Positions 1-59,585 of a stretch of 59,585 bases of DNA are shown here, in pieces; positions within the stretch are counted from its first letter, which is position 1, and each line of letters begins with the position of its first letter. The stretch is taken from IMG/VR virus record IMGVR_UViG_3300023213_000518, positions 1 through 59,585 of that record. The stretch is one strand, 5' to 3'. This stretch comes from a virus. Its lineage: Duplodnaviria; Caudoviricetes. The notes under the pieces were generated by a model, which saw only the letters and a program-made list of their open reading frames with translations, made no database searches and was not told the origin of the DNA. Both the position numbers and the translations under genes were made by a program.

Positions 1-106
1 GGTCTAGCCGCAATTCTGAATTTCGATAAAGCATAGGGCTCCCGCATACGACGGAATGCACGCTCATGCTACACCCAACACTCATAAAACACCACACCTC
101 GTTTGG

Positions 107-445
107 TTAGTCTTGGTAGTTAATCCCCTTGTTTTTGGATTGTACAAGCAAATCGACAGTTACAGGCCCAAGCAGAATACTGCCTGTACCGGATGCGGCA
201 TTCTCGTCGAGAAAAGCTGTTAGCAGTTCTTTCAGCTTGTCAGCAATCGCTTGACACCGTTCAACCGGAACATCCTGTTCATGCTGCACACCACCAGAAA
301 ACGTAAGCGCTATCGTCATTGAATCTTTCTCCTTGTGCTTTTCACAGTATACAACAGTCTGTTGGTCATCTTCACAACATTCACCGTCGCATTCTACAAG
401 TTCGGTACACCCGCCCTCTTCACATTCGTGCAAGTGCTTGGGCAT
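107..445 (-). CDS. hypothetical protein, Cys-rich N-terminus
   Basis: 112-aa ORF packed against neighbours; Cys/His clusters. Confidence 0.6.
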   Translation of the reverse strand: MPKHLHECEEGGCTELVECDGECCEDDQQTVVYCEKHKEKDSMTIALTFSGGVQHEQDVPVERCQAIADKLKELLTAFLDENAASGTGSILLGPVTVDLLVQSKNKGINYQD

Positions 446-446
446 T

Positions 447-647
447 CTACTTGTTCGGATTCTGGAGTTCTGTCGGACAGACTGGATTTTTCTGAGGACT
501 TTTCTGAAGCACTTCCTGAGGCGTCATCGTTCCGCCATTTCTCCAGTTCTGAGTCGTGTTCTTCAACGACTCATTAATTGGAGCAAACGACGTTCCGTTT
601 TTCTCGGCAGCAGAATCACTAGCGGCTGTTTCTTTAGTGTAGGCCAT
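447..647 (-). CDS. hypothetical protein (66 aa)
   Basis: ATG at 647 preceded by GAGGAG; preferred over the TTG start at 803. Confidence 0.55.
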   Translation of the reverse strand: MAYTKETAASDSAAEKNGTSFAPINESLKNTTQNWRNGGTMTPQEVLQKSPQKNPVCPTELQNPNK

Positions 648-803
648 GACTGTCTCCTCAGAACTCTCTACAACGCCGATGCATTCGCCAACGTGCAAGT
701 TCGAGTCTTCAGTCAGGTTTTTCGGGAAGCGACGGTAGTATAAATGACTCTTTCTGGTCGTTCTTGAACAATCTGAAACTACAGGTGTAAAAGAGTAAAG
801 CAA

Positions 804-1031
804 CTAATAACGCTTTCCTGGCATGCTGTCTTTGGTTTCAATCTCATTCGTAACAGATACGCCATTCATACTCAAGGACTTCAACGACTGTGAATACGTT
901 CTCTTTTCGAGCATAGCAACAATGCGGTTAAGCATTGACATCACCATCATCTCAATACCAAACTGAACTACAGAAACAATCAGAATCAAGAACAATACGA
1001 CATAGAGGACATTACTTGAGTTGACTAGCAT
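804..1031 (-). CDS. small membrane protein
   Basis: hydrophobic N-terminal helix VLYVVLFLILIVSVV; AAGGAG upstream. Confidence 0.6.
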   Translation of the reverse strand: MLVNSSNVLYVVLFLILIVSVVQFGIEMMVMSMLNRIVAMLEKRTYSQSLKSLSMNGVSVTNEIETKDSMPGKRY

Positions 1032-1204
1032 TTCTTTTCTCCTTTACGTCTACGCTGTCTGTAAGCCGCGGTATTTAATCTTCTATCTTCAGCCTCATTC
1101 TCTAACAACCAATACAAATCATCGTTAGGTATCTTGTACTTCTTTGCAAACTTAGAAAGAATCTTTGTTAGTTCATCAACCACTTTCTGGGGGTAATTAT
1201 CCAT
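1025..1204 (-). CDS. hypothetical protein (59 aa, below ORF-track cutoff)
   Basis: hand translation MDNYPQKVVDELTKILSKFAKKY...KGEKKC*; fills the gap between neighbours. Confidence 0.5.
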   Translation of the reverse strand: MDNYPQKVVDELTKILSKFAKKYKIPNDDLYWLLENEAEDRRLNTAAYRQRRRKGEKKC

Positions 1205-1207
1205 ACC

Positions 1208-1564
1208 TCATCCACCTTTCATGTCTCTCTCTTGTGGAGCATTCCTACCCTTCAGATCGGGCGTTGTACGATTTACAGCAGCCCGCACCAACCACTCCAT
1301 GAAAGTATTGGGCGTATAAGTCACTAAACTTCCGTCACGTTTTTTGACAACCCAATCTCCAGCACTCGCATAGGAACCACCATCAGGTTTACGACTATTG
1401 ACCCAAACACGATACTCCTGATCACTATATTCATAACCACATGGATGGCCCACAAAATTTTCTACATCATCCAAACTCTCTCTAGTACCATCGAATTGCA
1501 TGGCTATAACTACAACTGATTTCGTTTTCCAACATGATACTTCATACTTCAACTGGTCGATCAT
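1208..1564 (-). CDS. conserved-type phage hypothetical protein
   Basis: KSVVVIAMQFDG...AGDWVVK...YTPNTF resembles the common phage KKPVVIEAVQF...GDWII family. Confidence 0.6.
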   Translation of the reverse strand: MIDQLKYEVSCWKTKSVVVIAMQFDGTRESLDDVENFVGHPCGYEYSDQEYRVWVNSRKPDGGSYASAGDWVVKKRDGSLVTYTPNTFMEWLVRAAVNRTTPDLKGRNAPQERDMKGG

Positions 1565-1757
1565 TTACTTTCTCCTCTTTAACTTCTTTCTTCATCGACA
1601 AAGACTTCCAACATCCTTGAGCAAAGTCATACTGCCATACTGTCCCATCAGAAGACAGACCGAACAGCTTACCAGAAGATGTGGCGATTTGAATAGCGAC
1701 AAGTTGCCTTAACTGTTTCAAGTCTTTCTCTTGATCAACTTGGTTCGGAGTAATCAT
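1542..1757 (-). CDS. hypothetical protein
   Basis: ATG 1757 after GAGGAAG; overlaps next gene. Confidence 0.5.
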   Translation of the reverse strand: MITPNQVDQEKDLKQLRQLVAIQIATSSGKLFGLSSDGTVWQYDFAQGCWKSLSMKKEVKEEKVNDRPVEV

Positions 1758-1887
1758 AACTTCCTCTTTCTTTTCTTCTAACCAGATTTTCCTTACAAAC
1801 CGGACACCAACAATGAGATTCCTCTTCGACCACCATGTGAAGTAAAACATGACAACAAGGACAACCAGTTTGTTTTTCTTCAGTCAT
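1735..1887 (-). CDS. small Zn-ribbon-like protein
   Basis: CPCC...CPVC; ATG at 1887. Confidence 0.4.
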   Translation of the reverse strand: MTEEKQTGCPCCHVLLHMVVEEESHCWCPVCKENLVRRKERGSYDYSEPS

Positions 1888-2193
1888 AAAGACCAGCGTA
1901 AGGAATTTTGTACATCGACAACAAATTTCCGTCCTTGTCAACTACAATCATCAGCCCTACAGGAACTTCGTTCGATTCACAAATCGGTATAGCACCCCTA
2001 GAACGGATTTCGTCAACTTTCTTCTTATCCTTGATCGGTAAACTCTTTTCTATTACCCATCATCTCTAAAGCTTTTACCAGTAGAGGAAATGTACCTCTA
2101 CTACAAACCATAGCAAACAGATTCTCTGGCGGATGGTGGACAAATTCAGCAAACGGCAAAACTTCTCTCTTTTTCATCGCATCCAACTTAACC

Positions 2194-2688
2194 TCAATCG
2201 TAGGTTAAAGACTTCTGCCTATACAAGAATTCGTCAGTCTCCCAAAGAATGGAACGCCACTCAACATCATCAGGAACAGCTGGTTCAGGTGCCGGAGGCC
2301 AATTATTGGGTTTTGGAGCCTTTTGGTGGGTAGTTTGGCAAGAATTAGGCGAGTTCTGGCGCATTCCAGACGACTGGCTGGTGGTAAGTATTAGCTCTCC
2401 GGAATTAAGCGCTTCAGACAGTTGGCCGGAGTATTTAGCCAGTGCTCTACGAACATATGGAAGCTGACCTTGAGCTAGATTATTGAACTTCAAGAACCCC
2501 TTGGCAACGCTGGACAAGAAGCTTGCGTCTGTAGAATTAAAACCAACACTGTTCAGATGTGCTGTATATTCACTATCTTGTTCTTGAGACGTTTGACGAT
2601 TGAATAAGCACACAAGCATATGACCCAAAACAAACACTGGCGTATGGACATCTTTAATCATATCACGAACTTCATTTTTAGTAAACAC
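2194..2688 (-). CDS. conserved-type phage hypothetical protein
   Basis: RQTSQEQ...NSVGFNSTDA..LSS motif typical of a widespread phage family. Confidence 0.65.
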   Translation of the reverse strand: MFTKNEVRDMIKDVHTPVFVLGHMLVCLFNRQTSQEQDSEYTAHLNSVGFNSTDASFLSSVAKGFLKFNNLAQGQLPYVRRALAKYSGQLSEALNSGELILTTSQSSGMRQNSPNSCQTTHQKAPKPNNWPPAPEPAVPDDVEWRSILWETDEFLYRQKSLTYD

Positions 2689-2703
2689 AACGCCCTCTCT
2701 TTT

Positions 2704-2955
2704 TTATACAATCTCTTCGAATCGTTTTCTGTCAAACTCTTCTTTGGGCCGCTTCGCGTCTCTTTCTTTTTGTTTCTGTGAACGATAATCTTTTGGTGGA
2801 TTGGAGACCTGCTTCTTGTTTCTATTACCCCAAAACTCCTGAACCAAAAGTTCATTGCAAGGCTCACAACAATTCTTTTTCGAAAGACCGGAATAACCTG
2901 TAGAGCGACCTCTACAAACAGAGGAAATTTTTAACTGGCATAGTAGACCAATCAT
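2704..2955 (-). CDS. hypothetical Cys-containing basic protein
   Basis: ATGA overlap with upstream stop at 2952-2955. Confidence 0.5.
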   Translation of the reverse strand: MIGLLCQLKISSVCRGRSTGYSGLSKKNCCEPCNELLVQEFWGNRNKKQVSNPPKDYRSQKQKERDAKRPKEEFDRKRFEEIV

Positions 2956-3899
2956 GACTTCCCTCCTATAGAAGCATTCCATGCTGCTGTCCAAACGTCT
3001 CGCGGATTTAAAGGAGTGCTTACATATCGATTACCACTATCTTTTGTCCATTTCACAAATGCCTCTTCACACGACACTAGCTTCTCCTTCCCTTGCTCGC
3101 CGAGCAACTGACGGACGGGTGGCTCCAAGTATCGAATAGGCTTAGCGATTTTCTCCGCGTACTCAATCTCACTCCGCGTCGAAGAACCTATATATCCCTC
3201 CACGTTGAGTACCAAAACTTCATCAGCTAAATCGATCTTCCGTTTATGGAGTTCGTCTAGGGCGAGTTTTTGCTCAGGAGTACAGCCCACATCTTCATGG
3301 TGCATTTCTTTTTGCGCGTGTGGATAGAAGCCCACGCTGAGTACAATACGTCCAGCCATCGTTTCTTTGTAATTGGCACGCTGAAAGTATTCGTAGAATC
3401 GTGTGGAACCACAAAGGCATACGATTCGCGGTCGCCGCAACTCCGCTGGCAAGGGGGAGGGGACAGCGGCTTCACGATGTTTGTTACACTTGGAATAGAA
3501 GAATCCCGGCGTAGTTGCATCCGAATAGGCATGTTTGGCAGCTTCGTCGCAGTCAGGACAACGTGCCTGCGGCTGGCTCTCAACGCTGCGGAGAGCAGCG
3601 GCTAGCCTCTCGTAATCTTGAAAGGTTAAATTAGTGAAGGAGTTACTTTCGTCCTCATGTCTGAACAGAGGCATCCTAAGACTGTTGGCGGCGTTCGCCA
3701 GGTCGTAACCTGTCAGTGTCTCCTCCGCCGCGACGGGTTGGGCGAGAGCGGCACGGCAAGCATCAATTACGCTAACTAGTAAATCGCAATGGTTAGGACA
3801 CCCTCCTCTTGGATGCCCACAGCGATATATCATCGCGAAGGCTGTATCGAGCGAAAGTTTCAGAGCTTCCCGCAGCGTCACCTTCGTTTGGTCGGTCAT
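2952..3899 (-). CDS. mosaic protein with C-terminal nucleoside 2-deoxyribosyltransferase-like (DUF4406-like) domain
   Basis: IVCLCGSTRF...LHKRKIDLADEVLVLNVEGYIGSSTRSEIEYA; N-terminal Cys pairs. Confidence 0.65.
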   Translation of the reverse strand: MTDQTKVTLREALKLSLDTAFAMIYRCGHPRGGCPNHCDLLVSVIDACRAALAQPVAAEETLTGYDLANAANSLRMPLFRHEDESNSFTNLTFQDYERLAAALRSVESQPQARCPDCDEAAKHAYSDATTPGFFYSKCNKHREAAVPSPLPAELRRPRIVCLCGSTRFYEYFQRANYKETMAGRIVLSVGFYPHAQKEMHHEDVGCTPEQKLALDELHKRKIDLADEVLVLNVEGYIGSSTRSEIEYAEKIAKPIRYLEPPVRQLLGEQGKEKLVSCEEAFVKWTKDSGNRYVSTPLNPRDVWTAAWNASIGGKS

Positions 3900-4831
3900 A
3901 ATTTATATCCCTTCTTTCTATTTGGAGATTGATAAGCGTCCCACGGAAACGTCAATTCCCATACACCAAGACCAACATCATCGAGATACAGTTTCATCAG
4001 TTCCACTACCTGATTGGCTTCTTCTTCAAGATATGGCGAGCTATGGCCAATTCTCTTCTTCAGACCCTGTTGGAATACCCAATAGGGTCTGAACTGTTGA
4101 GAGAATCTTTCTTCAAGTTGACTACGCATGAAAAGAGCTTCAACTAACTGATACCTCATTTCGTAGTCACCCCAAGCACCCAACGTTTTGATTCCAAGCC
4201 TACGACTAGCACGATACAGAGGCACCAGATATTCAGACCAACCACTTTCTCCAGTCCGATACCAGATATCGTAATAGGCAGAATCAAACTTACGATTAGA
4301 ATTCTTAAGAAATTTGAACAGGTCGGATTGAACAACTTCTATTTCAGAATCAAGTTGTGGGCCTATCAGGCGAATGATGTCTCTTTCTTTTTCTACGACT
4401 GTTACGGAATCAACTGCCGGCAGCTTACGAATCATTTCAGCAGCCATACCCAAACCAAGACCCCCAACCAGTACATCACCATGCATATGCTGAAAAGAAA
4501 TGTACTGAGAGTAAATCTCTACCGGCTTGTCAGAAGTAAGTGTTCCTTTGTTGGACTTTAATGAGTGGAACGTTACAGGCTGCGGATACTGTATCTCGAG
4601 AAGCTTAACACCAAACATAAGAGCATGTCTGATTGTGGTAGCGGGAAACTTTGTGCCTACTGTTGGCACAATGGAATAGTTCCCTTGCTGAGTCTTGGTA
4701 AAGTTCATCGGCCTGTACAGATGCTTAATGGAGGCTGGATCGATCACTTTTGAACGCATCTTCTGTGCAAGTTCAAAAGCTGACATATTTGCTTTCAACA
4801 AAGAACTAGAGATAGCTAGTGCGTCAGTCAT
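3896..4831 (-). CDS. class I SAM-dependent methyltransferase / spermidine-synthase-like protein
   Basis: motif I VLVGGLGLG, acidic VVEKE, D.F..L, YYDIW. Confidence 0.7.
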   Translation of the reverse strand: MTDALAISSSLLKANMSAFELAQKMRSKVIDPASIKHLYRPMNFTKTQQGNYSIVPTVGTKFPATTIRHALMFGVKLLEIQYPQPVTFHSLKSNKGTLTSDKPVEIYSQYISFQHMHGDVLVGGLGLGMAAEMIRKLPAVDSVTVVEKERDIIRLIGPQLDSEIEVVQSDLFKFLKNSNRKFDSAYYDIWYRTGESGWSEYLVPLYRASRRLGIKTLGAWGDYEMRYQLVEALFMRSQLEERFSQQFRPYWVFQQGLKKRIGHSSPYLEEEANQVVELMKLYLDDVGLGVWELTFPWDAYQSPNRKKGYKL

Positions 4832-5133
4832 TGTATTTTCCTTGAGGCCTGTTGAAAAGCTTCGCGCGCTCTGACACTACGAAAATACGCATCATCTAAT
4901 TTGTATTCTACTCTGTCTAGAATACTATCGAGCTGGTCGTCGACTCTGCTTAAAAAATCCTCCATCTTTTGGATCTTACCCTGATACGACTCAAACAACT
5001 TCTCTAGCTTTTCCAATTCTTGAACGTTTGCTTGAGCTCTCTTCATTCTTGCGCGTGCTTTCTTCACGACACCCAGCATGTGGACAAACCTTTTTGTACT
5101 TTTCTTTATCATTTTCGTTCTCCTCTTTTTCAA
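4828..5133 (-). CDS. coiled-coil hypothetical protein
   Basis: heptad-rich ORF, ATGA overlap with next gene. Confidence 0.55.
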   Translation of the reverse strand: MKKRRTKMIKKSTKRFVHMLGVVKKARARMKRAQANVQELEKLEKLFESYQGKIQKMEDFLSRVDDQLDSILDRVEYKLDDAYFRSVRAREAFQQASRKIQ

Positions 5134-5166
5134 AATTTTTGTTACGCTACCTCAACTTAAAACATT

Positions 5167-5901
5167 TCAAAACTGTGCAATGTAAGCAACTTCTCTCACT
5201 TCGTTTTTGGAATTCAAAATGATATTGACAAACGGATCTGGCTCTGCGGCAAGCTTCTTCACAGACTCTACAATTCTTTCTTTGGTGGAAAGCAAATCAG
5301 TAGCAAGCCTGTTCACAGTTACGCACTTACTGTTAGTTGACTCAAAATAAGAAAGAACGGCATACTCAACACCGGAATAGGAAGCACGACGCTGAGCTCT
5401 TTCAGCTTTCTTTTCTTCATGGAAGCGAGCACGAATTAAACCACAAAGACGATCATGAGCTCTGGAATAAAGAGCACAGAAAATATCGAACTCAGAAGCT
5501 GTGCCTTGCAGTTCGCCAAGAGAGTTCACTCCGCAGTAAAACGGACCGAGTAAATTCATACTGTCATCGCGCCAGATTGGCGTACGAGACAATTTTTCAC
5601 TAGTCTCTCTTCCAACCTTAGCTACTCTATCAGACAGCCTTACGATATTTTCTGCTGCTAATCTCAATTCATAAGCAGCAAAATACAACTCAGTATCGTC
5701 AGAATCTTTTAGGCCCACCGCTTGACAAAGACGATAAGCAACTTCGGCAGTATTCAATGAACCAGAAACAACTGCCTTGATTTCAGAAGCTGTGAGTTTC
5801 ATTTTCGATCTCCTCTTTTCGAATTTTTGTTGCGCTACCTCAACTGGAAATAAGAAAGGGCTAGCTTTTTTAGGACTAGCCCCGTTTACATCACTTGACA
5901 A
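5167..5901 (-). CDS. hypothetical protein, possible C-terminal winged helix
   Basis: 244-aa ORF; true start may be internal (MKLTASE). Confidence 0.55.
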   Translation of the reverse strand: MSSDVNGASPKKASPFLFPVEVAQQKFEKRRSKMKLTASEIKAVVSGSLNTAEVAYRLCQAVGLKDSDDTELYFAAYELRLAAENIVRLSDRVAKVGRETSEKLSRTPIWRDDSMNLLGPFYCGVNSLGELQGTASEFDIFCALYSRAHDRLCGLIRARFHEEKKAERAQRRASYSGVEYAVLSYFESTNSKCVTVNRLATDLLSTKERIVESVKKLAAEPDPFVNIILNSKNEVREVAYIAQF

Positions 5902-5917
5902 CCAACTTCTCTTTGAC

Positions 5918-6178
5918 TCAAGCGGCCTTGCGCTTCATCTGCGCGGCGCCGTTTTCGATGTTCAACTTCCACTGACGGAATTTCTTCTCGCCATCGCGCT
6001 TCAGTGCCCTCAGAAGGAAGAGAGGGTTCTTTGCCGTCCTCTTTCCCATCCGCACCAAGTCGGCAACCTTGTGATACTTGCCATCCGACAACTTCGAAAA
6101 CAAGTTTCCCAACGTCGATCCCGGGCGATAGTGTCCACCGATTAAAACGACTTTCACTTCCTTGCTGTTCTTGGCCAT
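5918..6178 (-). CDS. small basic (DNA-binding-like) early protein
   Basis: ATG 6178 with GAGGAGG; first gene after consensus promoter. Confidence 0.65.
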   Translation of the reverse strand: MAKNSKEVKVVLIGGHYRPGSTLGNLFSKLSDGKYHKVADLVRMGKRTAKNPLFLLRALKRDGEKKFRQWKLNIENGAAQMKRKAA

Positions 6179-6230
6179 TACATCCTCCTCATAAATTTGG
6201 GTATTCTTGGCATACTCCTTACCCACATTA

Positions 6231-6260
6231 ATTATAGAAAACCCTTATTTTGCATGTCAA
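6231..6260 (-). promoter_or_regulatory. sigma70-type promoter TTGACA-N18-TATAAT
   Basis: perfect -35 (6255-6260) and -10 (6231-6236) in an intergenic gap. Confidence 0.85.
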
Positions 6261-6336
6261 GTACTATTTTCTAATTCTTTGTTACGAGGAATCGCTATAG
6301 GCGAAACTAAACCGAATGACCAAAAACGACAGTTTA

Positions 6337-6732
6337 CTAAATAAAAGGATACACCTTTACTCTATCAGGCCCAACACGTTCTCTCGCAGGCTCAACAATT
6401 TCTTGTACAAGTCCTCTCGGATTCGGCCCCAGGAACACATAGAAAAAGTCACACACATCCAACAATGACATATTTCTAGCCTTGAAAATCTGACCAAAGA
6501 ACTGACGAGGAAAAGTCTTACCGTCGAATTTTATTCTAAATTCAACAAACTTCACACCAATCTTTTTACAAACCTCCATAGTGTGTTTACCTACACCTTG
6601 GTCACAACCGACAGAAATAATTATCAGTCTCAGACCATGATCATGATTCAATTCGGTTATGACTTTTTCTATCTCAATCGAATCAGCTTCAGTCCAATCA
6701 CGCTCACGTTCACCCACTATTGCTACGTTCAT
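6337..6732 (-). CDS. SLOG-superfamily (YspA/DUF2493-like) protein
   Basis: MNVAIVG.R, IISVGCDQGVG, ARNMSLLDVCD pattern. Confidence 0.6.
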   Translation of the reverse strand: MNVAIVGERERDWTEADSIEIEKVITELNHDHGLRLIIISVGCDQGVGKHTMEVCKKIGVKFVEFRIKFDGKTFPRQFFGQIFKARNMSLLDVCDFFYVFLGPNPRGLVQEIVEPARERVGPDRVKVYPFI

Positions 6733-7199
6733 TTCTCCCCCTCAGGCAAATACAAATAGTCAAGCTTGTACTTCAACTTCCCTGTATTGATAAAATTATA
6801 GATAGCACTCATAACAGTCGGCTTCAAAGCCTCAGGATGATTTTTTTGCATCTCGATGCAAAGCTCTCTTTTCGTCGGGCCCCTCGGAGAATGGTCAGCA
6901 GTAGAACACCATTCCGTCGTCTCAAGAATTTTCTGAACAACAGGAAACCACAAAATTCTACCTCTTCTACTACTATTTCTTTCAACAACAGGTCTATCTA
7001 CTTTCTTAGCAAATTCACCAATAGGCTTCTGAATGAGGTTCAAAGTACTTTGCAACTGCTCTACGACAACATCCCACCTATCAGCTTCAGACGAAGCAAG
7101 TACCGCTTGACGACGAAATTCAAGAGCATTTCTACGAGCTTCAGCTAGGGAATCATGCAACGTTTCGTTTGGCCTGTTTTCAACTATCGGAACGCCCAT
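6729..7199 (-). CDS. hypothetical protein (coiled coil plus winged-helix-like C-terminus)
   Basis: 156-aa ORF overlapping both neighbours. Confidence 0.55.
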   Translation of the reverse strand: MGVPIVENRPNETLHDSLAEARRNALEFRRQAVLASSEADRWDVVVEQLQSTLNLIQKPIGEFAKKVDRPVVERNSSRRGRILWFPVVQKILETTEWCSTADHSPRGPTKRELCIEMQKNHPEALKPTVMSAIYNFINTGKLKYKLDYLYLPEGEK

Positions 7200-10029
7200 C
7201 CTGAACCTCCACAGTACTCACTCTATTCTTCTTTCGAATAACAAGATGTCTGGCACCAGCAAGTTCAGAAAGTATGGCTTGATTATGTGTCACAACAAAC
7301 ACAGACCCGAATTTTGTTGCTGCCTCTTTTAATCCTCTAGCGAAAGTTCTTGCAGCCAAGGGGTCAAGACCCTCACCTGGTTCATCCAATATCAAGAGAT
7401 TAGTCTGCGGTGCGACATGACGCAAAGCAAAGCTAGTAATCAAAGAAGCAATCCTGATTTCGCCTTGCGACTGGTCGGATACTTCAGATCCACCATTTAC
7501 ATTTACAACACGCACATCAGATTCGCCATTCTCATCAACACTGAAAACAACCTGTATCTCTTTCTCGGAAAACATCTGAGAGTAATAAGCCGACGCTCTG
7601 TTCAACAAAGGACAAAGCTGGGCGTTGAGAAAAGCAGGCATACCTTTTCTGGAAAAAGCCGCGACACAATATTCATAAACAGGTAGTGACTTTCGGGCTT
7701 TTTCAACTTTCGTCAAAGCAAGATTCACCAGATCACGAGACCTCGCCAAAATCTTTTTCATAGACTGTATTCTTGACGACTGAATCTCAGCGACTCGCAA
7801 AGAGGCTTTGGCTGTTGCCAACTCCTCAACCGCTTCCCGTATCCAATCTTCTAGCTCTTCTTCACCAGCTGTTTCATCAGCAATCTTTTTCCGAATCTTC
7901 GGAAGCATAGCTACACAGATAGCCGACTTATCAACTAAAGCTTTTTTTTCAGCATTCAACTTCGACAAAGAAAGATTCAAACGCTCAACAACAGAATCCA
8001 TCTGCTCTCTGTCAATCGGCTGTTCACAGGTAGGGCACTCTTGCGACTGTAGATTGGAAAACTTAATCAACTTGGACCCAATGGAAGATATCCTACCATT
8101 CACCTCAGCAACCCTAAGCTCAATGGCATGATTCTTACTAACAATCTGTTCGTAATGCTCACTCAAAAACTTTGTTTTAGCAACACCACGAGCTTTCACT
8201 TGAATGAATTTCTTTTTCTTGAGTGTAATCTCTTCGACTTTCTTCGCCAACTCAGTCTTCAACTCTTCGACGTTAGGCGTTTCTTTTTGTAATAACAACA
8301 ACTCGTTGGAATGCTCTTCCATTCGCACAGCTTCCAACTCCCACAAATGATGCAACTCCTGCTCTTTCCTTTTTGCAGCAGCAAAATCTTCTTTCACATC
8401 GACAAGAGCTTTTTCAAATCTATCAAGTCCCTGCAACCTTGACAAAAAACTTTTTCTTTCAGACTCAGTTCCCGTCAACATCAAATTCGTCTTTCGCTGA
8501 TCAACAAACATAGCACCAGACAAGGTCTCCCAAGTAAATCCTGTCAACTTTTCAATATGCTCTTGTATCTGTTCAGGTCTATTACCACCTGCTACTTCAA
8601 TACCACCAATCCACGCTCGAAGGACTCTAGGCTTCCTACCACGAACTACTCTACAAACGCGATTCTCAGAATCAATAAATTTTGTCGCGACATAACACTT
8701 ACAATCTTTCTTAGCCCATCTATACATCCAATGATCATATTTCTGGCCCTTGAACGTCGAACCAAACAAAGCTACAGCAGGCGGCGACAAAAAAGATGTT
8801 TTTCCTGAGCCATTTGATTTTCCTCTCCTATCCTCATTGATACCAGAAACCACAGTCAAGCCAGGCTCATATTTTATCTTCAATCGTTGGAAGCATAAAA
8901 AATTCTCTGCGACAGAGTCGATGAACTTTATTTTGTTTGTACGAACCTGAGCTCCAATAGCTACCAACCTTGACAACAGATAACTAGATGTCTTTTCCCG
9001 CTGTTGGACAAGTTCGCCTGGAAGAGTCTGTTCTAGATACATCTTTATTTTTTGCTCGTCAGAGTCTTGCGCCCTAAGCTTTACTTTCGTTTCTTGTACA
9101 GCTTCCAATTCAATAACAGGAACAATTTCAGCACCGGGATACTTTCTCTGTGCGACAAGCTCTTCTTTTCGCAAAACAGAAAAGATATCTGTCGAGCTAT
9201 TACAGGAGACATGGATGCGGACTTTTGCTCCTCGCCAATCTTTAGGCGAGGCTTCTCTGAAACCTGGCCACATTTCGTCAAGCATCCGAGGTATCTTGGA
9301 TAAGAGCCTCGTTACTTTTCTCGTCTCGTAATCAAACATCAAATAGCTTTTGATTTGATTTGATTCGCCCCAATCAGTAGCAAACGGTGACCCAACATAA
9401 TAGACGTTCTTAGAAACTTTCTGGGGCAGATGAATATGACCACCAACACAAACCAGATATTCTTCAGGATACAGATCGTCTACTGTCATGTCGGTTGTCG
9501 AGCTGGTTTTTACATTGTAACGAGCGAGATTCAAGTCACAATGGAATACCAGTACGACACCGTCGCTTTTGAATTTATGATTTCTAACGGCCCTAGCCAA
9601 ATCGTGAGCTTCTCTTTTCAACAACACAGTACTCTGCCTGAAAGGAAGAAAAGCTAACAACCCCCCAGCTTTACCACCGGTTACTCCTCCTGATGGTCTA
9701 ACTATTTTTGGCTCGTCAAAAGCCAGAGCACCAGCGTTACGAATTACTGCCAACCAGTTTTCTTTATCGGTATACAAACCAAACCTGTCGTGATTCCCAA
9801 GATTGAAAAATGGGGAAATTCCGTTTTGTCCATACTCTCTAACTATCTCAGAAATTTTATTGACCATTCGACCGTCAAGAGGATTGTACGGCCTCTTCAA
9901 GTCACCACAATGAACAACCGTGCGAACATCATACTGCTCACAATAAGACATAATCTCTCTATGTGCAGCAAAGCACAAATCAAGATTATCGAACTCAGCT
10001 TGCCAGTCGGCAGTAAAAATCACACGCAT
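7180..10029 (-). CDS. fused SbcD(Mre11)-SbcC(Rad50) nuclease/ATPase
   Basis: phosphoesterase motifs FTADWQ, GD, GNHD, GHIH, YVGSP; Walker A NGSGKTS; Zn-hook CPTC; signature SQGE; Walker B LILDEP; VTHN. Probable start MRVIFTAD. Confidence 0.9.
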   Translation of the reverse strand: MRVIFTADWQAEFDNLDLCFAAHREIMSYCEQYDVRTVVHCGDLKRPYNPLDGRMVNKISEIVREYGQNGISPFFNLGNHDRFGLYTDKENWLAVIRNAGALAFDEPKIVRPSGGVTGGKAGGLLAFLPFRQSTVLLKREAHDLARAVRNHKFKSDGVVLVFHCDLNLARYNVKTSSTTDMTVDDLYPEEYLVCVGGHIHLPQKVSKNVYYVGSPFATDWGESNQIKSYLMFDYETRKVTRLLSKIPRMLDEMWPGFREASPKDWRGAKVRIHVSCNSSTDIFSVLRKEELVAQRKYPGAEIVPVIELEAVQETKVKLRAQDSDEQKIKMYLEQTLPGELVQQREKTSSYLLSRLVAIGAQVRTNKIKFIDSVAENFLCFQRLKIKYEPGLTVVSGINEDRRGKSNGSGKTSFLSPPAVALFGSTFKGQKYDHWMYRWAKKDCKCYVATKFIDSENRVCRVVRGRKPRVLRAWIGGIEVAGGNRPEQIQEHIEKLTGFTWETLSGAMFVDQRKTNLMLTGTESERKSFLSRLQGLDRFEKALVDVKEDFAAAKRKEQELHHLWELEAVRMEEHSNELLLLQKETPNVEELKTELAKKVEEITLKKKKFIQVKARGVAKTKFLSEHYEQIVSKNHAIELRVAEVNGRISSIGSKLIKFSNLQSQECPTCEQPIDREQMDSVVERLNLSLSKLNAEKKALVDKSAICVAMLPKIRKKIADETAGEEELEDWIREAVEELATAKASLRVAEIQSSRIQSMKKILARSRDLVNLALTKVEKARKSLPVYEYCVAAFSRKGMPAFLNAQLCPLLNRASAYYSQMFSEKEIQVVFSVDENGESDVRVVNVNGGSEVSDQSQGEIRIASLITSFALRHVAPQTNLLILDEPGEGLDPLAARTFARGLKEAATKFGSVFVVTHNQAILSELAGARHLVIRKKNRVSTVEVQDGRSDS

Positions 10030-10030
10030 G

Positions 10031-11047
10031 TCAAAACTCTTTTCCTTCTCCGTCCAGCATTTCCCCACGGAACTTTATACAAAGATAGTACATGGCAGAA
10101 ATTGTTGCCGGGCCCTGTGTCATATCTGTACAAGAATCGACCCACGCTAGTTTGTCTATCGCTTCTGAAATCCACTTAGCTTTCGGACCGGGAATTTCTC
10201 GAAGTAAAGCCCCTTTCAGATATCCAGTTATCCGCGCCCGTAACGACCGAAGATCTTCAGCAGTAGCTTTGATAAGTTCCCTCTTGACCACATTCCAATC
10301 TCCTCGTAGTATGGCACTCCCAACAGATTTCGACGAAATACCAACACTAAAGGGCTCAACTGCAAGAGCGGCACTACTGCCACTAGCATAAGCTTGAACA
10401 GCAGTAAGAACATTCCTTGGCCTCCCAATCTCTTCCTGCATCAACGCTTCTATCAATGGAGCAATCGATTTAGAAGATTCAAGATACTGCATCCCTCGCT
10501 TGACTAACTGCTCGACATTTTTAATTGACAAAGGTCTAAGCTCTTCGACATGGCAACGACTGACCAACTGCGGAATTATTTTCACCGGGTCAGTCGTTCC
10601 AATAATCCAAATCGTTCTAGGTGGAGCATCTTCAAATTCTTTCAACAAAAGATTCTGAGCCTGCTTTGATAACCACTGCGCTTCATCAAGAATGTAGACC
10701 CTGAACCTCGTTCCGGCAGGCGGCATGTAATGGGCTGTCTCAGCAAATGCTCTTATCTCATCAACGCCCGTTACATTCGATGCATTAATCTCGTGTATGG
10801 CCATGGAATATCTTCTGGCATAACAAGCATCACATGGCTCACCAAACTTGGCATGCCTACAATTGAAAGACAACGACATTATTCTAGCTATCGTTGTCTT
10901 TCCCGTCCCGGTCTCTCCAACCAACATCCAACCAGACTGCTTTATACCCTTCTCTACAATCCCTGTTATAGTCTGAATGGATTTCTCCTGCCCAAGTACC
11001 TGACTAAACCTCTTCGGCCGAAGAGCAAGATTGAGCTGACTTTTCAT
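10031..11047 (-). CDS. dnaX: DNA polymerase III gamma/tau-like clamp loader
   Basis: RPKRFSQVLGQ, GETGTGKTT, Zn Cys cluster, EINAS, ILDEAQ, SRC motif. Confidence 0.9.
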   Translation of the reverse strand: MKSQLNLALRPKRFSQVLGQEKSIQTITGIVEKGIKQSGWMLVGETGTGKTTIARIMSLSFNCRHAKFGEPCDACYARRYSMAIHEINASNVTGVDEIRAFAETAHYMPPAGTRFRVYILDEAQWLSKQAQNLLLKEFEDAPPRTIWIIGTTDPVKIIPQLVSRCHVEELRPLSIKNVEQLVKRGMQYLESSKSIAPLIEALMQEEIGRPRNVLTAVQAYASGSSAALAVEPFSVGISSKSVGSAILRGDWNVVKRELIKATAEDLRSLRARITGYLKGALLREIPGPKAKWISEAIDKLAWVDSCTDMTQGPATISAMYYLCIKFRGEMLDGEGKEF

Positions 11048-11053
11048 TTCTCT

Positions 11054-11365
11054 TTACAGACTTACAACAAGAGTCGACAACTCTTGACTCAAAGCTTCAG
11101 AAGCTGCAACGAGAGTACGTGACACTCTATCAGAATCGGTTTTCAACTGCTCTTTCTGTTCATCATTCAATCCAGCAACCCAATCACGAAGTTTCTGCTT
11201 AGCAGCTTTCATATCCAAAGACCCCGTAGCAACATGGCCAACAATACTGAGTATATTCCCGAGATCAGGTGCAGCAATAGCTATCTCAGGCTTTGGAACT
11301 TTATCCTTCTCAGCTTTCTTCTCTGCCGCTGTCTTAGCTTTGGGTTGTTCTTTCTCTTCAGCCAT
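11054..11365 (-). CDS. hypothetical protein
   Basis: ATG 11365 after GGAGGA. Confidence 0.55.
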   Translation of the reverse strand: MAEEKEQPKAKTAAEKKAEKDKVPKPEIAIAAPDLGNILSIVGHVATGSLDMKAAKQKLRDWVAGLNDEQKEQLKTDSDRVSRTLVAASEALSQELSTLVVSL

Positions 11366-11552
11366 TTTCTTCCTCCAGTTTTTTTGCCCTATGAATGATT
11401 TCATCCCACATAGAAGCTACAGTAGGATACTTACTACCACCAGACTCAGCGTTTTCTTTCAGCAAAGCATCAGCCAACTCTTGAGCCTTACGAGAAAGAA
11501 AAACATCGTGTTCAACCTCTCGTCTCTTGCAAAGATACTCGCTTAGCTTCAT
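11358..11552 (-). CDS. hypothetical protein
   Basis: 64-aa ORF overlapping neighbours. Confidence 0.5.
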   Translation of the reverse strand: MKLSEYLCKRREVEHDVFLSRKAQELADALLKENAESGGSKYPTVASMWDEIIHRAKKLEEENG

Positions 11553-11757
11553 CTTCTCTTTTCTGTATGTACCTATCGAGATACCACCTAGCTTTTCTCA
11601 AGTCGCTAAGGAAGTCTGTCTTCTTTCCAGCCCGACAAATATATTTCACAGCATTACCAAGATGAAACCCCAAACCCCACGCTTCAATAACCTTGATAGC
11701 TTCATAAACAGTATCACCGCCATAGTGTGACGGATGGTCAACTTCTTCAAACATCAT
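11512..11757 (-). CDS. DUF3310-family (T7 gp1.7-like) protein
   Basis: VDHPSHY, GFHLGNAVKYICRAGKK, DLRKARWYL. Confidence 0.85.
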   Translation of the reverse strand: MMFEEVDHPSHYGGDTVYEAIKVIEAWGLGFHLGNAVKYICRAGKKTDFLSDLRKARWYLDRYIQKREDEAKRVSLQETRG

Positions 11758-12686
11758 TGATCTCCTTCGTCTTTTATTTTCTCCCAAGGCAAAAACTTGA
11801 TGCCAGGCTGTGACCAATAGATTTTAAAGCCGACAGAATTCTTTTCTTCACTACCTTCACCGGACTTATTTTTTACATTACGAACTATGCCCTGCATCCC
11901 AATCACCTTTCCATCTTGACGAAGTCGACCACCAGCACCACCCGCTCTCCTGACTCTAGCAAAAACGCTAGCATAGAAATGCAAAGCCTTCCCGCCGGGA
12001 TTGTATTCTGGATTACCAAACTTAACACCCGGAGCCAATCGTATCTGATTGATAGCAATAAACATGACATTATAAGTCGTAGCTACAGCCGTCCACCGAC
12101 GAAACAACTGCCCAACGAATTGTGCAAGGGATGATTTCGTCCGCATATTCTGATTTTCAATGCCAGCATCCGATTCGTCTTCGACAAGAAAAGATGTTAT
12201 CGAGTCTATACCTACAACCAGCCTACCATTTGGTCTTTTACTATGCTTAAGCTTTATCCAAGCCTCAGCTTCTTCACAAATTTCTTGTGCAGTTTTCAAG
12301 CGCTGGTCTACCACAACACCACTCTTGTTTTTGATATCCATCAACTCAGTTTTGAAATGTGCCACTTTGGAAACATCAAGACCCCGCTTTGAGGCCCACT
12401 TTGCGTCAAGACTATCCTCAGGATCTATCCACCCTATATCGGCACCATCTTCTTGTGCTTTTCCAGCAATATGTATCGCCAGAGCGGTTTTACCATGCGA
12501 TTCCCAACCATCAAGCCCTATTATTTTTCCGTACGGAATTCCCTCAGGAGAGCCAAGGGTAGAATGGAGTAGTGGTTCGCCCAGATCTAGCCAGTATTTA
12601 ACTGGCTTTTCTTTTGCTACAGCGTGACCCAACTTTCTTTGAATCAAAACAATTTCTTCTTGGGGGGTAAGTTCTCTTTGCTCCAT
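11754..12686 (-). CDS. recA: RecA/UvsX-like recombinase
   Basis: GIPYGKI, Walker A GWESHGKT, IDPEDSLD, IDSI, INQIR, PGGKALHFYAS, KNK. Confidence 0.9.
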   Translation of the reverse strand: MEQRELTPQEEIVLIQRKLGHAVAKEKPVKYWLDLGEPLLHSTLGSPEGIPYGKIIGLDGWESHGKTALAIHIAGKAQEDGADIGWIDPEDSLDAKWASKRGLDVSKVAHFKTELMDIKNKSGVVVDQRLKTAQEICEEAEAWIKLKHSKRPNGRLVVGIDSITSFLVEDESDAGIENQNMRTKSSLAQFVGQLFRRWTAVATTYNVMFIAINQIRLAPGVKFGNPEYNPGGKALHFYASVFARVRRAGGAGGRLRQDGKVIGMQGIVRNVKNKSGEGSEEKNSVGFKIYWSQPGIKFLPWEKIKDEGDQ

Positions 12687-12705
12687 CTACTGACTCCAAT
12701 CTTAG

Positions 12706-12736
12706 AACAAAAGGGGCGAGACACAACCCCGCCCCT
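12706..12736 (-). terminator. intrinsic terminator after SSB gene
   Basis: AGGGGCGGG-loop-CTCGCCCCT followed by TTTGTT on minus strand. Confidence 0.75.
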
Positions 12737-12758
12737 GCTCGCAGCTTTTTCGCTTGTT

Positions 12759-13889
12759 TTACTTCTTTACGGCCTTCTTCCCAGCAACCGGTTTTTTAGA
12801 TGACTGTGGCGCTGGCTTCTTTCCAGCAGCTGGTTTTTTAGATGGTGCCGGTTCTTCTTCGAAATTGAATTCATCATCAATTGGAACTTCAGGCTCCTCA
12901 GACGATTCTTCTTCAACAGCTTCCTCTAATTCTTCAGCTGGTTCTTCAGTTCCCTCCAATTCTTCGGTTTGCTCTTCTACTTCTTCTTCAACCGATTCAT
13001 TGAAATCAATATCAGGCTCAGCAGCTGATTTCTTCTTTACTGATGGCTTAGTTTGAGCACCCGGCTTTCTCGTCTTTGATGGACGAGCTGGCGGTTCTTC
13101 TTCAACAGCTTCCTCTTCGGGCTCTTCTATGGCTTCTTCACCTTCTGCTTCAAGCTCTTCGGTAACCTCTTCTACAGTTTCTTCTTCCAAAGCGGCCTCT
13201 TCTTCAGCGGCGACTGTTTCTTCTTCCTCCAATGCTGGAGCTACCGCATCTTCATCTTCATCATCCTTGCCATAGAAAGCATTTTTAGCTTTATTCTCGT
13301 CATATTTTTCAACGAGTTCGCCAAACGGCTTTATCTTTGAAATAACAGAGGACGGTAGCTTTGATGGCTTGTCATCAGGCTCAAGAGCATCATACCTCGT
13401 TTTCTTGTCAGTACCCTTACGAGTAACGGTAAAGTTATACCCACGATTCGGATCAGTATACTGACGATTTCCTCTACCAAAAAAAGACAACAACGCTTGA
13501 GCAACTGTCCCCGGAGCTTCAAACAAAACAGGCCCGCGCCAAACACCGGTTGTATCTTTATAGAGAATCTGTACAGCCAACACTTCTTTAGTTTGGAAAG
13601 CTAACGTCTTGGACAAATTCTGTAATGCTGTCTTCGAACTACCAGCCAACTTGGAAATGGCTACATCACAAATCCAACAATTCCCTTCACCACGAGTATT
13701 CTTTCCACAACGAACAATCCTATGCTTTGGGCCAACCTGATAGTGTTTCATATACTCAACAAAATCAGGATACTGAGTTCCCCTTGCATTAGGCAAAACA
13801 CGAAACGTTGTATCACCTTCAGGAAGCTTAAAGCGACCCTTCGACTGACGACGTTTTAAAGCTTCCTGTGCTGCTTGCTGCTTGTTCAT
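12759..13889 (-). CDS. single-stranded DNA-binding protein (gp32-like) with long acidic tail
   Basis: FRVLP, H/C/C..C metal ligands, TDP..GYNF.V.RKG; Glu-rich C-terminal half; adjacent to RecA. Confidence 0.7.
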   Translation of the reverse strand: MNKQQAAQEALKRRQSKGRFKLPEGDTTFRVLPNARGTQYPDFVEYMKHYQVGPKHRIVRCGKNTRGEGNCWICDVAISKLAGSSKTALQNLSKTLAFQTKEVLAVQILYKDTTGVWRGPVLFEAPGTVAQALLSFFGRGNRQYTDPNRGYNFTVTRKGTDKKTRYDALEPDDKPSKLPSSVISKIKPFGELVEKYDENKAKNAFYGKDDEDEDAVAPALEEEETVAAEEEAALEEETVEEVTEELEAEGEEAIEEPEEEAVEEEPPARPSKTRKPGAQTKPSVKKKSAAEPDIDFNESVEEEVEEQTEELEGTEEPAEELEEAVEEESSEEPEVPIDDEFNFEEEPAPSKKPAAGKKPAPQSSKKPVAGKKAVKK

Positions 13890-13902
13890 TCTACTCTCCT
13901 TT

Positions 13903-14103
13903 TCAATTTAGACCAGACACAGACCTACCAACAGACGCCAAATCATGAATGAATTGAGTTTTCTTTTTCAAATACATATCAAGAAAATCCGGCATCTTGT
14001 CCTTCAAAACATCAAGGGTGATGGTCACCATAATCCGATATGTAATCAAAAACACAATCCAAACCAGAATAGCCGCAGAAATTTTCACCACCAAGTACAT
14101 CAT
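13903..14103 (-). CDS. small membrane protein
   Basis: hydrophobic N-terminus, ATGA overlap. Confidence 0.55.
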   Translation of the reverse strand: MMYLVVKISAAILVWIVFLITYRIMVTITLDVLKDKMPDFLDMYLKKKTQFIHDLASVGRSVSGLN

Positions 14104-14633
14104 AATTTCTCCGTTAGCGGCATATCTTTACCAAGCTTACGACGAGCCCGCTCTAAGCCAGTAGTATCAACTTCTTTCAGTCTCATCTCTTGCTCAGTAG
14201 TAGCCAACCTCGAATAGACATTCAACATATCACGACGCATCCTCAACGCTTCTTGCAAACTCTTCGCCCACTCTTCCAACTGCTCAGCAGTACTTAACTT
14301 CTTTCTCAGAGAAATCAGGGTCGGTGACACTGCCAACTTCTGATTTATATAGCCCTCGGTTATCGACTTCTTACCAGTCTGTACCTGAGAAGCCTTCAAC
14401 CGTATAGCTATGGCAAATTCGGCAGTTTTACTTTCAAGTTCAAGCTCTGCAGCTTGACGCTCGCGCATCTTTCTAATACGAAACCTAGTTGCGTCCATGA
14501 ACAAGCTTGCCTGTTCCAAGACAGCAGAAGGCAGTGTCGGTTCAGTAAACGTCAAACGTTCCAGAACGTCTTTTAGGTCGACAGGCCCGAAAAAGAACTC
14601 AGACTCGTCAGTAACCATACTCTTCTTTTCCAT
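14100..14633 (-). CDS. UvsY-like recombination mediator (tentative)
   Basis: all-helical, KSITEGYI...EALRMRRDML pattern; near SSB and RecA. Confidence 0.45.
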   Translation of the reverse strand: MEKKSMVTDESEFFFGPVDLKDVLERLTFTEPTLPSAVLEQASLFMDATRFRIRKMRERQAAELELESKTAEFAIAIRLKASQVQTGKKSITEGYINQKLAVSPTLISLRKKLSTAEQLEEWAKSLQEALRMRRDMLNVYSRLATTEQEMRLKEVDTTGLERARRKLGKDMPLTEKL

Positions 14634-14636
14634 ACT

Positions 14637-15071
14637 TTATTTTACAATATTCAACTTTGATTCTGTGATACCTGTTTGTCCAACGTACTGACCAGCATAA
14701 GGGGAACAAGGCCCACTCGTTTTTGCAAAAATCAAGTGAGCGAATCTTTCACCTATCGCTTTTTGTAGGTCACACCCATACGAAAGAATCTCTAAAGTAA
14801 GATTTCCCTTGAAACCAGCATCAACGATAGTGGGTGGTAGAAACACGCCTTCACGAGCCCAAGAACTTCTTATCTGTACAAACGCCATCAAGTCATCTGG
14901 AAGCTCGAACGTTTCAACAGTACACCCTAAATAAAAAGGGCCAGTCTTGTGCTTAACATCGGCCAGAATCAAATCTATACCATTCTGTTGAAATTGTTCG
15001 TCTCGAATTGGTAACACTGACAATTTTCCGCGGTCGATATACAGCTTCAAATCTATACCACTCAAAATCAT
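14637..15071 (-). CDS. dcd: dCTP deaminase (trimeric dUTPase family)
   Basis: MILS, QQNGIDL, RSSWAREG, VDAGFKGNLTLE, Y.G.Y.GQ. Confidence 0.85.
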   Translation of the reverse strand: MILSGIDLKLYIDRGKLSVLPIRDEQFQQNGIDLILADVKHKTGPFYLGCTVETFELPDDLMAFVQIRSSWAREGVFLPPTIVDAGFKGNLTLEILSYGCDLQKAIGERFAHLIFAKTSGPCSPYAGQYVGQTGITESKLNIVK

Positions 15072-15081
15072 ACAAGCTCTC

Positions 15082-17868
15082 CTAAGCAGCCAAATCTTTA
15101 CGAACCTGCTCTTCTAGCTCAGCATTGAACTTCTTATTCTTCTCACACCATCCTTGCAGAAACTCAGCGACATCACCACCCTCATAATCTTTCATTACGC
15201 CCAAACGATATCCAGCCTTCCCTTCGACTTGTAGACCAATACGCCAATTCACTTCAGGCCACCAGATCTTTATTCTACTCAACGTCTCATCGGTTAACAA
15301 ATTCACACCTTGACGAAAAGCCGTTGGCAAATTCACCAGCTTTACAAAAGCATACAGAGCATCATGTATCTCCATACACAATCTGAGAAGCTGATCAAAT
15401 GCTTTGTGGTTCAAGCGCAAAGCAGCCATAGCAATCAGCATCAACTGATGAGCAGTCCCTTGAATGGGAGTATTCATAGACTGATTTTTCCAGAAGGAGC
15501 TTCTATCGTTGTCATAAGGTGAAATTTCGCGCTTGAAATGGAACAAAGTTTCTACATAACCAGTCTGTTCAGCCGACTGAACCATAGCATCCATGAAAGG
15601 CTTTACCATCTTGAATCGTTCAAAATATTTTTTATGCCATCTATATACTTCGTCTTTAGATGGTGGAGCAATCCCAAGCGTCTTAGCGTCAGACAGTATA
15701 TGTAGATACAGATTCTCTGGTACTAATCCGTCCACAATTCCAAAATGCAACCCCTTGATCACAGTACGTATAGCTCTATCTTTCTTTATCTTCTCAACCG
15801 GTATACCCGTCAACAAATGTCCAACAGCAGAATGTAGGTCGTACTTCGACAACGAAGCTTGAATGAGAAGCGGATCACCCGACATTTGCGCCAGAATCCG
15901 CATCTCCAATTGGCTATGGTCAAAACCTAGAAATACATCCGTATCACCATATTTCTTAAGTAGCCGCCCAATCGACATTCCTCCAAGCCAATCAGCATAC
16001 AAAGCTCGCCACGACAAATCAGAAACCAACATGCATTCTATTGCTGGGTCACCATCTATGTTTTGGAGATTAACAAGACCTGTTTCTTCTTCATCACCTT
16101 TCTTGGATCCACCACTAGACAAACGTCCAGTAGCGGTACCTGTTATCCACCACCTCGTCCGAACCCTACCACCATAGAGTTCAGCCGACCTTTTGTAACC
16201 ATTCATATACGTCGATTCTTTTTTACCTAAACGACGACGCTCAGACACAAGACCCGGAGCTTTATGGCATTTCTCAAGAATCTCCATCGTCTCTTTCGAC
16301 GTGTCTAGCTTTCCATCGTGTTGCTTCAACCACTCTTCAGGCAAAAATCTCTGCAACTTCAACCTGTCATACAAAAACTCATAGACTTGCTTCGGAGAGT
16401 TAGCATTGAATCCATCTACACCAGAGAGTTTTTCTAAACGATGATCGATGGTGTTCAAACGTTTTGGTATCCAACTCTCCAAAAACGTAAAATGTTTGGC
16501 ATCGAAGATTGGACCCCGACTATGCATACCATCCAACACTGCGCCAGCATGAATGAACACTTGCATCAAAGAGTAGTCGACTTTTTTCTTCGTCGTAAGC
16601 TCGATACGTTTCGTCAAGTCACAATCAGCACCATTATACACTATCAAAACTTTTTTTGGAACGTTGTATGGATTCCAAATTTTCGTTTTCTTATCTTCGT
16701 AGTACGGCTGTATCATATCCTTATAGCCTGCAAAGGACGGAAACCTCGACTCAGCTATAGCAGCCAACCCGTAAGCGTATCGTGAAGAATAAGCAATATA
16801 CTCACCGTAGTTTGTATCAAAATCAAAACCACGCATCCTGATACCAAGAAGCTGCCTGAACTTCTTTTCGTCAGTACAGCCGTAGTGTAAAGCTTTTTTT
16901 ATCTCAGGGTCGCTGATGACAGCTTGAAAGAATTTCTTAACGGTAGGTTTGTTGCTCTCATCAACCTCAGGATGGTCATAAAAGACAACTCTGGCTTTTC
17001 CTGGTTTATAGCAAAAGCCCGCACAAACCATTACCTCTTTACTTTTTTTATTATGACCATTCTCTACGTCAACAGTGATACGAACTCCAGCTCTAGCAGC
17101 AAGCTTCAATTCACCGAAAAGAGTTCTTAGACTTTTAGCTGAAGCAACTTCTTTGTAATCCTGCGATTCAACAAACGAAAAACGAGACGTACTAACACCA
17201 TCAACGCATTCTTTAGCCGATTTCAACGTAGCTCTGAACTGCTCAAGCTTAGACCTTGCAGCGCCTCTCAAAAAATAGGCAGGATGATAAGTGCAATACA
17301 CCCACGCGTTCAGTCTTTCTATCCACTTGGCTTTCTCACCTTTCTTGAAATCTTTTCCCAGCAAAGCCTTCGCAGCAAAGTTTCCAAATATCAAGTGAAC
17401 CTTGGCCTTGCCAGCATTTCTTTTGAGAGCTTCTTCATTGTAGATAGAACAGCAATGGATAACGATTTTATCAGGCTCGCCATCAACTTCAACCTCTATT
17501 CCATCAGACAAGATTATCTTCGGTGTTCTGCACCTCACACAATTTTGTATGTCACAATCAGAACGTTTGATGCCTACAGCTTCCAATTCTCTCCAAAGAA
17601 GCTTTCCCGACCTGCCCAAGAATTCTTGTCCAAGCTCATTTTCTACCTTACCCGGATTCTGGCCCCACACCATTATCTTTTTTCCAGTAACGTACTCCAA
17701 CCTCTTCACTTTCTTAATACCAACAACGTTGTTTTGTGGACAAAAAGAACATCCTCTTTGAATATCAACTTTCGAAGCTCTAGCGATACGTTTGGTCAAG
17801 GCCTTCTTTGCAGCCTTAGCTTTCAGGCTACCAGCAGGCTCAATATTAAATAGCATACCATCAGGCAT
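15082..17868 (-). CDS. polA: family A DNA polymerase with N-terminal UDG-like domain and 3'-5' exonuclease
   Basis: UDG-like GQNPG..E, F.GRSG, N.VRC, YHPAY; exo DVE...YNGAD; TGRLSS, NLQN, motif A DHSQLEMR, motif B R...K...FG, motif C IHDA. Confidence 0.92.
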   Translation of the reverse strand: MPDGMLFNIEPAGSLKAKAAKKALTKRIARASKVDIQRGCSFCPQNNVVGIKKVKRLEYVTGKKIMVWGQNPGKVENELGQEFLGRSGKLLWRELEAVGIKRSDCDIQNCVRCRTPKIILSDGIEVEVDGEPDKIVIHCCSIYNEEALKRNAGKAKVHLIFGNFAAKALLGKDFKKGEKAKWIERLNAWVYCTYHPAYFLRGAARSKLEQFRATLKSAKECVDGVSTSRFSFVESQDYKEVASAKSLRTLFGELKLAARAGVRITVDVENGHNKKSKEVMVCAGFCYKPGKARVVFYDHPEVDESNKPTVKKFFQAVISDPEIKKALHYGCTDEKKFRQLLGIRMRGFDFDTNYGEYIAYSSRYAYGLAAIAESRFPSFAGYKDMIQPYYEDKKTKIWNPYNVPKKVLIVYNGADCDLTKRIELTTKKKVDYSLMQVFIHAGAVLDGMHSRGPIFDAKHFTFLESWIPKRLNTIDHRLEKLSGVDGFNANSPKQVYEFLYDRLKLQRFLPEEWLKQHDGKLDTSKETMEILEKCHKAPGLVSERRRLGKKESTYMNGYKRSAELYGGRVRTRWWITGTATGRLSSGGSKKGDEEETGLVNLQNIDGDPAIECMLVSDLSWRALYADWLGGMSIGRLLKKYGDTDVFLGFDHSQLEMRILAQMSGDPLLIQASLSKYDLHSAVGHLLTGIPVEKIKKDRAIRTVIKGLHFGIVDGLVPENLYLHILSDAKTLGIAPPSKDEVYRWHKKYFERFKMVKPFMDAMVQSAEQTGYVETLFHFKREISPYDNDRSSFWKNQSMNTPIQGTAHQLMLIAMAALRLNHKAFDQLLRLCMEIHDALYAFVKLVNLPTAFRQGVNLLTDETLSRIKIWWPEVNWRIGLQVEGKAGYRLGVMKDYEGGDVAEFLQGWCEKNKKFNAELEEQVRKDLAA

Positions 17869-17871
17869 TTT

Positions 17872-18288
17872 TTACATCCCTCGACTTGGTTCTCTACGTA
17901 CCACATCAGCATCATCATGATGTGTCGAAACTTCAAGAATGGAGCAGCCTCTATCACTTCGACCAACATAAAACTTATGCCAAGTGTTCGACGGAATAGT
18001 AACGGAGTTACTGGCACATAGCCTCATCGTAACAGCATTCATTTCCAAAAAACAAACACCACGAACAACCATAAACGTTTCTTTCTTTATGACGTGTCGA
18101 TGAAGAGAGCTAGAACAACCTCTTTTCACTTCCAACAACTTACAACAGTACTCAGGTTCATTCACATACCAATACTCAGTACCCCAAATTTTCTCCACAA
18201 TCTTGAGTGGTCCAGACTTAACAAGCTCACCCTGTTTTGGAGATACAACAAAAAGTTTCGGAGAAAGATGCTTCAACTCGCCTATCAT
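17872..18288 (-). CDS. cupin (sugar isomerase-like) protein
   Basis: KIWG.E, SLHRH..KKETF, WHKF. Confidence 0.75.
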   Translation of the reverse strand: MIGELKHLSPKLFVVSPKQGELVKSGPLKIVEKIWGTEYWYVNEPEYCCKLLEVKRGCSSSLHRHVIKKETFMVVRGVCFLEMNAVTMRLCASNSVTIPSNTWHKFYVGRSDRGCSILEVSTHHDDADVVRREPSRGM

Positions 18289-19425
18289 CTATTTTCTCAC
18301 CTTAGCAGCTACCAACAACCTTACGTCACCAGCTTCTATGACATGCATCCTATTTCCCGGATGCTCTACTTTGACAACCACATCTGTTTCCAAAAAACCC
18401 AAATACCTAAACACTTCAACCAATCTATCCAACGGCCACTCAATAACAACTGTACTGTCCAAAGAAGACTTGAGTTTCAAAGTCTCTTGAAACCGTCCTT
18501 GTGCTATATCACAAATTAATTTTACATATGTATTTCCAACTTCACACTGAGCTTTAAGAACCCAATCCTCACGACGAACACCGGAAAGATAGACTGCAAG
18601 ACGGGATGTAATTTCAGCAAACTTCGAGCTCTTACAGGAAAATATTGGTTTGAATCTGCTTGACCATTTCAGACGTTCATCAGCTTCAGAAAAAGGAAAC
18701 TCGTCTTTAGCTCTAACTTGAACCAACTGTTCAACACGACCATTTTTGCAGAGAACGGTCACGACGTTCTCGCCGTAATAAACTGACGAAGCAAGCTCAT
18801 TCGACATCGTTCCAACAATTGAAACAGGAAATGGTACATGAGCATCTTTCAAAACCTCATGCACGGCGGTAAACAGAGACACGTTATCCGTAGCATACAC
18901 CTTGCCCTTATGAAGATAGATACAATTCAGCTGAGGCACAGATGGGTCGTTTGTAGAACAACTTGAGGCGGCCAGTAAAGCACCAACCAGTTTTTTGTCA
19001 ATCTGTAGCCTCTTCAGTTTTTCTAGCCTAGTGAAATAACCATAGCCAGCAGCATCAGGAGCATTCTCAAGTTCCAGTTTTCTGTTCCCCCACGAAATGC
19101 ATATCTTTTTGTCTTTCTCATACCAAACAAACGGACTCGTTTTTCTACGATTATCATCCTTGTGCTCGTTCAAAGGTACGGAAACGACGAATGGCTGAAA
19201 GAGCCTACGGTCTATATAATAGGGTGTTTTCGGTAGCCAGCGACCTCTAGCCGGGGCTGTAGCCACTCCCATGAGGTCAGATGTCAAGTGAAAGCTAGCC
19301 TTGTTTGGATGCGTCAAATCAGCCCGTATGAAGTCAGAAGCTGTCATACCTGATTTTGATGGCACCAAATCTAACACTTTCAAGGCAGCTTGCATATCAA
19401 CAACTTCAATCTCTCTAACATCCAT
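18289..19425 (-). CDS. DNA polymerase sliding clamp (beta/DnaN-like)
   Basis: 378 aa; LNCIYL...YATDNVSL resembles the clamp LNGV...ATDG.RL motif; DnaX in the same module. Confidence 0.55.
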   Translation of the reverse strand: MDVREIEVVDMQAALKVLDLVPSKSGMTASDFIRADLTHPNKASFHLTSDLMGVATAPARGRWLPKTPYYIDRRLFQPFVVSVPLNEHKDDNRRKTSPFVWYEKDKKICISWGNRKLELENAPDAAGYGYFTRLEKLKRLQIDKKLVGALLAASSCSTNDPSVPQLNCIYLHKGKVYATDNVSLFTAVHEVLKDAHVPFPVSIVGTMSNELASSVYYGENVVTVLCKNGRVEQLVQVRAKDEFPFSEADERLKWSSRFKPIFSCKSSKFAEITSRLAVYLSGVRREDWVLKAQCEVGNTYVKLICDIAQGRFQETLKLKSSLDSTVVIEWPLDRLVEVFRYLGFLETDVVVKVEHPGNRMHVIEAGDVRLLVAAKVRK

Positions 19426-20047
19426 TTACAGACCTCAAAAATTCTTCACGTGTAGCAGGATTCTTAAAAGCTCCAAGCAAGGACGTAGTCGTTGTGATGG
19501 CCGATTTCTTAACACCCCTCATTTCCATACACAGATGCCGACCACGAACAAGACAAGCAGCACCGGCCGGCTCTAAATGTTTCATCAGAAGTTCACTTAT
19601 CTCAGTAGTCGTATCTTCCTGCAAGGCGGGTTTCTTTGCTACCAATTCAGCTAACCGTGCCAACTTCGACAATCCCAATATTTTTCCACTAGGCAGATAA
19701 GCTACCCAGACATTCATTTCTACAGGCAAAAAATGATGCGGACACATCGACCAAACATGCACAGGACCAACAGAGACCATCTCGTCGTTTTTTCCGGGGA
19801 AGGTCTTGGCTAAAATCTCTTCTACTCTCTGGCTACTACATACAAGACCATCAAAAATCTCAGAGTAAGCCTTAGCAACTCTGCGCGGCGTCTCGGCAAA
19901 ATTATTTGTCCAGATATTAACTCCAAAACATTCACTCAAGCTCATCAGTATCTTTTTGAATGCTTCTTCAACATCTATTTCAAATCTACCAACTAGCCCA
20001 TCCTGTTTTTCTTTACGAGTAAGCATCTTTAAAACAACCTCCCCCAC
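19415..20047 (-). CDS. folE: GTP cyclohydrolase I
   Basis: ETPRRVAKAY, SMCPHHFLP, GLSKLARL, QE, HLCMEMRGV. Confidence 0.95.
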   Translation of the reverse strand: MGEVVLKMLTRKEKQDGLVGRFEIDVEEAFKKILMSLSECFGVNIWTNNFAETPRRVAKAYSEIFDGLVCSSQRVEEILAKTFPGKNDEMVSVGPVHVWSMCPHHFLPVEMNVWVAYLPSGKILGLSKLARLAELVAKKPALQEDTTTEISELLMKHLEPAGAACLVRGRHLCMEMRGVKKSAITTTTSLLGAFKNPATREEFLRSVNGC

Positions 20048-21087
20048 TGTTTGTGCTTCTGTTGTACATACGGCTTGAAATCGTTCAACCTTGAGAACAC
20101 TTGACCATTGAAAATAAACCGGTAATGTGGCGATGTCTGCAGCATACCAAAATCAAATCCACGCTCTTCAACTTTACGCTTTATTTCTTTCTGGACAGAT
20201 GGGGCCAGAGAATCAAACATATTTTGTGGATTATTTCTATGACCAGCAGCAGTTGATACTTGGACAGTCGTCATTCTACAACGTTCTAAATCGGGAAGAC
20301 ATATACAACCATAACCCGATGACCTTGACCAACTACTTGAATCAACCGAATGCCAAGGATAGCTCATCGAAATCGATATGCTCGTCATGGCAAAAGCATG
20401 CAACTTTACACCACTGTACTTAGAAGTCAGTTCAAAAATTGATTCGTAATAAGCCTTCTCAGCCTTCCAATCAGACTTTCTCCACGGAAGCGTTCCTATA
20501 CCGATATGTTTGTACCCTTCGTCTAAATAACGCTTCAGCCACGACAACGGCGAATCACCATGATAGACAGGAGACACTTTCAGGCCGGCTCTTTCCAGAC
20601 GTTTCGTCATGGCATAAATCTTAGAACATTCTTTGACAAAATCAAACGTCACTGCAAAATCCCAATACCTACTGTCAGATTTACAAAATTTGATGTACTG
20701 AGAGATTACTTCTTCTCTAAGCTCTTCAATCGTCTTACCCCTAGACATAGAACCAACAGAAGCTGATGCGCGAATCTTTGCCGTCTGTTTCATTGCAAAA
20801 TTGTGAAACGAAAAAGCAGAACTATCAACCATCAGATGGATTTTGTTTTTTATGGAATTGATATACGCAGCTCTAGCGCGTTCGGCATAAGAGAAAGCTT
20901 CTGGAACAACATAGGCGAAGTTTACACAACGATACCTACAACCTGTTCCTCTAAGCCACTGCTGGTCTACTTCGGTAGGATTGGTAATCGACAAGGCCAG
21001 ATAGACATGCGGCAAATCATCAGTCTGTGGCTTAACATTCTTAGGAATATATCTTTCATCCAAAATCTCTACAGACTGTCTAGTCAT
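20029..21087 (-). CDS. TGT-fold, DpdA-like DNA guanine transglycosylase
   Basis: VDSSAFS, PVYH, IGIG, LHAFAM, PWHSVDSSSW; overlaps folE. Confidence 0.65.
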   Translation of the reverse strand: MTRQSVEILDERYIPKNVKPQTDDLPHVYLALSITNPTEVDQQWLRGTGCRYRCVNFAYVVPEAFSYAERARAAYINSIKNKIHLMVDSSAFSFHNFAMKQTAKIRASASVGSMSRGKTIEELREEVISQYIKFCKSDSRYWDFAVTFDFVKECSKIYAMTKRLERAGLKVSPVYHGDSPLSWLKRYLDEGYKHIGIGTLPWRKSDWKAEKAYYESIFELTSKYSGVKLHAFAMTSISISMSYPWHSVDSSSWSRSSGYGCICLPDLERCRMTTVQVSTAAGHRNNPQNMFDSLAPSVQKEIKRKVEERGFDFGMLQTSPHYRFIFNGQVFSRLNDFKPYVQQKHKQWGRLF

Positions 21088-21380
21088 TTACTTCTCACAG
21101 AACCATCCAAAAACAGCTTACAGATTTCTTTATCTTGACAAATACTTCCACAGACTACAATTTTGGGATTATATCCATACAGAACCAGACCATTCGCGAG
21201 AACTGAGTTCTTTCCAAAACAACTATCAACGTAACTAGACTTCTGTTTACGTTCATAGCACCCAAAACAAACGCCAGTAGACACAAAATACTTACCCTCA
21301 GCAATGTCCTGAACAGAAAACCTTTCAGAGCATAACAGACAAGGGAGTATCTTCTTCTGCCTAATCGAACCGAAGAACAT
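21084..21380 (-). CDS. Cys-rich hypothetical protein
   Basis: CxxC pairs and further Cys residues. Confidence 0.55.
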   Translation of the reverse strand: MFFGSIRQKKILPCLLCSERFSVQDIAEGKYFVSTGVCFGCYERKQKSSYVDSCFGKNSVLANGLVLYGYNPKIVVCGSICQDKEICKLFLDGSVRSK

Positions 21381-21402
21381 AGTTGTTATCCATCAACATA
21401 TT

Positions 21403-21972
21403 TTACAAAACCGGGAAGTTTGTCTCTAACAGTAAATGGTAGTCTTGGCGAGTAACTTTGCAGCGCGTCGATAAACTAAGAAACTCTTTTTTTGCCATAT
21501 CGAAATCACTCGATTTTTTGATGCGGGGCGGCGTACCAAACCACATCTTCATCTGGCATCTTAGCCTTGGACTAGCTTGTTTGTACACTTGCTGCAAAGC
21601 CAATCTAGCTTCATAAAGTTTTGACAACGGCATCTGGTCTACAACAAACAAACTATTCAGATCTTCCACTTTGACAATCTGCGTATTCCTTTTCCGGCAA
21701 GAGTACTTCTTTACTACATTTATCAGGTATCGCTCAGTAGACATGTACACGAAGGTCGATATCTTCGTTCTGCCATCGTACACTCTCGAAGAATCAAATT
21801 GAATATAGGCAATACATTCATAAACCAAATCTTCTACATCTATCCACACCCGTATCGAAGCAGGAAGACATGCCCAATACTTCCAGCATAATTTTGCAAC
21901 CATTGGAACATACTGCTTCATCAACGAACACTGAAAACGACGACCAAAACGACATATGGGGATATGCGTCAT
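21403..21972 (-). CDS. RNA polymerase sigma-factor-like protein (region 2)
   Basis: Y.PMV.K....Y, DVEDLV, YDG..KISTFVY pattern. Confidence 0.55.
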   Translation of the reverse strand: MTHIPICRFGRRFQCSLMKQYVPMVAKLCWKYWACLPASIRVWIDVEDLVYECIAYIQFDSSRVYDGRTKISTFVYMSTERYLINVVKKYSCRKRNTQIVKVEDLNSLFVVDQMPLSKLYEARLALQQVYKQASPRLRCQMKMWFGTPPRIKKSSDFDMAKKEFLSLSTRCKVTRQDYHLLLETNFPVL

Positions 21973-22053
21973 TCTTTTTCCTTCCGTCTAAGTTTTTATT
22001 TGGAGCAGCGTTCATTGTATTTTTTGTTAGCCCAACTGTCAAATGATATCTCA

Positions 22054-23001
22054 TCATTTTACTGTGAACCAGTAATTCCTGTCTTTCAAAGCTTCGCGTA
22101 ATTCGTATTGCCCAAGGAACTTCAACAGCTTTTGGTATTCATTCTGACCATACTCTCCTCTGTACGGATAGTGATAAAGCTGATTAACTCCACTCGCCAT
22201 AAGAGATATAGCATCTGAACTAACACAGCCAGCCAAGTGTGAAAAACTTAAAGCTATTCTACTCATCCTCCAACAGTAATGAATTAGTTCCCACTTAGGT
22301 TCTAAACTCTTGTATTGCGACTGAACATAGGTCTTATTCATTCCAAATGGAAGACCCGGATTCAAACCAGCAATGATAGCTTCCTTGGCACGTACAGGGC
22401 CAATACCCGGCGCTCCGGGTAGATTATCTGACGCATCACCGGTCAGTGCTCTATATCGTACCCAGTCTTTTGGCCACACGCCAAACTCTTTAAACACATC
22501 ATCAACACCATACAGCTTATCTCTCTTGGGGGAAAACACAGAAATCTTTTGGTCGACAAGCTGATAGAAATCTTGGTCTGTACTAACAATGACTATTTCA
22601 TACTTATCTCTCAACACAGTACAGCACAAACCAATCAAATCATCAGCTTCAACATTATCAAACCTCAAATGCTTAAATTTCAGGATAGTGTGTAGCAGTG
22701 TGCATAACTTTGGAAATTGCAGAAAAGCTTTCTTTACATCCAAAGGCATTTCACCACCACTACGTCGATTGGCTTTATACAAAAACGGTGGCGTCTGATG
22801 ACGCCAAGTCTTTCCCTTACCATCCCAACAAAAAACGACAGCGGCTTTTGGAAACAACTTCTCGGTCAATCTCTTCATAGCCATCATCCCACCATGAAGC
22901 ATACCCGTAGGAAATCCGTCACTAGAGTGTAACGGAATGTGGGCATAAGCATACCGAAACCCAAAATTCTTTCCATCAACCAAAACTATCTTTTTCGTCA
23001 C
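22054..23001 (-). CDS. 5'-3' exonuclease / flap endonuclease (Pol I N-terminal-like)
   Basis: LVDG, CWDG, YKANR, EADDLIG, STDQDFYQL, GDASDNLPGAPGIGPVRA. Confidence 0.92.
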   Translation of the reverse strand: MTKKIVLVDGKNFGFRYAYAHIPLHSSDGFPTGMLHGGMMAMKRLTEKLFPKAAVVFCWDGKGKTWRHQTPPFLYKANRRSGGEMPLDVKKAFLQFPKLCTLLHTILKFKHLRFDNVEADDLIGLCCTVLRDKYEIVIVSTDQDFYQLVDQKISVFSPKRDKLYGVDDVFKEFGVWPKDWVRYRALTGDASDNLPGAPGIGPVRAKEAIIAGLNPGLPFGMNKTYVQSQYKSLEPKWELIHYCWRMSRIALSFSHLAGCVSSDAISLMASGVNQLYHYPYRGEYGQNEYQKLLKFLGQYELREALKDRNYWFTVK

Positions 23002-23189
23002 GGCGTAAATCCAGGCTCTAACTTGTAATCGTCATCAACAACTTTCCAATAACGGCTAGGATCTGGACCAGTCGATTCATTTATAGCATCGGCTATCTTC
23101 TGTGCTTTCTCCTTAGGCATAGACCAAAGAAGAAACCTCTCGTTGGGGTAATCACCACCAAAGTTATCTGTTTCGACTATACGACTCAT
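22998..23189 (-). CDS. hypothetical protein
   Basis: GAGGAGG upstream; GTGA overlap. Confidence 0.6.
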   Translation of the reverse strand: MSRIVETDNFGGDYPNERFLLWSMPKEKAQKIADAINESTGPDPSRYWKVVDDDYKLEPGFTP

Positions 23190-23215
23190 CTTTCAAAATC
23201 CTCCTCGCTCAAGAC

Positions 23216-23277
23216 AAAAACATCGTCCGAGAGACGTGATATTTTCTAGACTTTAAAACACTACGTCTCTCGAACGA
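23216..23277 (-). terminator. long hairpin followed by U-tract
   Basis: CGAGAGACGT (23228-37) / ACGTCTCTCG (23263-72), extendable, then TGTTTTT on minus strand. Confidence 0.6.
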
Positions 23278-23292
23278 ACTACATCACGTCTA

Positions 23293-23493
23293 TCAACAAA
23301 CCAGAGTGTAGAGAACCAAACCCCCAGGGCCGAGAATTATCAAAGAAATAACTGCCCCCTTTACTGTACAACTTGAACTTCCACTTGATGGTGCTGGTAA
23401 CGGACTACCATCAGCGTGAGCCGGAGGTGCAATAAACGTCAGTGATGACACAAACACCAAAACTAAGCACATCAACAGCGTAACGGCTTTCAT
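23293..23493 (-). CDS. small secreted/membrane protein
   Basis: signal peptide ending AHA-D; hydrophobic C-terminus. Confidence 0.6.
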   Translation of the reverse strand: MKAVTLLMCLVLVFVSSLTFIAPPAHADGSPLPAPSSGSSSCTVKGAVISLIILGPGGLVLYTLVC

Positions 23494-23634
23494 TGTTCAT
23501 TTCTCCTTAGCATTCGCAGCCTCTAAGGCCACGAAAATCAATTTGTTCAGGTGCTTTATGTAGAGCATCATGAAGAATCCAATTCACAGCTTCCAGCAAA
23601 ACATCTTCTCTCGTTCTTAAACTCATACTTCCTC

Positions 23635-23928
23635 CTATTGTTGACGAGAACGAATAGCTTCAGCAAACACCTTAAAAGCATAAGCAAACGTAATTGGCTG
23701 CGACACACTTGGACAAAATTCAACAACTCTCATCGGATCAGAAAGACGATCGGCAATCTTAGCGCAAGCCTCGCGCTCCGCAGCTACCGCCTTGTCAATG
23801 GCGGAATGAAAAAGTTCCGCAACGTACGGAGTAAATTTTTCCACATACCTATCAAGCGCGTTTCCAGCAAAGCAAGTGCTTAGGGCTTTCCTTACCGCTT
23901 CCCGTGCGATGTCGCTTGGCGGGGTCAT
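23635..23928 (-). CDS. hypothetical phage protein
   Basis: AAEREACAKIAD motif common in phage accessory proteins; GAGGAG upstream. Confidence 0.6.
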   Translation of the reverse strand: MTPPSDIAREAVRKALSTCFAGNALDRYVEKFTPYVAELFHSAIDKAVAAEREACAKIADRLSDPMRVVEFCPSVSQPITFAYAFKVFAEAIRSRQQ

Positions 23929-24771
23929 GGCTTCTCCTCGCAATAGCAAGGAACAAACGCACTCTTACCGTAGTCCCAACACGGCATCCCGCAGATGGTT
24001 ACGACACCACCAATTTGCTTGCGCTCCTGTGCATTTTCTGGAAGATGCTGATGCCCGCAGGACTCGCAAACTTTCACATCTTTATCTCGCCGATAAGGTC
24101 GGTAAGGATTGCCGATGATGCTCATGCTTTCCTCCTCGACGCCTTCCACAATTCCCGCGTCGTGTGTACCCCAGTGTGTCCCTTTGGACGCTCGCACCTG
24201 AACCTTCCCCAAGTGCTAGAGCAGGTATCTCGGTTATGGGCAAAGCGCATCCGTTTTCGGCGACTCATGCTTTCCTCCCGGCTTCGAGGGCGGCGCGTCG
24301 TTGTCGATGTTCTTCACTGGGATGCATAGGGAAGCCGCCAGCATCGAATCCCCATTTTGTGCTCGGCCAGTGCTGCCACTAGCGCCGCCTCCCGGATGGC
24401 GGCGTCGATGCGCTTGGCCAAGGTCTTAGCAATTTCTTGGGTTACGTAAAGACTACGAACTGTTAGGGCTAACTTCTCCCCCGCGCTCTCCGCTTCTTGC
24501 TCTTGTGGGGTGGTGGTCATGGCGTCACCTCGCTGCTCGCGATCTTTCTTCTTCCTCTTGGGCTTCATCGCGGGCCTCGCGTTTCCTCGGTCTCGGTGAC
24601 GCAGGCTCCTGTCCAATGTGGATATAGGTTTGCCATCGGATGCATCCCCTGTAAGTCTGCTCCACAGTTGGGACACTTCGCGTTGTAGGTCGCCCATGCA
24701 CGTATGTCGGTTGGCTTCCATTCTGGAATATTTTCGGCATCGCTCACGGTGTCCTCCTCCCTATACAGCAC
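23925..24771 (-). other. cluster of short overlapping GC-richer hypothetical ORFs
   Basis: several overlapping ORFs with CxxC pairs; exact gene boundaries not resolvable by eye. Confidence 0.4.
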
Positions 24772-24774
24772 ACC

Positions 24775-25278
24775 TCATTTCAAATCGAGAACCGGAAACT
24801 GACTCGAAATTTCAAGAAACTTTGTAACTTCCTTAACCGACGATGTATGTCGAATAGCTAAGAAACCTTTCAGAGAGTATCGACTATTTTTTATCACCAG
24901 CAAAGACAAGAAAAAATTCGTAGCGTGATTCGGAGAATTCACCATACGCAGATAGGTTTCAACATCGCCATGAGAAAGTGTCGTCAAACCATTACAATGA
25001 TGACCATGCCAATTACCAAGATGATGGATATCAGGACGATGACCCTCAACGGCACGAAACAACTTTTCTTGGTACTCTCCATCATTGAAAAAACTAGTTC
25101 TCGTTCGTTGTGCTTTTGGCCCAGCCGACAACACAGCACGAACTGAAATAGTAAAATCTTTTGTAAACGAAGTGTAGAAGCCTATCAACCGACCACCAGT
25201 CTCAACATTAGGATACTTACTACACTCTACGAACATACCATCAACAATAGCTTTCGGAATTGTGATTCTCAACATCAC
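24775..25278 (-). CDS. JAB/MPN (JAMM) metalloprotease-family protein
   Basis: ETGG.LIG, GP.A, GNWHGH....LS.GD (JAMM E-HxH-S-D). Confidence 0.8.
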   Translation of the reverse strand: MMLRITIPKAIVDGMFVECSKYPNVETGGRLIGFYTSFTKDFTISVRAVLSAGPKAQRTRTSFFNDGEYQEKLFRAVEGHRPDIHHLGNWHGHHCNGLTTLSHGDVETYLRMVNSPNHATNFFLSLLVIKNSRYSLKGFLAIRHTSSVKEVTKFLEISSQFPVLDLK

Positions 25279-25511
25279 TTACTTCCCCGTATCCTAACTA
25301 CCATTTCATTCAAGTTAAACCAGAGCATAAACAACTTGTTTAACAATTTTCCTAGCCTAGTCTTTTTCTCCCACCTACAACAATCATACTCAGGCGTTAG
25401 GCAATCAATGGGGAGTCCATCACAATCAGAACACCAATGAGCATCTGGTGCCAACCAAGAACGACCACGACACTTCAACATATCTAGACGCAACTCATAA
25501 ATATTAGCCAT
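25275..25511 (-). CDS. hypothetical protein
   Basis: 78-aa ORF, HWC.DCDGLPID. Confidence 0.55.
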   Translation of the reverse strand: MANIYELRLDMLKCRGRSWLAPDAHWCSDCDGLPIDCLTPEYDCCRWEKKTRLGKLLNKLFMLWFNLNEMVVRIRGSK

Positions 25512-25632
25512 TGCTAGACCTCTAAGCAGGAATTTCTTCTATCTCTGTTCCGATGTTCAAGTCACTAAAAGTCGAATAACCACAATTCGGACAACGACCA
25601 GCAACGTGCTACGATTTTCTTAGGATTACTAA

Positions 25633-26613
25633 TCATCTTACTAACTCTCTATTACCAAAAATTCTACCAACCTTCAGCTTCTGTTCGAGAAACACCGTAT
25701 AGCCCCGCCTATTTCTCAAATGATCGATAATCTTATCTTTCGGCAATTCATCAGCCTGATACACAGGCAAGGGATAAGCTATAGATACATTCTGAAACAG
25801 ATGACGAAAACTACTAGCGGCAGAAAGGAATCCATTCACACCGGCGTAATCAGGGTCACAAAACATAACGATTTCTTTTGCACCTTTGAGCTGAGGCAAC
25901 TGCTCGTTCGTTACACCGTGACCCTGACAAGAAACGGAATACCAGTTCTGTCTAGGACCAAAACATCTTTCTATGGCCAAGGCCTTGAAAATCCCTTCGG
26001 ATAAAACAATCGTTGAACCTTTAGGCACAGGACACGGAACATTATACAATTTTTTGACACCATCGGAATTCAAATACCGCAACAACTTACCATCTACGCC
26101 TTTTCTGTTTCCGGTGATGTCCCGAGAAATCCAACCACACAAACCAACTTCAGGATAATGCACAGGGAAGAGTATTGAATGCGCCCACCGTCCTTCCAAG
26201 GCGCAACCGATGTTTTTCTTTTCTATCTGGTCTTGCGTTACACCTCGTTCCAACAAATACTTTTTCATGTTCCATAGAAGCATGTCTCCTTCATCTACGT
26301 CATAAAGAGGAACAAATTCTTTAGGCAACTCCGTCGGGTCTGGTCTAGCTTGACTGACATGTGGATTGGCAACAGCATCCAACTGACCCATCTTTAAAGC
26401 ATAAGACAAAGACGTTACAGCATCTCTAGACGACCAACCACAATTGTAGCAGTGACCCAACCCCGTCAGATAGTTTACAGAAAGACGAAATCGATGGTCT
26501 GGCGATTCGTGCCTCTCGACACAGAACGGACAGCAGAGATAGATTTCTCCATCGCGTGACTGATGTGGCTTAAAAGCAACACCGTTCGTAGTAAGTGCTT
26601 CGATAAGGTTCAT
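25633..26613 (-). CDS. dnaG: DNA primase (Zn finger plus TOPRIM)
   Basis: CPFC...CYNC, RYLN, SEGIFKA, DPDYAG; probable start MNLIEAL. Confidence 0.85.
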   Translation of the reverse strand: MNLIEALTTNGVAFKPHQSRDGEIYLCCPFCVERHESPDHRFRLSVNYLTGLGHCYNCGWSSRDAVTSLSYALKMGQLDAVANPHVSQARPDPTELPKEFVPLYDVDEGDMLLWNMKKYLLERGVTQDQIEKKNIGCALEGRWAHSILFPVHYPEVGLCGWISRDITGNRKGVDGKLLRYLNSDGVKKLYNVPCPVPKGSTIVLSEGIFKALAIERCFGPRQNWYSVSCQGHGVTNEQLPQLKGAKEIVMFCDPDYAGVNGFLSAASSFRHLFQNVSIAYPLPVYQADELPKDKIIDHLRNRRGYTVFLEQKLKVGRIFGNRELVR

Positions 26614-26855
26614 GCAGACGCCAACAATCCCCGCTCTCTCAAACCCATAGCACAATGAATTACAAAATCATCCATATTGTTGTCTTTTAGACAAAGTGAA
26701 CAACTGATGATTCCCATTTCTTTATCGGTGGCTCTTTCAAAATGGCTTATCTCTACTTCCTGGCCATCAGCAATATGCAAACAAACGATGTAACCCGGTT
26801 CTACTTCGCCAGGATGTTCGTGACATTCAACGTAGGGATATTTTGGTTCTGGCAT
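26610..26855 (-). CDS. Cys/His-rich hypothetical protein
   Basis: C..H, C.H, C..C, HC. Confidence 0.55.
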   Translation of the reverse strand: MPEPKYPYVECHEHPGEVEPGYIVCLHIADGQEVEISHFERATDKEMGIISCSLCLKDNNMDDFVIHCAMGLRERGLLASA

Positions 26856-27027
26856 TTTCTTTCTCGCTGTTCATGAGGAACCTTTCAACGATATCCCAAA
26901 ACATCGAATCCGGTCTAAGTCTGTAAGTCGCCAGCAAAATTCCGAAAAGCATATTCGCTGCTACTTGCGTCAGCTCCGACATAACTGCAGCAGCCAAAAC
27001 CTGACAATCTTTCGACGTTCTTTTCAC
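26827..27027 (-). CDS. hypothetical protein
   Basis: GTGA-coupled 66-aa ORF. Confidence 0.45.
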   Translation of the reverse strand: MKRTSKDCQVLAAAVMSELTQVAANMLFGILLATYRLRPDSMFWDIVERFLMNSEKENARTKISLR

Positions 27028-27236
27028 CCAGCACTCTCAACAACAAGATAGCCAAGATTGGAGATATGCGTTCTACCTTCGTGTACGAACTTTACAGCAG
27101 CGATTCCAACCGTAACGTTAACACACCCCGTATACTCGGCGAAGATATGCGAATTATTAGTACCCTCTCTTGAGGAATTGTTGAAAAGAGTAACATTCCA
27201 CTTAACATTACCATCCAACTCATAAGGCTCGTCCAC
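27024..27236 (-). CDS. hypothetical protein
   Basis: 70-aa ORF directly after helicase stop. Confidence 0.5.
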   Translation of the reverse strand: MDEPYELDGNVKWNVTLFNNSSREGTNNSHIFAEYTGCVNVTVGIAAVKFVHEGRTHISNLGYLVVESAG

Positions 27237-27237
27237 G

Positions 27238-28581
27238 TTAAACCTCGTCTTCCTGAAACTTTACAAGCTTGGCCATCGTTGCATCACGGTCATAAAAAAC
27301 CGACTCTTCTTTTTTCATCATGATGTTACAACCAACTTTGGACCTGTCTGACCTATGACTGTCAACGTACAGATAACAACTATCATCACCCCAGTCACCA
27401 GCCCCTAGGCCAAGAACCAAATGGGCCTTTCTAACTTTACCTATTGCATCAGCTATTTTACCACCAGAGATTATTTTTACAGTCTGTGTATCTCGTCCCG
27501 TCTGTGACGCCGTCCAGCCAATCAACTGATGCCGTCCAACAAAAGACCTATATTCAGCATAAACGTCGGCCATCCTTTCGTGTTTTTCTTTTTTCTTGTC
27601 AGGCGGCACAAGCTCATCGTCATAATCAACTATAACGAAGTCTGGAGTAAACCCCATGTTTCTATCACGCTCAAACTGATCTTCTATTTTTCTGATCGAC
27701 ACTCCACCATCCGTACCATCATAGATTTTCAACTTCGTACGGATAGATTTTCTAACCCAAGCAAACCTCTGTCTGATTTTCTCTTCAGACTCATGCAAAG
27801 ATTTAATAGGTAGATTCGTAACACAAGCATCAAATCTGTCCTCAACGTCATCCAAAGGATCTTCCAGTGTCCAGTAACTACCGCGCAGGCCTTGCAGAAT
27901 ATAAGCGAAAGTCGTCCACTGCAAGAAAAGGCTTTTTCCTCTTTTCCACGGCGCCATAACCAACCCTATATGGCCTCTAGAAATGATGTGCACCAACTGA
28001 TCCAGTGGGTCGATAAGCAAAAAGGGGAACCTCTGACGACGGTACTGTATTCCCCTACGTGCTATTCTTTTTTCCAGTTCGTCCCAGTAATCCGACGTCC
28101 GAACGGAATTTTTGTAGTACTTCAATCCTTCCTGGCAGGTTTGTATCCAAGCGTCGTCAGTAAGCTTACCTTCCTGTTGCAAAGACATCAATTTGTCTAC
28201 AGCAGAAGCCTTGGCTTTTTCTCTTTTGAACTGAACGATTTTATTGCCAATAGCAGAAGCGGCTTTTAACGTTCCGTTCTGAGACAAACGCTCGATGTAC
28301 ATATCCAATCTGGCTTTTTGTTTCTGATCATTAACCGTCTCAATGAATTGGAGCATCTGAGACCGTAGCAACTTACCCATCGGGTCACGATAAAGGCGCC
28401 AGAATTCTATCGCTTCCTTTGCGACCCAATAACGCTCTCGGCTCTCCATCCTGTTTCGTGGCAGAAAGTCGTCAGGCTCAAGCATGGAGCCATAGTCACG
28501 TAAAAAATTTCTGTCATAAATCAGGAACTTGATTAGTTCGTCCTGAAAATCAGGATCTTCGAAATAGGAGCCCTGTTCCAT
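27238..28581 (-). CDS. dnaB: DnaB/gp41-like replicative helicase
   Basis: Walker A-like APWKRGKS, TLE, Walker B IVDYDD, WTASQ; near primase. Confidence 0.8.
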   Translation of the reverse strand: MEQGSYFEDPDFQDELIKFLIYDRNFLRDYGSMLEPDDFLPRNRMESRERYWVAKEAIEFWRLYRDPMGKLLRSQMLQFIETVNDQKQKARLDMYIERLSQNGTLKAASAIGNKIVQFKREKAKASAVDKLMSLQQEGKLTDDAWIQTCQEGLKYYKNSVRTSDYWDELEKRIARRGIQYRRQRFPFLLIDPLDQLVHIISRGHIGLVMAPWKRGKSLFLQWTTFAYILQGLRGSYWTLEDPLDDVEDRFDACVTNLPIKSLHESEEKIRQRFAWVRKSIRTKLKIYDGTDGGVSIRKIEDQFERDRNMGFTPDFVIVDYDDELVPPDKKKEKHERMADVYAEYRSFVGRHQLIGWTASQTGRDTQTVKIISGGKIADAIGKVRKAHLVLGLGAGDWGDDSCYLYVDSHRSDRSKVGCNIMMKKEESVFYDRDATMAKLVKFQEDEV

Positions 28582-28628
28582 TCGCAGGCCCGGATTACTT
28601 CAACGACGAAGTTAGTTCTTCAATCTGA

Positions 28629-28919
28629 TTACGCAGCCTTTCCAGAGCTTCTTGTTTTTGTTCCGGGCTGGCTGTGTTCGTGTTCCCTACCAGATTTATC
28701 GCCTTCTCTGCCAGCTCTTCTAATTCTTTCAGACTCGCCATATCTTTCTCTCCTTAAAACTTCTTGTGGGCTTTCACCGCTCAATAGAAACTCACTGAAG
28801 GATTTCGGTGTCTTACAAATCTCACAACCAACTCCGACTGCCGCCCAACAATTTCTGATACTCTTCCACACCAAAAGCCTGTGGCACTTCCTTCTAGGAC
28901 AATGAAGTTCTTTTGCCAT
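28629..28919 (-). CDS. Zn-finger-like hypothetical protein
   Basis: C....C and C..C; RBS GAGGT lies in the last degenerate array unit. Confidence 0.55.
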   Translation of the reverse strand: MAKELHCPRRKCHRLLVWKSIRNCWAAVGVGCEICKTPKSFSEFLLSGESPQEVLRRERYGESERIRRAGREGDKSGREHEHSQPGTKTRSSGKAA

Positions 28920-28924
28920 CAAGA

Positions 28925-29816
28925 CAACTACCTCACGTTATTCGGTACTCTCCCGCCTTTTGGTTCTTTTCAGCCCGTCGTTACAACTCCACTAATACAA
29001 ATCTTTCTATCGCTACGTTACCAGCCTTTATTCCCGAATCTTTCACAGCGCGCGATACAATCACTCTAGGTAAATTCTCTCCTGTTAGACGATACCATCA
29101 CTGCCTCCAAATCTTTCCGTAATATCGTTACAAACCACTTGGGCAAATCTTTCAAAGCCCCCGATACTTTCATCTCTCTTTTCTAATCTTTCAGGAGTCA
29201 CGATACTTGACCTGATTCGACGAATCTTTCGCTTTTTACGACACAAACAAGCCCCAAGCAAATCTCTCATAGATAACGATACACACTTCCAAGACGAATC
29301 TTTCTCATTTCAACGAAACAAACAAACCTTATCAAATCTTTCATCCGGAACGATACTAAACGCACTTATCGAATCTTTCTCAGAACACGAGACCTTCGCG
29401 GCCCTTCAAATCTTTTTGTGCTAGCATAGCAAACGAGACCTTTGAATCTTTCACTTCTCCAGATACATTCGTGCCTATCAAATCTTTCTTCTGACACGTT
29501 ACAAACATAGGTTACAAATCTTTCGTCTCGTATGGTACTACACGTTGCACGCGAATCTCTCACCTTTGCAGTTACAACTCCACCTGCAACGGAATCTTTC
29601 ATCATCTCCGTAACTAACTAGATATTGCGAATCTTTCGTCCTCTTCGACAAAATCATTTTTGCCAAATCTTTCGTCTCTCACAATACACTTCGCTCTTTT
29701 CAAATCTCTCGCGTCTTTCGAAACAAATCGTACATGACAAATCTTTCTCCATTCACGTTACAGATTTCCGAAAACGAATCTTTCTTTTCGATACACTTAT
29801 GCCCACCAAATCCGTC
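28925..29816. repeat. dual-motif interspaced array: 22 clear ~37-bp units plus degenerate end units (TIGR-like architecture)
   Basis: plus-strand unit CRAATCTTTC-N8-CGWTAC-N12-15; period 36-39 bp, mean 37.0 from 28998 to 29775; variable segments all differ. Confidence 0.93.
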
Positions 29817-29824
29817 TTGTTAAG

Positions 29825-30358
29825 TCACCAAGGAAAGCCTCTATACCGTCTACGACAGAGAATGCTGTTGCGTGAAATCAATTCCTGCTTTTGTTTTACA
29901 ATTTTCGCATAGGATTTCAGAAAAGAATTTATTTGGCCTGTTTCGACTTCGAGTTTTACCTGCTCGGAACCAAGCATGGCCAACTGTTCGTCTCTTTGTT
30001 TCTGCTTCCAATTCAATTCAAGCTCATCGTTGGGATAGCGCTTTTTTAGTTCCTGCTGAAGAACCGTCTCGGCATGCTGACCGGTCAGAGTCGAAAGACG
30101 GGCACCGAAAACAGGAACATGTTTTAGCTTTGGAGACATCAACCGTCGGTAGAAACTGACCAGTATCTGAACGACCTCGTCCAGCTCGACGTGGTACTTC
30201 TCAGCCCAAAGCTGAAAGACCAACAGACGAAGCTGGTCTTCAGGATTCCTCAACTTCCAGAGCTGACACTGGAAGTGTTTTTGCAAGGCTTTGTCCACAT
30301 CGTACTGGACGGCAAAAACTTTTCGCCTTAAAATCTTTTCTTCTTTACCTGTGTCCAT
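29825..30358 (-). CDS. array-adjacent hypothetical protein (177 aa)
   Basis: helical, basic C-terminus CRRRYRGFPW; stop codon 9 bp from array edge. Confidence 0.75.
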   Translation of the reverse strand: MDTGKEEKILRRKVFAVQYDVDKALQKHFQCQLWKLRNPEDQLRLLVFQLWAEKYHVELDEVVQILVSFYRRLMSPKLKHVPVFGARLSTLTGQHAETVLQQELKKRYPNDELELNWKQKQRDEQLAMLGSEQVKLEVETGQINSFLKSYAKIVKQKQELISRNSILCRRRYRGFPW

Positions 30359-30628
30359 ATATGTATATAGATAGTATCAGTTCAATTATACATATCTTTT
30401 AGGCGGCCAAGCTTTCTGACCTCAAACGGGCCGTCCTGTTCCAGTACTCATATTGCCTAAACTTCTGATACAAAGACTGTCTCTGTGTATTGGTGAAGGC
30501 CACACCCAGCATAATCTAAAACATCTTTTTCTCCCCATCGTTTCAAGCTACGGTTATAGCAATCAACTTTCATGTCCATGATGTAAACGCGAGGCTGTTT
30601 CAGCCTACGAGTTTTCTTTTTGGCCATT

Positions 30629-32218
30629 TTAGGCAACAGCCTCCTCTTTCACAGACAACTTATCGATCAGCTTTTTCAGCTCTAGTTCGGCTCTGTCAAA
30701 GATGTACGATGGGTTCATCAGATAACTGGCACGACCTGAGACGATTTTCCTACTCTTCAAGGCAGCTCTACGGTTTCTGGCAGCCATTTCAAACCGGTGC
30801 GTTCCTTCTCCGTTTGGAGACTTATCGGAAATGTCAAAGTAGAGAAGGCCACTCTTTCCTTCACACATTCGGACGCCGCGACCGTACTTCTGCACGGCGT
30901 CGTTTTTCGAACGCATTGCAGCAGCATCGATGATGACGTCAACTATTTTTATGTCTATTCCTTTTTTGAAAACTTTGTTGGTAATAATCAGACGAACGTC
31001 ACCTTCTTCGAATTGCTTTTTTGAGCTAAGACGCTCATCAACCTTCTTTTGGCCAGAGATGACTCTGTGGTCAACGTCACTTAGAGAGCTGTGTAACAGC
31101 TCGATGTGCTTTAGACGTTCAACCAACACAATGACGTGTTTGTCTCTTTTGATAGCCTCACGCACAAGACTGCAGACCAGATTCAATCGTTTTTTATTGT
31201 GTACGATGGCAGAGGCATATTCTTTTTGAGCCTTACCCATGAAAAAGCCTCTGGTCTTTTGAAAATCGTTTTCGAAGTCAACAAACACAGCCAAACCCGG
31301 AGACAGAAAACCTTCTTGTACGCCTCTCTCAAGGGCGTATTCGAAAATCACAGGGCCACACAAGTTAAAGGCTTGGAGCCTTACACGTGTCTTTCTCAGT
31401 TCGAGGGTGGCCGTCAGGCCAAATACGAGAAGAGGATTTATGGAAGCAACGGTCTGGAAATTTCTACGGTTCATTGCCAGATGAACTTCATCTATTACCA
31501 TAACAGCAAGCTTGGAAGACCAAGGACGGAACTTACTATCGTTTCTATGCAGATGCATAGTCTGGACGGTTGCGACTGTAACCCGTTTCGGGTCAAAGAC
31601 ACCCTTACCGATTTGTCCTACGTCTTCACCCAAAACTTTCGACAATTCGGCTTGTGCTTGTTTCAAAAGAGTAAGTTCGTCGACGATGAAAACACACTGT
31701 CCATCAATACGACTGAAATACATTCCAGCGATGTAGGTCTTCCCCGTGCCAGTAGAGTTGAGAACCAGACCACCACTTTTGACACGCAACATTTGTGCCA
31801 AGCACTCCATTTGATACGGTCTATCCGAAACAACTCCCATCGGTTTTATTTTTGGTGGCTGGCGGAAATCACGAATCATGAAAACGCAATCGGCCTCTTT
31901 TTCAAGCTGTTCCCGCATAGCGAGGAACAAGCCAGACCCCAGAGTGTCTCTCTTCAGCATCTTTATGTAACCATCCCACCCAACCCAAATCTGTTCACCA
32001 AACGTTGACGAGGCAGGATTCTTGTCTAGTTCGTAATGGCCGTACTTGTCTTTCACGAATTCCCAGCCATCGACACGAAACTTCAACTTTTCAACAAGCT
32101 TTACATAAGGATACGGTCGGACGAACAATGCAGTCCGATTTCGAAGAACGACTCCGACTTGTTCCGCCACGGCGTCTTCCTTTTCCAGCGGCTTCTTCCT
32201 ACCCGTGGCCGCCCACAC
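30629..32218 (-). CDS. superfamily 2 DExH helicase (UvsW/Res-like)
   Basis: RPYQ, STGTGKT, DEVH, TAT, GIDI, QKYGRGVR; start may be the GTG of VAEQV. Confidence 0.9.
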   Translation of the reverse strand: MWAATGRKKPLEKEDAVAEQVGVVLRNRTALFVRPYPYVKLVEKLKFRVDGWEFVKDKYGHYELDKNPASSTFGEQIWVGWDGYIKMLKRDTLGSGLFLAMREQLEKEADCVFMIRDFRQPPKIKPMGVVSDRPYQMECLAQMLRVKSGGLVLNSTGTGKTYIAGMYFSRIDGQCVFIVDELTLLKQAQAELSKVLGEDVGQIGKGVFDPKRVTVATVQTMHLHRNDSKFRPWSSKLAVMVIDEVHLAMNRRNFQTVASINPLLVFGLTATLELRKTRVRLQAFNLCGPVIFEYALERGVQEGFLSPGLAVFVDFENDFQKTRGFFMGKAQKEYASAIVHNKKRLNLVCSLVREAIKRDKHVIVLVERLKHIELLHSSLSDVDHRVISGQKKVDERLSSKKQFEEGDVRLIITNKVFKKGIDIKIVDVIIDAAAMRSKNDAVQKYGRGVRMCEGKSGLLYFDISDKSPNGEGTHRFEMAARNRRAALKSRKIVSGRASYLMNPSYIFDRAELELKKLIDKLSVKEEAVA

Positions 32219-32234
32219 GTATATTTTACAATTT

Positions 32235-32741
32235 TCAGTTGGCTGTCCAGTTATGAATTACTCTAGCCTCCATACCTACAGAAGCACCGAATAATGCACG
32301 ACCAGACCAGCGAATCGCTTTAACACGACTATGCTCGGTCTTATACAACAAAAAACTTTCCCCTACAAAGATCGCTGCACCCGTTAAAGCAAGACGTTTA
32401 TCGGACGGATACCTTCCATACAACCAAGTAGTAGCCTCTTCCGTCGTTCCAAAGCATATCGTCTTTTTCTGATGAAAAGAATACGAACAGCCAGCATGAT
32501 GTACACCATTCGCAGTCAGAGCATAATCGGCTGAATACAGCCCCGCCAATACCAGTGATTCAATAACAAAGTTCCGTTTCGAATGTTCAGGAACTTTAAC
32601 GACTGGCTTCACTTTCGAATACTCGAACTTTGAACCTTCAAAATTTACTTTCGGCTTCGGCGTATCTGGCAGCTCATCGGCAAAAGTGACTACAGCTGAA
32701 AAGAGAGACATCAAAAACAAAACCAAGGTCTTCATGTTCAT
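32235..32741 (-). CDS. secreted/membrane protein, LPDxPKPK paralog 1
   Basis: signal peptide, LPDTPKPK, hydrophobic helices; GGAGG RBS. Confidence 0.7.
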   Translation of the reverse strand: MNMKTLVLFLMSLFSAVVTFADELPDTPKPKVNFEGSKFEYSKVKPVVKVPEHSKRNFVIESLVLAGLYSADYALTANGVHHAGCSYSFHQKKTICFGTTEEATTWLYGRYPSDKRLALTGAAIFVGESFLLYKTEHSRVKAIRWSGRALFGASVGMEARVIHNWTAN

Positions 32742-32753
32742 ATCCTCCAAACC

Positions 32754-33236
32754 TCAAAATATAAAAGAAGGACAACTTTTCGTTCCATGTGGATCTAGCT
32801 TAGAGTTACAAACAGCAAGATACGAATGCTGTGCCACTACACTAGAAATCCACAAACGACCTGCCAGCCTAACATATTTATTCTTGTTATGTTCTGTCAG
32901 GTAAAACACACCGACCTGTGTGGCAAAAAATCCTAGATTCGTTACAGCCTGCCTCGATGCGGATGGATGTTTCCCGAATACTGGATTCAATTCTTTCCCA
33001 CCATTATTAAGCAGGATTCGCGTCGTAACTGCATCAGCCGTCTTGGATGCAGCCAAAGCAAAAACCCCAGCCAGAAACACACGGCGGTTTAGTACGGACC
33101 TTTCAACCAATTGCTGACGTGTAACATTCAGAACTTCTGGCTTAGGCTTTGGCGAATCAGGCAAAGCCTTCTCGTCATTAGCCACAACTACTCCTACTAA
33201 CAACAAATTCAAAAACAACAAACATATAACTCTCAT
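32754..33236 (-). CDS. secreted/membrane protein, LPDxPKPK paralog 2
   Basis: signal peptide, LPDSPKPK, AD..TT...GG.ELNP motif; GGAGG RBS. Confidence 0.7.
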   Translation of the reverse strand: MRVICLLFLNLLLVGVVVANDEKALPDSPKPKPEVLNVTRQQLVERSVLNRRVFLAGVFALAASKTADAVTTRILLNNGGKELNPVFGKHPSASRQAVTNLGFFATQVGVFYLTEHNKNKYVRLAGRLWISSVVAQHSYLAVCNSKLDPHGTKSCPSFIF

Positions 33237-33255
33237 CGTTTCCTCCATTTTTGGC

Positions 33256-33290
33256 AAACAAAAAGGCTACCGAATTTCCGGTAGCTTTTG
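33256..33290 (-). terminator. intrinsic terminator-like hairpin
   Basis: AGCTACCG-GAAATT-CGGTAGCC followed by TTTTTGTTT on minus strand. Confidence 0.7.
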
Positions 33291-33322
33291 GACTGCTTCT
33301 GGTCAGCATCAACCGCACCCTA

Positions 33323-33352
33323 ATTATAGTAAATCAATAGTTTTTATGTCAA
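33323..33352 (-). promoter_or_regulatory. sigma70-type promoter TTGACA-N18-TATAAT
   Basis: perfect -35 (33347-33352) and -10 (33323-33328); A-rich upstream element. Confidence 0.85.
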
Positions 33353-33365
33353 GTACTTTCTTTTT

Positions 33366-33653
33366 TTATTTTAGCTGCACAACAACAACAGCAACTGATT
33401 CTTTCCAAGACGCCTCATTAGCAACTTCCTGGCGAAACATATCTAACTGATTTTGCAGATCATCAAACGTGGGTGGATCTACACGTGGACCATCAACAGA
33501 ACCTATTGTCCACGTCTTGTTATGTGTGCTTCCTCCACAAACACCAGACAAATGAAAAACATGCAAATCTTCGGAAGTCTTTTGTCTAAAGCAATGAACT
33601 AGAACATCATGCCCATGCTTCGATTTTACAGCTACAGAGCTAATGTGGTTCAT
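33366..33653 (-). CDS. hypothetical protein at end of tail module
   Basis: 95-aa ORF, GGAG upstream. Confidence 0.6.
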   Translation of the reverse strand: MNHISSVAVKSKHGHDVLVHCFRQKTSEDLHVFHLSGVCGGSTHNKTWTIGSVDGPRVDPPTFDDLQNQLDMFRQEVANEASWKESVAVVVVQLK

Positions 33654-33665
33654 ACATAATACTCC

Positions 33666-36410
33666 TCACTCTATCGCCTCAATCCATATCTCATAAACTC
33701 TCAAGAAAAGAATTCCCGTCTGTGGTCCATTTCCAAGATCCAGAAACACAATTACAAATACCTGCGATAAATTTGTACCTGGTGGCAATACTACTACATC
33801 TGTCCTCTGCGTAAACGTAAATCCTTGCCCATTTGTTGTCCCTATATACTCAACTACACCAAATAAGCCTTCTATTTGTTGTCCCGCTCCATTTACTCCC
33901 CCAACTTGAAAAATTACAGTCCAAGTATTTTGCGCACCCGTAACTGGTGAAATGGTATTTAGGGTTATGGCCCAAGAGATCTTGGCTTTAATAGAAGAAT
34001 AGTTTTTCGACAAGCCCGGTGGTGCGGTAAACTTTTGAAATGCAGCATTAAACGTAGCTCCGCCAGAAGCTGAAAACAGAGAATAGGTTGTGAAATCGCC
34101 ATCTATGGCAGCAAGCGGGGCTTGAACCAACCCATTACCATCTGGAGTAAGTACTTGTTGAAGTGAGAAACCAATTAAGTTCAAATTTCCATACTGTGAA
34201 CCACTACCTCCATCATTATTTCCAGTCGTATCAGGCGCTCCCTGACGTGGCGTAAAACATGAACCAACGAAAAATCTAAACTCACCTTGTAGCGCAGTTT
34301 CTTTTATAGTCGTAGCATTGAATACTTCAGATCCACCTACAAACTCTGGATCATCATAATAGATGTAGTACAACGTATTGTAAGACAAAGAAGTAATCGA
34401 ACCACTAGATATGGATAAATCAGTATTTCCACATCGCATCGTAAAGGCAGCGATATTAATTGTGGCTGTAGAGCCTGCATCATGACCAGTCAATGGATTG
34501 GTCAATGGTCTATACGAACCATGAGATCCCCTAGTAGCTTTATAGATAAAAACATCGTCAAACCGAGCATCCATATAGATGCCAGTTGATCCCGTGTTGA
34601 AAGCAGCACTGGTAGTCGTTATCTGAGCGTTACAATCCAGCTGCAAAAACGCAGCTGTTACTGGCACCGTAACAGTGGCATTCAAAAACTTATAACCACC
34701 ACTAGCACTAGTTATGGAATTCGTTGTCCCACCACCAGCAACACTGTTACCATTTGAGTCAAAGAAATTCAACTGCAGATTAACAGACCCTGTAACACCA
34801 CCGGGCAAAGTCAAGCCAGCATCCCAACGAGCCCATCCACCAAAGTAGTAGTAATCTCCACCACGAACAGGAAACAATTTTGAACGACCCGGATTCGGTG
34901 CATCTCCTGGCCACAACAGATCAGCAGAAATATTTGTACCACTAGCTATGGCCTGACTCTGTGACAACTGAATATGGCCATTCTTCTGACCCGTTCTAGG
35001 ATTCGGGCCCCCATTTTCTACTTCCATCTTAAACTGAACGTTCGAACCTGAAGCAGCTACCCAGCCATCAGCCAACCACTGACCATTACCAAGCTGCAAA
35101 CCGGTGGGATAATTGTTTGTTGCCTTCTCGAAGCTAGGATTGTTTACAAGGTTTGCTCCCGCACTACCGAAACTACTAAGAATCAGTGCTCCATTACTAT
35201 TGAACGATCCAACAAACGTCCACGACTGTCTGTTACCAGAAGTGTCGTAAGCCCGAACCCAAACAGAAGCTACGTCTAAATCCCCAAGAACCAATCGAAC
35301 AGACCCATCGGTAGAGGAAGGCAAATTCGGCGCCTGTGTACTAGCAGGATTGGCCCCGGTATTGTTCGTGAAAAATTCGAACCCAACTAAATCAACTTCC
35401 GTCTGTGTAGGATTCGTCTGTATTACAACACCACTAGAGGATACAGAATCAGTCGGTGCATAAACAGCTACCGGAAAATCTGCGTCTCCTGCCTGAGACG
35501 TAACAAAAGGAGTAAAAACAGACGGCAAGCCTCCAGCTTTTATGTGTACTCTAGCTCTATAGAGATACGTCTGACCAGTAGTAAGGCCTTTTACGTATAA
35601 CGGATCCTGCTGAATCCATGCACCACTCGCCTGAACCCACCTACCAGCAACATGATAAGGCCCTAAAACAAGAGACGATGGTTGTACAGACGGCAACAGA
35701 AAAGCAATCGAGGCACCACCGATAACAGTCGAGCTAGCGTTAGCGGTAATGGTATTCGAACCGATATTACTTATCTCGTCGTTTACTTCAAACTGACTAA
35801 ACAATCCCGTCCTATCAGTTCCACTAAGATTCGACCAAGTTATCCCACCACTATGTCTAACATTTGCGTTGACTATCAATTCATTTGCAGCCGCACACGT
35901 CAAAGTATACGATAGCGTACTACCATTAGTATTAGCAGTAGCTGTAGCATCAACTCCACCTACTTGTCCTGTATACTCCAAAGCAACTACACCAAGCCTA
36001 AACGGGCCCGAAGAGATAGTTACGGTTATGACATTTTGCGTCGATGAGCCAACAACGCCCGACGCATACCAAAAATCTATCTGGTCGCCAAGGCCGTTCC
36101 CGGCGTTTAAAGACGCTCCACGAACATAGTTATTTCCAAACGTATCCTTCACACTCGTAACGTAACTCGACCCGGAAGGTAAAACGATCTGAGCTATAAC
36201 GACAACTATTGTATTTCCTTGTGTATTCCCACCAGAAAAGCTGACTGTACTTTGGGTTGTAACAACACTATTCACATAAGTCGATTTGTTTACCTGCACC
36301 GGTGGGCCTAGAGGCTCTTGTGACCAAACTTCAACTTCGAAATGGTCGAAGAAACGCTCTTGCGTTTGCATGTTGGCGATTATCGCCGTCGACGTTTGTG
36401 TCTGCGCCAT
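33666..36410 (-). CDS. tail fibre / receptor-binding protein with FN3- and CBM-like domains
   Basis: beta-rich G/S/T composition, YLYRAR, WVRAYDTSGN, NLVNNPSFE...FDDV; follows tail tip gene. Confidence 0.65.
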   Translation of the reverse strand: MAQTQTSTAIIANMQTQERFFDHFEVEVWSQEPLGPPVQVNKSTYVNSVVTTQSTVSFSGGNTQGNTIVVVIAQIVLPSGSSYVTSVKDTFGNNYVRGASLNAGNGLGDQIDFWYASGVVGSSTQNVITVTISSGPFRLGVVALEYTGQVGGVDATATANTNGSTLSYTLTCAAANELIVNANVRHSGGITWSNLSGTDRTGLFSQFEVNDEISNIGSNTITANASSTVIGGASIAFLLPSVQPSSLVLGPYHVAGRWVQASGAWIQQDPLYVKGLTTGQTYLYRARVHIKAGGLPSVFTPFVTSQAGDADFPVAVYAPTDSVSSSGVVIQTNPTQTEVDLVGFEFFTNNTGANPASTQAPNLPSSTDGSVRLVLGDLDVASVWVRAYDTSGNRQSWTFVGSFNSNGALILSSFGSAGANLVNNPSFEKATNNYPTGLQLGNGQWLADGWVAASGSNVQFKMEVENGGPNPRTGQKNGHIQLSQSQAIASGTNISADLLWPGDAPNPGRSKLFPVRGGDYYYFGGWARWDAGLTLPGGVTGSVNLQLNFFDSNGNSVAGGGTTNSITSASGGYKFLNATVTVPVTAAFLQLDCNAQITTTSAAFNTGSTGIYMDARFDDVFIYKATRGSHGSYRPLTNPLTGHDAGSTATINIAAFTMRCGNTDLSISSGSITSLSYNTLYYIYYDDPEFVGGSEVFNATTIKETALQGEFRFFVGSCFTPRQGAPDTTGNNDGGSGSQYGNLNLIGFSLQQVLTPDGNGLVQAPLAAIDGDFTTYSLFSASGGATFNAAFQKFTAPPGLSKNYSSIKAKISWAITLNTISPVTGAQNTWTVIFQVGGVNGAGQQIEGLFGVVEYIGTTNGQGFTFTQRTDVVVLPPGTNLSQVFVIVFLDLGNGPQTGILFLRVYEIWIEAIE

Positions 36411-36413
36411 TTC

Positions 36414-39400
36414 TTACCTGTACTGCCTATTTATCTGTCTTACATACTGCTGCCAGCTCTCATTTATCAAATCGCCAGAATACGGCTGGAATGGGGACGG
36501 TATCACTGGATCTGTATTTGGACTAGGCGGAGTAGGCACTTCTATAACATTGTTCACATTATCGAAAGAAACAAGACCCAAGGCAGTGTAGATATGGCTG
36601 AGTACTGCAGACCACGGCCCCGTTCCGATAGGATCTGTTGCTCTAGCTTGAAAATATCTCTGACCAACAGCATCATCAACTGTCAGAGGAAATGTAACCG
36701 CAACTGCGAACGGAGACCCACTAACAGCAAAATTGACGGCAGCAGAACCTGATGCAGCAAACATAGTCAAAGAAGCATCTTTGAAACATTGAAAATCAAC
36801 TTTACCAACCTGTATTCCAGACACATTAACAGCAAGAGTCAAAGACTCACCATCAACGACCAGTGTACATACAGGCGGCGGAATGGTGAACTGGAAATTG
36901 AAAGCCGGCGAATATTCATTCTGCAAATTAGCGTAGTAAACAAACCAGTTGAAATTCCTCTTCAGAGCAATGGTATTGTCATAAGTGAAAATCAAATCGG
37001 CGAACGAAGCGAACGTCTGCTTGAACAATAGAGTAGCATTGTCAGAATCACGTATCTCAGAGAATCTTATATTTCTAAGATCACCCGTCAGGCCTATGCT
37101 GATAAGAGGACGCAACGGGTCAGTTATGTTAGCAGTAGCATAAGGTGCGCCCGGAACCAGAGGATAAACTATACGTATCACTCTGGAAAAACGAGATACA
37201 GCAGCACCATTAATTTGTCTAACATACCAAATCTGTTCATACTGCGAGCGGTGCAGTGTCACGTAACGACTAGTTGTACTCGTCACCAACCCGACAGAAT
37301 TTATTCCCCACCCCGAATCGACTCTACGTATCTCTGCTCCTGTTACAGGCAAAGCACCCAAATCAAGCCACACTTGTGGTACGCCACTGTTGGACGGGCC
37401 ATTTGTCGTCGAAACATAATCACCTACACTCAGATGTTGCTCTAGCTGTGCTCCCCAAGCATAAGCAGCAAAAGCAGTCTGTGCAGAACCGAACGGTGAC
37501 CTCACCTGCACCTGTACATCTGGATTGGAATTAGCAGGAGCCGTCCCCGACAGAATAAATCTCTGCCAGTTCTGATTCACTTGTGCAGACAAAATCAGAG
37601 AGAAACTGGCTTGAGGGTTATCTTGCACCACAAGTTCTACTGTCTGTGCACCAGTTGACTTCAACCAAACAGACAAAGTAAAACTTTGGCCACCCACAAG
37701 TGGGGGAGTCACATTCTGTTCTATACCAGCAAGAGTGTTCGCAGCGTGGCCATTAAACGCCAATGTATCAGCAGTAAGTGTCCCATCTGGAGCAATTTGA
37801 TTGTTCGGAGTAACTCCTGTCTGTACTGCAGTCCATGCACTGGTCTGATCAAAAGACTGAGAAAAAGACAACAGGTTCTGCCCTCTAGCTATAGACAAAA
37901 CTTGCAAGTCTAAAAAATCACCAGTGAACATCGTCCCTAGACTATTCAACGTCTGTGCAGGCGGCGTTATGGCAGAATCCTGTGGCTCTAAGACATTCGT
38001 CGGCGTTGGCAGAAACCTTTTTAGCAACTTTTCTACGAACAAATCCTGACCAAACTCAAGAGTGGAAACAATGACTTCGTCAGGAAGAGATTCCACTGAC
38101 ACGTTCACGCTACGCACAAGAAAATTAATCGTGTAGCTCGTCTGTATCAATGACGTCGTATTCGCCGTAGGAAGCGGTGCAGCATTCAGCTCAGCCTGAG
38201 CACCCCAAGCAAAAACAGCAAAGGCAGTATTCACTCCTGCCGGAGATGCTATACTTAACGTTGGCGTAAAAGTGCCAGCTTGTGTTACACTAATGAAGAA
38301 TTTTTGCCACGAAGTCGTAACATGACAAACCAACGTCTGCCCTTGACCATTTCCCAAAACAACATTTACAGGAGCGGCTGCTTTCAACCAAATAGATACC
38401 GTATACGGGCCGGCCACCGCCGTGTTTGATGATGCTTGGGAAATTCTAATAGCACCAGCAGACCCCGAACCATCATAAATCAGTTCATCGGCAGACAAAG
38501 TACCATCCGGTGCAACTGCACTATTTCCACTTACGGTTAATCCCTGTGTGGTAGTCCACACAGAAGAAACCATAAATGCACTACTCCAAAGAAGATAATT
38601 CTGACCTCCTATTCCCCTAGGCGGTGAATAGACCGGCAAATACCTCCCTGAACGTGGAAAGTCTTGCGTCTTGTCACGGAAGTAATCGTAAATCGTGTAG
38701 CTCCCATCATACTGTGGAGCTTCTCTATCAGATATCGTTGCAGAAGCGGCGAGAGCGGCTTCTTCGCTTGTTCTAGGCAAAGGATTTAAATCAGCAAACA
38801 CACCCGTCCTAAAACCGTTGTCTCCGACTAAAGCACCTTCGTTCGAAATGGAAGTCGGATCTTGAACTCTAGCTAGCGCTTTTCCAGCAGCCCAAGATTG
38901 TAAATGAATCCTCGCTCCAGCAGCAGGTATGGTTCCACCAACCCACGTATTCAAATTCGACAAAGAACCGGCATAGAACTGCAGAGCATCGGCATTTACT
39001 CCTTGCACTCCTCCACCTTGCTGTCCGACGATGGTAGCTACTTGCTGGCCAAAACCAAATCCCAAATTATATGGCTCCACCGGGCCCGGCGTCTTTATCG
39101 GCAAGTTCAAACCCGTCGGGCCATACAACGACTGAACAGTAAGAAGGCCTTGCGGCGGCTGATTCAACAAAGTATAGTTTAACGTTAGATTCAACTGCAC
39201 AGCATTCAAAGGTACATACAAACCAAACGACGGCAAACTGGCAGTAGTATAGTATTTCGTCGGAGTCGGTGTTTCAGGATGCAGCAAATCTATGTCCCAC
39301 ACAATGAACGTAATCATGGCTTGTGCGGGAAGGAATGTGTCCCCGAACGGCGTTCCGGCAAGAGTCCTGTAAATCTGATCGTACCTTGACCATCTACGAG

Positions 39401-41162
39401 CGGTTATAAACGTCTCAAGAAAATAGTGATGGTTTATCTTGACTGTTACAGGAGTACTTCCAGGCAGTGGTATTCCGTTCAATATCGGCTGTATCTGTAA
39501 GCCAGACGCACCAGAAAATGTAACAGTTACGGACGTTGTCAACTGCTTGAACGTACCACCAGTCCATGCAGACGCTTGAGCCGTTGTTCCGGCACCACCA
39601 ATTCCCGGAGGGCCAGAACTATAAGAAGAATCAGAGATGCTTAAAACAGGTACACCATTTATTTTTACGGTAAGAACCTGTCCTTGTACTTCCAGTCTAA
39701 GCAAATCGCCACTGTTCAGTGCAAAGTTACCAGAAATCAGTGACGAGAACCCACCGGATAAATACGTACCCAACTGTATCAACACACTATTTCCAAACGG
39801 CCCAAGAGCAAGTGCTGCATACCCATTGCCCGAACCATTAAAACGAACAGCAGGACCTATCGACGTTCCTGCCGCCGGTAGGGCCGCCATCGTAATTTCA
39901 GAGTACTGGTCGTTTGGCCAAGTGACTTGGTTATTTGCAGCCGCACTTGTACCAACCGATTGCGGTTTCGCGCTACCAGCAGAAAAAATAAAGCCGTTGA
40001 AGAATCCACCATTTGCCGGACTAATCCAATTTCCTGCAGAGAAAGCGTCCTGCGCCAACTGAACTCCACTGATAGGCGGTGCAACAGAAAACCCCAACAG
40101 ACAGGCTGCTTGCGTCGGTGGACTTGTACTATAAACACCTCCCACCAAACCGTTACACATTCCGGTAAAGAAAAATTCTCCATGCTGCATATCAAGATGA
40201 CCGCCAAGCTCAACACCGTTCTGGCCTTGTATATACTCCGTTCCCAAAGCACCAGAAGCGGACATCTGAGACGCAAGAGACCCTGACCCTAAAGAAAAAG
40301 CAAACTGTGGGTCAACAACGTTCCAATTGTTTGAAAATTGAGCTTCAGTCCAGTCTTCTTGCAGAAGTAGCCTACTAGAACCACGAAACATAGCATGACG
40401 AAGAGGAAAACTGGAAGTTACACCATCACCGATAAAATAATCATCACGGATATTTTGTGGCTCAACGTCACCTATCACTATGGCATCGTTTACAGGCGGA
40501 ACTGTCAGAACACTGGATTTCAAAGAATATGGATCGAAAGTACCCTGACCCAGTATTTCATTGTACGACACACCCAAGCTCGTCCCACTATAAGGCTCAA
40601 ACACCAACTGCTTGTTTACCATCTGATAGTAAAACCGAGCAGCATCACAAAACGTCTTTGCCAAATCAGACCACTTCTGCGTTGGATCATACTGAAAATA
40701 GGGAATCAAATCTCCAGCTTGTACCCTACTCGTAACATCAAAAAACCCCGGAGCTAAGATATTTGCCAAATTCGACAAAATCTGACCCATAGTCTGATTC
40801 ACAAAAGCCGGTATGAACGGTATCGACTTTATGTTCAGAAGATATTCATCGGATGTGGCCTGTACTACATAACTCTGACGCTGGAACAATGTATTAGGAG
40901 AGTTAGCGCCACTACCCAAATGGTCTACTTGTGGAACTGACGTGACAAAACCGGTAAACAGAAATCGACTTTCTTTAGTACTGAATACCTGTATATAGGA
41001 ATTTCTTACAGGCGGTGTGAACAGATTATCGATGTTTCCAAGAGTGAAGTTACAGAGATTTGGTACGTTGATCGAATCTTCAACTTTCAAAGACCCGTCT
41101 AAAACATAACGGGTTATGTCAACTACGCCGCCACCATTGTTTAGTAGAACTTGTATAGCCAC
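36414..41162 (-). CDS. tail tip / hub-central fibre protein
   Basis: 1582 aa directly after tape measure; hub-like N-terminus (DITRYV, F.GFV); two CBM-like repeats. Confidence 0.7.
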   Translation of the reverse strand: MAIQVLLNNGGGVVDITRYVLDGSLKVEDSINVPNLCNFTLGNIDNLFTPPVRNSYIQVFSTKESRFLFTGFVTSVPQVDHLGSGANSPNTLFQRQSYVVQATSDEYLLNIKSIPFIPAFVNQTMGQILSNLANILAPGFFDVTSRVQAGDLIPYFQYDPTQKWSDLAKTFCDAARFYYQMVNKQLVFEPYSGTSLGVSYNEILGQGTFDPYSLKSSVLTVPPVNDAIVIGDVEPQNIRDDYFIGDGVTSSFPLRHAMFRGSSRLLLQEDWTEAQFSNNWNVVDPQFAFSLGSGSLASQMSASGALGTEYIQGQNGVELGGHLDMQHGEFFFTGMCNGLVGGVYSTSPPTQAACLLGFSVAPPISGVQLAQDAFSAGNWISPANGGFFNGFIFSAGSAKPQSVGTSAAANNQVTWPNDQYSEITMAALPAAGTSIGPAVRFNGSGNGYAALALGPFGNSVLIQLGTYLSGGFSSLISGNFALNSGDLLRLEVQGQVLTVKINGVPVLSISDSSYSSGPPGIGGAGTTAQASAWTGGTFKQLTTSVTVTFSGASGLQIQPILNGIPLPGSTPVTVKINHHYFLETFITARRWSRYDQIYRTLAGTPFGDTFLPAQAMITFIVWDIDLLHPETPTPTKYYTTASLPSFGLYVPLNAVQLNLTLNYTLLNQPPQGLLTVQSLYGPTGLNLPIKTPGPVEPYNLGFGFGQQVATIVGQQGGGVQGVNADALQFYAGSLSNLNTWVGGTIPAAGARIHLQSWAAGKALARVQDPTSISNEGALVGDNGFRTGVFADLNPLPRTSEEAALAASATISDREAPQYDGSYTIYDYFRDKTQDFPRSGRYLPVYSPPRGIGGQNYLLWSSAFMVSSVWTTTQGLTVSGNSAVAPDGTLSADELIYDGSGSAGAIRISQASSNTAVAGPYTVSIWLKAAAPVNVVLGNGQGQTLVCHVTTSWQKFFISVTQAGTFTPTLSIASPAGVNTAFAVFAWGAQAELNAAPLPTANTTSLIQTSYTINFLVRSVNVSVESLPDEVIVSTLEFGQDLFVEKLLKRFLPTPTNVLEPQDSAITPPAQTLNSLGTMFTGDFLDLQVLSIARGQNLLSFSQSFDQTSAWTAVQTGVTPNNQIAPDGTLTADTLAFNGHAANTLAGIEQNVTPPLVGGQSFTLSVWLKSTGAQTVELVVQDNPQASFSLILSAQVNQNWQRFILSGTAPANSNPDVQVQVRSPFGSAQTAFAAYAWGAQLEQHLSVGDYVSTTNGPSNSGVPQVWLDLGALPVTGAEIRRVDSGWGINSVGLVTSTTSRYVTLHRSQYEQIWYVRQINGAAVSRFSRVIRIVYPLVPGAPYATANITDPLRPLISIGLTGDLRNIRFSEIRDSDNATLLFKQTFASFADLIFTYDNTIALKRNFNWFVYYANLQNEYSPAFNFQFTIPPPVCTLVVDGESLTLAVNVSGIQVGKVDFQCFKDASLTMFAASGSAAVNFAVSGSPFAVAVTFPLTVDDAVGQRYFQARATDPIGTGPWSAVLSHIYTALGLVSFDNVNNVIEVPTPPSPNTDPVIPSPFQPYSGDLINESWQQYVRQINRQYR

Positions 41163-41175
41163 AGTCTACTCCACA

Positions 41176-44100
41176 TCATCCAAGCTCACCATTAAATCCA
41201 CCAAACCCCTGCCTTCCCCTGTTAGCATACAACGCTTGGAAAGCAGCATCCAAAACAGACGAAGGTGATTCAACAGGAGACACTCCTGCAACAGACGCTG
41301 CAGCAGAATTCTGTGTAAAACCTCTGCCAACTCCGGGTGGTACTCCAGTACCACCACGACCAACACCTGGAGGCACAGGAGGTATTGGACCTACTGCTGG
41401 AGGTGTTACTGGAGCAGACGGTGGAGCCAAACCCAAAGCTTGCAGCAAAGCTAGCAAACCAGCTGTACTACTTGTCGGTGCACCAGACAAAGCAGCTATG
41501 ATAGCAGCAACTAAAGCAGATCCCTGCGTGCCGCTCATGACATTTATCAATTCTTTCAAAGCGGCTATTCTGGCAATATCTTGATCTATCGTCTGCATCT
41601 GTAACTGAGCCAGCTGCGTCTCAAGACCAACTCTGTCTTGTGCCAAATTGAATATCTTCTCTTCAGACTTCAACCTATAACCAGCAACACTAATCTGTTC
41701 GTTCATCTGCAACAACTGCTGATTTCTCTGCAACTCTATCTGTTCAATCTGTGCCAACTTTGTCTGAGCTTGTGTGCGCATCCTGGTAGGGGCACCAGCA
41801 GCAATAATATCTTGTATCTGCTGGTTTGTTTGGGCAAGATACTGTTGCCTCTGTAACAACAAATCGTTGTACTGCAGAGCATTGTTTATCGCATCCTGCT
41901 CATCTTGATTCAGTGTAGCCAGATTTGTAACTCGCAAATTGGCAAAGCTATCTTTCAGAAACTGATTGGCCTCAACAACATTTCCACCAGCATTAATGTA
42001 CTGCTTGTATTGATCGATGATGGCCTGTACACTCTGCAACAGAGGCTGAAAAGCCGTAGGCGAAGAAACTATCTGTAGATTTTCTCTCAACTGTTTCAAA
42101 ATCTGTGCTTGCTGTGCTTCAAGCTGGGTAATCTGTTGATCTAGCTGTGGCAAAATCTGGTTTAGTTGGTCTCTTCCACCCTTCTTTCCAGACAATTGAG
42201 TTATAGCTTGCTGTCTTTCTTCTTGTAACTGCTGAATCGTCTGCGCCAAAGTAGTTTGCTGAGTAGCAAACTGGCGCATAACGACCGTTATCTGGTCGGT
42301 TATCGTTTTGGCAATATCTTCAGCAGCCTTACGAGCTTTACCACCAAATATTCCACCAAACAAACCTATAGCTGCACCAGCGGCCGCACCAATAGGGCCA
42401 GCAAAAGACAAAGACGCCCCGAACAAACTACCAATACCACTAACGACTTTGCCAATACCCTGACCTATACTCTGTCCACTAATAGCACCAGTAATTCCAG
42501 CTTGTAGCGGCCCTCCCTGTCCCTGTAAGGCAGAAGCAAAAGCACCTATCTGTTGGATTGTTCCAGCAATCGATTTCGTCAAGTCCTGCAAATTCTTTGT
42601 CACATCTCCAATATGCTTCACCAAATCACTGAAAGAAGAATACACAGCCTCCACAGGACTTATAGTGGCCTGTCTAGTCGTAGCACCGGATGGATTTACC
42701 GCTCCCAAACCCGGAACAGATACTACCACATTCGAAGCGGGCTGGGGCGTTCCACCAGAAGGCTGTGTGGCAGGTTGGGGTTGTTCTGAAAACTGCTGCC
42801 TACCTGCAAAAGAAGACAATGTCGAATTCAACGACAATACTGAATTTGTCAATAAACTGAATGCATCTGGAGCTGGTTGCGTCTGTTGCTGTCGACCACT
42901 TCTTTGTCTTTGTTCTTCTTGTTGCCCAACAACCTCCTGTTTTGGTTGCTTCGGAAACAGGCCATCAACAAATGCAGTCAGTGAATCACTTACAGAACCA
43001 AGCGAAGCAACCAAGCTATTTATTACATTTGGAAGAACTTGTTCAGGCGTTTCTTGTTGTATTTTTTGAGCAGCAGTCGGTTCTTCTTTTGGCCTCTCTA
43101 CATAATTCTTTTCTTCTTTTGCAACAGGTGCAGCCGTGACGGGAAGATTGGTAGCTGCTGCTCCCAGCTGCTGCAGCATAGTCTCATAAATAAATGAAGG
43201 CGTATTCAAAAGCAGCTGACTCAAAACATCGTACTGCTCAGCTGAGCTTGCTGGACCAGCTACTCCAGTCGACGATTCGGGTAACTCCTTACCTAACGAA
43301 GACGTCGATGGTTCTTGACTCGGCCGTGCTATCAACGACGGTATAGAACCAGACGGCTGTTCTTCTTGAGGCGACTTTACTCCAGAAATAGATGTGGCAA
43401 ACTGCTGTACCTGTGTAACAGCAGAACCTAAAGCCGAACTAAAACTATCTACTACAGATTTTGCTGTTCCTACTCCAGCACCAAACAAATCAAATGACTT
43501 CTGAAGCTGCTCGTGAAGCTCATCCATAGGAGACTTGATACCCCTCGCACCAAGTCCAGCCTGTGTCGCCCACTTAGAAAAAGCTTCTTGAGCATCAAAA
43601 ATCTTAGAAGCAGAAGCAAGAGCGTCCCTCAGTTGGGTTAGAACTGGTACAGTTACCTTTCCTTCAAGTCTAGTCTGGATATTGTAAGTCTGAACTCTTT
43701 CTTTCAGTCCTATACTACTAAGAGCTTCAGCTATCTGTCCAAAACCAGAACCAAGTACTCCACGTACCCCAACGATTGATTCTTGTAATCTAACTATCTC
43801 GGCGTTTGCTTGAGCAATCTTGTCAGCCAACTTAAGGAACTCGTCGCCGGTGAATAAACCTGACGACATCATAGTAGTCCAAACTTTGATCAACTTCTCA
43901 TACTGACTTATGAGGTTCTCAGTAGCTTTCGTCTGATCGGCGCTACCAAAAACAAATCCACGACCTGCAGGCCCAAAAGACTGAGCCATCCTTCTTTCGG
44001 CTTCAAGAAACTGCAACTGCCTTTGGGATTGTACCTCGGCCTGTCTCAGCTGTAGTTCAGGAATATTTGACTGCAACTTAACCAACTGATTCTCTATATC

Positions 44101-46653
44101 CTGCCTTTTCTTCTGTTCGGCTAGCTGTGTCTCGGTTAACCGTACCTGAGTCTGAGCCCCAGACTTATACTTCAATTCTTCAATGGATATGAAAGTAACC
44201 AACTCATCCTGCAACAAAGCCTTTCTTCTAGTAACATATTCCGACAACGTAATTTCACCATTCTTTTGTGCATCCTCCAAAGCGGATTGCTCTTGCTTCA
44301 GTTCTTCCTGACGAACTTCAAGAATGGATTGGGCCCTAATCTGAGTAGCTTTTTGTTCGTCTTCGTCTTGCTGACGGTCGATAGCAGCAATCTCTTTTGC
44401 AGCAGCAGAACGAGCCAAAACTTTCCTTGACTCGGTAGTCGTATCAAGATCTTTTACTTCCAAAGCGAACTCTGGCCTCTGTATCTGACCAGAAGCTAGT
44501 TGGAACCTCAATTCTTTCAGTCGTGCTTCACGTTCCTGTTCTATCTCTCTCAGAGTATCATTAAGCTCTTCTTGACGATACTGTTTCTTCTTAGCAACAT
44601 ACTCAGCAAGAATCTCTAGTCCAGTTCTGTACGATTCTTCATTCGCATCTTTTTGAGCCTGCAAGCTCTGCTTCTGAATATCAAGAAGTCCTTTTGCGGT
44701 ATCTTGCTCAAGCTTCATCCGCAACTGAGCCAGTTTGCGCTGCAGAGCTATATTCTCGTCTGTGTCAGTTATGATACCCGTTCCCGCCACTCCACCAAAA
44801 GGTACATTCGAAGGAGTCTGTATTCTTTTGAAAGTCTGCTCCAATGAAACCAGCTCATCTTCCATGCTACTAAGATTGGATTTCGACTTTTCAAACAACG
44901 AATCTTTCTTCCCTATACCAAACCATTCTTTACCATAAAAGGAAGGAATAGCCTTGAGCTGGTCTAGCGCACTAGCATCTTTGAGTGAATTAAGAAACTG
45001 TTGTTCTCTCTGCAACGACCGAAACGTATCTTCAAACGAAGGTGGCTTCAAGGTAGCCAAAGCATCTACTACTTCTTTTATCGTGTACTTGACCAGAACA
45101 AAGGTCTCTGCTATCGTCTTCGCCAAGCCTGTTATTGTCGTCAAACGACTAACAAAATCATCAGACAACCTATTGACCTGTCCGAAAGACGCAATAACAA
45201 ACCCTAGCTTGATTGCCTCAAGAGCCTGAACTATCAACGTCTTCAAACTAGAAACAACAGAGATAAGGGCTTTCACCCCCTCTATTGCAGGAACTAGGAA
45301 TACTCCTAATTTTCTTCCAAGCTCTTCTATCAAGTTCCCTTGAGACGACAAAAAATTCAACCCACTAGCAATTACTGCAAACAACTGCTTCATACCTTCA
45401 GACTGTACAAACCCTCTGGCAAAACTTTGGAACAATCTTGTCGTAACTACACTTATTTGATTAAGCTTCTCAGTAAAAGTCTCAGCAGGCTCACCTACAG
45501 CTTCGAATCTTTTCGTTATGGCCTCCAGAGCCTTGTTGAATTCAGCCTGCTTTCTGGCAGCATCAGACATCGTTGCCGACAGCCCACGGACAGCCAAATC
45601 CTCTCTATTTAAGCCCGTAATACGGCCCAAGGCCATGAATCTACCGGTGGCTAGCCCCTGATTAAGGGCATTTATGGCCTGTGTGGCATCTCGGCCCTGG
45701 GCGCGTGCCAGACCCACTGTGGCGCGTGTCAAAGCCGTCATTTGTTCCTCTGTGGCCTTGACACCCGACTGCATGAATTTATTAGCAGTCCTGTAGAGCT
45801 CTACATCGTTTACAAGGTTATGTGTAGCTGTCCGTAGGTCATCGAGAAACTTTGTGGCGTCGATGCCTTTTATCTGTGACAATTTTTCAAACTGTTCTCT
45901 CACTTGCTGTAATGGGCCACTAGATTCAATAAACCTCTTCATCTTGACTGCCAGACCTTCTAGTACATCAGAAAGAAGTGTTCCAGCAGCAACAGCCCCT
46001 GTTAAAATACCACCAAAAGAACTACCACCAAGACCAAACAAACCACCAAAGAATCCTCCACCTCTTCCGCCACCACCTCCTCCACCACTAACACGGCCAC
46101 CACCAATACCAGCAGATAGTCTTTGTTGTGCCAACTGCAATTTAAGTGCGGCCGTCTGGGTCTGTATCTGCGCCGTTGTCGCTCTCTGTTGAGCAGTAGT
46201 CGCCGCAGCTGCTGCTGTTACTTGTTGCTGCTGAGCTTTCTGTTGAATCAGAGCTGCAGTTGCGGCCTGATACTGAACTTTCGTTGTAGCAGCTGTTGCT
46301 GCCAACAACTGCTGTTGGACTTTTTGTTGAATCAAAGCAGCAGTCGTGGCCTGATGCTGTGCTTTTGTTGTAGCAGCAGTAGCAGACAAAAGTTTCTGTT
46401 GTTCAACCTGATTAGCTACCTGTCTAGTGGCCTTAACCCGTTCATTAACTTCAGAACGAATATCGCCAATCGACAATCTGATTTGTTTCAGTCTGTACTC
46501 AAGCCATTGTTTGTCATCTGACCGAGCAGCAGAATCTGACTTTCTCACTTCACTAACTTGCTGCAAAATATCAGCGAGAGCGGCTTTCCAGCTACTAGTG
46601 TCAACTTTCCATTTCAAAAGTACTTGTTTTACTTCCTGCGAAGTAGCTGGCAT
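41176..46653 (-). CDS. tape measure protein
   Basis: 1825 aa, Ala/Gln/Gly helical, AGPIGAAAGAAIG; follows chaperone pair. Confidence 0.85.
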   Translation of the reverse strand: MPATSQEVKQVLLKWKVDTSSWKAALADILQQVSEVRKSDSAARSDDKQWLEYRLKQIRLSIGDIRSEVNERVKATRQVANQVEQQKLLSATAATTKAQHQATTAALIQQKVQQQLLAATAATTKVQYQAATAALIQQKAQQQQVTAAAAATTAQQRATTAQIQTQTAALKLQLAQQRLSAGIGGGRVSGGGGGGGRGGGFFGGLFGLGGSSFGGILTGAVAAGTLLSDVLEGLAVKMKRFIESSGPLQQVREQFEKLSQIKGIDATKFLDDLRTATHNLVNDVELYRTANKFMQSGVKATEEQMTALTRATVGLARAQGRDATQAINALNQGLATGRFMALGRITGLNREDLAVRGLSATMSDAARKQAEFNKALEAITKRFEAVGEPAETFTEKLNQISVVTTRLFQSFARGFVQSEGMKQLFAVIASGLNFLSSQGNLIEELGRKLGVFLVPAIEGVKALISVVSSLKTLIVQALEAIKLGFVIASFGQVNRLSDDFVSRLTTITGLAKTIAETFVLVKYTIKEVVDALATLKPPSFEDTFRSLQREQQFLNSLKDASALDQLKAIPSFYGKEWFGIGKKDSLFEKSKSNLSSMEDELVSLEQTFKRIQTPSNVPFGGVAGTGIITDTDENIALQRKLAQLRMKLEQDTAKGLLDIQKQSLQAQKDANEESYRTGLEILAEYVAKKKQYRQEELNDTLREIEQEREARLKELRFQLASGQIQRPEFALEVKDLDTTTESRKVLARSAAAKEIAAIDRQQDEDEQKATQIRAQSILEVRQEELKQEQSALEDAQKNGEITLSEYVTRRKALLQDELVTFISIEELKYKSGAQTQVRLTETQLAEQKKRQDIENQLVKLQSNIPELQLRQAEVQSQRQLQFLEAERRMAQSFGPAGRGFVFGSADQTKATENLISQYEKLIKVWTTMMSSGLFTGDEFLKLADKIAQANAEIVRLQESIVGVRGVLGSGFGQIAEALSSIGLKERVQTYNIQTRLEGKVTVPVLTQLRDALASASKIFDAQEAFSKWATQAGLGARGIKSPMDELHEQLQKSFDLFGAGVGTAKSVVDSFSSALGSAVTQVQQFATSISGVKSPQEEQPSGSIPSLIARPSQEPSTSSLGKELPESSTGVAGPASSAEQYDVLSQLLLNTPSFIYETMLQQLGAAATNLPVTAAPVAKEEKNYVERPKEEPTAAQKIQQETPEQVLPNVINSLVASLGSVSDSLTAFVDGLFPKQPKQEVVGQQEEQRQRSGRQQQTQPAPDAFSLLTNSVLSLNSTLSSFAGRQQFSEQPQPATQPSGGTPQPASNVVVSVPGLGAVNPSGATTRQATISPVEAVYSSFSDLVKHIGDVTKNLQDLTKSIAGTIQQIGAFASALQGQGGPLQAGITGAISGQSIGQGIGKVVSGIGSLFGASLSFAGPIGAAAGAAIGLFGGIFGGKARKAAEDIAKTITDQITVVMRQFATQQTTLAQTIQQLQEERQQAITQLSGKKGGRDQLNQILPQLDQQITQLEAQQAQILKQLRENLQIVSSPTAFQPLLQSVQAIIDQYKQYINAGGNVVEANQFLKDSFANLRVTNLATLNQDEQDAINNALQYNDLLLQRQQYLAQTNQQIQDIIAAGAPTRMRTQAQTKLAQIEQIELQRNQQLLQMNEQISVAGYRLKSEEKIFNLAQDRVGLETQLAQLQMQTIDQDIARIAALKELINVMSGTQGSALVAAIIAALSGAPTSSTAGLLALLQALGLAPPSAPVTPPAVGPIPPVPPGVGRGGTGVPPGVGRGFTQNSAAASVAGVSPVESPSSVLDAAFQALYANRGRQGFGGFNGELG

Positions 46654-46656
46654 CTT

Positions 46657-47088
46657 TTAACCTCCCTTCCGTGGAGGCCCAAAATTCGGAATGATGGGCA
46701 ATCGTATCCCCTGCATCTGAAAGAACTGATACGCTTCACGTCCCGTCACTCTACGCAAATCAAGTTCTCCTGTCGTTGGATCAAAAAACTTATCAGGAAG
46801 ATTTTCAGGTACGGAAACACCGGCATAGTTCCTCTTCGGTCGTGTAGCTTCATCAGAAACAGAAGATGGTGAACCATGAATTGGCTTCATCTTCTTTTTC
46901 ATCTGGTAGGACGTCTCACAAGAACGCCACGCTGTGAAGAAAATCTCAGAGCGAGTAAATTTAGCGTCCAGCTCTCTCATGGGCATCCTAAACATTTCTA
47001 TCTGAGAAGCTATCGCTGCCACCTCCGGATGAAGAGACGGCTCTATGGTCTCATCTACCGGAAACTTTTCGAAGCTAGCAATAAAAAA
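46657..47088 (-). CDS. tail assembly chaperone, gpT-like portion reached by -1 frameshift
   Basis: -1 frame open from slippery site 47082-47088 into the 46657..47022 ORF. Confidence 0.7.
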   Translation of the reverse strand, partial: FFIASFEKFPVDETIEPSLHPEVAAIASQIEMFRMPMRELDAKFTRSEIFFTAWRSCETSYQMKKKMKPIHGSPSSVSDEATRPKRNYAGVSVPENLPDKFFDPTTGELDLRRVTGREAYQFFQMQGIRLPIIPNFGPPRKGG

Positions 47089-47717
47089 TCCCGTAACCTA
47101 TTACATTCAAACTGAGCTACAACAATCGTTGCAATCCTTTGCGTCGTCAAATGATCTTGTACCCACTGTTCATCAACATCCTCAAGATCGCCATAAGGGT
47201 TCAAAATCGTTGCAGCCATCGAACATAGAACATCCAACACTGGTTCAAAGGCATTCATAAGATCAATCAGTTTCTTTGCAGCATCACCCTCAAGAAGGTT
47301 CATCGTGAGTGACGATATTTCAGTGGCGATAGGCACAAGTCTGTCCTTCGCCAAACGAAGCAACTTTTTTTCTATCTTCTGCGGAAGCTCTTGTATTACA
47401 AAATGTCTCTCTTCTTTCTCATCTTTCCCACGACCCTTGATAATAATCTTGAATTCAAGCAACTCCTGTGTCAACAACTTCTGCAGCTGTTCAGGAGTCG
47501 GTGGGGTCATCTTCTCTTTGAATTCAATCAGAGCCTTGTCTATCTGTTCTTTGTTCTCGGCACGTACTTCTTCAGCCAAGCGAGCAAAGTTCTTGGTATT
47601 TTCTTCATCAGCAAGTTTCTTAACTTCTTGCACAAGAGCAGGCGGATATTTCGTAGCTAACTTCTGTAATGGTGAAAGCTCCATAGTAGCTTGTGTATCA
47701 ACAACCGGTGTCGCCAT
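47055..47717 (-). CDS. tail assembly chaperone, gpG-like
   Basis: between tail tube and tape measure; ends in slippery T TTT TTA. Confidence 0.7.
   Translation of the reverse strand: MATPVVDTQATMELSPLQKLATKYPPALVQEVKKLADEENTKNFARLAEEVRAENKEQIDKALIEFKEKMTPPTPEQLQKLLTQELLEFKIIIKGRGKDEKEERHFVIQELPQKIEKKLLRLAKDRLVPIATEISSLTMNLLEGDAAKKLIDLMNAFEPVLDVLCSMAATILNPYGDLEDVDEQWVQDHLTTQRIATIVVAQFECNRLRDFLLLASKSFR
47082..47088 (-). promoter_or_regulatory. programmed -1 frameshift heptamer TTTTTTA
   Basis: CGG GAT TTT TTA; X XXY YYZ pattern in correct phase. Confidence 0.75.
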
Positions 47718-47747
47718 TTTTCTTCTCCTATCTGTTTGTAATTTTCA

Positions 47748-47791
47748 CAAAAACACAGGGAGGCAGAGAACCCGAAGGTGCCCTGCCTCCC
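47748..47791 (-). terminator. terminator-like hairpin after tail tube gene
   Basis: GGGAGGCAG...CTGCCTCCC then TGTGTTTTT. Confidence 0.65.
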
Positions 47792-47846
47792 ACTACAAAA
47801 CCAGATACTACAACAACAAAACCAAATCTTAAATCTGAATGTCTCG

Positions 47847-48947
47847 TCAGATCTGCACGTCCTGTTGTGGCCGCGGATAAAACGCTTTGTACCCTACGAC
47901 AGTCTCACCATCTTCTGGATCGTCGAAGGCTAGAGCTTCCATCATGCAGTCCAAACCATAACCAGTCTCATCCGTTGTTCCAATATTCTCAATTGCCCAC
48001 GCAGCGACATCTTTGAACTGAGAAATTGAAACGTGTGGATAGTAGACGGCAATCTGAGCAGCATCGATTGTATCCATGATGAACAACCCAGACCACTCAG
48101 TAATGAACGTTCCACCTTCTCGTACAGCCCACCCAACGACTTGCTGAACTTTCGCTCCTGTCGTTGGGCCGGTATTAGCAGCAACGCCAGGCTGAGAAGA
48201 ACCACCACCAACGAACACACCGTTTAGCACCAGACCATCCTGTCCAGCGACGGCACCAGCGGCGATACTGGTAATACGAGCCACGTAATCAGACGTCTTA
48301 CGAATGAAGTTAACATCGGATACCTGACCAGCTGAAACGGGAATACCAGCATCATTGACGATACCGACCTGGCTGGTGTAATCCTGATCGACAACGATAT
48401 AGTTCCCAGCTTGGAACAACGTACCAGAACCAGCAGGAACGAATACGGTTGGCGAACCTGCGGTTGTACCCGCACCGTTAACCTGATAACCAGAAGCACC
48501 CATCGGTACGGCCTGTGCTCCTGTTCCAGATATTGGGCCAACTGTCGAAGGTAATGGATTGTTCAGAAGATTGAATGGCGTTGTTCCAACGGCTATTTTG
48601 AAAGCCATCCTCGTCGCTTCGCGGAACGAAAAGTCGAATTGCTCACCGACCTGTCCTCTGTATTGAGCACGGACTGCACCCCTGTAGCCAGATCTTACCT
48701 GACCAATTTTCGACTGTGGGGTAATCTTGAAATCCTTGATCCACCCCAAGTCAAACCAACCAGCAGGTGGTGCGTTCGTGTTGAAGGGGCCGTTTGCTTG
48801 CAAATCTAGAATCTTCGGACCGACGGATGTATTCGTCGATGCCGAACCTTGGCCCGGATTGTAAGGCGCAAAGAAAGCACGCCATCCAGCCCCAACCAAG
48901 AGCGTATTTTTCCTGAAAGTCTGGATTAAAGCCTTTGATAGAGCCAT
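47847..48947 (-). CDS. major tail (tube) protein
   Basis: position, GGAGG RBS, WFDLGWI, downstream terminator. Confidence 0.6.
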   Translation of the reverse strand: MALSKALIQTFRKNTLLVGAGWRAFFAPYNPGQGSASTNTSVGPKILDLQANGPFNTNAPPAGWFDLGWIKDFKITPQSKIGQVRSGYRGAVRAQYRGQVGEQFDFSFREATRMAFKIAVGTTPFNLLNNPLPSTVGPISGTGAQAVPMGASGYQVNGAGTTAGSPTVFVPAGSGTLFQAGNYIVVDQDYTSQVGIVNDAGIPVSAGQVSDVNFIRKTSDYVARITSIAAGAVAGQDGLVLNGVFVGGGSSQPGVAANTGPTTGAKVQQVVGWAVREGGTFITEWSGLFIMDTIDAAQIAVYYPHVSISQFKDVAAWAIENIGTTDETGYGLDCMMEALAFDDPEDGETVVGYKAFYPRPQQDVQI

Positions 48948-48959
48948 CGTCTGGCCTCC

Positions 48960-49490
48960 CTAAGAAATAATTGCTGCGTCCATATCGGTCAGATATAACG
49001 TTGCAGTTCCATAAATCAAACCGCTCTGTCTATCTATCCTGTTCATGAACGTCAGCTCAGTCCACCACATAAACTCTTTAGGGCTTAATGACGAAGAAAC
49101 CAGAGACAATCCCGAAGGCGTATTACCCTGTACAGACCAACTTTTCTTTTCAGTGAACCAAGGCCAAGACGCTTGCAGGAGTTCCTGCTTTATCGTCATA
49201 TTTTTCCTATATCGGTCACCCCGACTTCGTCCCACTTTACCGGATTGTAAATCAGTCCCGGCTATCATCCAAGTCCACTGCAAGGTATGGGCCAGAACCG
49301 GAACCGACCCAGACCAAAACTGTTTTCCTAAAGGCCTCTGCCCTAACGTCAAAAGATAGACCTGCTCCAGTTCGACCTGCTTAGCAGGCCAATCCATAGC
49401 ATCCAGTATGGCAACTACATTCCTAGCGGGGTTGATAGTCTGCCATCTGGTCAAACAATACTCAAAATAACTATCAACAGCATTAAGCAT
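48960..49490 (-). CDS. tail terminator-like protein
   Basis: position immediately before tail tube; size. Confidence 0.4.
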   Translation of the reverse strand: MLNAVDSYFEYCLTRWQTINPARNVVAILDAMDWPAKQVELEQVYLLTLGQRPLGKQFWSGSVPVLAHTLQWTWMIAGTDLQSGKVGRSRGDRYRKNMTIKQELLQASWPWFTEKKSWSVQGNTPSGLSLVSSSLSPKEFMWWTELTFMNRIDRQSGLIYGTATLYLTDMDAAIIS

Positions 49491-49491
49491 T

Positions 49492-50049
49492 TCAGATCTG
49501 CCTATTCTCAAAAATCTTTACCAGCGACCTGAACCGCTCTTCTCCTATCTCCTCTATCATAAGCTTCTCAATTTTTTCGTTCAACCTATCAGGTTTTGAT
49601 GTGTCAGGCGTCGTCAAAAGCAACTGATACAACCAAGCTAACTTCCATTGATGCGACAACTCCATCTTATCAAACGTATCGCAGGTTATCGAAACCGTAA
49701 CTCCAAAAAAATCTCTTGGATCCATAACCGTTTGCGCCAATACTGCATTACGAAAATTCGTGTGGTACAAACGCGTCCGTCTAAAGGTCGACCTATAGCA
49801 ATTCGCTTGCTCAAAATTGGCGTAAGCCAAATCAGAATGGTCAAACTTGCAATTGAAAAGTGTACATCCACGAAAATCTGACTGAACCAAATCACGATTC
49901 GAGAAATCTTCGTCGTAGAATTTTCTATTCGTGAAAACCTGACCTCTACGACCGTAACCACTCGTACCCGTACTAGGAGACGGCATCTCTACCGGCTTTG
50001 GTAAAGAAAAATTTTCAGGTGCGGCAGGCTTTTCTCTTTCTGTTTCCAT
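49492..50049 (-). CDS. pentapeptide repeat protein
   Basis: EDFSN RDLVQ SDFRG CTLFN CKFDH SDLAY ANFEQ ANCYR STFRR TRLYH TNFRN AVLAQ. Confidence 0.85.
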   Translation of the reverse strand: METEREKPAAPENFSLPKPVEMPSPSTGTSGYGRRGQVFTNRKFYDEDFSNRDLVQSDFRGCTLFNCKFDHSDLAYANFEQANCYRSTFRRTRLYHTNFRNAVLAQTVMDPRDFFGVTVSITCDTFDKMELSHQWKLAWLYQLLLTTPDTSKPDRLNEKIEKLMIEEIGEERFRSLVKIFENRQI

Positions 50050-50061
50050 CGTCCTATTCCT

Positions 50062-50628
50062 TTACTCGAACAAACTTTGACTATCCATTTCGTCCAACTG
50101 ATAGATACCACCAAACTCAGAAGAGGATAAATCCAAATCATCTTCGTTTGAGTTCAAATCAGGATCATTTGGCCTTAGGATAGTGAATGACTCTCTCAAA
50201 TCGCCAGAATCTTCTGGTGCGGTTTGTTGCAAGATCATAACTATCTTCTGCGAAGCCACCAAATTCGCTTTCTCTATCTCGGCCCTAATAGCCTTAGCTG
50301 TCAGAGTCCGGAAAGATACAGAAGCCAACGCCTTGTCAAGAGCATCAAGAAACTGCGGCGTGTTTATTCTTATGTACCCCTCCGGAGCCTGAATGGATAA
50401 CCACACACGCTCACCGTCAGGATTCACTCCCATGACGGTCTTTGGGCCTTTTTTGGTTTGGCGAGCGTTACCCCATTCCCAAACAAGAGCATAGACAGCT
50501 GCTGCGCCAACGGAAGCTATACCACCGCTGACCTGACCAATGTTATCCACATCCTCAACGAACCTTTCGAATTCTTTGTCGTCGATCAGATCGGATGCAG
50601 CTAACGATGGCAGACCAATAGTAAACAT
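50062..50628 (-). CDS. HK97 gp10-like tail completion/neck protein
   Basis: YA.VWEWG and AP.DSGDLRES motifs. Confidence 0.5.
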   Translation of the reverse strand: MFTIGLPSLAASDLIDDKEFERFVEDVDNIGQVSGGIASVGAAAVYALVWEWGNARQTKKGPKTVMGVNPDGERVWLSIQAPEGYIRINTPQFLDALDKALASVSFRTLTAKAIRAEIEKANLVASQKIVMILQQTAPEDSGDLRESFTILRPNDPDLNSNEDDLDLSSSEFGGIYQLDEMDSQSLFE

Positions 50629-50631
50629 AGC

Positions 50632-50892
50632 CTACACAAGTGACAACAGAACGTTCGACAAGTTTGTCTTGATAGGATCAGCAGCATCCATAATACCAGA
50701 ATGGATACCACCACCAACGATGGCGTTTAGAAGCTCTTTCAATTCTTTTGCCTTCACCAGGCAAAGATTGATGTTGCCTCTCAGATCCATGATTTCATTC
50801 GCAGGATTGTTGCTATTTGCCAACGAAGTCGCAGTCGGGCCTGTAGAATCGGCCGTTGTCAAATCGGTAATGATCGTAGTCGAAGCTGCCAT
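50632..50892 (-). CDS. hypothetical virion-module protein
   Basis: AAGGAG RBS. Confidence 0.55.
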   Translation of the reverse strand: MAASTTIITDLTTADSTGPTATSLANSNNPANEIMDLRGNINLCLVKAKELKELLNAIVGGGIHSGIMDAADPIKTNLSNVLLSLV

Positions 50893-50921
50893 TTCTTCTT
50901 CTCCTTCAAGTTAAATTTTAC

Positions 50922-51185
50922 TTACCTAGACAACATCATCCCAATGCCACGGTAGGCAGGATTCACCTGCACTCTTGCGCGGCCTGAGAAAGCTGATTGC
51001 GTCTTTTCCATCATGGTAAATGGAACAACCGCCTGACAATGATCAACCGGGAAATGGACAAGAGCTGATTCGGCATTGGCATTAATGCGAAGGATTGAAC
51101 CAATCCGAATCAAAACCCCATTAGCCATCGTTCGTCTAACAACAACTTGGTCATCTTTACGAAAATCATTATCCATTTCTTTCAC
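50922..51185 (-). CDS. hypothetical protein (SH3-like beta barrel possible)
   Basis: FRKDDQVVV...G.I..I...ALVHF. Confidence 0.5.
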   Translation of the reverse strand: MKEMDNDFRKDDQVVVRRTMANGVLIRIGSILRINANAESALVHFPVDHCQAVVPFTMMEKTQSAFSGRARVQVNPAYRGIGMMLSR

Positions 51186-51186
51186 C

Positions 51187-51684
51187 TCATGTAGAAAGCG
51201 GCTGTTGACTCAATATCTCTATTGCGTTACCAACTATAGTCCAAAAAATCGGCTGACCCGCCTGATCTTCATGCGTAACTGACTCCATGTTGAAAATCCG
51301 GCCGTCATAGAAAAAGCCAACCACAGAACCATCAGAAAAAACTTGTTCAGGATCGGTAAAGCCTACCTGCGCCATACGATTTATAACAAACGTATGGGAT
51401 ATCAAAAACACACGGGCGCCTATTCTCAACCTTCCACCACTCAACCCAATATTGTGTCTCGTAACTTCACGAACCTCAGGCGGAGGGACTATGGGTATAT
51501 CAACAACTCCAGACTGACCACCACTAACAGCTGGCTGAAACCCCAAGGCAGATACATCGTGTACAGGTTTGACAAGCTCAGGTACAACCTGCTTTATCCT
51601 CAACCAACAGGGAAGTCCCGGCTGCCAGAAACTCAAATAGGTATCGGCCAAAGACCTGATACCTAGATTGAAAAGTGATGACAT
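51187..51684 (-). CDS. head-closure/head-tail joining-like protein
   Basis: position; YDGRIFNM.SV pattern. Confidence 0.45.
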   Translation of the reverse strand: MSSLFNLGIRSLADTYLSFWQPGLPCWLRIKQVVPELVKPVHDVSALGFQPAVSGGQSGVVDIPIVPPPEVREVTRHNIGLSGGRLRIGARVFLISHTFVINRMAQVGFTDPEQVFSDGSVVGFFYDGRIFNMESVTHEDQAGQPIFWTIVGNAIEILSQQPLST

Positions 51685-51691
51685 CTTCTAG

Positions 51692-52383
51692 TTAGCCCAC
51701 AGCAAAAGAACAAACCCAAGCAAAAGCTTCCAAAGCATCTTCGAACATTTCAAAAACAAACCCACTACGCTTACATAACTTTCTAGCTGCTTTAAGTTTA
51801 AAACTCAAACGTCCACCAAAATCATAGCCCTTCAGTTCCACTAACAACTTCTTACCACAAAAAAGATCAACAAGAAAATCAGGAAAATATGTTCTGTTCA
51901 AGCCCAATTCGTCTTTATATGGTATTTTTATTTTTCCGACCGAAAACGTTTTCACAAAACCACAAACGTCAAGCAACAAAGCGAACTGTTGTTCATACGA
52001 AGATCTGCACCAAATAACTCCGGCTTTTTCTGTCGCTAGCCAAGACTGTTTAAAAAACTTATGAACATTTCCACATACTACACTTCTAAACCCACAAGCA
52101 TATAGCATCCTCATCGTTGAGGACTGACGCTCACTATGAAGCTTCTTAGCTTCAGGATAATTGGCCAATCTGGACATTTCTCTAAATCTTTTCTAGCTTC
52201 TGGTGTATTACAAACTACTCTACGTTTTGCTACAAGCTTCTCACGCCACTCATAGTCTTTCCACAACTTTATAAATGTAGAACTCAACTTCTCATATGTT
52301 CCGTGTCGTCTCCTGCCAGCCATCACACGACGACGATAATTTGGCGTTTCCCAAAGGCTTTTAAGTGTATCCGACCTACTCAT
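51692..52383 (-). pseudogene. NUMOD3-like plus TnsA/PD-(D/E)XK homing-endonuclease-like gene split by a frameshift
   Basis: 52111..52383 has LW..P.YR repeats; 51692..52177 has RSSYE, IPY, YFPDFLV, LVELKG; frames join near 52190. Confidence 0.65.
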
Positions 52384-52391
52384 AGCCTACC

Positions 52392-53213
52392 TCAAAGAGC
52401 GCGAACAGTATAATAAGGCGCGAGTAGTAATTCGACATTCGTGTCGATTAAATTCGGAGTAAAACTAGCTCGTACTTTTCCCGCAGCAAATGAAGTCAAA
52501 CCAGTCGCTCCTCCACCTCTCGAAAGCATATTCTTAACCAGAGATGCACACGCGTGTTTGATAGCCCTAGGAATATGCGACGGATGAAACCCAACGTTAT
52601 ATGTGACCACAAGCTCTGTGTACTGCGACAGATACAATCCTGAAGGCACCCAAATCTCTGCCGTTCTAGGATCGTAATCGACCTGTGTAACATCAACAGG
52701 TGTGAAGACTGGTGGCCCACCGAAGAAACTAGCAATTTGTAGAACGCTCGCCGCATAGTTCAAATCCGGATAAACCTGTTGCTGTCCTCTCCTTGCATAA
52801 CCATACCGTCCACTACAGGATATCAATGGCGTCAAATTCGGTGAAGATTGTGGCGCAAATTGCCCGTTCGGCTGGAACCCTGTATAGAAATTATTTGAAA
52901 GAGGATTTCCAGCTGAATCAATTTGACTACCAGAAACTATCAACTGCTGCTGAACCAAAATAGGTACTGCAACAAGTGGACGGAAAGACAACCTCGTCAT
53001 ATTCCGCCCAACTGGAAGCAGTACCCTTTCAGTATACGTAGTATAGACGAGAGATCCATTCCCATCTACGTCAGTTCTACCACAAGCTTCATCGATGAGA
53101 GTCGAGGCCCTATCTACAAGAGTAAGAATGTCTGGCTGCTGTGATGCGTCCGGTAAACCAAACGCACTCAATTCTTTTTGCGATAGAAATCGCGGCTGAA
53201 AATCAGCAGCCAA
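52392..53213 (-). CDS. head-tail adaptor protein
   Basis: RAS.LIDE.C, VTYNVGF, IPRAIKHAC, LLAPY; follows capsid gene. Confidence 0.7.
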   Translation of the reverse strand: MAADFQPRFLSQKELSAFGLPDASQQPDILTLVDRASTLIDEACGRTDVDGNGSLVYTTYTERVLLPVGRNMTRLSFRPLVAVPILVQQQLIVSGSQIDSAGNPLSNNFYTGFQPNGQFAPQSSPNLTPLISCSGRYGYARRGQQQVYPDLNYAASVLQIASFFGGPPVFTPVDVTQVDYDPRTAEIWVPSGLYLSQYTELVVTYNVGFHPSHIPRAIKHACASLVKNMLSRGGGATGLTSFAAGKVRASFTPNLIDTNVELLLAPYYTVRAL

Positions 53214-53227
53214 GACATTCTCCTCTA

Positions 53228-54223
53228 TTACCTCGTCGTCAGCACAACGCGATGAGCGTAGCCCGGACCTTTCGCTACAACAGATCCGAACTTTAGTACG
53301 ACGAATTGTCCAGCCAGATTTCCAACCAAACCCAACTGGAAAACTCTAGGCAATGGAGACGTCAACCAGTGATACTCGATAAACTCCTCCATCACAATGA
53401 AGCTGGAATACAACGTTGATCCAACAACCGGCGGAAACGGAGTCGGCTGCAACCCCGGATCAGGAATGATTGGCAGAAGACCGGCTTGTGTTGGAAGAGC
53501 TTTCACAATCACGCCGGGTATAACTTCAACTTCATTGAAGTACAACTGCACAGATTTTGCTTCTTGATCGAACAAATCGGCAAACAGTGGCGAGGCATAG
53601 ATGCCAGAAGGACGAACTTCATAATCCTGCCTACTGACCTGTTGCGCAACCGCTGTCTTGTGCCCATCAACCAAGGAACCACTAGCGGTAATGGGAAAAG
53701 TAGGACCAAACGCTCCCACTGTTGCGGCACCAACAATCTGGCCCGATATTCCGAAGTACTGAGTCGTCGTCGGAATGACCAAATCAGTATCAGACCCGTT
53801 CCAAAGCATCGTATCATGAAGCTTCAGGACGGAATCGACGGTGTCTGTCAAATCCTTTGCTTCAAGATATGCGAACTGGCCCTGCTGCTGGTTTACTTCA
53901 ACGTCGAAGATCGAATAGTTGATTTGCGCAACCAACGCCTTCAACGTGATAGGCCGCTCAACGCGTTTCGGCTGCGTAGCAGTCACCGAAATTTGGCGTG
54001 GATCGGTTGTCGTTGCGACAGGAATCAACAGTTGCTCGAAGTACCGAGACGGTTGTCCTGTAGCAGGCGTCTGGTTGATTCTCTGACCGAGAACGAACCT
54101 ACGCCGTACCAAATCGAAAATCTCAGCCTGATAACGATTGACTTCAATGGCGCCAGGTGCCAAGAAATCAGCCGCGGCAGAAATCTCGATAGGACGTGCT
54201 GATCTTATTGCTTCTTGTCCCAT
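53228..54223 (-). CDS. major capsid protein (HK97 fold probable)
   Basis: 331 aa after scaffold; GAGGAGGAG RBS; LWNG, YFGI patterns. Confidence 0.75.
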   Translation of the reverse strand: MGQEAIRSARPIEISAAADFLAPGAIEVNRYQAEIFDLVRRRFVLGQRINQTPATGQPSRYFEQLLIPVATTTDPRQISVTATQPKRVERPITLKALVAQINYSIFDVEVNQQQGQFAYLEAKDLTDTVDSVLKLHDTMLWNGSDTDLVIPTTTQYFGISGQIVGAATVGAFGPTFPITASGSLVDGHKTAVAQQVSRQDYEVRPSGIYASPLFADLFDQEAKSVQLYFNEVEVIPGVIVKALPTQAGLLPIIPDPGLQPTPFPPVVGSTLYSSFIVMEEFIEYHWLTSPLPRVFQLGLVGNLAGQFVVLKFGSVVAKGPGYAHRVVLTTR

Positions 54224-54266
54224 GATTATCTTAGACTCCTCCTCTTCTAGATTTTCTTGGCAACTA

Positions 54267-55874
54267 CTACATCATGTACTGACGATTCACGATACCCGAT
54301 TCCATGATCCCATTCTGTAGCAACTGATTCTTCAAAGCAATCTTAGTCGTTGGATCAAGACTCAACCCCGACTTCAAAAACATCTCGTCAACTTGGCCCA
54401 CCGTCAACTTAGTTCCACTAGCCATCAACTCACGTGGATTGTGGCCCGTCTTCTCAAGAAGATTGAGAACTTCAGGAGACAATGTCCGACGGTCGATTCT
54501 ATCGGCATAGTTCTCCAGCTGTGCTTCAATTTTCCTGACGTGGTTCTTCAGCTTCCTGTTTTCATTGCGCTGCTCTTCAAGCTGTGCACTCAAATTACGT
54601 ACAAGCTTGGCAGTAGCTGCAGTCACCACAAGAGCACCATTCTTTCTGTCTTTAGCCGCAGACACGCCTCCATCACCTCCACCTGGAGTAAGCTGCCCAG
54701 TCGCTCCACTCTTAGCTTGAGTGCGTGCATGTTCCGAAGCTTTCTTGTTCACGATACGATTATCAGGAACTTGAGGATCGTCATCGTCAACTGCTGTCGG
54801 ATCAGCAGCAGCTCTCTGGTCAGAAGCGGTTGCGGTTGGATCTGTCGCGGTCGGATCGGAAGATGTTGCATCATCATCGTCACGCGCAGCCATAGCCGAC
54901 GTTGACATACTCCCAGAAGCGGAAGAGTCGGCGGCCCGCATAGCGGAAGATGAGCCTGATGCTGAGGACGTCGAGCTGGCGTCATGTGTTGCAGCCAGCA
55001 AGTTATCGACATCCAGTTCAACCGGATCGTTATCATCCGGCGGTTCTTTCTTTTTGCTCGCACTCAATACAGCAAGCACGGCTTTATTTTGTTCACCAAC
55101 TTCCTTGACGAACTTCAAAACTTCTCCGTTCGTCGCATTGACCTGTTCCAAAGCTTTTGTCATTGCTTTTACAGGACCACTGCTGAAAGCTGACTCAACT
55201 CCAGCGGCGATTGCCCGAGCAAGAACCTGGCTTTGGTCTTTGGTCTTCTTAACAGTACCATTCCCCATCGGTTCTTTTCCTCCTTTTGGATTACCCCAGG
55301 CAGCCGCTGCAGCCGCATGGGCTACGCGTGATACGGCACTGGCAGCCAGCGATGTATGCTGGTACGCAGCACTTTCTTTCTTCAACACGGTGGCTCCGGT
55401 GAAATGGAATTTCTCCAAGACCCACACATCTGCGTCCTGATCAGTAACATAAACGTTACCCAGCTCCATCGACATTCCAAGATCTCCACGATTCGCGCGC
55501 AGCGCACGAACCGCTTCAGGAAAGTCTTTTGGCCAGATAATTCCCTCAACTTCAACTTTGTTTCCCTCAATCCAAGCTTTGGAAATGACGCCTATCTTTT
55601 TCTTTGGATCATGTCCCTCCAAATCAGGCTTATAGTTGATACCCATACCAACGAGAGACTTCAAAGCATGTTCAGCGGCTTCTTTCGGAACCTCAATCTG
55701 ATGGCCCTCAGAACCATGTGGAGGCTGCTGACTGGGCTGATCGAGAAACAATAGTATTCCCTTGAAAAGCATTTTATTCGGATGGCTTCTATCAAGAGAA
55801 GAGTCAAACGATATTTCGTTGAATTCTATCGTCTTTGGCGCGCTAGTTAGAATTGTTTCCAGACTGTACGACAT
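54267..55874 (-). CDS. prohead protease-like domain fused to scaffold
   Basis: H..KKIGVI, G.IW..DFPE, LGMSME, FTGA; long low-complexity and coiled-coil C-terminus. Confidence 0.7.
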   Translation of the reverse strand: MSYSLETILTSAPKTIEFNEISFDSSLDRSHPNKMLFKGILLFLDQPSQQPPHGSEGHQIEVPKEAAEHALKSLVGMGINYKPDLEGHDPKKKIGVISKAWIEGNKVEVEGIIWPKDFPEAVRALRANRGDLGMSMELGNVYVTDQDADVWVLEKFHFTGATVLKKESAAYQHTSLAASAVSRVAHAAAAAAWGNPKGGKEPMGNGTVKKTKDQSQVLARAIAAGVESAFSSGPVKAMTKALEQVNATNGEVLKFVKEVGEQNKAVLAVLSASKKKEPPDDNDPVELDVDNLLAATHDASSTSSASGSSSAMRAADSSASGSMSTSAMAARDDDDATSSDPTATDPTATASDQRAAADPTAVDDDDPQVPDNRIVNKKASEHARTQAKSGATGQLTPGGGDGGVSAAKDRKNGALVVTAATAKLVRNLSAQLEEQRNENRKLKNHVRKIEAQLENYADRIDRRTLSPEVLNLLEKTGHNPRELMASGTKLTVGQVDEMFLKSGLSLDPTTKIALKNQLLQNGIMESGIVNRQYMM

Positions 55875-57616
55875 TACCTACCTCTAAACCTATCTACATC
55901 AGGCCCACCCGACCTCGGAGCCAAAGGCCGACGATTGATCGTCGTCGAATCTCTAAAAGGATTCCTAGTAAGTAACTGCTTGCGCTGCTGTTCCATCCTA
56001 CGAGCACTTTTTTCAGGCAAAGTCAACTTATGCTGACGTTGGTTATACCTCTGTATCTGATCTTTCTCATCCTTGGAAGTAATTTTTGCTGGCTTGGTCT
56101 TTTCTTCTTCCTCTTCTTCCTGCATCTTATTAAAAAAATCAATCAACTGGTCAGAAAGTATTTCGAGTATTCCGGGCTGTTGCTGATCCATCTGATCCAA
56201 CAAATCACCATTGTTGCCTGGCAATAATCCGGCTTGCTGATACATCATGATGTCATCAGGAGACATCTGAGCTACATCGTCGGCAGTAAAAGGGCTCTGG
56301 TCGAGATTGAGACCCGGACTGCTTTGTTGTGACGGCTGTTCATCATCAGCAGCCGAACTCATAGATCCACCGAATCCTCCACCACCAAAGCCACCTCCAC
56401 CTCCAACGGACATACCACCCATACTTCCACCACGGCCACCAGCTACAGAAGCGATCAGTATTTGTTGCTGGGCCATCGTCAACTTACCCCAGCCACCCGG
56501 AAGTGGCGCATCACCAAAAGCTTCCCTCATCTGGTCAGGAGTAATGGAGTTTGTTCGGTAACGCATCGTCATAATCTGCATCTGAGTCATTGCGTCTGGA
56601 TCTTCTAGCCCCAAATACTCAAACCGGATATTTTTCCAGCCCAATAATCTATACAGGATGAAGCGGGTTATTGCTTCTTCAAATTTCTTGGCAATGGGAA
56701 CAACTGTAGCACTAAAGTCGGACTGAGACATGACTTCAGCGGTGTTTCTATTTACATCTCTCTCAAGACCAAGTGCCATTGCAGACAAACCAAACCCTGC
56801 AGCAATTATACGAATCAGAAACTCTTGCCACTCAAGCAACAAGTCCTGTGGCGTAACAGCCTGTACATCGAGCACCGAAGGAACAGGCAAGCTCGACATG
56901 AGGCTCATCTTTGACTGGCCTTCTACTTCATCTCGTATGTGACGTCTAACAGTATCAAGATGAGCTGGTGGTACAGATTCTTTCCACCACAACCATGTCT
57001 TATGTATTTGGTCAGAACCAGCTTTCGAAGCCATGTCCTGAACGCCGAGAAAAGCATTTGTTACGTTGAAGCAAACTTCTAGTTTACCCAAACCAAACGG
57101 TGTACTGGACCTAATGTTATCACGAATGTAAACCAGCTCATCATCTAGGAAAGCAATTATTCCCCGCTCGCCCTTCAGACCCGTAAGCTGAGCATAATGA
57201 GGACGTTGATCAGCAGCCGACTCTGTCCAGTCAGCATAAATCCTAATCGTTGTCCCGTCGACTGACCACAGCTTCACTGGCCGACGATAGTCAGGAGTCA
57301 ATTGAGGCTCTATCGTACCATAACCACCAATGATGAAATCTTCAGCTACCGCTTCCATCAACGTCCTATACGAGTCAGTGTTGTTCGGATGTTTCAAACA
57401 ATACGTTGCTATCTGACACTGTTTCAAAAGTTCAGGATCGGTCTGATCAGCATCTTCATCTGGTACAATCTGCCAACGAAGAGATAGCAAACCGTCCTTG
57501 ATAAGATTGATGGCTTTACGCGGAATTGGCGTCTCACTGAATCTTCTCAAATTATAAGGTGTATTTTTCAGTATAGGTTGATTCTGGTAATTACAGCCGG
57601 TGTAGGCTATTGCCAC
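55874..57616 (-). CDS. portal protein, main body
   Basis: NLRRFSETP, AI..IKD, LW.VDG.TI, FGLG.LE, FL.WQ-like LLEWQEFL, IAAGFGLS. Confidence 0.85.
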   Translation of the reverse strand: MAIAYTGCNYQNQPILKNTPYNLRRFSETPIPRKAINLIKDGLLSLRWQIVPDEDADQTDPELLKQCQIATYCLKHPNNTDSYRTLMEAVAEDFIIGGYGTIEPQLTPDYRRPVKLWSVDGTTIRIYADWTESAADQRPHYAQLTGLKGERGIIAFLDDELVYIRDNIRSSTPFGLGKLEVCFNVTNAFLGVQDMASKAGSDQIHKTWLWWKESVPPAHLDTVRRHIRDEVEGQSKMSLMSSLPVPSVLDVQAVTPQDLLLEWQEFLIRIIAAGFGLSAMALGLERDVNRNTAEVMSQSDFSATVVPIAKKFEEAITRFILYRLLGWKNIRFEYLGLEDPDAMTQMQIMTMRYRTNSITPDQMREAFGDAPLPGGWGKLTMAQQQILIASVAGGRGGSMGGMSVGGGGGFGGGGFGGSMSSAADDEQPSQQSSPGLNLDQSPFTADDVAQMSPDDIMMYQQAGLLPGNNGDLLDQMDQQQPGILEILSDQLIDFFNKMQEEEEEEKTKPAKITSKDEKDQIQRYNQRQHKLTLPEKSARRMEQQRKQLLTRNPFRDSTTINRRPLAPRSGGPDVDRFRGR

Positions 57617-59243
57617 ACCAGCACGCTGGACCCGTGCCTCTATTAGTGGCTCCTACACCGGCTCTCCTGACACAGATGACTTGATTTGGTACAGATATGC
57701 AATAAACAAAACCGGAATACTTTTCCCGTTCTGGCTTCGGCAAACCCTTTACAACACTGTGACGCTCAGAAACGATGAACTGTGGGGCGTTATTAAATCT
57801 TCCCAACTTGTGTTTGCCTCGCCGTTCTTGACGAGTTATTACTACGTCCTTTCCCAACTTTATAAACAGTTCCGACATGTCGTCTGCCAAAACTTTGCTA
57901 ACTGTCTTGTAATTCCTACGACGCGCAGGGCCTCGCCCATCATACCAACCATCTACCTTTACAGCCCAAGAAACGAAAACTTCTAAGTCTTCTACAGGTA
58001 AGTCTTTAAGCCATTGCGGCAACCTCTTTGTATAAGTATTCCCGAACAATGACAAATTGGAGTACAACAAAGCATCGCTTAGTCTAAAACCCCCACCCGG
58101 TTTTTCTATAAACGTCCAAGGCAATCTAGAAATTAATTTTTTCAATTCGTTGTAGTAAACACTTGTTTTCTTCTGGGCAATCTCAACATTGTAGTTCCCA
58201 GACCGTACAGGCTGGCCAATAGCGGCAGCTGCCAAGGATTGAACAAAAAGAGGACGACGATTATCCCTATTACAAATTCCCGTACCTCCTGCATGGCCCT
58301 CCGAAAAAAAGATACCTAAAAACGCGAGCCAGTCTTTCCAATCCACCACCACGGAAGTACGATCGACACGCCACTGGCCTGGTGCTAGTTCACCGAGTTT
58401 ACAATCTAGTATCGCCCTCCCCGTCTTTTTGTCGTAAAACTCAGGACGACGTCCAGACTCCCAACGCACACAACTCGGTATGTCAAATCCGTAGTCCAGA
58501 CCTTTGTAGGATAAAAGAAACTTTTCTAACTTTTCGGCGGTCTCAAACAAAAACTCACTACCTTCCTTACTACGACCATACTTGTCATGACTAGTTAACT
58601 TATCCCAACAAAGATTGTCTAAGTGGCGAGTCTTTTTACTAGCCCTCGACGTAGCTTCACTATACACTGTGCGACGGTACCTGCCATAAAAACGATGCTC
58701 TAGAGTAACTTGAACATCTATCATTCTGTTCTTAAATAAAAGCAATTCTCCATCGTACCGATACTTATACAACTTTGTGGCAAGTTGCCACTGTAATTCT
58801 CCTTGTTCTGAACGCGTAGCAAATAAGTCGCCTGTACCAATTTCTCTTAGCGGAATCCAACCGCGTTTCGTAAGAATTTCGTGGTCTTCAGAAAAACATT
58901 CAGGAATGTATGGGAACTGCCAACTACGCCTGTCAATGATTCCAAACTGGCCAGACTTCACAGCAGCAATTTCTCTTGACTGCTCTGCTTTCAAAACAAT
59001 GGCGCGCGTCGGATCAGTACGATATACCTCAGCCATGGCGCGAGCATGGTCTATACGCAACACCTTGATTACTTCGCGCGCACGGAACCAGCGTACCAGC
59101 CTGGCTTTGATTCCCTGATGCAAATATCTAAGCTTGTCCCACACAACTACAGTATAGGTGAAAGTCAAGAAAGAACCGTAGAACCGAGCGAAACTCCAGG
59201 TAGGAAGAACTGGCAGATTCTGTGGACTATACGAAGCAAACAT
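57591..59243 (-). CDS. putative portal N-extein plus intein (start may be ATG 59036)
   Basis: ...FPYIPE|CFSEDHEILTKRGW intein start; ORF stops 5 codons after intein end. Confidence 0.7.
   Translation of the reverse strand: MFASYSPQNLPVLPTWSFARFYGSFLTFTYTVVVWDKLRYLHQGIKARLVRWFRAREVIKVLRIDHARAMAEVYRTDPTRAIVLKAEQSREIAAVKSGQFGIIDRRSWQFPYIPECFSEDHEILTKRGWIPLREIGTGDLFATRSEQGELQWQLATKLYKYRYDGELLLFKNRMIDVQVTLEHRFYGRYRRTVYSEATSRASKKTRHLDNLCWDKLTSHDKYGRSKEGSEFLFETAEKLEKFLLSYKGLDYGFDIPSCVRWESGRRPEFYDKKTGRAILDCKLGELAPGQWRVDRTSVVVDWKDWLAFLGIFFSEGHAGGTGICNRDNRRPLFVQSLAAAAIGQPVRSGNYNVEIAQKKTSVYYNELKKLISRLPWTFIEKPGGGFRLSDALLYSNLSLFGNTYTKRLPQWLKDLPVEDLEVFVSWAVKVDGWYDGRGPARRRNYKTVSKVLADDMSELFIKLGKDVVITRQERRGKHKLGRFNNAPQFIVSERHSVVKGLPKPEREKYSGFVYCISVPNQVICVRRAGVGATNRGTGPACWCGNSLHRL
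57609..58898 (-). mobile_element. 430-aa intein with LAGLIDADG homing endonuclease
   Basis: block A CFSEDHEILT, block B VTLEH, LGIFFSEG and WAVKVDG, block F YSGFVYCISV, C-terminus WCGN|S. Confidence 0.88.
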
Positions 59244-59265
59244 GTGAAAGAATAAATACCAACAA

Positions 59266-59456
59266 AAATAAAAAGGGCCGCTAAGACAAAGACATTATGT
59301 CGTCATCGTAACGGCCCTGTTACATCTTCCAGCATGAGTAGCTTTCTTCAAGTGGAAGATGCCTCGCCACCAAGCCCAGATGAATTCAAAGACTCTATAT
59401 TAGAACTATCTGGGCATCCTCTAACTGAGTCAGAGCTAGAGAATTCGTCCAGTGGC
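59266..59456 (-). ncRNA. candidate structured RNA (four hairpins, last one terminator-like)
   Basis: four consecutive stems with G-U pairs favouring the minus strand; no ORF. Confidence 0.45.
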
Positions 59457-59465
59457 TAAACTTTT

Positions 59466-59585
59466 TCATCTAACTTGAATCATTCGCTCGACTAATTCCA
59501 ATGCCGATTGCTGCAACTTTTTGACAGTAGGAGTCAGTTTGTTTTCGGCAGCGGCACTGGCAGCGGCCCAGACAGCGGCCCAGAC
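59466..59585 (-). CDS. 3' end of a gene running off the window
   Basis: open frame ...AAVWAAASAAAENKLTPTVKKLQQSALELVERMIQVR*. Confidence 0.5.
   Translation of the reverse strand, partial: VWAAVWAAASAAAENKLTPTVKKLQQSALELVERMIQVR

What the first reader, a model, noticed from the sequence alone, without database searches (positions are those of the whole stretch)
28925..29816. Non-coding array of ~37-bp dual-spacer units with no Cas or Tas gene: candidate new guide-RNA system
Seen: motif A (CRAATCTTTC; 14 exact, 8 variant) starts at 28998, 29035, 29071, 29108, 29144, 29183, 29221, 29259, 29295, 29333, 29370, 29407, 29443, 29479, 29515, 29552, 29591, 29628, 29664, 29701, 29738 and 29775. It is followed by a variable segment that is exactly 8 nt in 20 of 22 units, then motif B (CGWTAC; 11 exact, most others 1-2 mismatches), then a second variable segment of 12-15 nt. 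Periods of 36-39 bp break any reading frame. Variable segments are all different, unlike a satellite or classical iteron. Known: TIGR arrays use ~36-nt units (edge repeat, spacer A, loop repeat, spacer B) read by Nop-domain Tas proteins; CRISPR repeats are longer and single. Inference: this has TIGR-like geometry, but I recognise no box C/D-like motif and no Nop, Cas or reverse transcriptase gene in 59 kb. It may encode processed ~37-nt two-part guides for a different effector.
Basis: partly seen in the sequence, partly recalled or inferred. Interest (0 to 1): 0.95.

Follow-up and report, generated by a model that had tools for sequence, protein, structure and literature searches.

The report
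TIGR guide-RNA array far from tas
This non-coding repeat array in a phage replication gene cluster is a diverged member of the recently described TIGR guide-RNA arrays, unusual only in that no gene for its Tas partner protein lies anywhere in the 59.6 kb that was sequenced.

Summary
About 24 units of 36-39 bp fill the gap 28925-29816, and the 10-nt motif A is exact 14 times in the array against 0.5 expected in the whole window.

It is not a new kind of system. On the minus strand, which carries all the genes, each unit reads: edge repeat GAAAGATTYG, an 8-nt spacer, loop repeat G(N3-6)GTAWCG, an 8-nt spacer. This is the published TIGR dual-repeat geometry.

- The same two repeats flank a bona fide tas gene in another viral contig (L011; its protein matches solved TasR at E 5.7e-12).
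- A repeat skeleton taken from tas-adjacent arrays hits the window 8 times, only in the array and only on the minus strand. Random sequence gives 0.08.

No Tas (Nop-type) gene is detectable in the window, although the same searches found Tas in control genomes. The record is only about 60% complete. A complete relative carries tas plus an array in the part that is missing here.

The neighbouring 177-aa protein is a conserved replication-module protein, also present in relatives that have no array. It is not the effector.

The rival readings (replication-origin iterons, a non-Nop effector) are now unlikely. It remains open whether the array uses a Tas encoded elsewhere in this phage or one supplied in trans.

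The parts
28998..29816 (-). Core TIGR dual-repeat array. It has 22 units bounded by 23 edge repeats. Minus-strand reading: edge GAAAGATTYG (10 nt), spacer A (8 nt), loop G(N3-6)GTAWCG (10-13 nt), spacer B (8 nt). The first unit in sense order has a degenerate edge (29816-29807) and a spacer B shortened to 4 nt.
   Evidence: TIGR skeleton hits on the minus strand only.
28925..28997 (-). Degenerate units at the 3' (sense) end of the array. They include a canonical-looking loop GAGAGTACCG at 28952-28943. Fainter remnants, such as GTGAGATTTG at 28825-28816, may extend further.
   Evidence: The only nhmmer hit of a profile built from tas-adjacent arrays falls here (28967-28932, minus strand, E 0.049).
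29825..30358 (-). Gene for the 177-aa protein P0001, directly upstream of the array; its stop codon lies 9 nt before the first edge. It belongs to an uncharacterised all-helical family with a C-terminal basic stretch followed by a YRGNPW-like tail. It is part of the replication module and is context only, not the effector.
   Evidence: Relatives have this gene but no array.
28595..28741 (-). Conserved 48-aa ORF with a Shine-Dalgarno-like site, directly downstream of the array. It has a homologue at the same place in L012. Context only.
28629..28922 (-). 97-aa ORF that overlaps the decayed end of the array. It has no counterpart in L012 and no family match, so it is probably not a gene.
27238..28581 (-). 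DnaB-like replicative helicase gene (context).
   Evidence: phrog_19, E 2.3e-31.
30629..32218 (-). SF2 (ResIII / Helicase_C, UvsW-like) helicase gene (context).

Best explanation
The region is a TIGR (tandem interspaced guide RNA) dual-repeat array of a diverged repeat type.

Inferred mechanism. It is transcribed from the minus strand together with the surrounding replication genes. It is cut within the edge repeats into RNAs of about 36-39 nt. Each RNA carries two 8-nt spacers and is bound by a dimer of a Tas (Nop-domain) protein. That protein is probably a nuclease-less TasA like P0155 of L011. The complex would be guided to DNA whose two strands match spacer A and spacer B side by side, leading to binding or repression rather than cleavage.

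The tas gene is not in the window. It most likely lies in the roughly 40% of the genome that was not assembled.

Shown here: the architecture, the strand, the shared repeat type next to a real tas gene, and the absence of tas in 59.6 kb. Inferred: transcription, processing, the identity of the partner protein and the targets.
For: 1. Geometry. Units are 10 + 8 + (10-13) + 8 nt. The published definition is two alternating 8-12-nt repeats with 9-nt spacers and 36-nt units, with 16 nt of spacer in SpTIGR (PMC12045711, sections 4 and 6, read). I located SpTIGR in NC_020844 as AAGCGAGCCA + 8 + AAGACAACCA + 8.

2. Same repeats beside a real tas gene. L011 has GAAAGATTTG + 8 + GTTTGTTTCG + 8 upstream of a 312-aa gene, and decayed units downstream of it. 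Its product P0155 matches PDB 9mty_A at E 5.7e-12 and TasH at 0.0042. It matches SpTasH by BLASTP at 4e-08. It has 5653 relatives.

3. Family-wide repeat skeleton. 78 of 80 tas loci have a neighbouring 36-nt array of the type GA..GA..C[A/G]. A skeleton regex hits at least 3 times in 69 of 80 of those loci. It hits the window 8 times, all in the array and all on the minus strand. 200 random sequences gave a mean of 0.08 and a maximum of 1.

4. An intermediate form. L012 has the same edge repeat but a near-canonical loop, GAGAGTACCG.

5. Strand. The sense strand equals the gene strand in the window, L012 and L011. Edge position 9 is C (9 units) or T (11 units) opposite G1, which allows G-C or G-U pairing only in minus-strand RNA.

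6. Plausible off-window tas. The record is 60% complete. The window is syntenic with about 109 kb through the genome ends to 62 kb of the complete relative G004. G004's tas (E 4.9e-129) and its roughly 24-unit array lie at 106.8-108.6 kb, in the part the window does not cover.

7. No extended RNA structure, as expected for a dual-repeat array (z -1.17). No Rfam match.
Against: - No Tas is detectable in the window or in the 34.8-kb record of L012. The same searches found Tas in Salicola phage, G002 and G004.
- The literal box C 'CCA' is replaced by YG/CG.
- A profile built from tas-adjacent units found only one weak hit in the window (E 0.049).
- No minus-strand promoter or terminator was called, whereas published arrays usually end in a terminator.
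- No paired-spacer target stood out above mis-paired controls in the window, G004 or four loci. There were 0 hits with at most 1 mismatch, and 4 against 3.4 with at most 2 mismatches.
- Only 1 of 3 near-complete relatives has tas.
- Expression could not be tested.
Confidence: 0.78

Rival explanations
1. Orphan or hijacking array. The phage carries no tas gene at all. Its array is loaded by a Tas made by a co-infecting element or prophage, either to redirect that protein or to soak it up. This would parallel virus-borne mini-CRISPR arrays that lack cas genes (that parallel is recalled, not checked here).
For: No tas lies within 28.9 kb on one side of the array or 29.8 kb on the other. None is in L012's record. 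Two of three near-complete relatives lack tas. The array sits at the same tas-less site in two phages whose flanking proteins are only 56% identical. Its repeats are well kept: 14 exact edges.
Against: Both array-bearing records are fragments (60% and 29% complete). In 78 of 80 tas loci the array is next to tas. No orphan TIGR array turned up in my literature searches, so there is no precedent.
Confidence: 0.13
2. One reading: a new guide-RNA system read by a non-Nop effector encoded nearby, with the adjacent 177-aa protein P0001 as the obvious candidate.
For: P0001 lies 9 nt upstream of the array in the window, and its homologue lies upstream of the array in L012. It has no Pfam, PHROG or PDB sequence match and no PDB fold match.
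Against: Family members in L016, L017 and L018 keep the same helicase / P0001 / DnaB synteny with no array in 3 of 3 loci. L011 has the same repeats next to tas, and none of the 7 L011 ORF products I tested matched P0001's gene in the window. hhalign of the family against SpTasH gave probability 0.4%. The repeats fit the Tas-array skeleton.
Confidence: 0.04
3. Replication-origin iterons. The motifs would be binding sites for an initiator, placed between the replication genes.
For: The array lies inside the replication module, between a helicase gene and the DnaB-like and primase genes. The region is non-coding.
Against: - The same repeats occur outside any replication context, next to tas in L011. 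Its neighbours are a VWA protein, an intein-bearing protein and a glycosyltransferase.
- Relatives with the same replication module have ORFs, not repeats, at this spot.
- There are 22-28 units with spacers of fixed 8-nt length, while the unit period varies from 36 to 39 bp, which breaks helical phasing.
- The Y9 polymorphism is strand-specific and compatible with G-U pairing.
Confidence: 0.03
4. A decaying relic of a once tas-linked array that no longer does anything.
For: The 3' units are degenerate. No tas gene and no terminator were found.
Against: 14 of 22 edges are exact and both spacer lengths are held at 8 nt. A comparably long array of about 28 units is kept at the same site in a phage diverged to 56% protein identity.
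Confidence: 0.02

Closest known systems
TIGR-Tas dual-repeat arrays (Faure et al., Science 2025, PMC12045711; sections 4-6, 8-10, 23, 24 and passages read). Examples: SpTIGR of Salicola phage CGphi29, and the array of G004.
   Same: Alternating edge and loop repeats of 10 nt, two 8-nt spacers and units of about 36 nt. There are tens of units, all spacers differ, and the array is carried by a phage. Edge and loop share boundary bases. The array points the same way as the neighbouring genes, and the RNA has no extended structure.
   Different: The repeat ends in YG/CG rather than CCA. The loop repeat varies from 10 to 13 nt. No tas gene lies within about 29 kb on either side. No terminator was found. 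The array is embedded in a replication module at a site conserved in two phages.
The TIGR-TasA locus of viral contig L011 (IMGVR_UViG_3300023213_000324), found here.
   Same: Practically identical repeats: edge GAAAGATTTG/CG and loop GTTTGTTTCG, with 8-nt spacers on the gene strand.
   Different: L011 has only about 5 + 3 units, and they flank a tas gene (P0155). Its gene neighbourhood is unrelated to the window: of the 7 L011 ORF products tested, only one gave a 31-aa match at E 0.004.
CRISPR arrays, including virus-borne mini-arrays without cas genes (the latter recalled, not checked here).
   Same: A repeat-spacer array that encodes guides. Arrays can sit without their effector gene and borrow it in trans.
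   Different: CRISPR has a single repeat of 25-36 nt and one spacer of about 30 nt per unit. No cas gene and no CRISPR-like repeat are present here.
Iterons of plasmid and phage replication origins.
   Same: Short repeated motifs in non-coding DNA inside a replication gene cluster.
   Different: Iterons act as DNA and are usually fewer. They are not paired with a second alternating repeat at fixed 8-nt spacing. The motifs seen here recur next to tas, outside any replication context.

Membership tests
TIGR dual-repeat array | Two distinct alternating short repeats (8-12 nt) separated by short spacers of fixed length, giving a unit of about 36 nt repeated many times. | tested here: met
   Edge 10 nt, spacer 8 nt, loop 10-13 nt, spacer 8 nt. 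22 core units of 36-39 bp.
TIGR dual-repeat array | Edge and loop repeats share start and end nucleotides (box D-like and box C-like) that covary between the two repeats. | tested here: met
   Both repeats read G1...G5...Y9-G10 on the minus strand. The skeleton from tas-adjacent arrays hits the array 8 times against 0.08 in random sequence. Caveat: I derived the skeleton by eye from the arrays.
TIGR dual-repeat array | The literal motifs reported for TasR arrays: repeats start with UG and end with CCA. | tested here: not met
   Repeats end in TYG or WCG and start with GA or GT. The paper states that these motifs can diverge. Several tas-adjacent arrays end in CCG or TTA.
TIGR dual-repeat array | A tas gene (Nop / IS110-C-type domain) next to the array. 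| tested here: not met
   PF01798, PF02371, protein P0155 and Tas profile A5 gave 0 hits in the 59,585-bp record. Positive controls were hit. The record is about 60% complete.
TIGR dual-repeat array | The same repeat type is found beside a bona fide tas gene elsewhere. | tested here: met
   L011: the arrays flank P0155, which matches solved TasR at E 5.7e-12.
TIGR dual-repeat array | The array ends with a truncated edge repeat and a rho-independent terminator. | tested here: not met
   No minus-strand terminator in 28400-30700. The array fades into degenerate units instead. G004 and Salicola arrays do end in terminator-like hairpins.
TIGR dual-repeat array | The array is transcribed and processed into unit-length (36-nt) RNAs bound by Tas. 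| not testable with these tools
   No sequencing run was listed for the region.
TIGR dual-repeat array | Spacers A and B pair with adjacent stretches on opposite strands of a DNA target. | tested here: inconclusive
   No hit with at most 1 mismatch. Hits with at most 2 mismatches equal the mis-paired controls in the window, G004, L011, L012, L016 and L018. Host genomes were not searched.
Replication-origin iterons | Repeats tied to the replication module and to its initiator. | tested here: not met
   3 of 3 relatives with the same module lack the repeats. The same repeats occur beside tas in a non-replication context.
CRISPR array | A single repeat of about 25-36 nt alternating with spacers of similar size, plus cas genes. 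| tested here: not met
   There are two 10-nt repeats and 8-nt spacers. The only Cas-related Pfam match among the 8 neighbouring proteins scanned was a sub-threshold Cas3-like_C_2 hit (18 bits against a cutoff of 27) on the SF2 helicase.

The most novel reading that the evidence does not exclude
The array is a genuinely tas-less TIGR array kept inside the replication operon of a phage lineage. It would work in trans, either by loading a Tas made by a rival phage or prophage and turning it on other targets, or by titrating that protein. It would be the first orphan TIGR array. Because no terminator separates it from the flanking genes, its processing could also split the replication-gene transcript.
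Probability: 0.15. Interest if true: 0.7.

Novelty: new member of a known kind. Interest (0 to 1): 0.42.

Why it matters
TIGR-Tas systems were described in 2025, and their arrays have so far been catalogued only around tas genes. TIGRFinder was applied to tas loci (bioRxiv 10.64898/2026.09.09.750476, section 5, read).

This array shows three things:
- TIGR arrays can lie at least 29 kb from any tas gene.
- They can occupy a conserved site in a replication module.
- Their repeat ends can drift from CCA to YG while keeping the edge/loop symmetry.

Searches centred on tas, or on the CCA motif, would miss such arrays. If a complete genome shows no tas gene, this would be the first case of a guide array borrowing its effector. 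If tas is simply off the contig, the finding is one more TIGR locus with an unusual layout.

Tried and rejected
Effector candidate P0001.
- A first AlphaFold model from 2 sequences was useless (pLDDT 47.9).
- A model from 149 sequences was good (pLDDT 93.5). Foldseek against the PDB gave 39 matches at E <= 10 and none at E <= 0.001; the best was E 1.6.
- The following searches gave nothing usable: phmmer and hmmsearch against PDB sequences, Pfam on all 149 members, PHROGs on all 149 and the ESM Atlas (best score 0.79).

Search for relatives.
- The search for related loci with P0001 and with P0005 found none.
A sub-alignment, A4, gave 3 loci.
- The three-edge DNA pattern gave 15 stretches in viral contigs. 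Only L011 and L012 were arrays of this type. The three others I printed (L010, L013, L014) were plain tandem repeats.
80 loci were returned and all 80 were scored. I printed the 18 with at least 4 units and inter-unit identity of 0.75 or less. None had dual-repeat architecture.
- A stricter edge + loop + edge pattern found only L011 and L012 in viral contigs. In GTDB genomes it found one false positive, a coding repeat in a MAG.
- The P0001 family is absent from 8 of 8 other tas-bearing viral records that were searched. L150 was not held and so was not searched.

Other checks.
- nhmmer with a profile of 207 tas-adjacent units gave a single weak hit.
- The Rfam search gave 0 matches.
- The promoter and terminator scan called nothing on the minus strand. 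By eye, a TATAAT stands at 30390-30385 on the minus strand, upstream of P0001; this is unverified.
- The paired-spacer target search gave nothing above controls.
- BLAST of 27000-33000 and of the capsid-like protein against isolated phages gave no match.
- Sequencing runs: none was listed and no RNA holder was listed. This says nothing about expression.
- Supplements (table S1 and fig. S4 of PMC12045711, which list tas loci and repeat alignments) could not be seen. They may already contain this repeat type.
- Literature: a search for 'TIGR array' plus 'orphan' gave one unrelated paper. The words orphan, in trans, standalone and replication do not occur in the TIGRFinder preprint.

Full report
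**What is there.** The window is a linear IMG/VR virus record of 59,585 bp, estimated about 60% complete. All long ORFs lie on the minus strand. Between the stop codon of a 177-aa gene (29825-30358) and a small conserved ORF (28595-28741) there is no convincing gene.

All 22 listed motif-A starts are present, spaced 36-39 bp apart. CRAATCTTTC is exact 16 times in the window, 14 of them in the array, against 0.51 expected from shuffles. Tandem Repeats Finder does not see a 37-bp repeat because the units differ too much. It reports only a 74-bp two-unit duplication at 29219-29356.

**Anatomy.** Column statistics sharpen the unit. On the + strand it reads: CRAATCTTTC, 8 variable nt, CGWTAC, 3-6 A-rich nt ending in C, then exactly 8 variable nt. 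On the minus strand, which is the gene strand, this becomes:
- edge GAAAGATTYG (10 nt)
- spacer A (8 nt)
- loop G(N3-6)GTAWCG (10-13 nt)
- spacer B (8 nt)

The length variation sits inside the loop repeat, and both spacers are held at 8 nt. Edge and loop share G1, G5, Y9 and G10. Edge position 9 is C in 9 units and T in 11. Opposite G1 this keeps a G-C or G-U pair only if the minus strand is the RNA.

A degenerate first edge lies at 29816-29807, 9 nt after the stop codon of the upstream gene. Two or three decayed units run down to about 28925. Spacers are all different: unit pairs share a mean of 4.4 of 16 positions. The sense RNA has no unusual secondary structure (z -1.17) and no Rfam match.

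**Comparison with TIGR.** The defining paper describes two alternating 8-12-nt repeats, 9-nt spacers (16 nt of spacer in total in SpTIGR) and 36-nt processed RNAs. It also says that edge and loop share start and end motifs that may diverge but covary (PMC12045711, read).

The NAR 2026 paper names NC_020844 for the tasH gene. In that record I located the SpTIGR array: AAGCGAGCCA + 8 + AAGACAACCA + 8, directly after tasH. SpTasH is recognised by Pfam PF02371, not by PF01798. That told me which searches are able to find a Tas protein.

**Independent link to Tas.** A DNA pattern of three edge motifs recovered two viral contigs with the same kind of array.

- L012 belongs to a relative of the window phage. 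Its P0004 is 56% identical to the 177-aa protein. It has the same gene order: SF2 helicase, P0001 homologue, array, small ORF, DnaB-like helicase. Its array has about 28 units with edge GAAAGATTCG and loop GAGAGTACCG or GAGTGTACCG.
- L011 is an unrelated phage. Units GAAAGATTTG + 8 + GTTTGTTTCG + 8 lie upstream of a 312-aa gene, and decayed units lie downstream of it. Its product P0155 matches the solved TasR-type chain 9mty_A at E 5.7e-12 and TasH at 0.0042. It matches SpTasH by BLASTP at 4e-08. It has 5653 relatives. Its alignment to TasR begins at TasR residue 125, so it has no room for a RuvC domain. By inference it is a TasA.

**The wider Tas family.** I fetched 80 tas loci of this clade. 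78 of them have an adjacent array with a period of about 36 nt. Most of these arrays show two 10-nt repeats of the type GA..GA..C[A/G] separated by 8-nt spacers. Variants end in CCG, ACA, TCA or TTA.

A skeleton written from these arrays hits at least 3 times in 69 of the 80 loci. When loops of 10-13 nt are allowed, it hits the window 8 times, all inside the array and all on the minus strand. 200 random sequences gave a mean of 0.08. A plain nhmmer profile of 207 such units found only one weak hit (E 0.049), in the decayed tail. So the sequence resemblance to the commonest repeats is limited. The case rests on architecture, on the boundary bases and on the L011 and L012 links.

**Is there a Tas here?** No. 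PF01798, PF02371, P0155 and a 39-sequence Tas profile all gave nothing in the six-frame translation of the record. The same queries hit Salicola phage, L011's record and G004. L012's record (29% complete) has none either.

The window is syntenic with the complete 118,881-bp relative G004 from about 109 kb, through the genome ends, to about 62 kb. G004 carries a tas gene (E 4.9e-129) followed by about 24 canonical units and a terminator at 106.8-108.6 kb. That lies in the part with no counterpart in the window. The window ends themselves show no array. Two other near-complete relatives (G003 at 91%, G009 at 100%) have no tas. So tas is accessory in this lineage. An off-contig tas is plausible but not shown.

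**The neighbouring 177-aa protein.** P0001 has no Pfam, PHROG or PDB sequence match. It belongs to a family with 251 representatives that share a conserved C-terminal basic stretch followed by a [YWF]R[GDN][NS]P[WFY] tail. It gives a confident all-helical model (pLDDT 93.5) with no significant PDB fold match. hhalign against SpTasH gave probability 0.4%.

In L016, L017 and L018 the family sits in the same helicase ... DnaB ... primase synteny. There, ordinary small ORFs occupy the place where the window has the array. It is therefore a replication-module protein, perhaps a helicase loader (my guess), and not an array-specific effector.

**Rivals.**
- Origin iterons are disfavoured. The same repeats occur next to tas outside any replication context. 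Relatives with the same replication module lack them. Spacer lengths are fixed while the period varies.
- A non-Nop effector is disfavoured for the reasons given for P0001.
- A tas-less array that works in trans cannot be excluded and is the most interesting open reading.
- A dead relic is unlikely, given 14 exact edges and a comparably long array at the same site in a phage diverged to 56% protein identity.

**Targets and expression.** I tested paired spacers in both adjacent opposite-strand arrangements, with a gap of 0-1 nt. This geometry follows the paper's statements that the spacers are interchangeable and that only a 1-nt gap is tolerated. There were no hits with at most 1 mismatch. Hits with at most 2 mismatches matched the mis-paired controls in the window, G004 and four loci. 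The paper itself notes that natural targets are hard to find.

Both spacers are mildly purine-rich, as they are in 1485 tas-adjacent units. No sequencing run was listed. No promoter or terminator was called on the minus strand. The array may therefore be co-transcribed with the replication genes; this is inference.

**Verdict.** This is a real, well-described array and a diverged member of the known TIGR dual-repeat family, not a new class. Its unusual features:
- the YG box-C variant
- the loop of variable length
- the conserved position inside a replication module
- the absence of tas within about 29 kb on either side

They make it a useful pointer that tas-centred catalogues miss some arrays. 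Confidence in the main reading (a TIGR array served by a Tas encoded elsewhere in this phage) is 0.78. The tas-less, trans-acting reading is given 0.13 among the rivals and 0.15 as the novel case.

Noticed in passing
window 29825-30358 (P0001); L012 7873-8397; L016 3995-4564; L017 3980-4555; L018 3890-4450: An uncharacterised protein family of about 180 aa with 251 representatives at 50% identity. Members are all-helical, and the confident model has no PDB fold match. The very C-terminus carries a basic stretch followed by a [YWF]R[GDN][NS]P[WFY] tail. In all 5 loci the gene lies between an SF2 helicase gene and a DnaB-like helicase gene. It may be a helicase loader or a docking factor.
   Followed up: partly
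L011 5990-9020: A TIGR-TasA locus with arrays on both sides of tas (P0155, 7951-8889). Between the upstream array and tas lie an unknown 370-aa ORF (6212-7324) and two small ORFs. The repeat type is GAAAGATTTG / GTTTGTTTCG, seen in 1 of the 80 tas loci examined (L147, the same locus as L011).
   Followed up: partly
L027 1477-3300 (G004 106.8-108.6 kb): A complete 118.9-kb phage with terminal repeats, related to the window phage. It carries a 309-aa tas gene, about 24 units (GAGCGAGCCA + 8 + GACAGCATCA-like + 8) and a terminator hairpin. This module lies next to the homologue of the window's portal gene (55874-57616) and of the adjacent 550-aa gene (57591-59243), which has no family match.
   Followed up: partly
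window 28629-28922: A 97-aa ORF with CxxxxC...CxxC cysteines overlaps the decayed end of the array and the start of the conserved 48-aa ORF. It has no homologue in L012 and is probably spurious.
   Followed up: partly
window 15082-17868: A family A DNA polymerase with an N-terminal uracil-DNA-glycosylase-superfamily domain in one 928-aa ORF.
   Followed up: no
window 46236-46391 and 46054-46105: An 84-bp tandem duplication and CCA/CCACC-rich short repeats inside the 1825-aa ORF. This is probably a repetitive structural protein.
   Followed up: no
window 59549-59585: The contig ends in a 12-bp tandem repeat (about 3 copies) inside the 3' end of an ORF. This may be where the assembly broke.
   Followed up: no
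window 29219-29356; L012 8615-8700 and nearby: Pairs of two-unit (74-bp) or four-unit blocks are recognisably similar. The arrays therefore seem to grow by local block duplication followed by point divergence, with decayed units at the sense 3' end.
   Followed up: partly
L233 (MAG contig DYSW01000009.1), last ~120 nt in array-sense orientation: The only GTDB hit to the strict edge + loop + edge pattern is a 36-bp coding repeat (ERFGRSEG-like) at the C-terminal end of a helicase-like ORF. It is not a TIGR array.
   Followed up: yes
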